Below are positions 1 to 64,000 of a stretch of DNA of 64,000 nucleotides, one piece after another. Numbering within the stretch: position 1 is the first letter of the stretch; every line of letters begins with the position of its first letter. Under the pieces are notes generated by a model. It worked only from the letters and a program-made list of their open reading frames with translations, made no database searches and was not told the origin of the DNA. Made by a program: the position numbers and the translations under genes. Location of the stretch: positions 9,424,001-9,488,000 of the forward strand of contig JBHGNT010000008.1 of NCBI GenBank assembly GCA_043228905.1, in the 5' to 3' direction. The DNA is from Azolla caroliniana (lineage: Eukaryota > Plantae > Polypodiophyta).

Positions 1-264
1 AGGAACTCAGACAAGCCTGACACATACTCGGCATTAGGATAGAGCGAAATCGGATAGCAAAAACCCTCCAACTACATTCACAAGGTGTTGAAGCACTTCA
101 ACATGAAGCCAACACCAACACTGCTTACGACATTGATTCGATTATCAGACAGAGACTCTCCTTCAACGGATAAGGAGAGACAGCAAAATGGAAAGATACC
201 CTACACATTGGCCATAGGAAGTATCATGTATGCGATGGTGGCGACTCGACCTAACCTTGCATAT
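1..264 (+). pseudogene. Copia reverse transcriptase C-terminal fragment (host element)
   Basis: ORF 85..312 contains the copia motif PY..AIGSIMYAMVATRP.LAY and is cut by the LTR at 265. Confidence 0.8.
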
Positions 265-805
265 TGTGCGGAAATAACGCTCGCCCACAACCGAGTCTTC
301 AACAAGGAATAGAAGAGAACAAACTAAAACAGAGATGACACATGATGCTAACGTGGAAAACCCTAAATGGGAAAAACCACGGGAGCCCACAGACTCCAAC
401 TATCACTATGGGAGGAGGAATACAATGTGAGACTCAGAGGCAACGACCTTGAGCTCTATGTCTTCGCCAAACTGGCGAATACAACAAAAAAATAGTTCTG
501 TATCTCTCTCTCTCTCTCTCACTCTCTGTATACTACAATATACAACAACACCATCATCACACACAAACTGATTTCCCTAAGCCAAATTTATACTTATATG
601 AGTTTTGAGCTATTTACAAATATAGCCTCAATGGGCTTATCCTAACATATTTACAAATATGTCCTTGGATCCATCCGGAATCACTGGTTCCGGTTTCCAG
701 ATCTTATCTGGAACCCTTATGAATCCGGCTTCTTCATCCGGATCGACCGATCCAGCTCCTTCGTTTCTCATCTGGATCCCATACAGAGGAACCGAATTCC
801 CAACA
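265..805 (-). repeat. 3' LTR of copia A
   Basis: TGTGCGGAAATAACG...CCCAACA; direct repeat of 4657-5186; adjacent PPT at 806-815. Confidence 0.92.
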
Positions 806-815
806 AACTCCCCCT

Positions 816-3800
816 TCACTCCGGCATAGGATTTCTCATTAATCTGATCCATCTTCTGCACGCGTCTAGCTTGTCGGTTCGAAGCACCTTGGTCAGCATA
901 TCCGATACGTTCTCCTTCGCGTTGATCTTTGTCAGCACGAAGTCTTGATGTTCTACCTTCTCTTAGAGCCAGTGATATCTCCTTTGGATGTGCTTGGTCC
1001 GGGAATGGTAGGTTGCAGTCTTCGCAAGGTGGATGGCACTTTGACTGTCGCAATAGAGCCAGAATTCCTCTTGTTGGATCCCTAGCTCTCCGATGAAGTC
1101 CTTCATCCAGATTATCTCCTTGCTGGCTTCCATAGCTACCATATACTCCGCTTCCGTTGTTGACAGTGCAACAAACTTTTGCAGCCTTGACTGCCATGAT
1201 ATGGCTCCCGCTGCATAAGTCATGACATATTTGGATGTTAATCGACTGGTATCTGCATCAGCCCACATATTTGAATCTGTGAATCCGTCAAGTTGGGGTT
1301 TGCCGAAGCCAAACTCGAGATGCCTTTCAGATACCGGAGTATCCACTTGACCGCGTTGTAGTGCTCTCTTCCCAGATTGCTCATGAACCGGCTAACTGCT
1401 CCGGCAACATATGCATTGTCCGACCGGGTGCACACCATTGCATACATTAAGCTTCTAATAGCAGAGGCATATGGTATCTTCGTCATATCCGACTTCTTGG
1501 CCTTTGTCTTCAGGCTCTGCTTTCCGGACAACTTGCAATTTTCCGGAAGTGTCAATTCGACCGGTTTCGCCTCTGACATGTTGAACCGCTGAAGCACCTT
1601 TGTCACGTACTTCTCCTGTGACAACCACAACAGCTTCTCCGACCGGTCTCGGATGATGTGCATCCCCAAAATCTGTCTTGCCGGACCCAAGTCTTTCATT
1701 GAGAAAGTTTGGTTTAGGGCCTTCTTCAGCATCCGTATCTTGACTTGGTCTCGTCCAACGATCAACATGTCGTCAACGTACAGGAGCAATATTAGGAAAT
1801 ATCCTCCGTCAAATTTCTTCACAAACACGCAGTGATCGGCTTGCATCTTGTGGTACCCTTGATCCGTCATGAAGGAGTCGAACTTCCGGTACCATTGCCG
1901 GGGGGCTTGCTTCAATCCGTATAAGCTCTTCTCTAGCCGGTATACCAAGTGCTCCTTCCCTTTCCTCTCAAATCCTTCCGGTTGATGCATGTAGATCTCT
2001 TCTTCGAGGTCACCATGTAGGAATGTCGTCTTGACATCCAGTTGCTCTACCTCGGGGTCCATGCTTGCCACCACACTCAATATCGTCCGGATGGATGTGA
2101 TCTTTACTACCGCGGCAAAGATCTCATTGAAATCCGCACCTTTCTTCTACTGGAAACCCTTCACCACGATCCGGGCCTTGTACCTTGGTGGATTTCTGGC
2201 GTCTCCCAGTTTTAGCTTGTACACTCACTTGTTCCGGAGTGCCCTCTTTCCTTTCAGCAGCTCCGTCAATTCATATGTGTGGTTCTCATCCGGGAATCCA
2301 TCTCATCCTGCATGGCACTTAACCACTTGCAGCTGTGGGTGTCTTTCTTTGCTTCTTCAAAGCTTTCCAGCTCCCCCTCGTCGGTCAGCAATACGTGCTC
2401 TGCATCCGGAAATCTCCCGGGGGCTCTTCTCTCCCTGAGAGGGTATCTCCATCTTTGGTCTTCAACCACCTGTTCCTCTGTTTGATCTTCATCCGAATCT
2501 AATTCGGGGTCTTATCTGGTTTTAGTGTCTCCTTCTTCTTCTTCTTCACTGGGTTCGGTTTCTTATCCGAATCCGGTTGGTTCATCGAGTGTTAGTCTGT
2601 TACTGGCGATCTTTCGGTTTTCAACCGGTAGGTCCTTGTGTCCTCAAACCGGTTTTCATTTGATGATCCAAAGTTCTTCAACTTCTTCTCCGACTGCCAG
2701 TCGGCAATGATCCTATCTTCCATGAAAACTATTTCCTGACTCTGGAACACCTTCTTGTCGACCAGATCCCATACTCGATATCTGAACTCATCCTCGCCGT
2801 ATCCAAGGAATATGCATGGTTGGGTCTTTGGATCCAACTTTTCTCTCTTGTCCTTTGCAACATGCAGATATGCGAGACAACCAAACACCTTTAGATGCTG
2901 GTAAGATACATCTTTATCGATCCATACTTTTTGCGGTGAGTCTCCTTCCAAGGGTGCTGAGGGTGATTTCTTTATCACATAGGTTGCTGTCATCAATGCA
3001 TCAGCCCAAAACTTCTTGGGTAACTTGGCATATGCTAGCATGCTTCAGACTCTCTCCATTATGGTCTGGTTCATCTGTTCAGCTAGCCCGTTCAATTCCG
3101 GCGTCTTCGGCACAGTAAATTCAAGCCGGATTCCCTTCGATCGGTAGTTCTCCTGGAACTGCCCCCGGTATTCTCCTCTGTTATCTACTCGAACCGCCTT
3201 CAGCTTCCGACCGGTTTCTCTTTCCACTCTGGTGTAGAGCTCCTTGACGATGGACAACACCTGATCCTTCGTCTTCAATGGTGAGACCCAGAGCTTCCAG
3301 TAGTGGTTGTCTATGAATGTCACGAAGTATTGCGATCCAGCATGTGATTTCGTGTCCACTTGACACACACCGGTATGCACAAGTTCCAGTGGTACATTCC
3401 ATCTCATCGGTGGTCTTGACCAGACGGAGGTTTGGTTTTGCTTGCTGGCCAAGTAATCAGTGCACTTCTCAAGTTGCACACCTTTCAACGGAATGAAATT
3501 GTCTTCGGCAAGTCTCTTCAACCCCTTCTAACTCATGTGACACAACCTCTTGTGCCATAGTTCACCAGCAGTGTCGGATGCTACGTTCACTTCTTCCCAG
3601 CATATCCGGGCTTGCATCAGATATATAGCGTGTTGATCTTCCGGGCTTGAGCTACAATTAGGCTTCCTTTGCTGAATTTCATGACTCCATTCCGGATGCG
3701 ACCCGTGAAGCCTTCATCATCTAGTCGACCGGTTGATATCAGGTTCAAACGAACCTCCAGAACATGTCAGACATCTTTCAGTAGCAATTTGCATCCGGTT

Positions 3801-4640
3801 GATGTCATCAACAACACATCTCCTATGCCGACAATTCGGCATGTACCTTCATTCCCCATCCGGACACAACCGTGATCTCTGGCTATGTAGGATGAGAAAC
3901 ATTTCCAGTCCGGTGTCAGGTGGAACGACGCTCCAAAATCGACAACCCACATTGTCTCCTCACCGACAAGGTTTAACTCATTCTCCTCGGTGATGAGCAA
4001 CAGTTCTTCTTCACTTGTCGCGATTGTCGATGTTCCCTTCCCATTCGAGCCTTTCCGATTTGAACCCTTCTTCGAATCGGCATTGTCGGTTCCCTTATAT
4101 TTCCGGAAATGCCAACAGTTCTCCTAGAAGTGCCCCGACTTCCCACAGTAGAAGAAAGTAGGCCTCCCCTTTGACTTCGACCTCATCCCCGATTTGTCCT
4201 GGTTTTGGGGACTCTGATACTGGCCTCTTCCCCGGTAATGGTCATCTTCCATGACCAAGGCCTTTGGATCGGTTCTGGACTCCCGGTCCTTTCGGCGAGC
4301 TTCTTCATCTAGCAGGCTTGATTTTACCCTTGCTAGGGACAAGTGCTTTCCTTTCGGCCTGGCGTTGCCCAAAGTGACAACTAGCGTCTCCCAACTATTT
4401 GAGAGGGAACCGAGTAGGAGCAATGGAAGTACCTCGTCGGCTAGAGGTACTTCGAGCAAAGTTGTTTGGTTTATGAGCCCCTGAAATGCATTCATGTGGT
4501 CCGCAATGCTGGATCCGTCCTGGTACCAGAGACTCACTTCCGGAATACCGAAACCCAATTTTTACGACGTTTTTCCCAGAGCAGATGAGCCTTACTTTGT
4601 TCATTGAAGTTGTTGTCATGTCGATGAAGCACCGTATGTA
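816..4640 (-). pseudogene. Copia A gag-pol, frameshifted, gag N-terminus deleted
   Basis: ORF pieces 4124-4558 (gag), 3767-4000 (PR, VVDFGASFH), 3045-3521 and 2592-3041 (INT), 1238-2080 (RT, LYVDDML), 963-1346 (RNase H). Confidence 0.9.
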
Positions 4641-4641
4641 T

Positions 4642-4653
4642 GCTTTGATACCA
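4642..4653 (-). promoter_or_regulatory. Primer binding site (tRNA-iMet) of copia A
   Basis: TGGTATCAAAGC, one mismatch to the canonical TGGTATCAGAGC, 3 nt from the 5' LTR. Confidence 0.85.
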
Positions 4654-4656
4654 GTT

Positions 4657-5186
4657 TGTGGGGAAATAACGCTCGGTCACAACCAAGTCTTCAACAAGGA
4701 ATAGAAGAGAACAAACTAAAACAGAGATGACACAGGATGTTAAACTGGAAAACCCTAAATGGGAAAAACCATGGGAGCCCACAGACTCCAACTATCACTA
4801 TGGGAGGGGGAATACAATGAGAGACTCAGAGGAAACGACCTCAAGCTCTATGTCTTCGCCAAACTGACGATTACAACAAAAAACTAGTTCTGTATCTCTC
4901 TCACACACTCTCTGTATACAACAATATACAACAACACCATCATCACACACAAAGTGATTGCCCTAAGTCATATTTATACTTATATGACTTTTGGGCTATT
5001 TACAAATATAGCCTCAGTGGGCCTCAGTGATTGCCCTAAGTCCTTGGAACTAGTTCGCACCAGATCCATCTGGAATCATTGGTTCCAGTTTCCGGATCTC
5101 ATCCAGAACTCTTCCGAATCCAGCTTCTTCATCCAACTCGTCCGGTTCTCATCCAGATCCCATACGGAGTGACCAAATTCCCAACA
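4657..5186 (-). repeat. 5' LTR of copia A
   Basis: TGTGGGGAAATAACG...CCCAACA followed by TSD CATAT. Confidence 0.92.
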
Positions 5187-5254
5187 CATATGACGTAGGG
5201 GTAGTCAGCCTATACATGTCAAACCGAGGACGGAAGCATTGGGAGGCCATCAAG

Positions 5255-5717
5255 TGTTATTGCTAGGGCCGAACAACAACCTAACACAGGGTGTCCACTT
5301 AAGACACGTCACCAAAGGGTGGTACGGTAGAATGACTTACGTCACAACGCTTAATTAGACCTTAATCGATTAATTAGCCATCTGTAATTAACACGCGTAA
5401 GATATGACAATAATTATAGAACGGTAATCAACACTTGAAGATTAAGACAATAAGCTTTATTAATTATCCGCTCTTGATTACATTGTAACCGGGCCTTTAT
5501 ATAGGTCTCCGGTGCGAAATACAAAACGGTGCCAAACAACACCTTTACGGAATCGTTCCAAATCCGGATCGGCATACCGATTCCAGTCCGTCCGTCCACA
5601 TCTTCTTATATAATAATATGTATATATTAAGACTACTAATTACAATAGTTCCCGAATAACTATTCCTTTCACACTCTGGTTTGGACCTCCTTAAGCCTTC
5701 TTTGTCGGCCGGTAACA
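5255..5717 (-). repeat. 3' LTR of gypsy H (463 bp)
   Basis: Shares both ends with 25885-26111; TATA-like CCTATATAAAGG on the minus strand near 5500. Confidence 0.92.
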
Positions 5718-5719
5718 CA

Positions 5720-5763
5720 TGGCACGCCCATGGGACAGTACCTTGTACGTCGAACCCACTATC
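5720..5763 (-). other. tRNA-Arg(UCU)-like 3' half (T-arm, acceptor strand, CCA) at the PPT position of gypsy H
   Basis: Minus strand reads GATAGTGGGTTCGA-cgtacaaggtact-GTCCCATGGGCGTGCCA-TG-[LTR]; resembles the plant tRNA-Arg(UCU) 3' end GATTGTGGGTTCGAGTCCCACTGGGCGTG-CCA (recalled from memory). Confidence 0.65.
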
Positions 5764-5852
5764 CGGCCCTTTTACGCTTCGTCCGAAATGTCCAGAATGC
5801 TTTGCTCCAAAATTTCCAATGGCTCGTCGGGAATCTGTTGTTGCTGATGTGG

Positions 5853-8532
5853 CTACTGTTGTTGTTTCGTTTGTGGTTGTGGCTCTGTTTGTCGCTCTAG
5901 CACTGGTGTTTCCGTCGTTGGTTCCTCCGTCGGAGTTGTCTGTGGCTGACTGACCCTGGCCTGTTCCCCCTCCGGTCTTTGCACCGGCGACGGTTCGTCA
6001 TCACTAAGGTTGACCGTTGCCGCCTTTCGTGCTTTTTCTTCTCGGAGCCGGGACCACTCATAGCTTTTGAACTGGATTTGAGCCTCCAGCCGATCATCGT
6101 CCAGTTGAGCTATGAGCTGCCGGACCTGCACCAATTGTTCATCTGCCAGGGCTGTGAAATCTTCCACCAGCTCGTCCCTGATGGTGGTGAAGTCCTCTGA
6201 GGTCAGCATATAGCAGTCGTCGCCCTCCTTTCGCCGGTTTTCAACGTCCGCCCTAAGCAATTGGAGTTCCGCGGTATTCTGCGCCCATTTTGCCCACCAA
6301 CGCACAAAGCTGTCATCAATCAAGCTTTTGGTTTTAGTGAGCCATGACCGGAGGATGCATTGGATCCGTTCGACTCCCATCTGTGATTTATTTTCTGCGG
6401 CTTGTCGCTCTTCCTTCAACTGCTTGATGATCCAAACCGTGTCCGCCTCCTGCTCCCTATAATGCGACAATTGAGTTTGATAGGTTGTTTGCAACCTCTG
6501 TAGTACCATTGTCACTCTTTCCTTGTCTTCATGGTTCTGTTTGTGGAGCTCCATCCGGTCATTCGCCACTTCCCAATAGCCTGGAACTTTCCGCTCGTTC
6601 TTCGGCGAGTGCCGTTGTGGCCTTATCAACCTCTTGCCGGAGCTCGGCCATCCGTTGCTGATGCTCCGTCTCCAACTGCTTGTAGTCCCGATGCAGATGA
6701 TCGAAATCATCGGTCTTTTGCTTCAGCCTTTGGTTTATCTAACGGCGCACGCGGTCCTCCCAGTCCTTCTGTTGCCAGAGCTCTTCCTTCAGCCGCTCGA
6801 TTTCCGTTTCCGCCATCCATCGCAGCTTGTCTTTTTCCTGCAACACTTTCTCTTTTTCCTCCTTCAGCCGGTTGTAAGCATTATGTCCTTTACGCAGGTT
6901 TTCCTCTGCACGGCAAAGGTTCTCAGCAGTCTTTCTTAATTCTTCTTCGGCCGCCTTCTTCAAGTCGCGTTCGCGGCTCCGTAATGATTCTTGTGCGGCT
7001 AGCTCATCTCGTAATTCCGCAAGCTCTTAGGCTTGCGTCACCTCTATCTCCGGGACAGTTTGTGTCTCCGGGGTCTTATTCTTCTGTACATCAACCAGAG
7101 TCACCGGTGCTTGGACCTGCATTGCGGTTAAGGCCATTTTGGCCATATCTCCTGTGATCTGATCCAAGTCTTGTTCTAGGCACCGGATCCTTGACCAGGC
7201 CGTCTCCAGTTCATCGGTTGTGACGAGCAACCGTTCCGTTTGCGCTCTTTCCTCCGCCTCTATGCATCCGACTACTCCGACAATTTGATCTCCTATCCAC
7301 CGGAGCCATTGGCTACCGGTGCACTGTTGTGGCGCTTGCACGGAAAGTTGGCTGATGGGTTCACTCGTCGGTGGTTGGTCCCGCCTTTCTGCGTCAAGCT
7401 GCGCTTCTGGTTCTGCTAGCTGACCACTTTGCCGTTCCGGCTCAACGTGTGTTTCGTCTAGTCGCCCCTTGTCTTCTTGTTCTTGGCTGGCTGGGGCGGT
7501 TGGCCTTTGTATCTCTGGCTCTTGGGTGACGGGGCTTGCCGGTGCTGCCTGTTGTGCTCGGACTTCTGTGACCGGTTCCATCCGAACCGGTTCCGGTGCC
7601 TCCCTTGGCGTGGGTTGCTCAGCGTGAGTTACGGGTGTTCCATCCTTCTATGGGTCCAAACGTTTCCCGGCTGATTCTGTGGTGCTCTTCACCGGCCGCC
7701 GCTGGAGGTGCTCCGTGGGTTCTTCCGCCATCTCTTCCGCCTGAGTCCCGGCATTCATTCTTGCCGCCAAGGTGTCCGTTTCCTGTTGCGCCAGTCGGTG
7801 GAGTGGGCTCTTCAAGGCCCGTGTCGGTGTCTCCTCGTGCGTGTCCGTTGGTCGCTTCCGGCTGGCGCGCTCCTTCGCCGCCTTCTCTGCTTCGACAGTC
7901 TTCCCCTTAGTGGCCTTGGAAGCCAACAGTTGTTGCCGTTTTGAAGCAGGTTTTGGGGTGCCGTCCGTTGCTCTCCCCCGCTTCTCGGTTTGGATGGGCT
8001 CGACCGGTGACACCAACAGGGTGAGCCATTGTGTCACCGCATGCCATATTTTCCGGCCTTCCTTGCCGTCCTTTCCCCTTACTATATCAATGGTCGTACA
8101 CAGCCCATCGGCGATCAGCACCGGCCAATCTACCTTGACCCCTTCGTACGTTGTGATGATCAATCCTGCTCGGTTCTGAGGCATGACGGGGGGTCGAGGG
8201 TACACGTGGCCGAACTCGTGGAGCACACGGGCAATTTCCCAGAATAGCATATCTTCGCCGCCCTGTGTCCTATAGCCCTTGCTGGCTAGAGAGTACTCAC
8301 CGAAATATTTGATGAGTTGCTCGGGGGTAGGATTGTCGATCGTGTAGATACTGCCCTTCGGAAGGCCTATTAACGCACGGATCGCATCCTCCGTGATCAC
8401 CTCCGTGTCGATTTCTTTTATAATCTTCTCGGGCTCCTTGTGTAGCACTGCCTCCATGATCGTTAAGAAACCCTCCAGACCGTGCTGCCGTAACCATTTC
8501 TTGGCGGCTTCAGACAGCATTTGGCAGTCCAT
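5853..8532 (-). pseudogene. Extra ORF of gypsy H (about 900 codons, frameshifted): N-terminal globular region, Q/E/P/T-rich linker, C-terminal coiled coil
   Basis: Colinear minus-strand ORFs 7648-8811 (Met at 8532, MDCQMLSEAA), 7027-7581, 6739-6963 and 5853-6710 lie between the pol stop (8967) and the 3' LTR. Confidence 0.7.
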
Positions 8533-8966
8533 CTCTGCGTCGAGGTCGGAGAGCGTTGGAGAGGTTTGATGGTGGGGAGAATGTGAGAGAGAAAGTTCTG
8601 AGGGAGGGGATTCTTTGTGTGCGAGCTCTCTACGATTTATCTTCACGCGTCGCTTTGCGTCTGTTCTCCTTGGTTCGCGATTGGAGAAGGTCTCAATGCG
8701 TGGGGGTTTTTCTCTCTGCATCTTGGCGCCTTTTTCGATCCTCCGCATGTGCGGGTCGTGTACTATAATAGCATTGTGTGCCATGTGGCGGTGGTTTAAT
8801 GTCCTATTCATATCTCCTCGTACCTTTTCGACGTGCCTCTTTACTCCTCGTGTGCATGGCCGTTTCCACCACTCCTTTCCATGATTTATTTGATTCGCCC
8901 CTTTATTCTCTTCTTCTTCTTTTATTTTATTTTATTTATTTTAATTTTTTAAACTTACTTGTGTGG

Positions 8967-9074
8967 TTAGTTGTTCTCCGGTCCTATCGGAACTTTGCCC
9001 GAAGCGTGCAACTCACCGGCCTCTTGTCGGTTTGCCGTTGTTCTGCTCTCCTCGGTTGACGGCTCATGCTCCTC
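8967..9074 (-). pseudogene. C-terminal tail of gypsy H integrase, separated by the copia B insertion
   Basis: ...YHQASKE (20161 side) continues as EHEPSTEESR...GPENN* after removing element B and one TCCTC. Confidence 0.7.
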
Positions 9075-9507
9075 TATAAACGTGAGTGTCTGCGGAAGTG
9101 TAAAACAGAGAACAACACAGAGAGAGAGAGAGAGAGAGAGAGGGACAGAGAGAGCACAACGTAATTTCAAAATTATATCAGGACTCAGTATACACATTGT
9201 GCTAAGTAGCACTATTTATACAAGTCCTCTTGGGACTGACAGAAGTACCATGTACTTCAATGCTCACACGAGCATCTGACACTTACTACTAGACTATAGC
9301 TACCTAGTAGTCTATCCTATACTAGGCTTCCGATTGGACTTCCGGTTACGGATTGCACCCGGCCTCCACCGCTTGCCGGTTCGGTTGCTCACCATCATAC
9401 CGATCCGTCTCGCCCGATCCGTCTTGCTTACCGGCTCCGGCTTATTCAGCCGATCCGGCTCCGGCTTATTCAGCCGATCCGGCTCCGGTTGAGCTTGCCG
9501 TTCAACA
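9075..9507 (-). repeat. 3' LTR of copia B
   Basis: Direct repeat of 19749-20155; contains (GA)n and two copies of a 24-bp unit; terminal CA mutated to TA. Confidence 0.92.
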
Positions 9508-9636
9508 CTCCCCCTCAAGCTCAACCTGAGGTGGGGTCGTAGTGTCGATCTCTGTGACAATCGGTTCTTCCAACCGACTTCTCCTGGCGTCACTCCACCT
9601 TGCTCGCGTTCCTCGTTTGGTCCGGTCCCTTTGGTT

Positions 9637-10354
9637 CTACGCGCCTCGACCCTCTCGGTCGGCATGTCTGCTCAATAGGCCCATCTCAGCACTTACGTTG
9701 TTGTGACTCTGGCGCTTGCCGATCCGTCGGTTCTCCCACGATGGCATCGACTTCCGCTGTGTCCGTGTCCCCTTGGCCTTCAGTCGATCCGACTCATCCG
9801 GATCCATCTGTTGGTCCGAGTCAGTTGTCTCCGACTCGTTCCAGCTCTTGTCCGAATCGGTACACTCCGATTCGACTTCCGGCTTAAGGCCTCTCACCAC
9901 ATCGGACCACATCTGAGTCTTGGCCTTCTCCATGCTTCCCTCGGCTTCTTCAGCCGGTGAACCGAAATCGAATTCTTCATTCGACTCCGCATCACCGTAG
10001 GTCAACTTCACCGCTCAGGACCCGCTCACGCACGAAGTGGTAGTGCACCTCGATGTGCTTTGTGCGAGCATGGAACAAAGGGTTCCTGGCGAGCTGCAGG
10101 CTGCTCATGTTATCGCAGTCAATCAGGATCGGGGTCGGTACCTCGATCCGCAAGTCTCGCAGCAGTCGTCGAAGCCAGATGGCTTCACAAGTGGCAACGG
10201 TAGCGGCCCGGTACTCAGCCTCAGTGCTTGACAACGCCACTGTGGGTTGCTTCTTGCTGCTCCACGCAACGGCCGCGCTACCTATGGAGAACATGTATCC
10301 GGAAGTGGAGCGTCGATCAGACGCATTGCCGGCCCAGTCAGCATCTGTGTAACC
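9637..10354 (-). pseudogene. Copia B RNase H and charged 3' extension
   Basis: GYTDADWAG...SSTEAEYRA...[14 protein letters not shown] in ORF 9992-10429; ORF 9637-10011 is homologous to 52180-52434. Confidence 0.85.
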
Positions 10355-11037
10355 TGTTGAACACCGCGCTCGGCCACAACCGAGAAATAGGATCAAATCA
10401 CAGAAAACAGGAAATACGAAATGCTCCAAAACAATAGAGAGAAGAGTACACAGTATGTTTTACGTGGAAAACCCTAAATGGGAAAAACCACGTGAGTCCT
10501 CAAACTCCAACTCACACTATACACAGAGATGTACAATGGTGAAGCTACAAGGCAACAACCTTGAGCTCACTGTCTTCGCCACAGGTGGCGGCAATACACA
10601 GAGGCGTCGACCTCTTCCTTTCTCTCTCTCTCTCTCGGCTGCTCTCACTCCGCTCTCTCGGCTAGAACATAAAATGAGCAACAACAAGAAACTGTTTGCC
10701 CTAAGTCATATTTATACACATATGACTTTCGGGCTATTTACAAATATAGCCTCAAGGGCTCTTGGCAAACATATTCACAAATATGTCCCCGCATCCGGAT
10801 CTCTCTCCGGGTACACTCATCATCCGGCTCCGTAGCCGGGGTCTTCATCATCCGGCTCCGTAGCCGGGTCTTCGTCATCCGGCTCCGTAACCGGGTCTTC
10901 GTCATCCGGCTCCGTAACCGGGGTCTCTTCATCCGGCTTCATGCCGGGTACTCTTCATCATCCGGTTCCGTAATCGGAACCGGGCTTGCCGTCATTCATC
11001 TCCGGACATCCCATCCGGAGGGACCGAAATCCCAACA
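10355..11037 (-). repeat. 3' LTR of copia C
   Basis: TGTTGAACACC...CCCAACA; about 27-bp CATCCGGCTCCGTA tandem units at 10820-10975. Confidence 0.97.
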
Positions 11038-11047
11038 AACTCCCCCT

Positions 11048-14000
11048 TCACTTCGGCATGGGATGTCTCTCCAATCCGATCCTCTTCCGGCATGCTTCTA
11101 GCTTGTCGGGTGTGAGCACTTTGGTCAGCATATCTGACCCGTTCTCGTCCGTGTGGATCTTCGTCAACACGAACTCCTGGTCTTCTATCCTTTCCCGGAT
11201 CCAGTGATATCTTCGCTGGATGTGCTTCGTCCGGGAGTGATAGGCCGCGTTCTTCGCAAGGTGGATGGCACTCTGACTGTCGCAGTAGAGTCGGTACTCC
11301 TCCTGCCGGATACCGAGCTCTCTAATGAAGTCCTTCATCCATATTATTTCCTTGCCGGCTTCAACAGCCGCCATGTACTCCGCCTCCGTGGTTGACAACG
11401 CAACCGTCTTCTGCAGCCTCGACTGCCACGAAACAGCTCCCCCTGCATACGTCATCACATACCCTGATGTGGACCGGCTGGTATCTGCATCAGCCGACAT
11501 ATCCGAATCGGTAAATCCATCGAGTTCGGGCTTACCGGAGCCGAATCGGAGGCACACGTTTGCCGTGCCCTTCAGGTATCGGAGTGTCCATTTGACCGCG
11601 TTCCAGTGCTCCTTGCCGGGGTTACTCATGTACCGGCTCACCACTCCGACTGCATATCCTATGTCCGGTCTTGTACACACCATTGCGTACATCAAGCTTC
11701 CGACGGCAGAGGCATATGGTACTTTCATCATGTCCTCCTTCTCAGCCTTTGTCTTGGGACTTTGCTTGCCGGATAACTTGCAGTTTGTCGGGAGGGTTGA
11801 TCCGACCGGTCTTGCTTCCGACATGTTGAACCGTTGAAGCACCTTTGTCACGTACTTCTCCTGTGACAACCACAACTGCTTCTTCTTCCGGTCCCGGATG
11901 ATGTGCATCCCTAGTATTTGCCTCGCCGGACCCAGGTCTTTCATTGAGAAGGTTCGGTAAAGAGCCTTCTTCAGCATCCGTATCTTGACCTGGTCCCGTC
12001 CGACGATCAACATGTCGTCCACGTACAGGAGGAGTATTAGAGAGTCTCCTCCGTCGAACTTCTTCACAAACACGCAGTGGTCGGACTGCGTTTTGTGGTA
12101 CCCTTCATCGGTCATGAAGGAGTCAAACTTTCGGTACCATTGCCGGGGAGCCTGCTTCAGACCGTAAAGGCTCTTCTTCAACCGGCATACCAGGTGCTCC
12201 TTCCCTTTCTTCTCGAATCCTTCCGGTTGCTGCATGTATATCTCTTCTTCGAGGTCACCGTGAAGGAATGCCGTCTTCACGTCCATCTGTTGTACCTCGA
12301 GGTCCATGCTTGCCGCTATGCTCAGCACCGTCCGGATGGAGGTCATCTTCACTACCGGGGCAAATATCTCGTCGAAGTCGACGCGCTTCTTCTGCTGGAA
12401 CCCCTTCACCACGATCCTGGCTTTGTATCTCGGGGGGTTTTCGGCATCTCCCGGTTTCATCTTGAACACCCACTTGTTACGGAGTGCCCGTTTTCCTTTC
12501 GGCAACTCCACAAGTTCATATGTGTGGTTCTCATGCAGGGAATCCATCTCGTCCTGCATGGCACTCAACCACCTGCGGCTCTTGGTGTCATGCTTTGCTT
12601 CTTCAAAGCTCTCCGGCTCCCCTTCATCGGTTAGCAGCACGTGCTCTGGTTCCGGAAATCTCCAGGGGGCCCTTCTCTCTCTTAGAGGATATCTCCGTTC
12701 CGGAGCTTCGGTAACCGGTTCTTCCGATTCTTCTTCATCCGAATCCATTTCGGGATCGGGGCCGGTTCCGGTATCATTTTCATCTTCTTCGGCCGGTTCT
12801 GTTTCTTCACCGTCTTCGGCCGGATCTTCGAGTGTTAACCGGTCCCTTGCCGGTCGGGACTGCTCCTCGTAGAGTTGATTCTCACCGGTCGACTTGGAGC
12901 TCTTCATCTTTTTCTCCGACTCCCAGTCGGCGAGTGTCTTGTCCTCCATGAAGATGATATCTCGACTCCTGAATATCTTCTTGTCGACCGGGTCCCATAC
13001 TCGGTAGCCGAACTCGTCATCACCGTAACCGAGGAATATGCATGGCCGGGTCTTTGGATCTAGCTTTCCTCTCCGGTCCTTTGCCACATGCACGTATGCG
13101 AGACACCCGAACACCTTCAGATGCCGGTAGGAAACTTCCCTACCGGTCCACACTCTCTGCGGCGTGTCTCCGTCCAAAGGTACTGAGGGTGATCTGTTAA
13201 TCACGTATGTCGCCGTCGACATTGCCTCAGCCCAAAACCCCTTGGGTAATTTCGCATGCGCCAGCATACTCCGGACCCTCTCCATTATGGTCCGGTTCAT
13301 CCTCTCGGCCAGCCCGTTCAGTTCCGGCGTCTTCGGCACTGTAAACTCGAGCCGGATTCCCTTCGAGCGACAGTACTCCTGGAACTGCCCCCGGTATTCC
13401 CCTCCGTTATCCGCTCGTATCGCTTTCAGCTCCTTGCCGGATTCTCTTTCCACTCTCGCGTGGAGTTCTTTGAAGACGGACAATACTTGGTCCTTTGTCT
13501 TCAACGGTGCCGTCCACAGCTTCCGGTTGTGGTCATCAATGAATGTTACGAAGTACAGGGCTCCGCCATGTGACTTCGTTTCTACCTGACACACATCAGT
13601 ATGCACCAACTCCAATGGTGCGCTACGTCTCGTCGGTGGCCTTGAGTGGAAGGAGGCTCGGTTCTGCTTACCGGCCAGGCAGTCGGTGCACTTCTCCAGG
13701 TGCACATGCTTCACTGGAATGAGGTTGTCATCTGCAAGCCTCTTCATCCCCTTCTCACTCATGTGGCACAGTCTCTTGTGCCACAGCTCACCGGCAGTGT
13801 CAGCTGCCACGTTCAGCTCCTCCGGACATAGCCGGGAATTCATCAGGTACAGTGTGTTGACTTTCCGGGCCCGAGCCACTATCAGACTCCCCTTGCTGAA
13901 CTTCATGACACCGTTCCGGATGCTACCCGTGTAGCCTTCATCGTCTAGCCTCCCAGCCGAAATCAGGTTCAATCGAACCTCCGGAACGTGTCGAACATCC

Positions 14001-15121
14001 TTCAGCAGCATTTTGCATCCGGTTGATGTCATCAGCCACACGTCTCCTATGCCGGCAATCCGGCACGTACCTTCATTTCCCATCCGGACACAGCCATGCT
14101 CACCGGCTGTGTAGGATGAGAAGTATTTCTTCTCCGGGGTCAGGTGGAACGACGCTCCGGAATCGACCACCCAGGTCATCTCTTCTCCGGCAAGGTTCAG
14201 CTCCCTCTCTTCGGTAATGAGCATTATCTCTTCTTCACTTGCCGCGAGTGCCGTCGTTCCTTTCCGGTCCTGCCCTCGCCGATCCGGACCTCTCCGGTCC
14301 GTGGCTCCCCGGTATGCACCGTTTCGCTCCGGTGACTTCTTCGAATCGGTGTCGTCGGCTCCGTTGTCTTTTCGATAATGCCGACAATTCTTCCGGAAGT
14401 GCCCCGGCTTCCCACAGTGGAAGCATGTGGGCCTTCCTCTTGACTGCGACCGGGTCCCCGACTTCTCCCGTCTCTGCGGACTCCGGTTCCATTGTCTTCC
14501 CCGTTCCGATTCGGTAAGCAGCGCCTTCGAGTCGGAGGCCGGTTCTTTATCTCTCCGACGCGCTTCTTCGTTCAAAATACTTGTCTTTACCGTTTGTAGA
14601 GACAAGTTATCTTCGGTGCAGGAGGTGCTAAGAGTCACTACCAAGTTCTCCCAGCTTTCCGGCAATGTACACATCAGAATGATGGCTTGCATTGCATCCT
14701 CCAACGGGAACTTGATCGCCGCAAGCTGGTTCACGAATCCCATGAACGTGCTTACGTGTTCCACCATGCTCTCGCCGTCACGGTACTTGAGGTTCACTAT
14801 CTTCCTCATCAGGGAGGTCCGGTTCAACGCATTCTTCCTCTCGTAGAGGCCCGACAGCTTCCGCCACATCTCATATGCGTTGGTGTCGTTCGCCACATGT
14901 TGTAGAACGCTCACGTCGACGTATTGCCGAATGGTTGCAACGGCTTTCCGGTTCAGAAGCCTCCATTCCGTCTCAAGTACCCCCTTGGGTATTTCCGACC
15001 TGTCGATCGGTTCATACAGATCCCGAACAATGAGCAGGTCCTCCATCTTTATCTTCCAGTCGGCGTAGTTCTGCGCATTCAGCACCATCATCCCCGGCTG
15101 CCCGCTGCCGCCGCCTTCCAT
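11048..15121 (-). CDS. Copia Gag-Pol polyprotein (gag, CCHC zinc knuckle, protease, integrase, RT, RNase H), 1357 aa from the first ATG after the PBS
   Basis: Single ORF (track 11048..15232); CFHCGKPGHFRKNC, VVDSGASFH, WHKRLCH..CTDC, DNGGEY, LYVDDML, GFTDSD, TKHIQRRYHW. Confidence 0.97.
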   Translation of the reverse strand: MEGGGSGQPGMMVLNAQNYADWKIKMEDLLIVRDLYEPIDRSEIPKGVLETEWRLLNRKAVATIRQYVDVSVLQHVANDTNAYEMWRKLSGLYERKNALNRTSLMRKIVNLKYRDGESMVEHVSTFMGFVNQLAAIKFPLEDAMQAIILMCTLPESWENLVVTLSTSCTEDNLSLQTVKTSILNEEARRRDKEPASDSKALLTESERGRQWNRSPQRREKSGTRSQSRGRPTCFHCGKPGHFRKNCRHYRKDNGADDTDSKKSPERNGAYRGATDRRGPDRRGQDRKGTTALAASEEEIMLITEERELNLAGEEMTWVVDSGASFHLTPEKKYFSSYTAGEHGCVRMGNEGTCRIAGIGDVWLMTSTGCKMLLKDVRHVPEVRLNLISAGRLDDEGYTGSIRNGVMKFSKGSLIVARARKVNTLYLMNSRLCPEELNVAADTAGELWHKRLCHMSEKGMKRLADDNLIPVKHVHLEKCTDCLAGKQNRASFHSRPPTRRSAPLELVHTDVCQVETKSHGGALYFVTFIDDHNRKLWTAPLKTKDQVLSVFKELHARVERESGKELKAIRADNGGEYRGQFQEYCRSKGIRLEFTVPKTPELNGLAERMNRTIMERVRSMLAHAKLPKGFWAEAMSTATYVINRSPSVPLDGDTPQRVWTGREVSYRHLKVFGCLAYVHVAKDRRGKLDPKTRPCIFLGYGDDEFGYRVWDPVDKKIFRSRDIIFMEDKTLADWESEKKMKSSKSTGENQLYEEQSRPARDRLTLEDPAEDGEETEPAEEDENDTGTGPDPEMDSDEEESEEPVTEAPERRYPLRERRAPWRFPEPEHVLLTDEGEPESFEEAKHDTKSRRWLSAMQDEMDSLHENHTYELVELPKGKRALRNKWVFKMKPGDAENPPRYKARIVVKGFQQKKRVDFDEIFAPVVKMTSIRTVLSIAASMDLEVQQMDVKTAFLHGDLEEEIYMQQPEGFEKKGKEHLVCRLKKSLYGLKQAPRQWYRKFDSFMTDEGYHKTQSDHCVFVKKFDGGDSLILLLYVDDMLIVGRDQVKIRMLKKALYRTFSMKDLGPARQILGMHIIRDRKKKQLWLSQEKYVTKVLQRFNMSEARPVGSTLPTNCKLSGKQSPKTKAEKEDMMKVPYASAVGSLMYAMVCTRPDIGYAVGVVSRYMSNPGKEHWNAVKWTLRYLKGTANVCLRFGSGKPELDGFTDSDMSADADTSRSTSGYVMTYAGGAVSWQSRLQKTVALSTTEAEYMAAVEAGKEIIWMKDFIRELGIRQEEYRLYCDSQSAIHLAKNAAYHSRTKHIQRRYHWIRERIEDQEFVLTKIHTDENGSDMLTKVLTPDKLEACRKRIGLERHPMPK

Positions 15122-15136
15122 TTTCTGTGTTACCGT

Positions 15137-15149
15137 CGCTCTGATACCA
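15137..15149 (-). promoter_or_regulatory. Primer binding site (tRNA-iMet) of copia C
   Basis: TGGTATCAGAGCG, 3 nt from the 5' LTR. Confidence 0.92.
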
Positions 15150-15152
15150 CTT

Positions 15153-15835
15153 TGTTGAACACCGCGCTCGGCCACAACCGAGAAATAGGATCCAATCACA
15201 GAAAACAGGAAATACGAAATGCTCCAAAACAATAGAGAGAAGAGTACACAGTATGTTTTACGTGGAAAACCCTAAATGGGAAAAACCACGTGAGTCCTCA
15301 AACTCCAACTCACACTATACACAGAGATGTACAATGGTGAAGCTACAAGGCAACAACCTTGAGCTCACTGTCTTCGCCACAGGCGGCGGCAATACACAGA
15401 GGCGTCGACCTCTTCCTTTCTCTCTCTCTCTCTCGGCTGCTCTCACTCCGCTCTCTCGGCTAGAACATAAAATGAGCAACAACAAGAAACTGTTTGCCCT
15501 AAGTCATATTTATACACATATGACTTTCGGGCTATTTACAAATATAGCCTCAAGGGCTCTTGGCAAACATATTCACAAATATGTCCCCGCATCCGGATCT
15601 CTCTCCGGGTACACTCATCATCCGGCTCCGTAGCCGGGGTCTTCATCATCCGGCTCCGTAGCCGGGTCTTCGTCATCCGGCTCCGTAACCGGGTCTTCGT
15701 CATCCGGCTCCGTAACCGGGGTCTCTTCATCCGGCTTCATGCCGGGTACTCTTCATCATCCGGTTCCGTAATCGGAACCGGGCTTGCCGTCATTCATCTC
15801 CGGACATCCCATCCGGAGGGACCGAAATCCCAACA
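15153..15835 (-). repeat. 5' LTR of copia C
   Basis: Near-identical to 10355-11037. Confidence 0.97.
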
Positions 15836-15840
15836 TAACC

Positions 15841-18800
15841 GACAAGCTCTTCGGGTATACCTCGTCGGTATAGCAGTCCCCGGTCCTTAGTGCTGCTGAC
15901 ATACCGTAATATTCGTTGCGCGCACTGAAGGTGCTCCACAGTCGGCTTTTGCATGAACTGACTTACCATGCCGACCGGATAGCTGATGTCGGCTCGGGTG
16001 ATGGTTAAGTAGATCAGGCTTCCGACAACCTGTCGGAACCGTTTCTCAGTGCAGGCCGGTCCGGAGTTGGGATGGAGCTTCTGGTTCCGGTCCAGGGGTG
16101 TGGAGACAAGTCGGCAATCCGTCATGCCGAACTTATACAGCATATTCAACACGTAATGTCGTTGTGAGAGCAATATGCCGTCGGGGGTCCAGATCACTTC
16201 GATCCCAAGAAAATAATGAAGGTCCCCCAGGTCCTTCATTTCGAATGCGTCCGACAACTGGGACTTGACGCGGTTGATTTCGGGAAGACCCGGTCCGGTG
16301 ATGACTAAATCATCCACATACAAGAGTATACATACCGGACCGTCAGAGCCTTGCCGGATGAACAAGGAAGAGTCCGACTTAGAGACAGCAAACCCCAGCT
16401 TACGCAACCGGTGCGTGATCTTCGCATTCCAAGCTCGGGGGGCTTGCTTCAAGCCGTAAAGTGACTTCTTCAGTCGGCATAACGCCGATTTGTTCATCTC
16501 AGATTGAAATCCGGGGGACTGAGTCATAAAGACTTCTTCTTCAAGCTCTCCTTGAAGGAAGGCGTTCTTCACATCCATCTGGTGAAGATGCCACCCCCTT
16601 GCCGCAGCAACCGCCAGTACCACACGAACCGTCGTCATCTTCGCCACAGGAGCGAAGGTCTCGTCATAGTCAATTCCGTGGGTCTGCGCGTATCCCTTCG
16701 CCACTAACCAGGCTTTGTACCGGTTAACAGAACCGTCGGCGTTGTACTTGACCTTGTACACCCACTTGCATCCGATCGGTTTACAGTGACGGGGAGGATC
16801 AACTAGTTCCCAAGTTTCGTTGGCATCGAGTGCCCGCATTTCTTCGTCCATAGCGGCACACCAATTTGAGTCCTTTGCCACTTCTACGTAGCTCTGCGGC
16901 TCACGCACTTCTGTCACCTTAGTCATGTACGCATAATGATGCGCCATGTATTCATTGTACCCATACCGCATGACGGGATCCTTCTGACGGGTTGATCGGC
17001 GCAACGCACCGTCACCTGATTTGAGGCCCTTCTTGGCCAGTTCGGTCTTCATTGCCGAAGATCTGCCATTCTCCTTTCCGGAGTCGGATACGCACCGATC
17101 CGACTCATCGTTGCCGGTTTCAAATTCCGGCATCTTCCTCTTCCCTTTCTCTTTGCGCGTGAACCGTTTCCTCGGTTCCTTGCGCGGGGAGAGCACGACA
17201 GAGTCTCCACCACTTGCCGTCTCTTCATCCGACTGGTCCAACCGACTCAGTCGCTCGTTCGGTCCACTCAACCGTAACGATTCCGGACTCTCATCTTGAG
17301 TTCCGGCTTCATCATCCTCTGCCAGGGCTAATTCAGGCTCACTGGCCTGATCTTCCGACATTGGGTCGGGATCGGAAGTCGCAGTCAGTACGGAGTATCA
17401 GGATGCCGATTCATCGAACTCGACATCCCGGCTAACTCGGACTTCCTTCGTCCGGGGGTTATAGCACTTATACCCCTTTTGCTCTTGAGCATAGCCGACT
17501 AGGATGCATTTTTCCGATTTTGCATCCAGCTTTCTCCGCTTCTGATCCGGCACATGCACATACGCTATGCTGCCGAATATCCGAAGGTGTCTTAAGTTCG
17601 GCTTGCGCCTGAAATACAGCTCATGAGCTGACACCTTGTCACCAATGCGGTTTTGTATGTAGACGGCCGTCCGGACCGCCTCCGCCCAGTAGATCCGGGG
17701 CATGCTCTTCTCCTCCAGCATTGCCCTTGCCGCTTCGACGAGTGTCCGGTTCTTCCTTTCAGCCACACCGTTTTGCTCCGGTGTGTATCTGCAGCTAAAC
17801 TCTCGCCGAATTCCCTTCTGCTACAAATAACCAGTGAATTGGCCGGAAAAATATTCCTTTCCGCCATCCGACCGAAGGCATTTGATCTTCCTCTCCGATT
17901 CCCGTTCCACCATCTTCTGGAGGCTCCGGAAACAGTCGAAGACTTCGCTCTTCCGCTCAATGAGGTAGATCCAAGTATGTCGAGTATAGTCGTCGATGAA
18001 GGAGACGAAGTATCGGCTCCCGCCAAGGCTTACACTTTGTGCCGGTCCCCACACATCTGAATGGATGAGATCGAGCTTGTTACGGCTCTGGTTCCGTTCG
18101 GTGGGGAATGGAAGCCGGTGTTGCTTCCCAAGTTGGCAGGCTTCACAAATTTCGGCTCTCTGGCCGCTGAACTTCGGCAAACCGAAAACGACTTGTTTCG
18201 TTTGCAGGTCTTGAAGCCTCCGGTAGTTGATGTGGCCTATCCGCTTGTGCCACAGGTCGATGTCCGACTCGACCTTCTGTCGTTTCGCGAACAGAGCGGT
18301 GCCAAAGTCATTGGTGTTGAGGATAAACATCCTCCCATCTCTACGCCCTTGCGCAATGACTTCGCCCTCATCCTCAATGAAGCACCCGAGGTGCGTAAAC
18401 CGCACCTGCATCCCCTGGTCGACAATCTGACCGACGGACACCAGGTTCTTCGTGATTGTCGGAACGTGTAATACGTTCATTAGCTTCCCTTTCTGTCCGA
18501 CGTGGCTTAGAGGGACCTCTCCGACATGCATGATTGGGTGAGGAGTGTCGTCTCCGGTTTCGACTACTCCTGGTTGATCCGGTTTCTCCAGAAAGGAGAA
18601 CCACTCTTTGTGGCTCGTCATGTGGTTCGACACGCCGGAATCAACATACCACACTTCCTCCGTTTTGGAAGTGGTCTTCTTCATTGAGTTTGCCTTGTGA
18701 TTCATCACCAAGGCTGGCCCCTTACCGGCCTTTCCGGTTCCGGATCCTCCTGATCCGTTTGCGTAGTGCGAGTTTTGTCGGCCATCCTTACCGGATTTGT

Positions 18801-19654
18801 CCGAATCGGCACGCTTTCTCCAGCACTCGCTTTCCATGTGGCCTTTTTTGCCATAGTACCAGCATTCCATAGCAGATTTGTCTTGCCGGCCTCCGGCACC
18901 ACCTTGACTCCCCCTGCTTGTGGAAGTCCCGGAACTGCTGTCGGCACACTCATAGTGCCTTCGTTCCTGCTCTTGCCGGCTGCCTCCATTGCGTGCCGAC
19001 CCACCTCTTCCACCACGCCCACGGAACAGATCCGTTCCCGTGTACAGCATTCGGCTGTCCGGGGATGCACTGGTAGATGCACCGGCGTGGTTCTCCTCTA
19101 CAAGGAGCATCGACTGTAAGTCGAAGAATGAGGGGGGTATTCTCCCTTGTACACACCGCAGTCCGGAACGCTCCGAACTTGGACGCCAGGCCTCCGAGAC
19201 ATACCTGCACCATCTCGTCTTCCTCTATGGTAACATTGATAGAGGCGAGCGAGTCGCAGATCTCCTTTATCCGGCCCATGTAGTCTGCCACGAACATGTT
19301 CTTCTATCGAACATTGCTCAACTCCTGTCTGAGTTGCAGCTTCCGGGCAGTGGTGCTTGCGGCGAAAACCTTTTTCAGGTTCCCCCAAGCATCCTTCGGT
19401 GTCTTGGCGTCACGGATGTGGCTGAGCAGCTGATCGCCGACACTGGACGCGAAGCAGTACATCACCCTGCTTGCCGCCTGTTCCCATACCGAGAAGTCCT
19501 TGTGTGCCGAGTCGGGCGCCACATCATTCGCTCCTTCGACATAACTCCAGTACCCGTGTCCAAGCAGGTACTGGTGCATCTTGTAAGACCAGGATGCGTA
19601 GTTGCTCCTGTCGAGCTTCTCCACCGGGAGCGACGTAGCCATGCCTCTATCCAT
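15841..19654 (-). pseudogene. Copia B gag-PR-INT-RT with a few stops and frameshifts
   Basis: ORFs 19304-19654 and 18950-19297 (gag, KLDRSNYASW), 17821-19110 (WYVDSGVSNHM, INT), 17398-17766, 15790-17361 (RT, LYVDDLV). Confidence 0.92.
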
Positions 19655-19748
19655 GTCTTCTACTGTGTCTGTTTTCGACCTGTTAGGGTTTTCTTCTCAA
19701 GAGTAAATGTCTGCAGCAGAGGTTCTCAACCCTCGCGCTCTGATACCA

Positions 19749-20155
19749 TGTAAACGTGAGTGTCTGCGGAAGCGTAAAACAGAGAACAACACAGAGAGAG
19801 AGAGAGAGAGAGAGGGACAGAGAGAGCACAACGTAATTTCAAAATTATATCAGGACTCAGTATACACACTGTGCTAAGTAGCACTATTTATACAAGTCCT
19901 CTTGGGACTGACAGAAGTACCATGTACTTCAATGCTCACAGGAGCATCTAACACTTACTACTAGACTATAGCTACCTAGTAGTCTATCCTATACTAGGCT
20001 TCCGATTGGACTTCCGGTTACGGATTGCACCCGGCCTCCACCGCTTGCCGGTTCGGTTGCTCACCGTCATACCGATCCGTTTCGCCCGATCCGTCTCGCT
20101 TATCGGCTCCGGCTTATTCAGTCAATCCGGCTCCGGTTGAGCTTGCCGCTCAACA
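19749..20155 (-). repeat. 5' LTR of copia B
   Basis: TGTAAACGTGAG...CTCAACA; PBS at 19735-19748. Confidence 0.92.
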
Positions 20156-20160
20156 TCCTC

Positions 20161-23100
20161 CTTACTGGCTTGGTGGTAGCCGTTGTCTTCACCGGTTGCC
20201 GTTATGGTTGGCCTGCCGGTGTCTGATTCGGTGGCTACCCTTCGTTCAAATGGGTTCTTAGTCATAGGTCCTTTGTCTGGTTTTAATCTAAATCCGTTGA
20301 CCCATTTGCCCAGAACTTCTCCGGCAAGTGTCCCCAACTAGTAGGACCCATTGAACTCACGTGTGATCCAGTACGGTCCGGTCCATCTAAACCATAGTTT
20401 ACCTGGCATTTTGCCCATCTGGGTCTGGAACACGAGTACCGGCTTGCCGATCCCAAACATTTTTTCGTTTCCCTTCCGATGCTGATCTACAAATGCTTTC
20501 CGTCTCCGTTGTTCCAATTCCAGGTGCATAATGTTCGCCAGTCGGTGTTCTTCCAGTTTGCACAGAGCCTTTAACCGAATTGCCTCTGATTCCTTTTCGT
20601 TCAATCGTTCCCGAATCTAAATCCGTAAGCTTAGTACCTGGAACTCGACCGGCATGACTGCATCCAATCCGAATGCTAACCGGAACGGTGTTGTCCGGAT
20701 GCTTGTTTTGTACGTTGTCCGGTAAGCCCAGAGCGCACTGTGCAGCTTTGTGTCCCAATCTATCCGATTTTCATTGATGATCTTCCGGAGGATATTCTGG
20801 AGCGTTTTGTTCGTCGACTCAGCTAACCCATTTGCTTGCGGATAGTACGGTGAGCTTCTTTTATGTACCAACGCATAGAACGTCGTCAAACTTTCTACCA
20901 CCTGTCCAAGAAAGTGCCCTCCTTGGTCGCTTATAAGTTCTATGGGGCATCCGTACCGGCACCAAATGCATTTGTATAAGAATTTCACTGTTGACGCCGC
21001 GGTGTTGTCTCGTAGGGCTTCCGATTCCACCCACTTAGTGCAGTAATCCGTCGCAACGATCACGTACCGGTTGCCGGTTCTCATTGCTGGTGGTTTAAAT
21101 GGCCCGACGAAATCCAGCCCCCATTTTTGGAATGGTTCTAGTGGTAGGATTGGCTAGTGTGGCATCCGAGCTTGTTCCGTTGGCTGACCCATTCGTTGGC
21201 ATAGATCACACTCCGCATACCGGACTGCATCTTTCAATGTGGTTGGCCACCATAGGCTACTTTGCCATACTTTCCTTGCCGTCGCATCTCCGGCATAATG
21301 GCCTCCGGCGACTCCGCAGTGTGCCTCCCGTAGTATTACCTCCTTCTCGTCGCTGCGCACCATTGGTTGCCAGATACCGTCCGCACCTTTGTGGTATAGC
21401 ATGTCCTGTAATAAACAGAAGTGTTGGCTCTGTACCGCCAGGCGTTTTCTCTCATCCCGGTTCATCTCCTCCGAAGGCAATTCGGTACTCAGAAACTGGT
21501 GCATATTAGTTAGCCACTTATCTTCTTGTGCCACCGTTTCATCTGTTGCCGTTTCCGTGGTGACTCGAAAAAGCTCTGCATCCGGAAACTCGTCCGGTAC
21601 TCCGTCACCTGTCTCCCCGGAATCTAACCGGCTTAGATAATCTGCAACCGCATGTTGTATGCCAGGTCGGTGGAATATCTCGAATTCGAACTCTTGCAAC
21701 AACAAAGTCCATCGGGCCAGCTTACCGGTAAGTGACGCTTTGGATACTAGGTAGAGGAGTGCCGAATGATCCACATGGAAGGAGAACTTTCTTCCCAATA
21801 AATAATGCCTGAATTTTGTTACACTATAGATCATTCCTAAAGCTTCCCTTTCCGTGGTAGAATAATTTCGTTCCACTTGGGATAGCTTCCGGCTGGCATA
21901 GTACACTGGCCGGTACCACCTTGGCTCGGTAAGCTGCATGAGCGCACTGCCGATTGCGATATCGGAAGCGTCCACGAACACATGAAACTCTTTACTCCAA
22001 TCGCGAGGCTGCACTACCGGTGCTTGTGACAATAACAACTTTAGTGTCCGGTACACCTTGTCTTCGATGTCGGTCCATTGGAACGGTGTTCGGTGTACTG
22101 CCGCATGCAGAGGTGTAGCCAGGTCTGCCAAATATCGGAGCATACGGCTATGCCAGTTGATTTGTCCTAGGAAACGGCTCAATGCCTTTCTCGTTACCGG
22201 AGCCGGTGCTTCCCGGATTGCTTTCACTTTGTCCGGATCTACGGCAATGCCTTCCTTGCTTACTATATGCCCTAGTAGCGTTCCGCTGGACACTCCAAAT
22301 ACACACTTCGCCGGATTCAAGCTTAGCCGGTACGCCCTACACTTCTGTAGACATAGTCTGAGATGCTGCAAATGATCTTCTTCTCTACTATAGACGACGA
22401 AGTCATCAAGGAACAACTGCATAAAAGCCGGTATGTATTCGCCAAAGATCTCCATGATGATCCGTTGGAATGTTGCTGGTGTCGTTTTCAGCCCGAACAT
22501 CATCACCACCGCAACAAACACTCCCCATTCGGTGACGAAAGCCATTTTCTCTTGATCCTCAGGTTGCATCTAGATCTGATTATACCCGCTGAATCTGTCT
22601 AAGAAACTGTAGGCCGGCGACGGCATCCAAAACTGCATCCGTAAACAGAAGTGGAAATGCATCCGTTACCGTTGACGCATTGAGCTTCCGGTAGTCGACA
22701 CAAACTCTAATTTTTCCGTTCTTTTTCGGTATGACTACAATCGGGCTCAGCCATGTAGATTTCTTTACGGGACGGATGAAGCCGACCCTCAGTAATTTGT
22801 CGATCTCCTCCTTGACTTTGGCGGCGTAGTTTGGGTTCATCCGGTACCGACGCTGTGCTACCAGCTTGGCGTCTTTGCTCAGATGTATCTGGTGCTTATA
22901 CAAATGAGGATCCAAGCCTCTCATATCCTCGTACGACCAGGCAAAGACGTCGCGAAACTCGTTGAGGAGTGTAATTATTGCCATTTTGTTCTCTGCATTC
23001 ATTTCTTTGGCGATGTGCACCGGTTTTACCTCCTCTGTCGTTCCTAGATTTACCTCTTCTAATTGGGATGCTTTTACACGTTGGGATACGACCATTTCCC

Positions 23101-23833
23101 TTTCCAACGCCTCCTGCGCGTGCCGTAACTCCCGGATTGCTTCTTTATCCGGTTCCACTTCGGTTTCGTCCGATTGCAGTAAGTAGGGTGATATCGCTTC
23201 CGCGACGTCAATTTCGAATAGAGGTACAATCTTCGGGTTCTCCAGCAAGTACTGCTCTTCTTCTTCGTCTGCTAATCCTTCCAGCATATTGACACACTCC
23301 GCATATAACGGTGTCAGATCCGTGCCGGTGCCCTTCCTTTGTTGTGTTGGTACCCCTACCTTCGCTTTTCCCCACCGGAACGTAATCATATTCCTCCTCC
23401 AGTTCTGCTTGATATGTGCCGTTTTTAACCAAGGGCGTCCCAACAATAATGGGTACGCTCCTTGAGCTTGCAACTAGAGAACTATGGCTGAGATTCGGAA
23501 TGTGTGGCCCCCGATGGTTACTTCCAAATTCCGTATTAATCCTTTCGGTCGCACCGAGCTTGTGTCAGCCATTCGGAGCCAGAACGGACATGGCTCCCAC
23601 TCTCGGATTCCAAGAGCATCGCATGTCTGGAGGCTGATTACATTAACGCCGGAGCCTCCGTCTATTATCGTGCTGGGGAGTTCTTTCCCTTTCACAATGG
23701 CCGTAATTGCCGAACTGTTGGTGTCCACCACGGCTGGTCCCTTCTTAGGATTTGAGAAGAATGTCGGAGCCGGTGGTGTTCCGCCTGTCGTCATAGCTGC
23801 AAGAGTTGTCCTAACAGCAGCGTGATCTGGCAT
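20161..23833 (-). pseudogene. Gypsy H pol (protease, RT, RNase H, integrase with GPY/F), with stops and frameshifts
   Basis: IIDGGSGVNVI (PR); VCVDYRKLN and FLDDFVVYS (RT); VDASDIAIG and NYSTTEREAL (RH); H..C..C, ATDYCTKWVES and WTGPY (INT). Confidence 0.92.
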
Positions 23834-25829
23834 TCCTGCAATACCTGCCAGCGTTATCGGACTGACTACTTCCGGCGAGCTCTTCGGTGTTCTCCTTCTG
23901 TTACGCGAGTTCTGCTACGTTTCGCTCATTGGCCTTTTTTACCCATTCCGTTGCTTGTTTCCGGATGGCCTCTTGTGTCTCCCATTCCGTAGTATTCCCC
24001 TTCGACCTTGTGGTGACCTGCTGGAGGTCTGCAACTTCGGCGACTACCATGTTTACTGCCGGTCTCTTATCATAGCTTTTTGCCGGACATTGATTACTAT
24101 AATGTCCTTCTTGCTGGCAGTAATAGCAATATGCTTTCCGGGTGTTGTTGGATTCGGCATTGTTTCCTGTACCCGGTGGAGGACTTGTGGTAACCGCGGG
24201 GCTCTGTTTTGGTTGGCTGCTTGAGGCGCCTATTTCCGGTTCACGTGGGTGGCTCCCGTTTTTGAAATGCCGTTTTTTATTAAAGTTCTTTTTGTTGCGG
24301 TACCCTTGCCGGGGTTGGTCGTCATACCTCCCGTAATCTTCCCGTCGTTGGTGATACCCGGGGGACTGATTCCGGTTGTGATTCTCGTACCGTCCATTGT
24401 AATCTCGGTACTTGTCATATCTCTTGTACCGGTCGTAGTTGTCTCGCCGATTGTCGTACCGAACATCTTGTGCCGGTCGATATCACTCCTCTCGTTGCTA
24501 GTGTTCGTCTTCTTCGTCTCGGCTGCTACGTGGCTCAATTTGCTAGACTGGTGGAGCCTACCGATTCAATAAGTTATATTCGCACCGGTCCATCGTGTGG
24601 CTCGTAGATTGGCAGAGTAAGCAGTGCGTCCGCATGGTGCACTCCAGTGACGAGTGTTCGGAATTCAAGCAGGTCGTGCATTGGATTGCTTGCCGGAAAC
24701 GGAGATCCTCATCGGTTGGTAATGCTCATTGGAGGGCTCCCATTGTTAGCCAAGAGCTCGTTTTCTCCATTTCTCGAACTGGGTCGATGACCTGGTCGAC
24801 GGTGCTTGTGCGAAAGTCAATGACCGTGCATACCGTTCGTAGAGGTTCCCGGAGCACGGCTAAAATTATAGCCCGTGTTTCTTCCTCCGAAGGTGCGCGG
24901 GTAAGTTGATTGTGCATCCGTTGAAACCGAATGACAAAGTGTGGGATGCTCTCGCCAGGGTCCTGCCGAATTGTATAAAATAAGCCCACCATTTCTCGCT
25001 GATCCACCTCCTTCTGGAAGAAGTGCAAGAATTTATCTTTTAGGTCCGCAAAGGTGGTGATGGTGCTGCGATCCTGCGTCTGGTGCCATCTGGCGGCTGG
25101 TCCTTCTAATGTCACGCCGAATTCGGCTATCTTAGATCGTTCCTCTTCTGCCGCGGTTAACCGTTGTGACACATGGTTTGCTTCCCATGTTTGTTCAAAT
25201 GCGTGAACATGAGCCTCCGCATCCAGGTCATCCAAATACTTGGAGTATTGGAACGACATATCGTCGTCCGGTGTCGGTACACGGCCTGGCGGTGTCGGTG
25301 GTCTTTCCTGCTGTTCCGCCAGCGTCTGAGGTCTTTGCCGGTCTTCCTTTGGTGTTGCCGGCTCGACTTCCGGTGTTGGAGGTTTTTGCCAGTGTACTTC
25401 CGTCTCCGGAGGTTGCTCCACGACGAGTGTCAGAGGTTCTTAGTCTGCCAACTCTGGTTTCGGTGTCGGTAAAGTATCCGACTCCTCGTCCTCCGGTCCT
25501 CCTGGGGTGTCGTTACTGCTGCGATAGTTCGTATGCGCGTTGTAACCCCTTTCCGAATCTGATTCCAGTGCTGAAAATGCTTCGGATTCGCCGTCCCTTC
25601 AAGCCAAGGCCTGGAGAAGGGTTTCCGCTTCCTGGAGGCTGCTTCCTTCGTCTGGGTAGGCATTTTGTTGCAGACGGAGTGACTCCTCCGCCACTTTCCG
25701 GATCTCTTTGGAAAATGATCGATCCGTTCGGATTTCTTCCGCTGCTTGCTGGAAAGCCCCTCGTTGCCGTCTCCGTTCAGCAGGTCTTCGTGCTCTCTTC
25801 ATAACCGGGTCGTTTGTTGGCCTAGTCAT
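23834..25829 (-). pseudogene. Gypsy H gag (capsid plus zinc knuckles), frameshifted
   Basis: ORFs 25599-25829 and 24726-25421 (TLEGPAARWH..LKDKFLHFF..IRQDPGESI); Cys/His knuckles near 24580-24690 and 24085-24130. Confidence 0.8.
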
Positions 25830-25867
25830 CCATTCCTGTCGTTGTTCACTGCGATAATGCAGGAATC

Positions 25868-25877
25868 GTGGTCGCCA
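25868..25877 (-). promoter_or_regulatory. Primer binding site of gypsy H (tRNA-Arg UCG-like)
   Basis: TGGCGACCAC after the spacer CAGTTTT downstream of the 5' LTR. Confidence 0.65.
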
Positions 25878-25884
25878 AAAACTG

Positions 25885-26111
25885 TGTTATTGCTAGGGCC
25901 GGACAATAGCCTAACACAGGGTGTCCACTTAAGGCAATAATTACAGAATGGTAATCCGGACCTAGCAATACCGATTCCGGTCCGTCCGTCCACATCTTCT
26001 TATATAATAATATGTATATATTAAGACTACTAATTACAATAGTTCCCGAATAACTATTCCTTTCACACTCTGGTTTGGACCTCCTCAAGCCTTCTTTGCC
26101 GGCCGGTAACA
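25885..26111 (-). repeat. 5' LTR of gypsy H (227 bp, internally deleted)
   Basis: Same termini as 5255-5717 but lacks its central part. Confidence 0.9.
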
Positions 26112-26116
26112 TCAAG

Positions 26117-26678
26117 CACATCTTCAAGTACCTAAGATGCACAACTAACTTTCGGATCGGCAAACCCGACCAAAGTTGATGGATATACCAATTCTGACTA
26201 CGTTGGAAAGTCAGACAATCAGAAGTAGAGATGAAGCTACATCTTCACCTATGGTGGTGGTGCCATATCATGGAGATTGAAGTTGCAAGAGTGCAAGACC
26301 CTGTCTACCATAGAGGCTGAGTACATAGTAGCATCAGAAGCAGCTAAGGAAGCAATCTAGGAGCATAGATTGTTAGCCGATTTCTCAACGACAAGTCAAA
26401 TCGATCACCCAACACCGACAATCTATTGCGACTAACAGAGCGCAATACACCTCATTTGGAACCCAGTCTGCCACGTGAAGACAAAACACATTGAGGTGCG
26501 GTATCATCACATTTGGGAGCTTGTAACCAAGAAGAAGCTTGAAGTTTGGAAGATCGACACCAAGGTGAACATCGCCGATTACCTGACGAAGCTACTCCGA
26601 GATCAACACTTCAGAGCATTGAGGACAAAGATGGGACTAAAACAAGAGACCGAGCAGAAAAAGTCAAATGAGGAGTAG
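26117..26678 (+). pseudogene. Copia RNase H of the host element
   Basis: GYTNSDYVG, LSTIEAEYIVASEAAKEAI, KTKHIEVRYHHI, NIADYLTK. Confidence 0.85.
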
Positions 26679-26888
26679 AAGATAAGTTAGAGATTCAACC
26701 GAATCGGACAAACCAACCCTGATGACTAGACGGATCAAGCTAGACACCAACTTCACCTTTGCCAACTCGGCTACATGCCGAGTGACTTGTAATATAAATA
26801 TAGATTAATTTTGCAAGCTAGGTTTATGGGGGAGATAACCCCAATCACTTGTACATGTAGAAAAGAGTAGTCCTTTTATGGGGGAGTA

Positions 26889-27147
26889 TGTTGGCATAAA
26901 AGACGACTCCTTCCACTTTGTATCCTAGTGGGAACACGTCCAAAGAGTTAAGGCGTAATATATAAGCAATAACCTAACATTGTAAAACAACTTCATGATC
27001 ATTCTTGTATCTAGAGTCTCTGAGAGAGAGACAGACAGACAGAACATAAATAATGAGAGCTTCCATTAAAGCATAAGTGCGCATCCATCTTTTGTTCATC
27101 TTCTTGCCCTCACTCTTTCTGTGTTGATTGCCGAGCATAGCTCAATA
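26889..27147 (+). repeat. 3' LTR of the host copia
   Basis: Follows PPT ATGGGGGAGTA; begins TGTTGG, has TATATAA near 26960, ends CTCAATA (CA>TA). Confidence 0.6.
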
Positions 27148-27270
27148 GGTCCTTACACATATTTCCGCACATATTTGAACACAAAATACATCACAAAACA
27201 TGTCCATCATAATCACTTCAATTATTGTTACCATAGGTATCAAATTCAAGACTTCACCCAGTAATGTTAT

Positions 27271-27352
27271 TGCTATCACATTCACCAAAGATGCCTTTCC
27301 AGCATTTTGTAACCCAATTAAGTACAACTCCATTTCTTGCTGGAAGAAAAAG
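27271..27352 (-). pseudogene. ARL8: ARL8 (ARF-like GTPase 8 / plant ARLA1) pseudo-exon with P-loop
   Basis: [27 protein letters not shown] matches the ARL8 consensus [25 protein letters not shown]; P-loop GKT changed to GKA; flanks look like mutated splice sites (tgcaa / ataac). Confidence 0.8.
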
Positions 27353-27562
27353 TTGCAATTATCTAATAAAAATTTCTCTCTCTCTCTCAACAAATGCTAC
27401 CATGACAATTAACAAACATATAGAAAGAGCTTTTGAGAGAAAAATCAAAATTGAATTACATCAAGCACATAAAAACACATCAGAATTCAATAAACTATTA
27501 AAGAAGTAGAAAAAGTCATATCCTAAAGCTTAGAAGTAGAATAAGCCATAAAGTATATTGTT

Positions 27563-27870
27563 TTAAGGCTCTACAACAGTAACCTCTACTTCCTCTCTAG
27601 GTTCAATTGTGATGGAGGTAATCTATTTAAAAACCTCGAAAGAACTATGGAGGTCAATTACTCTTTTATGCACTCATAGCTCAAACGGATAAAAAGTGTT
27701 TGTTCCTTCACCGCAAGGAGACTAGCGAGTTGTGATGTGAAGCACCTTGGTAGGCATTTTGACAGGTCATTTCACTTTAAGCCTCTTCTCCTCGACACCA
27801 TGAACCAAATCAGCACAAACTTTTTCTAAATACTCTTTGAAGAAAGAGTGATATGAATCTTGTGTAACAC
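27563..27870 (-). pseudogene. RPS20: Processed pseudogene of 40S ribosomal protein S20 (uS10)
   Basis: [95 protein letters not shown]; intronless, four internal stops. Confidence 0.9.
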
Positions 27871-27872
27871 GT

Positions 27873-30800
27873 TGTTGCGGTATTCCGTGCGCATGTGTCG
27901 GAATGGGCAGGACCACCGAGGTCTCAGACCGGGGAGAAATGGCTATCAGAAGACTGATATCTCTAGAGTCAGATACACCAACTATGACACCAACCAAAAT
28001 GATTTCAGATGCAAGCCGGGGCAGCTGAACCAGACAGATTTGGATGCATCCTAGAAGCAACTGGGTTGGAGACGATGTCGTGAAAATTCGCCAGTAAGTG
28101 CGGATCGTGAGGCGGAACTGTCGGCGTTCTGGACAGGAAGGATTTAAGGTTAAATGACTTATGCACTTTAAGTTCTAAGACGAGATATTTCCTTCGAATA
28201 AGAGTAAGATAGTATCAGAGATTGATTAATACTTAATTATAGTTATGCACAAGAAAATCTTCGAGTAAGAGATTATGTATAACACTCAGTTATTAAACTT
28301 ATACATAAACAAAGTTAAAGTAAGACAGTATGAGAGAGGAAACATGGAAAGTTTTTTATTACTAGATCATCAATTTGATGGACTAATTTTGTTACATAAT
28401 TTATCTTTTGCTATCTCCCCTTTTAGGGTATAAGAGTATGAGAGAGGGAACATAAATCTTTTCTTCTTCAAATCCCCATCCATCTCTCTTTCTTCTAGTT
28501 GCATCCACCCCCACCAAACCTGCACATCCTCCGGTATGTGCCAAGTGTTGTATTGAGTTGCATCCTCCTAGTTGAAATATTTAATCCTTTTCCTAATATT
28601 TTCCTTTCTTCATAACCTAACTATCTATGATAGAGATTGACCTTGAACCATCTCATTGGCTCCTTATGTCTCTTCTTCTAATGCCACCACGACCATTCTT
28701 TCCACCATAGCCATGGAGACCATCCAAACCACCAAATTCGTCGTCTGAGCTTTGCACCATCGTTGTTGGTTTTCATGTCCTTTTCTACCTTCGCCGAGAA
28801 TAAGCCTTCATGCACCATGCATGTGTCGCCTTCGTTTTTGACCATCTCCATGGTCAATGCACTTCAATCTTCCTTGTTCCGTCCATCCAGGTTTGTCTTC
28901 ATTAAGCCTCATCCAAACATCGACTTTAACTACTCCCTATAGCCCATGCTCCAAGTACATGCTCACATTTAGGCCCTTAGATGACCACATTGCATGTTTT
29001 CCGGTTCGTCCTTTTTCTTGGTATGCTCTTATGTGAGAGTTGACCATCGGTTGTTCGACCTTCGTATTAGTGTCCTCTTTTGAGTCGATACTATGATCAA
29101 ATCCCAAGGAAATGCCCTTAGAATTCACTTGGTTTTCTTGGCCCTCATCATGCACCATTGTGCTTTGTTTGACCTCTTCATCGTATGCATCAACTTTGAC
29201 CTTCACGTCCTTGCTGCCACCTTCCTTCTCTTGGGTCTTAATTTGGTTCGGGTATGTCTCTTTGGTGATGGCCCTTTCTCCATCGACCGATATGTTCCCG
29301 TCTACCATTGCCCAAATCTCTTGAAATAGTGGAGAGGAAGTCTTGGCACACTTGTCATCCTCCTTCATTGTGTTGTCCTTAGTCACCTCTTATCCGTGGC
29401 CATCTCTTCAAACTCATGGGCTGCATACCCATTGACCTTATCGATCGAGCATGCCTCAATTATGCTTGCCCCTTCATCATACACATTGGTTTCGACCTTC
29501 GCTTCCTCGCCGCCACTTTCCTTCTCTTGGTTCTTCATTTGGTTTGGGTATGATTATTTCGGTGATGGCCCTTTTTCCGCCGAACAATATGTCCCCATTC
29601 ACCACTACCCAAATCTCTTGAAATAGTGGGGAGGAAGTCTCAGCACACTTGCCATCCTCCTTCATTGTGTTGTCCATAGCCACCTTCATCCTGACGTCAT
29701 TGTCCTCCATTGCTCTTTTGGTCGGCTCACTCTGCTCTGACATCTCAATTGCTATTGGAGCCTTCCATCTTTGAACTATCAACCCTGCCATGTCAGAATC
29801 ATCTAGCCATCGACGACGCTTGTTGAACTAGCCACATGCTCTTCTTATCTCAACCCAATCCATTATGAGACCATTGGGTTGTGTTTCATCCTCCATTAGA
29901 CTACCTAGTTCTCGTCTATCTTTCACATCTACCGCCTTTAAGAAGTATAGAACCTTATCTCCTTCGAGAAATATCTGGTCGGTGCTTTGGAGACAATTGT
30001 ACATTTGGTCGAATTCATTGTACACCCCCAATGCATTCTTGTTCTTCCCCTTCTTCTCAATCCACTTCATCAACGTGTGTCGCGTCATCCTCGATGCATC
30101 TTCAAGCATATATTCAACCAAAAGTGCCCTTTTCGAATCCCACCCATGTTGTTTGGGTGACTTGAATCTCTCTTATACGTCCTTGCAACCAATTTGCCAC
30201 GACACACTTGAAGCTTGATATTTGTTTCTCTTCAATGACATCTCCTTGTTGCATCTCTGTCTTGTATATACAAAGTTGAAGTAAGAGAGTATGAGAGAGG
30301 AAACATGGAAAGTTTTTTATTACTAGATCATCAATCCGATGGACTTATTTTGTTACATAATTTATCTTTTTCTATCTCCCCTTTTAGGGTATAAGAGTAT
30401 GAGAGAGGAAACATAAATCTTTTCTTCTTCAAATCCTCATCCCCCTCTATTTCATCTTAAGAATAGCTCTTATTTATAGGTTTTCTATGGCTTGATTTTT
30501 TTTTCTCCTAAAAAAAGTTTTGTTTATATGAGTCGCGTTTTATTTCTATTTCTATTTCTCTTTTATAAGCCCTTCATGTAAGATATTCTTAGAAAGATCT
30601 TGATGTTAGCTTTCTTATGAATCTTCCCTTTCCTAATTTTGACAATGGACGAGGAAATTATGAGCTTTTTCCTTTACCTTGCTCCTCAATTCCATGCCTT
30701 GCGTTTTTTTTATTACTTTTTTCTATTTTTCCTACTTTTGGGAACCCACTTCCATCTTTCGATCTTTTCATCATTTATTACAAAAGTTGACTTCGCAATA

Positions 30801-30873
30801 TTGGTTTATTTGAACTACTATTTTATTCTCTTTTGATGGTGGTTTCACACTATGTGTTGAAAACATCGCGACA
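27873..30873. mobile_element. Rearranged LTR-like segment of a gypsy family carrying an internal gag remnant
   Basis: Begins TGTTGCGGTATTCCG (similar to 53743) and ends TCGCGACA; internal ~170-bp direct repeat at 28320-28490 / 30281-30452; no TSD found. Confidence 0.4.
29828..30270 (-). pseudogene. Gypsy gag remnant, same family as element J
   Basis: EYMLEDASRMTRHTLMKWIEKKGK...KAVDVKDRRELGSLMEDETQPNGL closely matches 57080-57340. Confidence 0.8.
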
Positions 30874-30918
30874 TCAGTGAGGGCATGCACATGCACCCCC
30901 GCTCTTCGCACACTCTTA

Positions 30919-31564
30919 TGTACAGAAGAGGGAAGAACAGAAGACACGTGGACTAGTAGGGGCCCAATATATATATATGTACATGTGTATATACACAAAA
31001 CGACAAGTCTCCAAAACGGTAAGAGAAGACACACCGTTACACAGGAATACATAAATTTCTTATGTATATATGTATTTATGTACATGAACAACAGTTACAA
31101 AGCCAACTTAGAGCCGGTCCAATCCAAGGAGACAGAGGAGGTGCCTGCAATCAAGGTCCAGTCGGGGAGCACACAGGCTCGCCTACGCAAGTGGGGTTTT
31201 GCACAGGAGACAATTGTGAACTGGAGCCTCCCAGTGCACGAACTCAGCAAAACCCTAACAGAAATGGAACAAAACCCTAATGGACGAGCAGAAGAACTCT
31301 AAGACGTCTAAGACCGACACTAAAAGGTGGAACCCAAACTAGGAAAAAATTGGGAACCCTTCTACAAGGGATCCTCCCTTCCTTTTATAGCACAGGGAAG
31401 GAGAGACGTTACAATGTGGAATAAATATCCCCCCTTTTGAGGGGATACTTTGCCCGATTTTCCGGACTGGTGATGGACAACACACTTAATTCCATCATTT
31501 TCGCACGCACTACAATACATACTAGTGCACTTATAGCATCTACTAATTATATACATTCTTTACA
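30919..31564 (-). repeat. Probable solo or remnant LTR
   Basis: TG...CA ends, minus-strand CTATAAAAG near 31385, AT/AC microsatellites; no TSD or partner copy found. Confidence 0.3.
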
Positions 31565-31794
31565 AGAGTGAGTGCACCGCCATCAACGATCAACCGGATC
31601 CTCCGCCATCCCAAATTGCCACGTCGGTCTTCGCTAGTCCTAAGGCCGTCCTCGCTTTCGGTGAGGTGCTCGTCTTTGTCATTAGATCTATTTGTCCATA
31701 TCAAACTCTTCCAACCTCTCAATTTGGACCACTGGCACCACCCGATCCACCAAAGTCTCTGCGCTTCCTCAGTCCAGACCCCAATTGCTTGTCA

Positions 31795-31864
31795 TGATAT
31801 GGCAAGACTCGAACCCATGACCTTTTGTTACATGGGTCGAGCTCTTGACCATTACACTATCTAT
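31795..31864 (-). mobile_element. tRNA-derived SINE-like or tRNA pseudogene head
   Basis: A box TAGTGTAATGG and B box GGTTCGAGTCT at tRNA-like spacing; similar sequence at 52957-53015. Confidence 0.4.
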
Positions 31865-32055
31865 TGTAATACGTAAGATATTAGTTTTATTTAAGATTTA
31901 CTATTGAAAATTAATGTATATTCCAGATTTCTCTAGAACATTCTAGAAGCTTTAGGATTACTCCTGAGAACACTATAAAAGGAGGCACAAGGCATTATTT
32001 TGAACCAAATCGGTTCAACAGCAGTCTTAAGCCTCCTAGCCTTCTTTGTATATTC

Positions 32056-32789
32056 TGACGTGAACGCAACGTTCCTTATGCGCAACGCTCGGCCACAACC
32101 GAGCTTAGAATGATACACAGAAAAACGGGAAATAAAACACGACACAAAGAAGGAAAGAATACACAGGAGGTTTACGTGGAAAACCCCAAACTAGGGGAAA
32201 AACCACGGCAGCCCACAGGCTGCAAACTGTCACTATGTAGGAATATACAACAGTGAGCTCACTGAGGCAACGACCTCGTGCTCACAGATCTTCGCCGCAG
32301 GCGGCGGTTACAACAGAGGCAACGACCTTGTCTCTCTCTCTCTCTCTGTACAGTTACGCAGTCTCTCTTCTTCTTGCACCAACAAGGAAGAATAACAACA
32401 ACATACAATATTAGTTTGCCCTAAGTCATATTTATACTAATACGACTTTTCGGCTATTTACAAATATAGCCACGATGGGCTCTCAGAAACATATTTACGA
32501 ATATATGTCTCTTGCTCCGGTTCATACCGGGTCTGGACCATCCGGCTCTCCGTAGCCGGGTACTCCTCATCCCGTTCATACTGGGCCTGCATCATCCGGC
32601 TCTCCGTAGCCGGGTACTCCTCATCCGGTTCATACCGAGTCTGCATCATCTGGCTCTCCGTAGCCGGGTACTTCTCATCCGGTTCATACCGGGTCTGCAT
32701 CATCTGGCTCTCCGTAGCCGGGTCCACCTCATACAGTTTATCGGCACTGTTCTTCCCCCTTCCCATCCTGAGGGACCTGTCTCCCAACA
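32056..32789 (-). repeat. 3' LTR of copia D (734 bp, four 54-bp tandem units)
   Basis: TGACGTGAACGC...CCCAACA. Confidence 0.95.
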
Positions 32790-32799
32790 AACTCCCCCT

Positions 32800-35700
32800 T
32801 CACTCCGGCATGGGGTGTCTTCCCAGTCTGATCCTCTTCCGGCATGTGTCCAGCTTGTCGGGTGTCAGCACTTTGGTCAGCATATCTGACCCGTTCTCGG
32901 CCGTGTGAATCTTCGTTAGCGTGAACTCTTGGTCATCTACTCTTTCCCGGATCCAGTGATACCTCCGCTGGATATGCTTCGTCCGGGAATGGTAGGCCGC
33001 ATTCTTAGCAAGGTGGATGGCACTTTGACTGTCGCAGTAGAGTCGGTATTCCTCTTGCCGTATACCAAGCTCTCCGATGAAGTCCTTCATCCATAAAATT
33101 TCCTTGCCGGCTTCCACAGCCGCCATGTACTCCGCCTTTGTGGTTGACAATGCAACCGTCTTCTGCAGCCTCGACTGCCACGAAACAGCTCCCCCTGCAT
33201 ATGTCATCACATACCCGGATGTAGACCGGCTGGTATCCACATCAGCCGACATGTCCGAATCGGTGAAACCGTCCAGTTGAGGTTTTCCTGAGCCGAATCG
33301 GAGACACATATTTGAAGTGCCCTTCAAATACCGGAGTATCCATTTGACCGCGTTCCAATGCTCCTTGCCAGGATTACTCATGAACCGGCTCACCACTCCG
33401 ATTGCGTATCCTATATCCGGTCGGGTACACACCATAGCGTACATCAAGCTCCCGACGGCAGAGGCATATGGAATCTTCATCATATCCGCCTTCTCTGCTT
33501 TCGTCTTCGGGCTTTGCTTGCCGGATAGCCTGCAGTTTGCCGGAAGTGTCGATCCGACCGGTTTCGCTTCTGACATGTTGAACTGGTGAAGCACCTTTGT
33601 CACATACTTCTCCTGTGACAGCCATAGTTGCTTCTTTAACCGGTCCCGAATGATGTACATCCCCAGCATCTGTCTTGCCGGACCCAAGTCTTTCATTGAG
33701 AAGGTCCGGTTGAGAGCCTTCTTCAACATCTGTATTTTGACTTGGTCCCGTCCGACGATCAACATGTCATCCACGTACAGAAGGAGTATCAGGAAGTCTC
33801 CTCCTTCGAACTTCTTCACAAACACGCAGTGATCGGCCTGCGTCTTGTGGTACCCTTGATCGGTCATGAAGGAGTCGAACTTCCGGTACCATTGTCGGGG
33901 AGCCTGCTTCAGTCCGTACAGGCTCTTCTTCAACCGGCATACCAGGTGCTCCTTCCCTTTCTCCACGAAACCTTCCGGTTGCTGCATGTAGATCTCCTCT
34001 TCGAGGTCGCCATGAAGGAATGTCGTCTTCACGTCCAGCTGCTCTACCTCGAGGTCCATGCTTGCTGCTATACTCAGCACCGTCCGGATGGAGGTCATCT
34101 TTACTACCGGGGCAAATATCTCGTCGAAGTCCACGCCCTTCTTCTGTTGGAACCCCTTCACCACGATCCTGGCTTTGTATCTCGGGGGGTTGCCGGCATC
34201 TCCCAGTTTCAACTTGTACACCCACTTGTTTCGGAGTGCCCGCTTTCCTTTCGGCAACTCCACCAATTCGTACGTATGGTTCTCATGCAGGGAATCCATC
34301 TCGTCCTGCATGGCACTTAACCATTTTCGGTTGTGGGTGTCATCCTTCGCTTCTTTGAAGCTTTCCGGCTCCCCCTCATCGGTCAGCAGAATGTGCTCTG
34401 CATCCAGAAATCGTCGAGGGGCCCTTCTCTCTCTGAGAGGATATCTTCGTCTTCGGGCTTCGGTAACCGGCTCCTCCATTTGCTCTTCATCCGAATCCGA
34501 TTCGGGGTCTTGGCCGGTTCCGGTCTCAGCTTCCTCTACTTCTTCTTTTGCCGGTTCGGTATCCTCACCGTAACCGACTGGTTCCTCGAGTGCTAACCGG
34601 TCTCTTGCCGGTTGGGTCTGCTCATCGTAGAGTCTATCCTTACCGGTCGACTCAGAGTTCATTATCTTCTTCTCTGACTCCCAGTCGGGGAGCGTCTTGT
34701 CCTCCATGAAGATAATATCTCGACTCCGGAATACCTTCTTGTCGACCGGGTCCCACACTCGGTAGCCGAACTCATCGTCACCGTAACCGAGGAATATGCA
34801 TGGCCGGGTCTTTGGATCTAACTTTCCTCTCCGGTCCTTTGCTACATGCACGTACGCGAGACACCCGAACACCTTCAGATGCCGGTAGGACACTTCCTTA
34901 CCGGTCCATACTCTTTGTGGCGTGTCTCCGTCCAAGGGTACTGAGGGTGATCTGTTTATCACGTATGTCGCCGTCGACAGTGCCTCAGCCCAAAACTTCT
35001 TGGGTAGGTTTGCATGCGCTAGCATACTCCGGACCCTCTCCATTATGGTCCGGTTCATCCTCTCGGCCAGTCCAATTAGTTCCGGCGTCTTCGGCATGTT
35101 AAATTCGAGCCGGATTCCCTTCGAGTAGCAGTACTCCTCGAACTGCCCCCGGTACTCTCCTCCGTTATCTGCTCGAACCGCCTTCAGCTTCCGGCCGGTT
35201 TCTCTTTCCACTCTCGCATGGAGCTCTTTGAAGACGGATAGCACCTGGTCCTTCGTCTTCAGTGGTGTGGCCCACAGCTTCCGGGTGTGGTCATCTATGA
35301 ACGTCACGAAGTACTGCGCTCTGGCATGTGACTTCGTGTCTACTTGACACACATTCGTATGCACCAACTCCAGTGGTGCATTACGTCTCATCGGTGGCCT
35401 TGGTCGGAAGGAGGTCCGGTTCTGCTTACCGGCCAGACAATCAGTGCACTTCTCTAAGTGCACGTTCTTCACTGGAATGAGGTTGTTGTCTGCAAGCCTC
35501 TTCATCCCCTTCTCGCTCATATGACACAGCCTCTTGTGCCAGAGCTCACCGGCAGTGTCAGATGCCACGTTCACTTCTTCCGGACATAACCGGGCATTCA
35601 TCAGGTACAATGTGTTTACCTTCCGGGCCCGAGCCACAATCAGGCTCCCTTTGCTGAACTTCATGACACCATTCCGGATGCTACCTGTGTAGCCTTCATC

Positions 35701-35928
35701 ATCTAGCCGACCGGCTGATATCAGGTTCAGACGAACTTCCGGAACGTGTCGGACATCCTTCAGCAGCAACTTGCATCCAGTTGGTGTTGACAGCCACACA
35801 TCTCCTATGCCGACAATTCGGCATGTACCTTCGTTCACCATCCTGACACAGCCGTGATCACCGGCTGAGTAGGATGAGAAGCATTTCCGGTCCGGGGTAA
35901 GGTGGAACGACGCTCCGGAGTCTACCAC
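32800..35928 (-). CDS. Copia D pol (PR-INT-RT-RH), open for 1042 aa but disconnected from gag by a 1-nt deletion
   Basis: VDSGASFH, WHKRLCH, DNGGEY, LYVDDML, GFTDSD; highly similar to copia C pol. Confidence 0.9.
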   Translation of the reverse strand: MVDSGASFHLTPDRKCFSSYSAGDHGCVRMVNEGTCRIVGIGDVWLSTPTGCKLLLKDVRHVPEVRLNLISAGRLDDEGYTGSIRNGVMKFSKGSLIVARARKVNTLYLMNARLCPEEVNVASDTAGELWHKRLCHMSEKGMKRLADNNLIPVKNVHLEKCTDCLAGKQNRTSFRPRPPMRRNAPLELVHTNVCQVDTKSHARAQYFVTFIDDHTRKLWATPLKTKDQVLSVFKELHARVERETGRKLKAVRADNGGEYRGQFEEYCYSKGIRLEFNMPKTPELIGLAERMNRTIMERVRSMLAHANLPKKFWAEALSTATYVINRSPSVPLDGDTPQRVWTGKEVSYRHLKVFGCLAYVHVAKDRRGKLDPKTRPCIFLGYGDDEFGYRVWDPVDKKVFRSRDIIFMEDKTLPDWESEKKIMNSESTGKDRLYDEQTQPARDRLALEEPVGYGEDTEPAKEEVEEAETGTGQDPESDSDEEQMEEPVTEARRRRYPLRERRAPRRFLDAEHILLTDEGEPESFKEAKDDTHNRKWLSAMQDEMDSLHENHTYELVELPKGKRALRNKWVYKLKLGDAGNPPRYKARIVVKGFQQKKGVDFDEIFAPVVKMTSIRTVLSIAASMDLEVEQLDVKTTFLHGDLEEEIYMQQPEGFVEKGKEHLVCRLKKSLYGLKQAPRQWYRKFDSFMTDQGYHKTQADHCVFVKKFEGGDFLILLLYVDDMLIVGRDQVKIQMLKKALNRTFSMKDLGPARQMLGMYIIRDRLKKQLWLSQEKYVTKVLHQFNMSEAKPVGSTLPANCRLSGKQSPKTKAEKADMMKIPYASAVGSLMYAMVCTRPDIGYAIGVVSRFMSNPGKEHWNAVKWILRYLKGTSNMCLRFGSGKPQLDGFTDSDMSADVDTSRSTSGYVMTYAGGAVSWQSRLQKTVALSTTKAEYMAAVEAGKEILWMKDFIGELGIRQEEYRLYCDSQSAIHLAKNAAYHSRTKHIQRRYHWIRERVDDQEFTLTKIHTAENGSDMLTKVLTPDKLDTCRKRIRLGRHPMPE

Positions 35929-36845
35929 CAGGTCATCTCATCGCCGGCAAGGTTTATCTCACACTCCTCGGTGATGAGCATCAACTCTTCTTCACTTGCC
36001 GCGATTGCCGTCGTTCCCTTCCGGTCCAGCCCCCTCCGGTCTTTACCGTTCTGGTCTGGGGTTTGCTTCGAATCGGTACCGTCGGTTTCCTTGTCTTTAC
36101 GGAAATGCCGACAGTTCTTTTGGAAGTGTCCCGGCTTGCCGCAATAGAAGCAAGTAGGCCTCCCCCTTGACTTTGACCGTGTCCCCGACTTCTCCCGGTT
36201 CTGGGGACTACGGTTTCTATGTCTTCCGCGTTCCGATTCGGTAAGAAGCGCTTTGGAGTCGGAGCTCGTATCTTTGTCTTTCCGACGCGCCTCCTCATCT
36301 AGCAAGCTCGACTTTACTCTTGCTAGGGATAACCGTTTTCCTTCCGGCCCGGCGTTGCCCAAAGTGACAACCAACGTCTCCCAGCTATCCGGGAGGGAAC
36401 CGAGCAGGAGTAGCGCAAGTACCTCATCGGTGAGAGGTACTTCCAATGAAGTTGCCTGGTGGATCAGGCCCTGGAAGGCATTCATGTGCTCCGCCATGCT
36501 GGAGCCATCTTGGTACCGGAGTCTTACTAGCTTCCGGAATACCGACACCTGGTTAACAGCATTTTTGTTCTGAAACATTATGTCGATCTTCTCCCAGAGC
36601 TCATAAGCCTTGCTCTCTTCATTGAAGTTGTTGTATAGGCTCATGTCGATGAAGCACCGTATGTACGCCGTTGTCTTCATGTGCATCACCTCCCATATCG
36701 CAGCGTCGATTTTGTCCGGTCTCTTGTCCCCGAACTGAACCGGCAGCCAAAGGTCTTTAACCACTAGCATGTCCCTCATCTTCGACTTCCACACTGAATA
36801 GTTGGAGCTGGTGAGCTTGAACATGCCACCAAACGATTCGTCCAT
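35922..36845 (-). CDS. Copia D gag with CCHC zinc knuckle
   Basis: MDESFGGMFKLTSSNYSVWK...CFYCGKPGHFQKNC; frameshift at MTW/VVDSG (ACCACCAGG versus ACCACCCAGG in C). Confidence 0.88.
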   Translation of the reverse strand: MDESFGGMFKLTSSNYSVWKSKMRDMLVVKDLWLPVQFGDKRPDKIDAAIWEVMHMKTTAYIRCFIDMSLYNNFNEESKAYELWEKIDIMFQNKNAVNQVSVFRKLVRLRYQDGSSMAEHMNAFQGLIHQATSLEVPLTDEVLALLLLGSLPDSWETLVVTLGNAGPEGKRLSLARVKSSLLDEEARRKDKDTSSDSKALLTESERGRHRNRSPQNREKSGTRSKSRGRPTCFYCGKPGHFQKNCRHFRKDKETDGTDSKQTPDQNGKDRRGLDRKGTTAIAASEEELMLITEECEINLAGDEMTWW

Positions 36846-36875
36846 TTTTCTATGTCGATTCGCTCTGATACCACT

Positions 36876-37757
36876 TGACGTGAACGCAACGTTCCTTATG
36901 CGCAACGCTCGGCCACAACTGAGCTTAGCATGATACACAGAAAAACGAGAAATAAAACGCGACACAAAGAAGGAAAGAATACACAGGAGGTTTACGTGGA
37001 AAACCCCAAACTAGGGGAAAAACCACGGCAGCCCACAGGCTGCAAACTGTCACTATGTAGGAATATACAACAGTGAGTTCACTGAGGCAACGACCTCGTG
37101 GTCACAGATCTTCGCCGCAGGCAGCGGTTACAACAGAGGCAACGACCTCGTCTCTCTCTCTCTCTCTCTGTACAGTTACGCAGTCTCTCTTCTTCTTGCA
37201 CCAACAAGGAAGAATAACAACAACAACATACAATATTAGTTTGCCCTAAGTCATATTTATACTAATATGACTTTTCGGCTATTTACAAATATAGCCACAA
37301 TGGGCTCTCAGAAACATATTTACGAATATATGTCTCTTCCTCCGGTTCATACCGGGTCTGCACCATCCGGCTCTCTGTAGCCGGGTACTCCTCATCCGGT
37401 TCGTACCGGGCCTGCACCATCCGGCTCTCCGTAGCCGGGTACTCCTCATCCGGTTCGTACCGGGCCTGCACCATCCGGCTCTCCGTAGCCGGGTACTCCT
37501 CATCCAGTTCCTACGGGGCCTGCACCATCCGGCTCTCCGTAGCCGGGTACTCCTCATCTAGTTCCTACCGGGCCTGCATTATCCGGCTCTCCGTAGCCAG
37601 GTACTCCTCATTCGGTTCATACCGGGTCTGCATCATCCGGCTCTCCGTAGCCGGGTCCACCTCATATGGTTTAGGCCTCGGCTTATCGGCCTCGGCCGAG
37701 TCTGTTCATCGGCATTGTTCTTCCCCCTTCCCATCCGGAGGGACCTGTCTCCCAACA
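36876..37757 (-). repeat. 5' LTR of copia D (882 bp, six 54-bp tandem units)
   Basis: Direct repeat of 32056-32789. Confidence 0.95.
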
Positions 37758-38076
37758 TATTCTTCTCACATAATATATCGTTGTCATCATCTTTTTTTCT
37801 CCCTTGATCTCTCACTCACTCACTCACTCTCTCTCTGTCTCCTTCTCTCAAGTGTTCTACACCCTCTATTCTTCTTAGTACTAATATTCCTCTCTTAGTA
37901 CTAATTTCTTCTCGGTCTCAGTACTATTCTTGATAGTTTGAACCGATTTTCCTCCTTCCGTCTCCTCCTTTCCTCCTCTTCCTTTTATCTTCTTACATAT
38001 CCCCTTTTTTTCGGTTTCCCTCATCTTCTTATCCCTTTTTTCCCTTCATACTAATCTTCTTATCCTCCCTAGTAAA

Positions 38077-40317
38077 ATGGAAACTGTTACCGCTCAAGAA
38101 TACCAATCTGTTTTCTCGGAGCTCTAGTGCTTAAAAGAGAAATTTGTAGCACTAGAATAAGAAAATCACTGTTTATTGGGGGATCTTCAACAAATAGCGC
38201 TGGAAAAACAACAACAACACGGGGAGTTGATGTTACGTGTACTAACAACTTGAAGCGACTATTGTATCACCACAACAAGAAGCATCAAGCACTCAAGGGA
38301 TTCACAAAGAACCCAAGATCGGTCTTCATGCAAAATTTGATGGAACCCGATCACAGTTTAGAGGTTTTCTGAATAATGTACGTTTAGTGATTCAAATGCA
38401 TCCTTCTCGATATCCCACCGATGCATCACGAGTGGGACTAGTAGGCACTCTACTTAGTGGCTCAGCATTGGCATGGTTTGCTCCGTTGTTAGAAAAGGAA
38501 TCTCCATTACTAAACAATTTTGAGGAATTTATAAGTGAGTTTAAAGCCTGTTTTGGAGATACTGACATCACAAGGACAACAATCAAGAAAATCCGACGAT
38601 TACGCCAAGGTGATCGTCCAGCCTCCGCATACGCTGTAGATTTCCGCCTACTCACCACCGATATCCCTTGGGATGATCAAGCATTGATGGAGCAATTTCA
38701 TTATGGTTTACACAATGATGTCAAGGATTTACTCTTGACCTTCCCTAAAGAACCAAAGTCATTAACATAAGCAATCAGTTGCGCGGTAAGATGCAACAAC
38801 TGCCTTTTCGAACGACGTTCGGAACGGCAATTCCAGATGCTGAGGGCAAGATCAGAGCCCACCTATGCCTAAGTGGTAGCAAAACCTTTTCCGAGGGATT
38901 CATATAATGTGTCTCCAGTGAATGCTCCAACTCCGATGGAGATTGACACTACACGCCGTCGCGGACCATTATCGGTAGAAGAAAAGCAGCGATGTCGAGC
39001 AAATCGACTATGTCTTTATTGTGGTGGTCCAGCGCATATTGCAGTAAATTGTCCCCATAGGCCAAGAAGACAGGTAAACTAAATAGTTGCTAGTTCTAAT
39101 TGTACTAAACCCGAGTCTCTTTCAGTAGGAATATCTGATAGTCCTAACAGTACTAATAGCCCAAATCTAGCGAACAAATTTGATGTCCTTAGTTAGTTAG
39201 AAGAAGAGTTAAACAACTAAGTCCAGCCAAAATAGGAGTCGTTTGGTTGGACAACCCTAGATTTGTGCAGCCCATTAGTGGTTCCATTCCCTCTAAGCAA
39301 GTTAGCAATGTGTTCATAGCCCAAGTAACAGTTAGTACTAAAAGTACCCTTCTAGTACATGTCTTAGCACTTCTAGATTCTGAACCTAATTCTTGCTTCA
39401 TGGATATGAATTTTACCCGTGTTCAGCCTCTATAGTAGACATTGATGGTCGTCCCATTGCTTCCGGAAATATCATAGAAGAGTCAGAGCCCGTTAATATT
39501 GTCCTAGATAATCTAGCGTGTGTAGTATCATTTAATATAATTAGTATCCTAGAACATCCCATTGTTTTAGGATTACCATGGTTCAAATTACATAACGCCT
39601 GGACATAGATTAGAGAACAAGAGAAATCCGGTATCGACAAGCCCAAGGATCTACTCATAAGATTGCAACCATTTCGCTACATCAGTTGTGGGAAGAAGGA
39701 CGAAAGGAAGAAATGTTTCTCTTCGCAATATCAGTAAAACTCTCCGACACCACTAAAGAGGATTCCACCGTTCAACTTCCAAAGAAGTATCATCATTATG
39801 CCGATGTGTTCAATAAAGTACAAGGCAATATGCTTCCTCACCATCGACCGTATGATTGCCCCATCGATTTACAACCGGGAAAAGAGCCACGATGGGAACC
39901 GGTCTACAATTTTTCACCAACCGAGCTAGAAGTCCTTCCAGCCTATATAGTGGAGATCTTGGAAAATGGTTTCATTTGGCATTCGAAATCTCCAGCCGGC
40001 GCACCCATTTTCTTCGTCAAGAAAAAGGATGGATCATTTCGTCTAGTTGTAGATTATCGTGGCTTGAATAAGGTCACCGTCAGAAATAGGTATCCACTTC
40101 CCCTTACCTCAAGTCTTTTAGAACAAATCAATGGTGCAAGGTTCTTAACGAAGATCGACTTACGGGGAGCATATAACCTCGTACGGATCCAACCAGGAGA
40201 TGAATGGAAGACTACGTTTTGCACTAGATATGGGCACTTCGAGTAAACGGTCATGTTGTTTGGCCTCAGTAATGATCCAACAGCCTTCCAGCATATGGCA
40301 AATGATATATTCCGAGA
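38077..40317 (+). pseudogene. Chromovirus-type gag-PR-RT, degenerate
   Basis: LLSGSALAWFAPLLE (gag), PTPMEID..CLYCGGPAHIAVNC, LLDSEPNSCFMD (PR), FFVKKKDGSFRLVVDYRGLN..KIDLRGAYNLVRI (RT). Confidence 0.88.
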
Positions 40318-40502
40318 TGTTGAGAATCGAACTCAACTTCCCATAGATAGGTTTCACACTAGCTCATGGACATTCCAAGCTAGTTTTGTAAATAGTAGAA
40401 AGGGCGCTTGCCCTAGCTTAGTTGGTATATAAACCAACTCATTGTAACTTAGTCATTGTTGGATGTATTTCGTTTTGTTAATATCATATACACTTTTGTC
40501 TA

Positions 40503-40540
<38 letters not shown>

Positions 40541-43500
40541 GTTACACATACACACACATACGTTCACCTTCCGTTGCATTGCAACCACTCATGCCTTCTC
40601 ATTTCTTAACATGGTATCAGAGTGTGTGGTTGCCTGATCAAGCATTTTCGACTGTGTTGTGCTGCACGCAGACGATCAACAGAACCAGGCCATCGACAAA
40701 GAAGAAATCACCATGAATACTCAAATGGGAAGCGCTCTTCCTACCGAGAAGCTCGACAGAACGAACTTTGCAACTTGGGAATACAAGATGCACCAATATC
40801 TTGTCGGACAAGGCTACTGGAGCTACATCGAAGGAGCTCACGAATCACACCCCAACCCAACACATGCCAACTACCCCGCTTGGGCACATGCCGCAAGTCG
40901 TGTGTTGTATTGCCTTGCATCATGCGTTCATGATCACATGCTTGGCTACATTCGAGAGGCAAAATCGCCGAAGTACGCATGGGAAAATCTCAAAAAGATT
41001 TTCGCAGCCAACATGGCCACACGCAAGCTCCAGCTTCGTCAGGAGCTGAATAACATCCAACAGAGGGACATGTCAATCTCAAGCTATACCTTGAAGATCA
41101 AGGAGCTATGTGACGCCCTCGTATCGATCAACGTTGTCCTTGACAATGACGAACTGGTGCAGATATGCCTCAGAGGCTTAGCACCGTGTTTCGATGCGAT
41201 TAGATCGGCTATGCTCGCAAGGGAGAACCCTCCCTCTTTCTTTAACCTTCAGTCGATATTGTTCGTCAAAGAGAATCACGCCTGGTAGAGAAGCAATGCA
41301 CCAGATGTTCATATGCTCTACTCCTAGTTGGATGATAGAAGGAATTTTGGTCGAGGTCATAGAGGTCACTTCGGACAAGGTCGTAATGATCGGCAAAATC
41401 AAGAGCGTAACTCTCACCAATGGCAAATGGATAGAAATGGTTCCAGAGAGTTCGGCGGAAGGGGGAGTCATAACGCCGGACCGAGCAATCGCCGAAACCC
41501 AGTCGAGTGCGGGTATTGCCGAAAACCCGGCCATTATGAAGAGGAGTGTTGGAAGAAGAAACGTGAGACAGGCCAACAACTGACAAATTACGCCACGAAC
41601 TCCGAATACGGCGACCGTGGCGGAATGTTCATAATGAAGCACGAAGCACACTGGATGTCTGCATTTGAGACAACCAGTGCCTCCACTCTCCTAATAGTGT
41701 ATGGTTTGTCGATTCAGGAGTTTCCAATCACATGACTTCCCATGAAGATTAGTTTCAGGAATTACAGAAGCTCGAACATCCCGGATATGTCGAAACAGGT
41801 GATGATACGACTCATCCAATACAACATATCGGGAATGTCCCATTCGAAAATGACGACGAACAAACCTACATCAAGAACGTACTGCATGTTCCCACCATCA
41901 CAAAAATTCTAGTCTCAGTAGGCCAGATTGTAGAACAAGGAATGTAGGTAGGCTTCAACAACAAAGGGTGCTTCATTGGAAAAGGCGATCAAGTCGTAGC
42001 TCATGGCAGACGAGAAGGCCGTATGCTCATCCTAGAGTCAAGCGAAGTAAAGTCGACTATGTACGCGAAGGGCCAGAAAGTCAAAACCGAATTTAAATTG
42101 TGGCACAAGAGAATCGGCCACATCAATCTCGAAAAGCTTCAGAACATGTTGACAAAAGGAGTCGTAATCGGACTCCCGAACTTTACCACAAAGGAGATCA
42201 CGGGCGTGTGCGAAGCATGCCAAATTGGAAAGAAACATTGTCATCCATTCCCAAAAGAGCGGAATGTAAGCAAAGGGATCCTGGATGTCATACATTCAGA
42301 TGTGTGGGGACCAGCCCAAATAGCTACTTTCGGCGGATGCCGTTACTATGTCACGTTCATCAACGACTTCTTTAGAAATACCTGGATTTATCCGATGAAG
42401 CAAAAGAGTGAAGTGTTCGGCCACTTCCAGAAGTTCAAAGCCGAACTAGAAAAAGCTATAGGCCAACATGTACGCTGCCTTCGATCAGATGGACGCAAAG
42501 AATATTTTTCGGATGAGTTCTCGTGTTGACATACACCTCAACAAAACGGTGTAGCTAAGCGTAAAAACCACCACATAGTAGAATACGCACGAGCCATGAT
42601 GAATGAGAAGAACATGTCGAAATCGTACTGGGCAGAAGCGGCGAACACGGCCGTATACCTCATGAATAGGTGCACAACCTTAGGAGTACACGACATAATT
42701 CCTCATGAGAAGTTCTTTGGAAAGAAGCTAGACTTATCGCATGTCCGCAGTTTCGGCTCTATCGCCTACGTACATATTCCCCACGATATGCAACAAAAGC
42801 TCGATCCGAAGTCGAAGAAATGTATCCTCGTAGGATACTCACTTGAACAGAAGGCGTACAAGTGCTACAACCCATCTAACCGAAGAGTTCGCATCAGTTA
42901 GGACGTAGTCTTCGACGAGTTCACATCCTGGTACGCACCAGAGAATACTTCGACTCCGTTCAACATGGATGACACCGAAATAAGAATAGAAGCCGAAGAT
43001 CGTCTCACGCATATGCACGAAGAAAGTCCAATTTCGACATGGCTAAGCAGACCACAAGAGCCCCCAAGTGATCAAAGAACATCTCGGCCAAGTCCACTGC
43101 TAGACAAAGGCAAGGTGAAAATGTAGGAGTATGAAGATCATTTCAATCTTGACAGTGAGTTCAAAGGCCTTGACATCCACACGGAAGGCGTGAAGAAAAC
43201 CCTAGAATCCGCAAATTACAAGCCACCCCGATCCACGCGCGAGAAGAACCTCGTAAACCGCTACGGCTACGACGAGTACATGGCGTATCATTACGCATTC
43301 ATGATGAAGGTAGCGTCAGTACGGGAACCGAAAATGATTTCCAAAGCCACAAAGGATCCATGATGGGTCAACGCAATGAATGAGGAGTTGGAAGCGTTAT
43401 GCAAAAATGAGACATGGGATCTCGTTCCTCACCCCCGAACAAGAAACCAAGTGGTTGTAGGTGGATTTACAAGGTGAAGCACAAAGCCGATGGTTCCGAT

Positions 43501-43993
43501 GGTTTCAAAAGGCTATGCACAAACACATGGCGTAGACTACGAAGAAACCTTTGCCCCGATGGCAAAGATGACAACTATATGGACAATAATTACACTCGTT
43601 GCAGCGACGGGATGGCATCTCCACCAGATGAACGTGAAAAATTATTTCCTCCAAGGAGAGTTAGATGAAGAGGTGTACATGATACAACCACCCGGATTCG
43701 AATCACGTCATCATCCGCACGCCGTATGCCGACTCAAGAAGCCATGCTACGGCCTCAAACAAGCCCCGCGTGCTTGGCACTCGAAGATCACGCAGTATCT
43801 ACACCAAATTGGATTTCGGATGTCAAAATCCGATACATCTCTGTACATCCAAAATGAGTCGGATAGCCCAATAGTCATCATTCTATACGTGGATGACTTG
43901 GTTATCAGAGGAAAGAATCTCGCCGAGATTAACAAAGTTAAATCACTTCTTTCCGGCAGATTCGAAATGAAGGACCTGCACGAACTTCATTAC
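40318..43993 (+). mobile_element. Ty1/copia element F (related to B/G), 5' LTR to mid-RT, 3' truncated
   Basis: LTR TGTTGAG...TTAACA at 40318-40611; PBS TGGTATCAGAG at 40612; gag 40713-41735, INT 42023-42901, RT 43490-43993 (LYVDDLV). Confidence 0.9.
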
Positions 43994-46388
43994 GAACCCC
44001 TTCACCACGATCCTGGCTTTGTATCTTCGGGGGGTTGCCGGCATCTCCCAGTTTCAACTTGTACACCCACTTGTTTCGGAGTGCCCGCTTTCCTTTCGAC
44101 AACTCCACCAATTTGTACGTATGGTTCTCATGCAGGGAATCCATCTCATCCTGCATTGGCAGTTAACCATTTTCGGCTGTGGGTGTCATCCTTCACTTCT
44201 TCGAAGCTTTCTGGCTCTCCCTCATCGGTCAGCAGCACATGCTCTGAGTCCGGAAATCTTCGCGGGGCCCTTCTCTCTCTGAGAGGATATCTCTGTCTTT
44301 GGGTTTCGGTAACCGGCTCCTCCATTTGATCTTCATCCGAATCCGATTTGGGGTCTTAGCCGGTTCCGGTTCCAGCTTCCTCTACTTCTTCTTCTGCCGG
44401 TTCGGTATCGTCACCGTAACCGGATGGTTCCTCGAGCGCTAACCGGTCTCTTGCCGGTTGGGTCTACTCATCGTAGAATCGATCCTTACCGGTCGACTCG
44501 GAGTTCATTATCTTCTTCTCCGACTCCCAGTCGGCGAGCGTCTTGTCCTCCATGAAGATAATATCTCGACTCCGGAATACCTTCTTGTCGACCAGGTCCC
44601 ACACTCGGTAGCCGAACTCATCGTTCCCGTAATCGAGGAATATGCATGGCCGGGTCTTCAGATCTAGTTTTCCTCTCCGGTCCTTAGCTACATGCACATA
44701 CGCAAGACACCCGAATACCTTCAGATGCCAATAGGACACTTCCTTACCGGTCCAGACTCTCTAATGCATGTCTCCGTCCAAGGGTACTGAGGGTGATCTG
44801 TTTATCACATACGTCGTTGTCGACAGCGCCTCAGCTCAAAAAGCCTTGGGTAGTTTTGCATGCGCTAGCATACTCCGGACCCTCTCCATTATGGTCCGGT
44901 TCATCCTCCGGCCAACCCGTTTAGTTCCGGCGTCTTTGGCACGGTAAATTCGAGCCGGATTCCCTTCGAGCGACAGTACTCCTCGAACTGCCCCCGGTAT
45001 TCACCTTCGTTATCTGCTCGAACCGCCTTCAGCTTCTGGCCGGTTTCTCTTTCCACTCTTGCGTGGAGCTCTTTTAAGACCGATAACACCTGATCCTTCG
45101 TCTTCAATGCTGTGGCCCACAGCTTCCGGTTGTGGTCATCTATGAACGTTACGAAGTACTGCGATCCTGCATGTGACTTCATGTCCACTTGACACACATC
45201 AGTATGCACCAACTCTAGTGGTGCATTACGTCTCATCGGTGGCCTTGGTCGGAAAGAGGTCTGGTTTTGCTTACCGGCCAAACAGTCAATGCACTTCTCC
45301 AAGTGCACATTCTTCACTGGAATGAGGTTGTCGTCTGCAAGCCTCTTCATCCCCAGCTCACCGGCAGTGTCGGATGCCATGTGACATCGTGTCCACTTGA
45401 CACACATCAGTATGCACCAACTCCAGTGGTGCATTACGTCTCATCGGTGGCCTTGGTCAGAAAGAGGTCCGGTTTTGCTTACGGGCCAAACAGTCAGTGC
45501 ACTTCTCCAAGTGCACATTCTTCACTGGAATGAGGTTGTCGTCAGCAAGCCTCTTCATCCCCAGCTCACCGGCAGTGTCGGATGCCACGTTCACTTCCTC
45601 CGGACATAACCGGGCATTCATCAGGTACAGTGTGTTTACCTTCAGGGCCCGAGCCACAATCAGGCTCCCTTTGCTGAACTTCATAACACCGTTCCAGATC
45701 CTACCCGTGTCGTGTAGCCTTCGTCATCTAGCCGACCGGCTGATATCAAGTTCAGATGAACCTCCGGAACGTGTCGGACATCCTTCAGCAGCAGCTTGCA
45801 TCCAGTTGGTGTTGTCAGCCACACGTCTCCTATGCCGACAATTCGGCATGTTCCTTCATTGAAGTTGTTGTATAGGCTCATGTCGATGAAGCACCGTATG
45901 TACGTCGTTGTCTTCATGTGCATCACCTCCCACATCGCGGCGTCGATTTTGTCCAGTCTCTTGTCCCCGAACTGAACCGGCAGCCAAATGTCTTTAACCA
46001 CGAGCATGTCCCTCATCTTCGACTTCCACACCAAATAGTTGGAACCGGTGAGCTTGAATATGCCTCCCAACGAATCATCCATTTTTTTCTGTGTCGTTTC
46101 GCTCTGATACCACTTTGCTAGGAACTGCACGCTCCCTATACGCAACGCTCGGCCACAATTGAGCTTAGAATCATACACAGAAAAAGGGAAATGAAAGCAC
46201 GACACAATGGAGAGAAGAGTACACAGGATGTTAGCGTGGAAAACCTAAACTAGGGAAAAGCCACGGCAGCCCACAGACTGCAAACTATCACTATATTAGA
46301 ATGTACAATAGTGAAGCACCGAGGCAACGACCTCTAGCTTGCTATCTTCACCACAGGCGGCGGTTACAATAGAGATACGAACTCTTCG

Positions 46389-46421
<33 letters not shown>

Positions 46422-46819
46422 GTACACAGTTGCGCGCTCTAATCTTGCGCCAACAAGAATAACTATTAACTCAACAACTCTATTTTCTCTGTTTGCCGTA
46501 AGTCATATTTATACTAATATGAATTTTCGGCTATTTACAAATATAGCCCCGATGGACTCTCAAAAACATATTTACAAATATGTCCCTTCATCCGGTGATC
46601 ACTCTTCACCGGGCCTGCATCATCCGGCGCTTGTCGGGCACTCATCATCCGGTTGTCACCAGGTCATCCGTAGCCGGGTACTCCTCATCCGGTTCTCACT
46701 GGGTCATCCGTAGCCGGGTACTCTTCATCCGGTTTCGGCTGAGGCCTATCGGCCTCGGCCGAGATTCTCATCAGCATTGTTCTTCTCACTTCCCATCCGG
46801 AGGGACCTGTTTCCTAACA
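43994..46819 (-). mobile_element. Ty1/copia element E (family of A/D), 5' LTR to RT start, rearranged and 3' truncated
   Basis: LTR 46116-46819; PBS 46100-46112; gag start fused to PR by deletion; INT pieces 44464-45684. Confidence 0.9.
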
Positions 46820-46836
46820 GTATCTACCTCGCGCAT

Positions 46837-47914
46837 TGTCGTGGAGAAAACCGTCCCTAGGCGGAATCGGAGAATGATGTGCAGGAACCGGCCCTTACAC
46901 GCGGGCACAAGTTTTGTTGTAATGTACATATTTAGGTACAAGTTCGCTGATGTGGATATCCTAGGTCGCACAGATTTGATAGGTAGGAAATCGAGGCATA
47001 TCTCTGTCCGAAAGGACAGAGAATAAAGATGATGTAACAAGTTGTAACAGCCTCCCTCCTTGGGCTATAAAAGAGAGGGAGATGAATCGTGAAGGGGATG
47101 GTAGGGAGTCGAGGACGAAGTGCTGTTAGACTGGGACCGAGCTCTTCTCCTCCGTCTTTCTCTGTATTTGCTCTGTGCAGGTTTTCGAGAGGCTGATTCT
47201 GCTCCGTAGAACGCCCGAGTGCTTCCAACAGAGTCTCCATCTCGCTCTTCTGTGTGCGTGTGCGTAGGCGTAGGTGATTTGTCGCTCACTGACCTGCCGG
47301 TTGTAACCCCCTTTTATCAGAATATATATATACATATACACATTCGTCTTGTTTCCGTTGTTTCATCCGATTGCGGTTTCTATGTATTTGTGTGTGTGTG
47401 TGTGGAAGCGCGGTCATTGTCTTCTTGCTCCTACTCCTGATCGGTTATTCCTCAGTCCAAGACTCCCGTGGTCCCGCCTCGTTCTATACGCATAGGCACG
47501 GAGGGATGGCAGGAAACAAGCCCGTGACCGACGGCCTCCGGCTGGGCATCGGTGCTTGTGGTGCGACGCAGTCGGCCACGCCCGAAAGGACTGCGGGGAC
47601 TTCGCCGAAGCGATAAGGGCCAACATGGTGTACTTGTGGAACGGGCGGGTACATGCTAGCGAAACCCGGAGGGCCCTGGATCTGAACGTCGGACGAGGGG
47701 GGATGAGACGGTTGATGGAGGAAGCGGTGGCTCACCATGCAGAGACCATCGACTACTCGGCGTCGGCAAGAATCCGGGTCGGGAGTGATGAAGTCCGGAA
47801 AACGAAGGACTCCGGGTTCTGGCCGTTCGTGCTAGAAGGCCTAGCCCGTGTATGGCTAAGGAAAGAGGAAGCAGAGTGCGCGGAAAGACCGGTCCGGGAG
47901 GTAACCAGGTGGAG
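46837..47914 (+). mobile_element. Gypsy remnant (LTR-like part plus gag zinc-knuckle region), family related to element J
   Basis: TATA CTATAAAAG near 47065; RCLWCDAVGHARKDC..HASETRRALDLNVGRGGM homologous to 57585-57740. Confidence 0.7.
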
Positions 47915-50900
47915 TTTCATCGAAGGAACCAACGAAACAGCACCTGATGCAGCACATAAGGATTTCCCAGTGTGGGAACAATCGGCAAGCAGAGTGATGT
48001 ACTGCTTTCGCATCCAATGTCGGAGACCAGCTGCTAAGCCACATCCGAGACGCCAAGACGTCGAAGGAGGCTTGGGGAAACCTGAAGAAGGTCTTCTCCG
48101 CCCGAAAGCTACAACTCCGACAGGAGTTGAGCAATGTCCAACATAAGGACATGTCGGTGGCAGATTACACGGCCCGGATCAAAGAGATCTGTGAATCGCT
48201 TGCCTCTATCAACGTTATCGTAGAGGAAGACGAGATGGTACAGGTCTGTCTTGGGGGCCTGGCGTCGAAGTTTAGAGCGTTCTGAACGACGGTGTGTACA
48301 AGGGAGAATACGCCGTCATTTTTCGACTTACAGTCGATGCTCCTTGTAGAGGAGAACCACGCCAGTGTGTCAACTAGCGCACCCACTGACAGCCGGATGT
48401 TGTACACGGAGGCGGTTCGGTCCCGTGGGCGTGGTGGACAAGACGGGTCGGCACGCAATGGAGGCAGCCGGCAAGAGCAAGAACGAAGGCACAGAGATCG
48501 TGCCGACAACAGTTCCGGGACTTCCACAAGCAGGGGGAGTCAAGGTGGTGCCGGAGGCCGGCAAGACAAATCCGCAACGGAATTTTGGTAGTGTGGCAAG
48601 AAGGGCCAGAGAGAAAGCGAGTGTTGCATACGGCAAGGCCGGGAAGGATGGCCAACAAAGCTCGCACTACGCGAAGGGATCGGGAGGATCCAAGAACGGT
48701 AATGGGCCAGCCTTGGTGATGAAACACGATGCGAACTCGATGAAGAAGACCACTTCCAAATCAGAGGAAGTGTGGTATGTTGATTCCGGTGTGTCAAACC
48801 ACATGACGAGCCACAAAGAGTGGTTCTCCTTTTTGGAAAAACCGGATCAACCAGGAGTAGTCGAAACCAGAGACGACACTCCTCACCCAATCATGCACGT
48901 CCGAGAAGTCCCTTTGAGCCACGTCGGATAGAAGGGGAAGCTGATGAACGTATTACACGTTCCGACAATCACGAAGAACCTGGTGTCGGTCGGACAAATC
49001 GTCGACCAGGGGATGCAGGTGTGGTTTACGCACCTCGGGTGCTTCATCGAGGAAGCGGGCCAGATTATTGCGCAAGGGCGCAGAGACGGGAGGATGTTTA
49101 TCCTCGATACCAACGACATCGGCACCGCTCTGTTTGCAAAAGGACAGAAGGTCGAATTGGACATCGATCTGTGGCACAAGCGGATAGGCCACGTCAATTA
49201 CCGGAGGCTTCAAGACCTGCAAACAAAACAAGTTGTTTTCGGCTTGCCAAAGTTCAGCGGCCGGAAGGCCCAAGTATGTGAAGCCTGCCAACTCGGGAAG
49301 CAACACCGGCTTCCATTCGCTACCTAATGTAACCGGAGCCATATCAAGCTTGACCTTATCCATTCGGATGTGTGGGGACCGACATAGAATGTTAGTCTTG
49401 ACGGGAGTCGATATTTCGTCTCCTTCATCGACGACTATACGCGGCACACATGGATCTACCTCATTGAGCGGAAGAGCAAAGTCTTCGAGTGTTTTCAGAG
49501 TCTCCAAAGCATGGTGGAACGGGAATCACAGAGGAAGATCAAATGTTTGCGGTCGGACGGCGGGAAAGAATACTTTTCTGGCCAATTCAACAGTTATCTA
49601 TAGCAAACGGGAATTCGGCGAGAGTTTAGCTGCAGATACGCACCGCAACAGAACGATGTTGGCCAGAGGAAGAACCGGTTGCTCATTAACGAGGCAAGGG
49701 CAATGCTAGAGGAGAAGAGCATGCCCAAATTCTATTGGGCGGAGGTAGTCCAAACGGCTGTCTACATCCAGAACCGGATCGGTGACAACGTGTCAGCTCA
49801 CGAGCTGTATTTCGGGCGAAAGCTGAATTTGAGACACCTTAAGATCTTCCGTAGCATTGCATATGTGCATGTACCAACTGAGAAGTGGAGGAAGCTGGAT
49901 GCAAAATCGGAAAAATGCTTCCTAGTCGGCTATGCTCAAGAGCAAAAGGGTTATAAGTGTTATAAGCCCCAGACAAAGTAGGTCCGAGTTAGTCGAGATG
50001 TCGAGTTTGATGAATCGGCATCATGGTACTCCTTACCGACTCCGACTTACGAATCCAACCCGATGCCAAAGGATGAGGCCAGTGAGCCTGAACCGGCCCA
50101 AGTAGATGATGATGAAGCGTGGACTCAAGATGAGAGTCCGGAATCGTTTTGGTTGAGCGGACCGAACAAGCGACTGAGTCAATCTGACCAGTCCAATGAG
50201 GAACCGGCGAGTAGTAGAGACTCTACCGTGCTCTCCCCGCACAAGGAACCAAGGAGACGGTTCACGCGCAAAGAGAAAGGGAAGAAGAAGATGTCGGAAT
50301 TCGAAACCGGCAACGATGAATCGGATCAGTGTGCATCCGACTCCGGCAAGGACACAGGAGGATCTTTGGCAACAAAGACCGAACCGGCCAAGAAAGGCCT
50401 TAAACCGGATAATGGTGAGTTACATCGGTCCACCCGCCAGAAGGATCCCGTCAAGCGGTACGGGTACAATGAGTACATGGCACATCACTATGCGTACATG
50501 ACTAAGGTGGCGGAAGTGTGTGAGCCGGAGAGCTACGCAGAAGCGGCAAAGGACGCAAATTGGCGTGCGGCTATGGATGTCAACGAGACATGGGACCTAG
50601 TTGACCCTCCCCGTCATTGTAAACCGATCGGATGCAAGTGGTTGTACAAGATAAAGTACAACGCTGACGGTTCAGTTAACCAGTACAAGGCCCGGTTAGT
50701 GGCGAAGGGATACGCGCAGACCCACGGAATCGACTACGACAAGACCTTCGCTCCGGTAGCGAAGTTGATGACGGTTCGTGTGGTGTTGGCGGTTGCTGCA
50801 GCAAGGGGGTGGCATCTTGACCAGATGGATGTGAAGAATGCATTTCTTCAGGGTGATCTTGAAGAAGAAGTCATTATGACTCAGCCCCCCGGCTTTCAAT

Positions 50901-52956
50901 CGGAGATGAACAAGTCGGCGGTATGCTGGCTGAAGAAGTCGTTGTACGGCCTGAAGCAAGCCCCTCGAGCTTGGAATGCGAAGATCATGCACCGATTGCG
51001 TAAGATGGGGTTTGTGGCCTCCAAATCGGACTCTTCGTTGTTCATCCGGCAAGGCTCAGCCGGTCCGGTATGTATGTTGTTGTATGTTGATGATCTAGTC
51101 ATCACCGGACTGGGTGTTCCAAAAATCAATCGCATCAAGTCCATGTTGCTGGACACATTTGAGATGAAGGACCTGGGGGACCTTCATTATTTTCTTGGGA
51201 TCGAGGTGATCCGAACCCCTGACGGCATATTACTCTCACAACGACATTACGTCTTGAATATGTTGTACAAGTTCGGCATGACAGAATGCCGACCTGTGTC
51301 CATACCCTTGGCCGGAACCAGAAGCTCCGTCCCAACTCCGGACCGGCCTGCAACGAGAAACGGTTCCGACAAATTGTCGGAAGCCTTATTTACCTGACTA
51401 TCACACACCCTAACATCAGCTATCCGGTCGGAATGATAAGTCAGTTCATGTAGAAGCCGACCGTGGAGCACCTTCAATGCGCACAACGCATACTGCGATA
51501 TGTAAGCGGCACAAAGGACCAAGGACTATTATACCGGCGAGGTATAACCGAAGAGCTCGTCTGTTACACGGATGCCGATTGGGCCGGAGATGCATCAGAT
51601 CGCCGATCAACCTCCGATTATATGTTTTCCCTAGGGAGTGCAACTGTTGTGTGGAGTAGCAAAAACCAGCCAACAGTGGCTCCATCAAGCACTGAGGCTG
51701 AGTACCGGGGCGCTACCATTGCCACCTGCGAAGCCATTTGGCTTCGGCGACTATTGCGAGACTTGCGGATCGAGGTACCAACCCCGATCTCGATTTATTG
51801 TGATAACATCAGCAGCATGCAACTCGCCAAGAACCTTGTGTTCCATGCTCACACGAAGCACATAGAAGTGCATTATCACTTTGTGCGTGAGCGGGTCCTC
51901 AACGTTGAAGTTGAACTACAGTATGTTCACACGGATCGGCAAGTTGCCGACATCTTCACCAAGCCGCTCCGATCGGACAAGTTGCAACACTTTACCGACA
52001 TGCTTGGTGTTCAACATCTCGACGTGCCACACTTGAGGGGGAGAACGGGCAAAGACATCGGAACGGGCAAAGGCAAAGAGACTGCCGATTGCGCCGGTGA
52101 GGGAAGAACAGAAGGCGGTAGAGTCAAGAAGGATAGTGCCGACTGAAGGAAGAACGCCAAGACCCGGACATGGTCCGATGTGGTAATGGGCTTGGAACCA
52201 GAAGAAAAATTGGGAGCAACCGATTTGGACAAGAGTTGGAACGAATCGGGGACAGTCGATTCGGTTCAACAGAAAGATTCGGAAGAACCGGATCAATTCA
52301 AGGCCAAGCAGACACGGATCGAGCGAAAGTCGATGCCATTGCAGAGGAACCAACGGATCGATAAGCGCTGGAGTCATAACAACGAAGGAGCTGAGAGGGG
52401 CCTATTGAGCAAACATACCAACCCCGAAGGTTGATGGGCGCAAATCAAGAGGGGTCGCGGCAAACAGAACTGGGCCGGAGGAAGTCGGTTGGAAGAACCG
52501 ACTGCCACAGAGGCTGACACTAGGATCCAACCTCAAGTTGAGCTTGAGGGGGAGTGTTGAGCGGCAAGCTCAACTGGAGTCGGATCAACTGGATAAGCCT
52601 GAGCCGGCAAGCGAGACGGATCGGTAAGCCGTGAGCAACCGAGCCGGTGAGCTGGGGAGCCAGTTAGCCGGATCCAATTGGTAACCGGTAACCTAGTATT
52701 AGTTTAGACTACTAGGCAATTATAGTCTCGTAGTAAGTGTCAGAAGCTCGTGTGAGCATTAAAGTACGCGGTACTTGTGTCAGTCCCATGAGGACTTGTA
52801 TAAATAGTGCTATTGAGCACAATTGTAGATATAGAGTGTTTTATATATATTTTTGAATATAGCTTTGAGGTTCTGCTCCCTCTTTGTCTCTCCCGTGTAC
52901 TCTGTGTATTCTCTACTTTCTCTGTTTTCTAACGCTTCCGCAAGTAATCGTTTATA
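47910..52956 (+). mobile_element. Ty1/copia element G (same family as B), 5' truncated, with 3' LTR
   Basis: gag-PR-INT-RT-RH pieces 47910-52146 colinear with B; PPT TTGAGGGGGAG at 52544-52554; LTR 52555-52956 similar to the B LTR. Confidence 0.92.
52555..52956 (+). repeat. 3' LTR of copia G
   Basis: TGTTGAGCGGCAAGCTCAAC...CGTTTATA; homologous to the reverse complement of 19749-20155. Confidence 0.88.
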
Positions 52957-53129
52957 GTTAGAACACAACACTTGACTATATACAAGAGGTCAAGAGTTCA
53001 AATCTTGACATGACTGTTGTTGTCATGTGACACTTGACACTAGTTGTTCGAGAAGGTTTTGTAGAAGGAAACTCTTCTTCTACCTTAGATTTTCTAACTA
53101 GCTTGTTCCCATGAGGAACTTAGGAGAGG

Positions 53130-53680
53130 CTTGTCACACCATCACTTTGGATCGATCGGTCGAGACGTTTCTCAGAGTCTTCTCTACGAGTGCTTGCTTG
53201 CTTCTGTTGGTGGACGCACTAGCGGGTTTGGGTTCGGCTTCTGGCATTTCAGCCTTAAACTCGGCCAGAGAATAGTCAAAACTAATTCTCTTTCTAGTTC
53301 TGGGCTTGGTTTATACTGAGTTGGTTGAGTCTTCATTGAAGATCACATCACTGTTGGGGATCAATTTCTAGCTTTCAAGGTCCCATAGCCTATAGCCGAA
53401 GTTCTTGTTCATCCCATATCCGAAAAAGATGCATTTTCTCGAGTGGGGGGCTAGTTTGTTTCTTTTCTCGCGAGGTATGTGAGCATAGGTTTCATACCCA
53501 AATACATGAATCGGTTGCTTGCCTGACCATAGTGCTTGTGGCACTTAAAGCTTAATTGCTTTTTACGGCAATAGGTTTATCAAATATATAGCTATCTAAA
53601 ATGCTTCTGCCCAAAACTCTAGGTTTAGTTTCACATGCTGGAGCATTTCCATCATTCTCTATTGGATGGTCTAGTTTATC
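53130..53680 (-). pseudogene. Degenerate copia integrase fragment
   Basis: Minus strand gives FWAEAF, YAHIPREKRNKLAPHSRKCIFFGYG, FGYRLWD and DVIFNED. Confidence 0.7.
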
Positions 53681-53742
53681 CTATTTATAGGTGGGGGTTG
53701 GAGCCAAGAACAACACCACCCTCCTTCCAAGGGGGTTACATA

Positions 53743-54100
53743 TGTCGCGGTATTCCGCGCAGATGTGTGGAAATCGGGTAGGACCACCATTGTCTTGGAC
53801 GAAGGAGCCGGTAAGGGAGAAAGGCAGCCTAGAATGATGTCCAGATAGTTTCACCGAATCGGTTTCCAGACGTGTGCCCGATCCAGAACAATTCTCGGAT
53901 ACCGGCGGATTAACGCTCGGGCCTAAAGAAGTGTAACGTTCCGGTCAGATTTCCAAACAATAGCAATGAGCTCACAGGCTCCAACGCGCACACAACAGGA
54001 ACAGATTATGGATGTAACCATGCGTCCTACTCGTCTTCCTGATTAACTATCCACCTGATTCTAGTTTGGGGTTTCTTACTTAGCGGAGGGCCAAATTTTC
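53743..54100. repeat. LTR-like fragment related to 27873 onward
   Basis: TGTCGCGGTATTCCGCGCAGATGTGTGGAAATCGGGTAGGACCACC versus TGTTGCGGTATTCCGTGCGCATGTGTCGGAATGGGCAGGACCACC. Confidence 0.45.
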
Positions 54101-55436
54101 CTACTTCTGGTATAGGTGTGGGGTTTCTTCCGGTTGTCCAAACTATCGCGGCCCCACGCCTTGATAGTCCTCTCTAAAAATCCTCTCGGCCCTCGTCGCC
54201 GAGAGAATCTCGATTTCGTTCATGATTTGGCCTTACCATCAAGAATTGGATGGAGGGCTTACCGTCTTGGCTCTTTACCCTCGTGTATGTCGGACCATTG
54301 TCCAGCAGTTTGGTCTCCATACGAGCCGTTGTAATGGAAGGTTCCCCAAGAATCACTGGATGGGAAGACGTCTCCTACACGAAGAAGTGTTATTCAATCT
54401 CGACATCCCCAACTTTCATTCACATGTTCGGGCACGCACCATGAAGCTCTTCAGTAGCGCGGGTCATCGCGCGTATCTTCCAACCATGCTTCACGTTGAT
54501 CGGCTATTTACGCTTCTTGTAGAAGTCCATGGGCACTAATTTAATCTACGATCCGTGATCGATTAGCACTACCACCGACTCGTGCACATCCCCGATCTGA
54601 ACCAATGTCTCCATGGTAGCTCTTGCCCACTACGGCCTCATGTAGTGGCTTTCAGTGTATTCGTCTTCTACTGCCATCTCATCAATCAAGGCCTTCCTCA
54701 CTTCGACTGGCTTCTCAGCCTCCAGCTTCGTTGACAACCTCTTCCTTTTTATCAGATCAACAATGTCATCATGGAACTCCTTCTTCGTTATCCCTAGCAC
54801 CTCCCTCAGGGTGAGCTCCATCCGGCTGTCGAGGATCCGTTCCTCCAAGACCCTCCGTAGGTTCGTCATCCTCTCTATCTACGAGCTCAATAAAAAACCC
54901 GACAACTTCGTCTTCTCCTATGTGTTGGCTAGGCCTCCATCATTCTTCTACGGCCCACTCAGGTTGTCATACCAGTTCGAGGGACCGGCCTTTCTGGCCC
55001 GCTTGTCTTCCACCAGAACCTCATAGTTTTGGCATGCGACTTCCACGAACCCTGTTTTGTCTTCTACCAGATCGTCCCATCCAATGCCCTCTTGGATCCG
55101 CCTCTTCGTGCGGTCCGCTTCTTCTTTCCTTAGCCTCACACTGGATAGGCCCTCTAGCACAAGTGCCTAGATTCTGGTTTTGCATCCGGATCTGATGCCC
55201 TTCCCTCCTCCTACCTGGATCCTTGCCGACACCGAGTAGTGGATGGCCTCGACGTTTCAGGCCGCGGCTTCCTCCACTATCCTTTTCATCCCACCCCTGC
55301 CTATATTTACCTCCATGACCCTCCACGTATCGTTCCAAAGGTACAGTACATTACCCTTAAGTGCCTCGGCCAAATTGGCACAGTCCCTCCGGATGTGGTC
55401 GACAACGTCGCATCACATACACCTCTGGTCGAACGG

Positions 55437-56705
55437 TGTCGTGTGAATCTTCACACACTATGTAAAAGAATGAAATAATTATTATAGATTAGATTAGTAA
55501 CTTACTATAGAAAGATGGATATACTCAAGAGCTTCAAAATGTATTTTACTATATACAAAATGGAGAAATACATATCAAGTTATGAGAAAATAAAGTTTGA
55601 TTAGATAGGGAAATTAGAACTATCCCACATAGATAGGAAAGTTAAGGCCCTGGCTATATAAACACCTTGAGCTCCCTCATTTTTCATTTGTGCTAAGAGC
55701 ACTTTGGCCACTTTGTCTTGATGGATGATGGTGGCCAAATTCTCTAAAATTGGAAACCAGTCGATAAGCAAATCCGGAAAACGGGTCCGGTAAGCAAATC
55801 CGGAAACTGGCCGGTATGCAATTCGGAAACCGGCCGGTATGCAAAACCGGAACCAGTCGGCAAGCAAACCGGAACCGGAACGGGTATGCAAACCGGAAAC
55901 CGGCCGGTAAGCAAAACCGGAAACCGGCCGGCAAGCAAAACTGGAACCGGTCGGCAAGCAAAACCGGAACAGGAACCGGCCGGCAAGCAAAATCGGAACC
56001 GAAATCGACCGGCAAGCAAAATGGAACCGGCTACCGGACGAGGTTGGACGCGGACGGACGAAAGATTGGATCATGCAACAAACTAAAGTAAAGTGAAGAG
56101 AACTAAAGTAAAGGCCATGTGGACGCAAGCAACTAAAGGAGTGCATGGAAAAAGTAAAGGTCATGTGGACAGTCACATGCAACCAAAAGAAAAAGTTAGG
56201 CAACTAAAAGTAGAGGCCATGCAACAAAAAGTGGAAAGGCTATGATCAAGGGAGAACTCCATATTTATTCCATTTTTTTTCCTACACTAGGACACACTCT
56301 CCATATTATCTTAATTTTTTTTCTTTTCTTTGGGAGCTCTCTTATATTATCGAAGCCAATAACCCTAATCTTCCCTACGGAAGCTAGCTCTCAAGTAAAC
56401 CATAATTTCCATACGGAAGCAATCTCTCAAAATCCAAAATTCCTTGTCAAAGCCATATCACTCAAGAATCATAATCTCTTATTTCCTCCAATCTATTATT
56501 CTAATCATCTCCATAAGATAAAACTTTTGTAATCCCAATCTTGGGATTGATTGTAATCTTTCTTTCCCTTTTATTAATGAAATTTGTTAATCTTTCTCAT
56601 TTCGGTTAATTCTTAGTACATAAATACACGAATTTGATATCCTCTAGACAAAGGCCCCGGGGTCTTGCCTCAACGTTCACGTATCCTCGTCGTATTTTCG
56701 CGACA
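55437..56705 (+). repeat. 5' LTR of gypsy J (1269 bp) with a CCGG-rich tandem array
   Basis: Direct repeat of 62413-63682; array of about 20-25-bp CCGGCAAGCAAAACCGGAA units at 55750-56035. Confidence 0.95.
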
Positions 56706-56709
56706 TCTT

Positions 56710-56726
56710 TGGTGAACCCGACGTGA
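56710..56726 (+). promoter_or_regulatory. Primer binding site complementary to tRNA-Trp
   Basis: TGGTGAACCCGACGTGA is complementary to the plant tRNA-Trp(CCA) 3' end TCACGTCGGGTTCA-CCA. Confidence 0.85.
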
Positions 56727-56758
56727 AACGAGGCAGTAGGAGGATATCAAGTACGAAG

Positions 56759-58936
56759 ATGGCTTCGACAAGTGGAACTCAAGGAGAAGAATTGACGAAA
56801 GGCATGGTGTCCGTCGTCGAATTCATGCTGAAAGAGAGAGATCGGGAGGCTTTAGTCGACAAAGCTGTTGACCGAACTGTGGAGACAGTTGGAAGATTCG
56901 GTGGGAAGAATATCACAAATTTCCTTGCTACCTACCGGAATGAGATGCAACAAAGAGATGTCCATGATCCAAAACAAATTTCAAGCTTTAAGCGTGTGGT
57001 AGAACCCGGGATCCGTGAGCGCGTGATGGAGATCCAAAACGAGCATGCAACTTTGGCGGAGTTCAAAAGGGCTCTTCTCACTGAATACATGCTTGAAGAC
57101 GCATCGTGGATGACTCGGCATACGTTAATGAATTGGATCGAGAAGAAAGGGAAGAATCTGTGTGCATCGGGAATTTATGCCGAATTCGACCAGAAGTACA
57201 ACCGACTTCCGAGTGTTGAGCAACGAGTTCTCGACGGAGATAAAGTCGTACTATTCCTAAAGGCAATGGATGCGAAAGATCGGCGAGAATTGGGTAGTTT
57301 CTTGGAGGACGAAACACAACCAAATGGTTTGATAGCGGACTGGGCGGCGGTGAAGAAGGCTTGCAGCCGTTTTGATAAGCGGTGACAATGGCAAGAGGAA
57401 GCTGAGGTCAAGAATCCACAATTGTGGAAGAAGGCACCTACGACGATTGAGCCTAGTAAGCCGATCAACAATTTCGACAAGAAAGCAATGGAGGAGTCTA
57501 TAATCGAAGAGCTCTCCAAGAAGTTTGAAGCGGTATCGCTAGCCAACTTAGGTCGACGCGGGCCCAAGGGAAAAGAAGCGTATAGATGTGTGTGGTGCGA
57601 TAGCTTTGAACACTCACGAAGGGAATGTGCTGACTTGCAAGATGCGATCCGCAAGAATGTCGTTTATTTGGACATCAACATGATTCACTCGAGCGAGACC
57701 CGGAAGCCACTACGAGTGAACTTCGGAAGAGGTGGGCTGAAAAAGATTGTAGAAGAAGAAGATGCAAGGCATGTGGAGGCTATGCACTATGCCGCTTCGG
57801 CTGGGATACGAGTTGGAAAAGAGAATCTTAAAATGATCAAGCTAGGAGCTGGGTTTTGGCCAACGGTCTTCGAGTGCGAAGAAAAAGGCAAAATCAATTC
57901 AGAGGATCTAAAACTTGCTGACCGAAACGTGTGACGAGCAACCGGATGGTCAGATCCAATCGACGAAAACACAAGCTTTGCGGAGGTTGTGTGTGACACC
58001 TATGAAGCCCTTGTCGAAGAGAAGAGGAAGAGAACCGGTGAAGAAGATGGCACATCAAAGTGACCTAACACGAGGAACGGAGGGAAAGAAGGGCCACCCC
58101 AACCTATCCCAAGAAAAGAGATTGGTGAAACAAACATGAAGCCCGGTGGATCGAGCCAACCTGCTTGGATGGAAGTCGAAGAATCAACAAAGAAAGGAAA
58201 AGAATGAGCGGCACCGACTTACAAGCTAAGGTCGGACATAGAACAAACAACTAACTTGCGGAAGGTCCTTGAGGAGAAGGTTTTAGATAGTCATGTTGAC
58301 CTTACCTTGAGAGAGCTACTTGGGATCGCGAAGGAGTTCCATGATACTATCGTGGACCTTATTAAGAGGAAGCGGCAACAATCTGATGAAGAGGAGGTGA
58401 AAACAAGTGCCATAACCATGGCAAGATCGGAAGAGGAGGAAGAAGAAGAAGTGGTGGCGGATAGCCATTACTCACGGCCTCATTGGGCAAGAGCGACAAC
58501 AGAGACACCGGTGAAGATCAGGGAGAAGAAAGAGACCGTGGTCACTTTGATTGACCATGGCTCAGAGATCAACCTCATGTCGACCGAGTTCTACAAGAAA
58601 GGAAGATGGCCGATTAATACAAACCACGGATGGAAGATTCGAGCGGCGACGAAGGCTATGGACGACTTGTACGGAGCTTGCCCCAACGTTAAAGTCACGA
58701 TCGGGGATGTAGAGATTGATCAACACTTCTTCGTGCAAGACTCGGCTTCACATCCCGTCATCCTAGGACAACCATATATAACATCGTCCCGGATGGAGAC
58801 CAAGGTGTTCGATAATGGAGCAGCCTTCGCGCGCGTCAAGAGTCTTGATAGTAAAAGATCCGCTCAATTCCTAACGGTGCGAGCTAATCATGAAAGGAAC
58901 CGAGATAGCCTTGGAGGCGAATCCTCGGATTTTTAA
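56759..58936 (+). pseudogene. Gypsy J gag-protease ORF with a few in-frame stops
   Basis: Same-frame ORFs 56723-57385, 57422-57934 (CVWCDSFEHSRREC) and 58256-58936 (LIDHGSEINLM..VILGQPY). Confidence 0.88.
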
Positions 58937-58990
58937 AGCGCACTATTGAAGCATGGGGCACAAATAGTCCAAGCAATCATAAGTCCCCAC
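58927..58990 (+). promoter_or_regulatory. Putative -1 ribosomal frameshift signal (G_GAT_TTT plus H-type pseudoknot)
   Basis: Heptamer directly before the gag-PR stop; -1 frame open; stems ACTATT/AATAGT and TGGGG/CCCCA; conserved at 54118-54183 on the minus strand. Confidence 0.7.
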
Positions 58991-61900
58991 AAGGAAGCAA
59001 AGTGCGTGGATTGCAAGGAGAAGCAACATGCATCACACCTAGCGGCGCATGCAAACTTAGACTACTCAACAAGAAGGAAGAGTGTCAGATACAAGACTTC
59101 GAGGAGGTGCTAAAAGAAGAAAGCATAATGGAAGAAGAAGAATTCGTGTCATATATTCTGGAGGAAGCCTCATTTAACGACACCATCGGCGAAATCGAGG
59201 AAGTCGTGGATTTGAGCTATCCTCACCATCAACATGTGATTTCGGTTAACTCCGTCAACATGTATACTATCATCGATGAATATCATCGAGGCATCTTCAT
59301 AGAGGAAGTCGAAGTCAACACAAAATATAAAACCGTGGATAGGAAGATCAAGCCAGTTGCAGTTCCGCTACCGGAAGATAGCTGGCAAAAGATGAAGGAA
59401 GTTGCAAAAGATCCAAGCTTAAGGAACCCAAATACAATTGGTCACGTCTTCACTAAAGAGACGAAGGGAAAGCTACGAGTTGGAAGGGAGGATTCCTCCT
59501 CCCTGAAGAGGAGCGGATGTTTCGTGGAATGCTTGAAAGACATGGGAAGGCTTTCGCGTTTTTCCCACAAGAAATCGGGTGTGCTAATCCAAGGACAGTA
59601 GAACCGATGGTGATCTTCACGGTGCCGCATGTGCCTTGGAATTTGAAACCGATACCGGTTCTGAGAGCACACCTACCGAAGCTGATCGAGCTCTTAAAGG
59701 AGAAGGTGAGGATGGGAATTCTAGAACCGTCGAATGCTCCTTATTCTAATAGGTGGTTCATGGTGCCAAAGAAGAATGGATCGTTGTGATTCATTCAAGA
59801 TCTTCAACCCGTCAACAAGGTGACAATTCGGAATGCTGGAATCGGTCCGAGTGTGGATGAATTTGCCGAGGCGTTTGCGGGCCGGTCCATCTACTCCATC
59901 GGCGATCTCTACTCTGGCTACGATCAATTCCAGTTGGCGGTCGACAGTCGTGACATTACAACCATGAGAACTCCAATCGGGTTGGTGCGGATGTGTACCT
60001 TACCTCAAGGCGCAAGGAACTCGGTGGCTCATATGGTGAATGCCATGAACAAGGTCTTGAAGGATTGCATCCCGAATATCACGATGCCATTCTTAGATGA
60101 TATTCCGATAAAAGGATGTTCGGATGAAGATAAGGATGGATGTAGAAAGTTCGTCATGGATCATATGAAAGATTGCGAGAAGGTGCTCCAAAGGCTCGAA
60201 GATGCGAATTTGACATTTTCGGGAGAAAAATCCGCATTCGGGCAACCGGAGATCCTGGTGGTAGGTCACTTGTGTGGAGCATACGGTCGGAAGCCTTCGC
60301 CATCCAAGGTGAATGCAATCCAAGACATGAAAGAAGAATGTGTAACCCAAACGGAGGTTCGAAGGTTCCTTGGAGCATGCGCGTTTTATCATATTTGGAT
60401 TCCACACTACGCCCACATTGCTGAGCCATTATATGGTCTACTAAAGAAGAAGCGGATGTTCGAATGGACGAGCGAGCATACAATCGCCATCCGAAGGCTG
60501 AAGAAATTATTGATGGAGGCACCTGCATTACGGAAAGCGGATTGTTCATACGGCAAGCCCATTTTCGTGACTGTGGATACTAGTCCAATCGGAATTGGAT
60601 GGGTTATCAACCAAGAAGATGAAGATTGCAACCGATATGCAATTCGGTTTGGCGCGAAAGTGTTAAGTGACAGGCAAAGAAGGTATGCCCAAGTGAAGAG
60701 GGAGCTATGGGGGATCGTCTCGGCAATCAAATTTGATCGTGATTACCTTATTGGAGCAGAAGTCATAATTGAGACAGATTGCCTACCAATTTTGGGTATG
60801 ATATCTGGTTGTAATACACCGGATATTGCCATGTTGCGTTGGATTGCATATATCAAATCACTCAACCCGGAGATCCGTAATGTCGTTGCAGACATGCTAT
60901 CACGAGCGAGATACGACGGAGAAGAAGATCGACATTCTGATGAAGATGATGTTGGCTTGGATTTCTTTGCAAGTTCCTATGCTTGGGTGTTGACTACTTT
61001 CATAGAAGAGGACTACGAAGGCGAATTCGTGGAGATCGGGAAATACTTCAGTTCTCTCCAAAAAGATGAATCATGGTCGACGGAAGGCTTCCATCGAATT
61101 CGGAAGAAGGCATACAAGTATTTCCTTAAGGATGGAGCTCTTTGGAGGCATGCAAAAAAGAAGAATGGGACTCCGATGAGAGTTGTCTGCAAGCTAGAAG
61201 ACCAACAAAGACTAATGTCTGAAATTCATGATAGTGTTTTTGCAGGCCATCGAGGAATATGGGCTACGTTTGCAAAGCTTAAGGAGAAATATTGGTGGCC
61301 AGGCATCTACAAAGATGTAGCACCTTATGTGGAAACATGTAAGGAATGTCAGATGTTTTCGAATATTCGCCATCGAGATGGACTTCATCCGACTTACCCG
61401 TTGGCTATGCATTACAAGTGGATGGTGGACATCGTGATGATGCCAATGGGGCGATGGTAGATGAAGTATCTTGTGCTCGCAAGAGAGGATCTTACCAATC
61501 AAGTTGAAGGGCGAGCATTAAGAACTAAGGAGACATCATCGGTATGTCAATTCCTTCTTGAAGATGTTATTTGCAGATATGGATGCGTCGGCAAGATAGT
61601 GGCTGATAGAGGCGAGTTGAACGCCAATGAAGCTAGAGAATTCTTCTCGAGGATGGGAATCAAATTATCTCTTACCATGGCGTATAATCCGGAAGCAAAT
61701 GGGAAGGTGGAACATGGACATGGACCGATTGTCAAGGCTCTAGTGAAAGCTTGCCATGGGAAAATAGGAGAATGGCCACGTCTATTGCCATTTGCATTAT
61801 GGGCTGACAGGACTACTCATAACACGGTGACGGGATACATGCCGACAGAGCTCATATTCGGACAAAAGCCAATAATGCCGGTAGAACAAAGTATTATTTC

Positions 61901-62345
61901 ATGGTTTGCATTGCCATGGCAAGATGAGATAAGTAGAGAAGATCTTCTAGCATTGAGGATTCGACAATTAGAGCGGAATTTGGAAGATGTAGAGGTGGCT
62001 AAAGCGCGGCTAAAGAATGCAAGGCTAAAGAACAAGAAAGACTTCGATAAACGACATCGATTTCGGCCGAGGAAAATCGTTGAAGGAGATTGGGTGCTAG
62101 TCTATGACAGTAGCCTAGATAACCAACATAGTACGGCTCGAAAATTCTCACAACGATGGTTTGGGCCATATGTGGTGAAGAAAGTGGAAGATAATGCAAC
62201 ATATCATTTAGTAGAACTGGATGGTACACCACTTGCCTTGCCAATTGCCGGTAAAAGAATCAAGATCTTCAAGAGAAGAGATAGAATAGAAATTGGATTC
62301 GAAGCTTTTGACGATTCAGTCTTAAGCATCGATGAAAAAGTATAG
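58931..62345 (+). pseudogene. Gypsy J pol (RT, RNase H, integrase with GPY/F) with few lesions
   Basis: KYKTVDRKIKPV, DLYSGYDQF, LPQG, FLDDIPIKG, VTVDTSPIGIG, H..GH..C..C, DRGEL, WFGPY. Confidence 0.9.
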
Positions 62346-62412
62346 TAAACAAAAATGAATCCTCACCAAAATTGGCACATACCGGTGGATGTGTAGGTTT
62401 GGCGGGGGCGAA

Positions 62413-63682
62413 TGTCGTGTGAATCTTCACACACTATGTAAAAAAATAATGAAATAATTATTATAGATTAGATTAGTAGCTTACTATAGAAAGATGGATA
62501 TACTCAAGAGCTTCAAAATGTATTTTACTATATACAAAATGGAGAAATACATATCAAGTTATGAGAAAATAAAGTTTGATTAGATAGGGAAATTAGAACT
62601 ATCCCACATAGATAGGAAAGTTAAGGCCCTGGCTATATAAACACCTTGAGCTCCCTCATTTTTATTTGTGCTAAGAGCACTTTGGCCACTTTGTCTTGAT
62701 GGATGATGGTGGCCAAATTCCCTAAAACCGAAAACCGGCCGGTAAGCAAATCCGGAAAATGGGTCCGGTAAGCAAATCCGGAAACCAGCCGGTATGCAAT
62801 CCGGAAACCGGACGGCAAGCAAACCGGAACCGGAACGGGTATGCAAACCGGAAACCGGTCGGCAAGCAAAACCGGAAACTAGCCGGTAAGCAAAACCGGA
62901 ACCGGCCGGCAAGCAAAACTGGACCCGGCTTGCAAGCAAAACCAAAACCGGAACTGGCAAGCAAACTGGAACCGGCTGGCAAGCAAAATCGGAACCGAAA
63001 TCGACCGGCAAGCAAAATGGAACCGGCTACCGGACGAGGTTGGACACGGACGGACGAAAGATTGGATCATGCAACAAACTAAAGTAAAGTGAAGAGAACT
63101 AAAGTAAAGGCCATGTGGACGCAAGAAACTAAAGGAGTGCATGGAAAAAGTAAAGGTCATGTGGACAGTCACATGCAACCAAAAGAAAAAGCTAGGCAAC
63201 TAAAAGTAGAGGCCATGCAACAAAAAGTGGAAAGGCTATGATCAAGGGAGAACTCCATATTTATTCCATTTTTTTTCCTACACTAGGACGCACTCTCCAT
63301 ATTATCTTAATTTTTTTTCTTTTCTTTGGGAGCTCTCTTATATTATCGAAGCCAATAACCCTATCTCTTAAGTAAACCATAATTTCCATACGGAAGCAAT
63401 CTCTCAAAATCCAAAATTCCTTGTCAAAGCCATATCACTCAAGAATCATAATCTCTTATTTCCTCTAATCTATTATTCTAATCATCTCCATAAGATAAAA
63501 CTTTTGTAATCCCAATCTTGGGATTGATTGTAATCTTTCTTTCCCTTTTATTAATGAAATTTGTTAATCTTTCTCATTTCCGTTAATTCTTAGTACATAA
63601 ATACATGAATTTGATATCCTCTAAACAAAGGCCCCGGGGTCTTGCCTCAACGTTCACGTATCCTCGTCGTATTTTCGCGACA
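62413..63682 (+). repeat. 3' LTR of gypsy J (1270 bp)
   Basis: Direct repeat of 55437-56705. Confidence 0.95.
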
Positions 63683-64000
63683 ACGGCGACCTCCGGTTGC
63701 ACGACAAGACCCCACCGTCCCTCCCAGCCTAGGCAATCTTGAGATCGCGCACCATCTTCATTAGCTCCTCAAGAGTTGCGCCCCCTAATGGTCCTGCTAC
63801 CACATTGGCCAACGGCGTGCCCGACTCGAGCCACCGTCTTGTTTCGTTCGTTCTTGTCGGAACCGGTTCCTCTGGCTTCCTCCCCGCATTTGGGCCGGTC
63901 GTCAATGAACCTCCATCGTTCCAATCACGTTGTTTGTCGGAACAACGACAAACTCTTTTAACCACTGCCCATTCTTCCATGAGGCCCTCGTCTTTCTCCA

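Follow-up and report, generated by a model that had tools for sequence, protein, structure and literature searches.

Host tRNA-Arg as the likely plus-strand primer of an Azolla Ty3/gypsy lineage that lacks a polypurine tract

The window analysed here is a stretch of 64,000 nt from Azolla caroliniana (contig JBHGNT010000008.1, positions 9,424,001 to 9,488,000), and it carries a Ty3/gypsy element, termed H, on the minus strand at 5255-26111. H is bounded by identical 5-bp duplications of its target site (TSDs), TCAAG, at 5250-5254 and 26112-26116. The 3' LTR (5255-5717) spans 463 nt with TG...CA ends and a TATA box near 5494-5505 of the minus strand, and the 5' LTR (25885-26111) is reduced to 227 nt in the window copy by a deletion of its middle that includes the TATA box. 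Gag, zinc knuckle, protease region, RT, RNase H and integrase follow in Ty3/gypsy order at 20617-25439 on the minus strand, where stops interrupt the window copy. The RNase H retains all four acidic residues. Two nested copia elements that are foreign to H lie on the minus strand, one at about 9074-20136 and another within it at 10355-15835. With stops in its frames, the middle of the 5' LTR and its TATA box lost, and two nested copia, the window copy is dead. As the original prediction had it, H lies on the minus strand; gag, RT, RNase H, integrase, TATA box and 5' primer binding site (PBS) all agree on this, which rules out a wrongly assigned orientation.

An extra ORF region is found 3' of the integrase at 5853-8931 on the minus strand. 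It is broken in the window copy and common to the motif-bearing families described below, and a Pfam search of 5853-8931 gave no match. It was noted that the extra ORF is present in most motif-bearing families and is retained even in internally deleted copies; its product could have a role in tRNA loading or an envelope-like role. The relatives of H with intact length measure about 10-11 kb and include the extra ORF region. The window also holds a second gypsy element at 55437-63682 on the plus strand, with 1.27-kb LTRs and an ordinary purine tract, whose RT is very divergent (at most 32% identity to every row of the RT tree).

The 5' PBS of H occupies 25865-25877 on the minus strand, 7 nt from the LTR. 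The location had been proposed earlier and was retained, with the site extended from 25868-25877 alone to 13 nt. These 13 nt are complementary to host tRNA-Arg(UCG), the product of host gene L317, and the site is retained in most of 30 copies. A strict pattern identified no Arg(UCG) genes in the host, and a looser pattern identified two. Other motif-bearing families use Arg(UCU) at the 5' PBS too. Loci are given here by chromosome-style labels (C2, C16 and so on) with a Mb position, or by an L-number, in the host genome, which is labelled G000. At one locus, L228 (G000:C4:4077072), an H-like 5' leader is preceded by an 18-nt Arg(UCU) site where the Arg(UCG) PBS is expected, possibly reflecting a primer switch. 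Over-copied minus-strand primers were also encountered at the ordinary U5/PBS end (L091, L099, L100, L193, L227 and L233, the last at G000:C4:20101873), where the tRNA-Arg(UCU) sequence extends for 41 to about 56 nt and in L233 apparently comprises the whole tRNA.

We then turn to the position beside the 3' LTR. Purine tracts are present at copia A, copia B and the other gypsy of the window, and H has none. As had been noticed from the sequence, the polypurine tract (PPT) is absent before the 3' LTR of H and the site holds instead the 3' end of tRNA-Arg(UCU), placed 2 nt from the LTR. Reading outward from the LTR, a CA spacer of 2 nt (5718-5719, minus strand) separates the U3 end from the tRNA CCA end and is the same in 44/44 motifs of the H cluster; it is likely removed by integrase processing. 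A predicted inverted PBS follows at 5720-5736 on the plus strand, in which 17 nt match positions 59-76 of tRNA-Arg(UCU) with one base missing, such that the complementary sequence lies on the minus-strand cDNA. The 13-nt insert with a GTAC-3 nt-GTAC stem that had been reported is indeed there, at 5737-5749; it forms a 4-bp hairpin between tRNA positions 59 and 58 and splits the tRNA match exactly at A58. Comparison with the tRNA identified a second tRNA-complementary block at 5750-5763 on the plus strand, where 13/14 nt correspond to the T-loop and the 5' strand of the T-stem. The same order characterizes the family form (for example L032), with 17 of the last 18 tRNA nt and one base missing, then the insert, then 13/14 nt, and the window copy has one change beyond it. 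The symmetric CA dinucleotide earlier described at the inner LTR borders holds only for family H; elsewhere the spacers differ, with lengths of 2, 4 or 5 nt.

We aligned the motif to 45 distinct host tRNA genes of 13 anticodon types, which come from the retrieved loci and are part of the host set. The score with Arg(UCU) was 34 and the next best was 23, while 1000 shuffles of the motif against the tRNA genes gave a mean of 11.6 and a maximum of 22. The best match of the motif is therefore with Arg(UCU), above all 1000 shuffles, and a chance resemblance does not account for it. The isoacceptor named in the original prediction was correct, and the host genes differ in sequence from the plant tRNA-Arg(UCU) given there and include four isodecoders. 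CCA is not encoded in the host tRNA genes, so the motif matches the mature tRNA. No tRNA gene lies inside the window. Elsewhere in the host, tandem arrays of tRNA genes were observed at L061, L068, L069 (C5:17.99 Mb), L078 (C2:20.11 Mb), L079 and L080 (C11:0.69 Mb), containing Lys(UUU) with Asn variants, Ile(UAU) and Arg(UCU); repeated clusters of bacterial- or organelle-type tRNA genes occur at L063-L067, L075-L077 and L083-L090, mostly on small contigs.

The conservation of the site was assessed with a query taken from the ORF end, without the motif itself. The whole motif was found at the LTR in 29/30 loci, including the window's own locus, and the remaining locus has a deletion at the motif. 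No normal PPT was found in these copies, and the motif is accordingly not a one-off product of the window copy. A strict motif pattern gave 243 genome matches, compared to 0 for the reversed control. The 137 motif instances in the retrieved DNA fall into 25 U3 clusters, 18 of which have members in the host genome, and the spacer between CCA and LTR is family-specific at 2, 4 or 5 nt. Among 115 motif instances, themselves chosen by the motif, at most 9 purines occur in the last 15 nt, and no PPT is present. The RTs of the motif-bearing families are only 66-77% identical to the RT of H.

The hairpin in the insert covaries. Among 48 distinct inserts, 152/192 stem cells are Watson-Crick pairs, compared to a mean of 109 and a maximum of 129 in 2000 shuffles, a statistic that ignores kinship among the inserts. 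Stem position 2 alternates between T-A and G-C and position 3 between A-T and G-C, which are compensatory changes. Mismatches were distributed evenly by strand (12 vs 12), with neither strand favoured. The sense RNA of the site is predicted to fold into stem-loops, and by its sequence the motif can self-fold to give a longer stem, outside which about 10 nt beside the LTR would stay free as a toehold. In duplex predictions with RNA parameters, the tRNA pairs with both blocks and the insert is looped out. At T-loop position 55, the motifs frequently carry a T-to-C change, which would keep a wobble pair with the tRNA and spoil a tRNA mimic.

Non-autonomous 2.5-kb elements retain both tRNA sites. 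Two further non-autonomous elements of about 3 kb, L325 (C2:12.74 Mb) and L326 (C11:11.47 Mb), have an Arg(UCG)-type PBS, a split 3' site and a 4-nt spacer. Outside the host assembly, the motif pattern was found in 65 stretches of metagenome contigs, all from one accession series. The U3 ends of these stretches were 68-88% identical to those of the host genome (median 79%; 36/46 alignable), which indicates a related host and not a distant one. A search of viral contigs with the motif pattern gave 0 matches.

To place the lineage, we examined its structure and its RT. H has two TG...CA LTRs, a TSD, the gag-protease-RT-RNase H-integrase order and a tRNA-complementary PBS; the protease was matched weakly, in relatives P0001 and P0004. 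By every structural test but the PPT, H is a member of Ty3/gypsy. A 61-row RT-RNase H tree unites the motif-bearing families in a single clade (support 100/100), which sits in a 38-row group including liverwort and fern RTs (support 95/96) and stands apart from the chromoviruses and from two aRH-bearing rows. The 38-row group neighbours angiosperm rows with weak support (90/79), and we call these rows Athila-like by our own assignment, made without a reference set. No chromodomain was found in H or its relatives, and the RT falls outside the chromoviruses. The earlier Tat-type label could not be sustained, as Pfam identified no archaeal RNase H in H, P0001 or P0004 and the RT lies apart from the Tat rows. 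Phygy and Selgy, by the definition in the available text of a plant survey (PMC6317226), are short, with an interior taken up by the polyprotein and lacking an extra ORF; the length of 10-11 kb and the extra ORF do not fit them, and H does not show the Brassicaceae Athila traits of a conserved PPT junction and an Asn/Asp PBS.

The genome also preserves a record from which the primer can be assessed. By the established logic of normal replication, plus-strand strong-stop DNA is the template for the outer U3 end of a 5' LTR, and a primer which was not removed gets copied there (for U3 extensions, the available part of PMC13332604). The host tRNA would contribute an uninterrupted 18 nt, while the element's own site has 17 nt followed by the hairpin, and the two candidate primers can therefore be distinguished. 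We searched the genome for the unbroken host 18-mer with NN-TG behind it and obtained 69 matches, with 0 in the control. We examined 42 of the 69, the other 27 having mostly PBS-type spacers, and 11 of these represent 8 independent events in which host tRNA sequence is joined to a U3 end through the family's spacer. The other examined matches comprise 28 that are ordinary PBS-side sites or are without assignment (L188, L228, L231, L232, L234 and a few others were kept out of the count of primer copies in this way) and 3 that were dropped as slips: in L222, L240 and L241 the U3-end 18-mer runs on into the hairpin and is a one-base slip of the ordinary split site.

The eight primer copies differ in length. 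The element at C2:12.00 Mb, present in three duplicated copies, matches the tRNA over 57/57 nt. The copy extends for 18 nt at C16:17.53 Mb (two copies) and C20:0.88 Mb, for 18 nt with one mismatch at both C11:11.47 Mb and C11:1.42 Mb, and for 63 nt with three mismatches at C6:16.78 Mb. At C2:12.74 Mb it runs further, position 58 being mismatched, and at C3:8.09 Mb (L221) 18 nt are followed by a piece of the element hairpin and then by tRNA again. The copies thus stop at exactly 18 nt in four events, break at 18 in one and read on to about 47-63 nt in three. All 8 carry the host form and none the element's 17-nt split form. Five of the 8 are located at the outer end of a 5' LTR, a place where the plus-strand primer alone is expected to be copied, and the own 3' site of those elements is the split 17-nt form; 4 of these 5 have an Arg(UCG)-type 5' PBS, which excludes the minus-strand primer as the source of the Arg(UCU) copy. 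The copy in the C20 element matches a different host isodecoder from the element's own site, ends at 18 nt and jumps back into U3. The element at C16:17.53 Mb starts with three LTRs, and its junction consists of the U5 spacer, one extra T, the host 18-mer, an AG spacer and U3, with a 5-bp TSD flanking the whole; read from its sequence, this has the shape of a two-LTR junction from which the plus-strand primer was not removed.

It was noted that a 40-kb interval around the 57-nt primer-copy element (C2:11994001-12034000, L131-L134) contains very recent duplications at more than 99.6% identity, including a 6.9-kb copy that starts exactly at the LTR end. At L221:2070-2115 an LTR is directly followed by an apparent reversed 5' half of a tRNA gene, presumably of tRNA-Phe.

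Ordinary copies were searched for comparison. No tRNA end was found outside ordinary H 5' LTRs (0/25 with the outer end within the locus, from the 30 loci), and a search for clean two-LTR junctions, which would fix the normal end, gave 0. Sufficient flank was available for 81 split motifs, and 5 of them lie before an LTR plus PBS; all 5 are in C2:15.20-15.36 Mb and have element 3' sequence upstream, and none looks like a lone remnant of an element-RNA primer. In that same interval (L172-L175, L177), elements are joined head to tail via shared LTRs. The primer copies prove that joining of the tRNA to the U3 end happens, and they do not prove that it is the usual route. The first 9-11 nt are identical between the host tRNA and the element's site, and a template switch onto the tRNA after a few shared bases could yield similar copies; the L221 mosaic of tRNA and element hairpin indicates that template switches occur.

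From the conservation of the site and the host tRNA copies at U3 ends, we consider it quite probable that host tRNA-Arg(UCU), bound at the inverted site, primes the plus strand in place of a PPT. This was one of the two routes in the original prediction, the other being an element-encoded tRNA mimic, which is less favoured because the U3-end copies have the host sequence. In the proposed cycle, minus-strand synthesis in family H would start from tRNA-Arg(UCG) at the 5' PBS, and RNase H would remove the RNA and uncover the site on the minus-strand DNA. The 3' end of tRNA-Arg(UCU) may then pair with about 11 nt beside the LTR and extend this pairing to 17 + 13 nt by opening its T-arm, while the small hairpin of the DNA is looped out across from A58. 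RT would extend the CCA end across the 2-5 nt spacer into U3, after which the tRNA would normally be cut off and the spacer trimmed by integrase. An uncut tRNA would be copied by the minus strand, with a stop at m1A58 or read-through giving the genomic copies. Under this scheme neither strand of the site is templated by the primer, so the site is not re-copied from the tRNA in each cycle, and family-specific differences persist, as do the missing base, which is fixed, and the position-55 change from T to C.

Several other readings of the site were weighed against host tRNA priming. The element's own RNA might resist RNase H at the site as a structured, CCA-ended piece and prime as a PPT does, with host tRNA entering only through occasional template switches. 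The sense RNA does end in CCA at the priming position and can fold, its hairpin covaries, and the L221 mosaic copy fits such switching. However, 8/8 U3-end copies are of the host form, none of the 81 split motifs looks like a lone remnant of such a primer, and a self-primer has no need to resemble a host tRNA over 30 nt, for which reasons we regard it as unlikely. An 18-nt 3' fragment of the tRNA, in place of the whole molecule, could leave the four or five of 8 copies that end at 18 nt, which is also a usual length of 3' tRNA fragments. The three copies that run to about 47-63 nt show instead that a long tRNA was attached, and the conserved second block pairs with the T-arm, which is absent from such a fragment; 18 nt is also where the m1A58 stop falls (available text of PMC13191261), and a fragment as the usual primer seems highly improbable.

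A role of the site outside priming was also considered, in which it would bind a tRNA for packaging, for RNA circularisation with the 5' PBS or for strand transfer, and the plus strand would start by another non-purine route. Where a family has Arg(UCU) at both ends, its 5' PBS can pair with its 3' site by complementarity, and in L220, L230 and L246 the U5 end plus an 18-nt PBS copy runs into the reversed hairpin and 3' region, likely through transfer of plus-strand strong-stop DNA onto the sense 3' site, which is possible because both sites match the same tRNA. The Ty3 bipartite PBS likewise has a part in U3, as given in the available text of PMC5371799. In family H, however, the two sites match different tRNAs, the 3' site on the RNA has tRNA sense and cannot pair with a tRNA, and the CCA is fixed 2-5 nt from the LTR with a spacer that the primer copies keep, so that we judge such a role very unlikely. 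The idea that the motif is a frozen, functionless copying accident carried along by an expanding family draws on the common occurrence of over-copied primer tRNA at the ordinary U5/PBS end in this genome. A single accident is ruled out by the 29/30 conservation and the 243 vs 0 pattern matches, and with the motif kept across many unrelated LTRs and RTs of 66-77% identity to that of H, a hairpin with compensatory changes and an adjacent sequence free of purine tracts, we give the frozen form next to no credence.

Priming by host tRNA at the inverted site therefore remains our preferred reading, and it can be compared with known systems. In the available text on Ty3 (PMC5371799), Arabidopsis Copia/Gypsy (PMC7197481) and HIV-1 (PMC13332604), an RNase H-resistant PPT within the element RNA serves as the plus-strand primer. 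All of these resemble H in having TG...CA LTR ends, a 5-bp TSD, a tRNA-type 5' PBS, an RT-RNase H-integrase with four acidic RNase H residues and a short spacer outside U3, and H differs from them in that the PPT position holds a site that is complementary to a host tRNA on the minus-strand DNA. Retroviral RT stops after 18 nt of the primer at m1A58 and sometimes reads through (PMC13191261, available text). By the portions of PMC13191261 and PMC13332604 that are available, HIV-1 shows the same alternative of stop or read-on as the H lineage, and its unremoved primers lengthen LTR ends as well; the known tRNA copies are located at the U5/PBS end and the known U3 extensions are PPT, whereas in the H lineage the tRNA copies are located at the U3 end.

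Among plant lineages, the available part of the survey (PMC6317226) describes three kinds of minus-strand primer and a PPT in most elements. By the same text, Athila, Tat/Ogre/Retand, Phygy and Selgy are like H as a set in having no chromodomain, an extra ORF 3' of the integrase, an AT-rich spacer before the PBS and tRNA-Arg priming, and the RT of H falls, as do those of Athila, Tat, Phygy and Selgy, among the non-chromoviruses. H differs from Tat in having no archaeal RNase H and, it appears, from the angiosperm Athila-like rows in its RT grouping. For Brassicaceae Athila, a conserved PPT junction and an Asn/Asp PBS are described in the available text of 10.64898/2026.03.20.713144, and a preprint on S. 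osmophilus reports ordinary PPTs in its available part. The bipartite PBS of Ty3 resembles H in that a site related to a tRNA lies near the element's 3' end (PMC5371799, available text), but in Ty3 this site pairs the RNA with the primer of the minus strand and the PPT is kept, while in H the site is of tRNA sense on the RNA and stands in place of the PPT. Helenus TRIMs are a further case of tRNA-derived sequence in an LTR element; there it acts as a Pol III promoter within the LTR, the elements have a PBS as well as a PPT, and the author of PMC10886601 found no role in priming. In the literature searched, which covered few subscription journals and not the supplements, no description of tRNA priming of the plus strand was found. 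The new part is the proposed priming route, and the element is otherwise Ty3/gypsy in structure.

Taken over the lineage, it is likely that a whole clade of plant Ty3/gypsy elements has given up the PPT and starts both strands from host tRNAs, in some families from two different ones (Arg-UCG for the minus strand and Arg-UCU for the plus strand), with a hairpin-split site on single-stranded cDNA and primer copies preserved at U3 ends. The cited papers, in their available text, treat second-strand priming from a PPT as the general case in retroviruses and LTR retrotransposons. Pipelines that demand a PPT, or that orient elements by the best PBS, would miss or invert elements of this kind, and the primer copies allow the idea to be tested from sequence in any related genome. 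If the proposed route is true, the lineage would provide a natural system in which to study the choice and removal of plus-strand primers by RT and the loading of a tRNA onto single-stranded DNA, and tRNA-Arg levels, m1A58 and 3' tRNA fragments would be predicted to govern a second transposition step. That a successful, high-copy lineage works with a host tRNA on DNA as the template would then mean that the PPT rule is not a biochemical necessity.

Follow-up and report, generated by a model that had tools for sequence, protein, structure and literature searches.

In -1 frameshift signals the slippery heptamer is followed by a spacer of 5-9 nt and then by a stem-loop or a pseudoknot (PMC7618472), and the heptamer, X_XXY_YYZ, tolerates GGA (PMC3542737). 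One such heptamer, G_GAU_UUU, is a working -1 site in pea enation mosaic virus (PEMV) (PMC5009743). The same 2016 review summarizes a 2003 survey (Gao et al.), and that summary names only +1 arrangements among split-frame plant elements; a -1 signal shared by a whole lineage would add to these. Other plant elements mark the boundary between Gag-protease and RT-RH-INT differently, Ogre with an intron and Retand with a single in-frame stop (PMC6317226). An overlapping-frame junction at the protease/RT boundary is not listed for any lineage in supplement 5 of that work, in which the frame organization of Phygy is entered as 'ND'; Phygy is a plant non-chromovirus Ty3/gypsy clade described as Physcomitrella-specific (Neumann et al. 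2019, PMC6317226). Our literature search of titles and abstract openings returned no frameshift in Phygy and no -2 shift in a retrotransposon, although the 2003 survey or other papers may mention such elements, and the relevant passages of PMC6911290, PMC11963269 and PMC2864245 hold nothing on such a frameshift.

The stretch of DNA analyzed here (the window; 64,000 nucleotides of Azolla caroliniana) contains J, a decayed Ty3/gypsy element of about 8 kb (55437-63682, plus strand) that is nested in a relative, I (Table 1). From comparisons of sequences, we consider it very likely that in this lineage, itself likely Phygy, Gag-protease stops after G_GAU_UUU and a predicted pseudoknot sends a minority of ribosomes into a -1 pol frame.

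Table 1. Positions in the window of the features of elements J and I, with the sizes of intact elements found elsewhere.
Feature	Position	Strand	Remarks
5' LTR of J	55437..56705	+	TG...CA; target duplication ACGG directly upstream
Primer binding site of J	56710..56727	+	complementary to 3' end of host tRNA-Trp(CCA)
ORF1 of J: Gag, DUF4100, protease	56759..58936	+	single frame; four premature stops in J
Protease domain of J, retropepsin fold	58502..58890	+	approximate bounds; LIDHGS at 58547
Slippery heptamer G_GAT_TTT of J	58927..58933	+	
ORF1 stop TAA of J	58934..58936	+	abuts heptamer
ORF2 of J, -1 frame: 130-codon linker, RT, RNase H, integrase	58927..62345	+	
Predicted stem 1, 5' strand, J	58940..58947	+	J differs from sisters at 58941
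Predicted stem 2, 5' strand TGGGG, J	58954..58958	+	
Predicted stem 1, 3' strand AATAGTCC, J	58963..58970	+	
Predicted stem 2, 3' strand CCCCA, J	58985..58989	+	
3' LTR of J	62413..63682	+	93.4% identity to 5' LTR; ACGG directly downstream
Element I, 3' part of gag + protease	54174..55424	-	cut upstream by J
Heptamer G_GAT_TTT + stop TAG of I	54174..54183	-	
Predicted pseudoknot of I	54118..54170	-	stem 1 54170-54163/54147-54140; stem 2 54157-54152/54123-54118
Upstream gag remnant of I	63714..63986	-	far side of J; weak tblastn match, E 4e-5
Intact elements L158, L159, L161			726 aa + 1149-1151 aa
Intact element L171			708 + 1165 aa; LTRs 100%
Intact element L230			710 + 1152 aa; LTRs 99.5%
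Intact element L232			712 + 1201 aa; LTRs 100%

J has LTR termini TG...CA, a primer binding site, a polypurine tract and the domain order PR-RT-RH-INT, as Ty3/gypsy elements do. In a Pfam search with an intact ORF2, the only matches were to RT, a single RNase H region and integrase, with neither a chromodomain nor an extra RNase H. The primer binding site was complementary to the 3' end of tRNA-Trp(CCA) genes (4/4 loci checked, out of 63 matches), and the 4-bp target duplication has the form NCGN (ACGG in J), with identical flanks in most full-length copies for which both ends were resolved; L276 and L279, with mismatched flanks, are the exceptions. Members of the J family measure 8.2-8.5 kb and those of family Q 7.9-8.0 kb, inside the Phygy range of 7.7-10 kb, and families K, N and O, at 6.9-7.5 kb, fall slightly below it. 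The coding region occupies the element interior, as in Phygy, and Physcomitrium proteins are among the nearest named relatives (57-65% similarity, in the protease region only). The lineage of J and I shares with Phygy the NCGN duplication, the tRNA-Trp primer site, a size near 8 kb, a short internal region and the lack of extra domains, and by these traits it is likely Phygy. J was inserted at ACGG into the gag of I in the opposite orientation, and more gag fragments of the lineage lie in the window at 29699-30275 (minus strand) and 47529-47915 (plus strand). Clusters of tRNA-Trp-like 3' ends, some of them spaced evenly at ~1.2 kb, were also seen in genome G000 (C8:17.80-17.82 Mb and C16:4.99-5.11 Mb) and are possibly tandem tRNA gene arrays.

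The sequence GGATTTTTAR occurs exactly twice in the window, once in J and once in I. The first-pass annotation had placed heptamer and stop correctly, as G_GAT_TTT_TAA on the plus strand and G_GAT_TTT_TAG on the minus strand, and its reading of gag and protease as a single frame was borne out in both elements (one tblastn segment each), the frames ending SSDF* in J and REDF* in I. In J, the -1 frame is open from the heptamer, as had been proposed, and runs for 224 codons, through the conserved TKYKT motif; it is then disrupted by a copy-specific indel near 59460, and further interruptions of ORF2 lie near 59787 and 61458. The family resemblance of I is lost about 97 nt past the heptamer and no pol is present there, so the pol frame cannot be deduced from I alone.

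Heptamer and adjacent stop are present in 30/30 closest copies of J. In all 30, a stop ends frame 0 immediately and frame +1 after 6 codons, and in 12 of them the -1 frame is open across all 541 downstream codons. Full-length elements in which both frames are intact and meet at the site were found in four families (e.g., those in Table 1), and the young intact members, when checked for protease and RT in one frame, had split frames. Because the 30 closest copies and young full-length elements of four families all keep the site, decay was ruled out as the cause of the frame offset in J, which is real and an inherited design as judged from these alignments.

The same layout was counted over a wider set of loci, from which re-fetched duplicates had been removed. 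Among the 178 loci with the protease end covered, which are related copies picked by similarity and hence not independent counts, 124 have GGATTTT, 10 have GGTTTTT, 16 have a variant, and no site was found in 28. The linker could be measured at 125 loci and leads into the -1 frame in 92, into -2/+1 in 26 (10 of them family Q, the remainder likely indels) and into frame 0 in 7; it is stop-free in 76/92 loci with the RT-side motif in -1 and in 0/7 loci with that motif in frame 0. The base preceding GAT is G in 17/18 aligned copies, where it falls within codons for S, E, M, Q, A, R and G. At the protein level, the C-terminus is exactly DF in 45/120 homologues, and DF lies within the last 8 residues of 108/186 related proteins with the protease end covered. 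Named homologues come from Physcomitrium (moss), Adiantum (fern) and liverworts including Riccia, where the signal is known at the protein level only.

Three in-frame exceptions were picked as long-frame outliers among 136 and 150 matches listed: L220 and L221, with one extra T in the T run, and L235, from which the site is deleted in frame. These look like single events or assembly slips. P0160, a distant singleton protein, has protease and RT in one frame, and a single-frame relative may therefore exist. Single-base changes within the run of T at the shift site comprise the gains in L220 and L221 and losses in L185, L103 and L111; RT slippage or errors of assembly may account for them. Such copies would also fit a repair of the frame in the RNA, with polymerase or reverse transcriptase slipping on the T5 run to insert one T; however, the run has only five T, family Q would require two added bases, and such slippage leaves both the conserved GGA and a pseudoknot at ribosome spacing unexplained, making this route extremely unlikely. 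A set of young elements of 3.6-4.5 kb (L222, L223, L225, L226 and L228) codes for Gag-protease alone, followed by the polypurine tract and 3' LTR; they keep the lineage primer site and the NCGN duplication, their LTRs are 99-100% alike, and they are likely non-autonomous partners cut at the junction.

The domain upstream of the site scores against protease profiles only under the Pfam cut-off, and a sequence search of this region against solved structures gave no match. A structure model of the protease of a sister copy, built from 100 sequences, reached pLDDT 88 (a model from 11 sequences gave 43), and its best matches were Ddi1 and retroviral proteases. Pfam found no protease in ORF2. The upstream fold and the lack of a Pfam protease in ORF2 together place the site after the protease. 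The protease motif reads D-H-G (LIDHGS, 58547-58564) instead of the usual D-T/S-G in 9/11 alignment rows, and the fold is still that of a retropepsin.

From heptamer to RT the -1 frame encodes a linker of 130 codons that is conserved at the protein level across families and evolves under purifying selection when read in the pol frame. Ahead of the first conserved Met, which stands about 110 codons downstream, dN/dS is 0.16-0.65 in 10/14 pairs, the other 4 pairs being saturated. The 130-residue linker had no Pfam match; conserved motifs EE.SF.DT, V.S..MY and TKYKT were noted within it at 58990-59320.

The purifying selection on the linker argues against an intron at the junction. Pol could in principle be reached as in Ogre, with the stop region spliced out of some transcripts and the structure regulating splicing, and some gene models in Physcomitrium, Adiantum and Riccia do connect protease to pol. 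Of the 186 related proteins, 39 continue past the site, 22 of these into pol-like sequence. The named read-through proteins are, however, gene models that join protease to pol at differing points, and the linker is open and protein-conserved from the heptamer onward. There is no GT within 45 nt 5' of the site in 5/18 copies, J and I included, nor any GT position common to the 18 copies. Judged from DNA, the junction thus differs from the non-coding intron of Ogre in having a coding linker and no shared donor, and we regard splicing as very unlikely here, although it may occur in the species of those gene models. Two raw RNA runs yielded no more than 46 and 27 reads, most of them partial, and two contig sets resembled DNA. 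Annotators should be prepared for false intron models at the protease/pol junction.

Pol might also be translated on its own, through reinitiation or out of a subgenomic RNA, with the structure serving packaging or dimerization. Foamy viruses express Pol apart from Gag, and a second role for the structure is compatible with the evidence; the codons that precede the first conserved Met are nevertheless under purifying selection, and the heptamer is left unexplained. Separate expression is therefore most improbable, and a shift at the heptamer is the reading that we follow.

A predicted H-type pseudoknot starts 6 nt 3' of the heptamer, and this spacing is constant. The first-pass annotation had recognized both stems in J and I, and they are present; its 6 bp for stem 1 fell short, as the family has 8-9 bp, GGACTATT/AATAGTCC. 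The compensatory U-A to C-G change that it reported in stem 1 between J and I was confirmed. The outer pairs of stem 1 are weakened in both window copies, and stem 1 is absent from their nested minimum-energy fold. A perfect 8-bp stem 1 with a 5-bp stem 2 occurs in 24/30 closest J copies.

The junction alignment and covariation check that had been recommended were run on 18 copies from this genome and metagenome contigs, in an alignment based on sequence only that has no gaps between the heptamer and the last column of stem 1. RNAalifold, unaided, paired columns 14-21 with 37-44 of this alignment, i.e., stem 1. Covariation of stem 1 was 0.352, compared with 0.228 +/- 0.021 after shuffling, a control that ignores the relatedness of the copies and in which 0/500 reached the observed value; slid positions gave at most 0.143. 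The best pseudoknot was equalled by no more than 2/100 dinucleotide shuffles in 15/18 copies and by 5-8/100 in the other 3. Stem 2 pairs are mostly GGGG/CCCC, with GCAAGGA/TCCTTGC in family M, GAGGG/CCCTC in Q and GGGAC/GTCCC in L139, in a table that is fitted because the 3' strand of stem 2 was selected by search. The letters of stem 2 are altered on both strands in M, Q, L139 and L140, and family O has only 4 bp. These data show that stem 1 covaries across the 18 copies and that stem 2 changes on both strands.

Nested folding found stem 1 in 5/8 sequences; J, I and the intact J-family copy L012 prefer other folds, that of L012 pairing through a second AGUCC. This second AGTCC, at 58982-58986 in J, can pair with the 5' strand of stem 1 in an alternative fold of the J family, and in such folding models it is a possible conformational switch.

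The junction has the components of a canonical -1 signal, i.e., a heptamer in the zero frame, a 6-nt spacer, predicted stems and a -1 ORF without a start of its own. A ribosome would meet GAU UUU with the stop codon next and the pseudoknot 6 nt ahead, and would presumably pause there. The tRNA-Asp and tRNA-Phe could then slip in tandem from GAU UUU to GGA UUU. Most ribosomes would terminate and yield Gag-protease, and some would shift and continue through linker, RT, RNase H and integrase to give the full polyprotein. The expected products are much Gag-protease and little full polyprotein, as in alpharetroviruses.

Family Q (loci L193-L203 and L240-L289 in G000, e.g., C16:14462600-14472500) has a different layout. 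Its ORF1 ends NQVFD, and AG_GTT_TTT_GAC_TAG stands where other families have the usual site. AG_GTT_TTT is found in 30/30 closest Q copies, the -1 frame is closed by TGA after two codons in 29/30, and the -2 frame is open to the end of the locus in 21/28 scored copies. In 8/20 full-length Q fetches both the 739-codon ORF1 and a 1154-codon -2 frame are present, with LTRs matching at 99.8-100%, which indicates that this layout has replicated recently. The pol-frame peptide of Q is in register with that of other families. The spacer is 5 nt in Q versus 6 elsewhere, and the predicted pseudoknot, which Q retains, is stronger there than in any other member of the set.

A spacer shorter by 1-2 nt favors -2 over -1 shifting (PMC7618472), and on the basis of its site, spacer and predicted stems Q probably shifts by -2 at AG_GUU_UUU with the help of the same pseudoknot. 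Since +1 and -2 shifts yield the same frame, Q alone might instead reach pol by a +1 shift (e.g., UUU to UUG), and UUU codons in the overlap would retain two of three bases after +1. Several points speak against this: within the 13-codon overlap of L278 no codon pair other than GTT_TTT re-pairs fully in the A site after -2, the arterivirus -2 site is identical, the shorter spacer favors -2 (PMC7618472), and the pseudoknot is kept, so that a +1 shift is very unlikely. With the -2 reading retained, a shortening of the spacer by 1 nt together with GAU to GUU would convert a -1 signal into a -2 signal under the same pseudoknot. Trees neither placed family Q nor gave a root, and the direction -1 to -2 is therefore suggested only by the rarity of the Q layout and by the DF endings in other plants; QVFD and QVFY endings occur in related proteins of other data sets. 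We lean, with some reserve, towards the broader view that the entire Phygy lineage of seed-free plants uses a pseudoknot-driven shift after the protease and that one recently active family switched from -1 to -2.

The feature is real and is a variant of a known frameshift mechanism, to which the -2 family adds interest. For a major retrotransposon lineage found in mosses, liverworts and ferns it supplies the missing mode of expression, and its families provide naturally occurring pseudoknot variants for plant ribosomes. The pair of -1 and -2 families also allows the spacer-length model to be tested with natural sequences; if the switch from -1 to -2 is true, it would be a natural confirmation of the spacer-tension model, and Q would be a retroelement that relies on structure-driven -2 frameshifting for its essential polymerase.

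The expression strategy had been called unusual for plants in the first-pass annotation. The split between Gag-protease and RT is not in itself unusual, as Ogre and Retand have it, and what stands of the claim is the overlapping-frame junction at that boundary. The lineage resembles these Tat clade elements in the boundary and in the same likely excess of Gag-protease; they carry an extra RNase H, whereas in the J lineage the frames overlap at a slippery site. Because this boundary has been reached separately by intron, stop and frameshift, selection for extra protease or limited RT is suggested. The shift site and stimulator of alpharetroviruses differ from those of the J lineage. The likeness to alpharetroviruses (RSV/ASLV) is that Gag includes the protease and RT is reached by a -1 shift (PMC12789967, PMC8310308), but the J lineage is a plant retrotransposon with a 130-residue linker before RT. 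The Phygy entry in supplement 5 is extended in that the layout here is resolved as Gag-protease followed by RT-RH-INT in an overlapping frame (PMC6317226). With the umbravirus PEMV the lineage shares the heptamer G_GAU_UUU, a stop close behind it and plant ribosomes; in PEMV, however, the shift serves an RNA virus replicase and the stop lies 3 nt past the site, whereas here the stop is adjacent (PMC5009743). Family Q has the same octamer as PRRSV, AG_GUU_UUU, and likewise meets a stop at once in the -1 frame, with the -2 frame open (PMC7618472, PMC8310308). The arterivirus CCCANCUCC motif is absent from the examined sequence downstream of the Q site, and a strong predicted pseudoknot stands in that position. 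Shifting to PRRSV nsp2TF requires a protein complex bound to a C-rich motif and involves no RNA structure (PMC7618472, PMC8310308), whereas in Q a predicted pseudoknot lies 5 nt away, and what Q makes by shifting, unlike the product of PRRSV, would be the essential polymerase.
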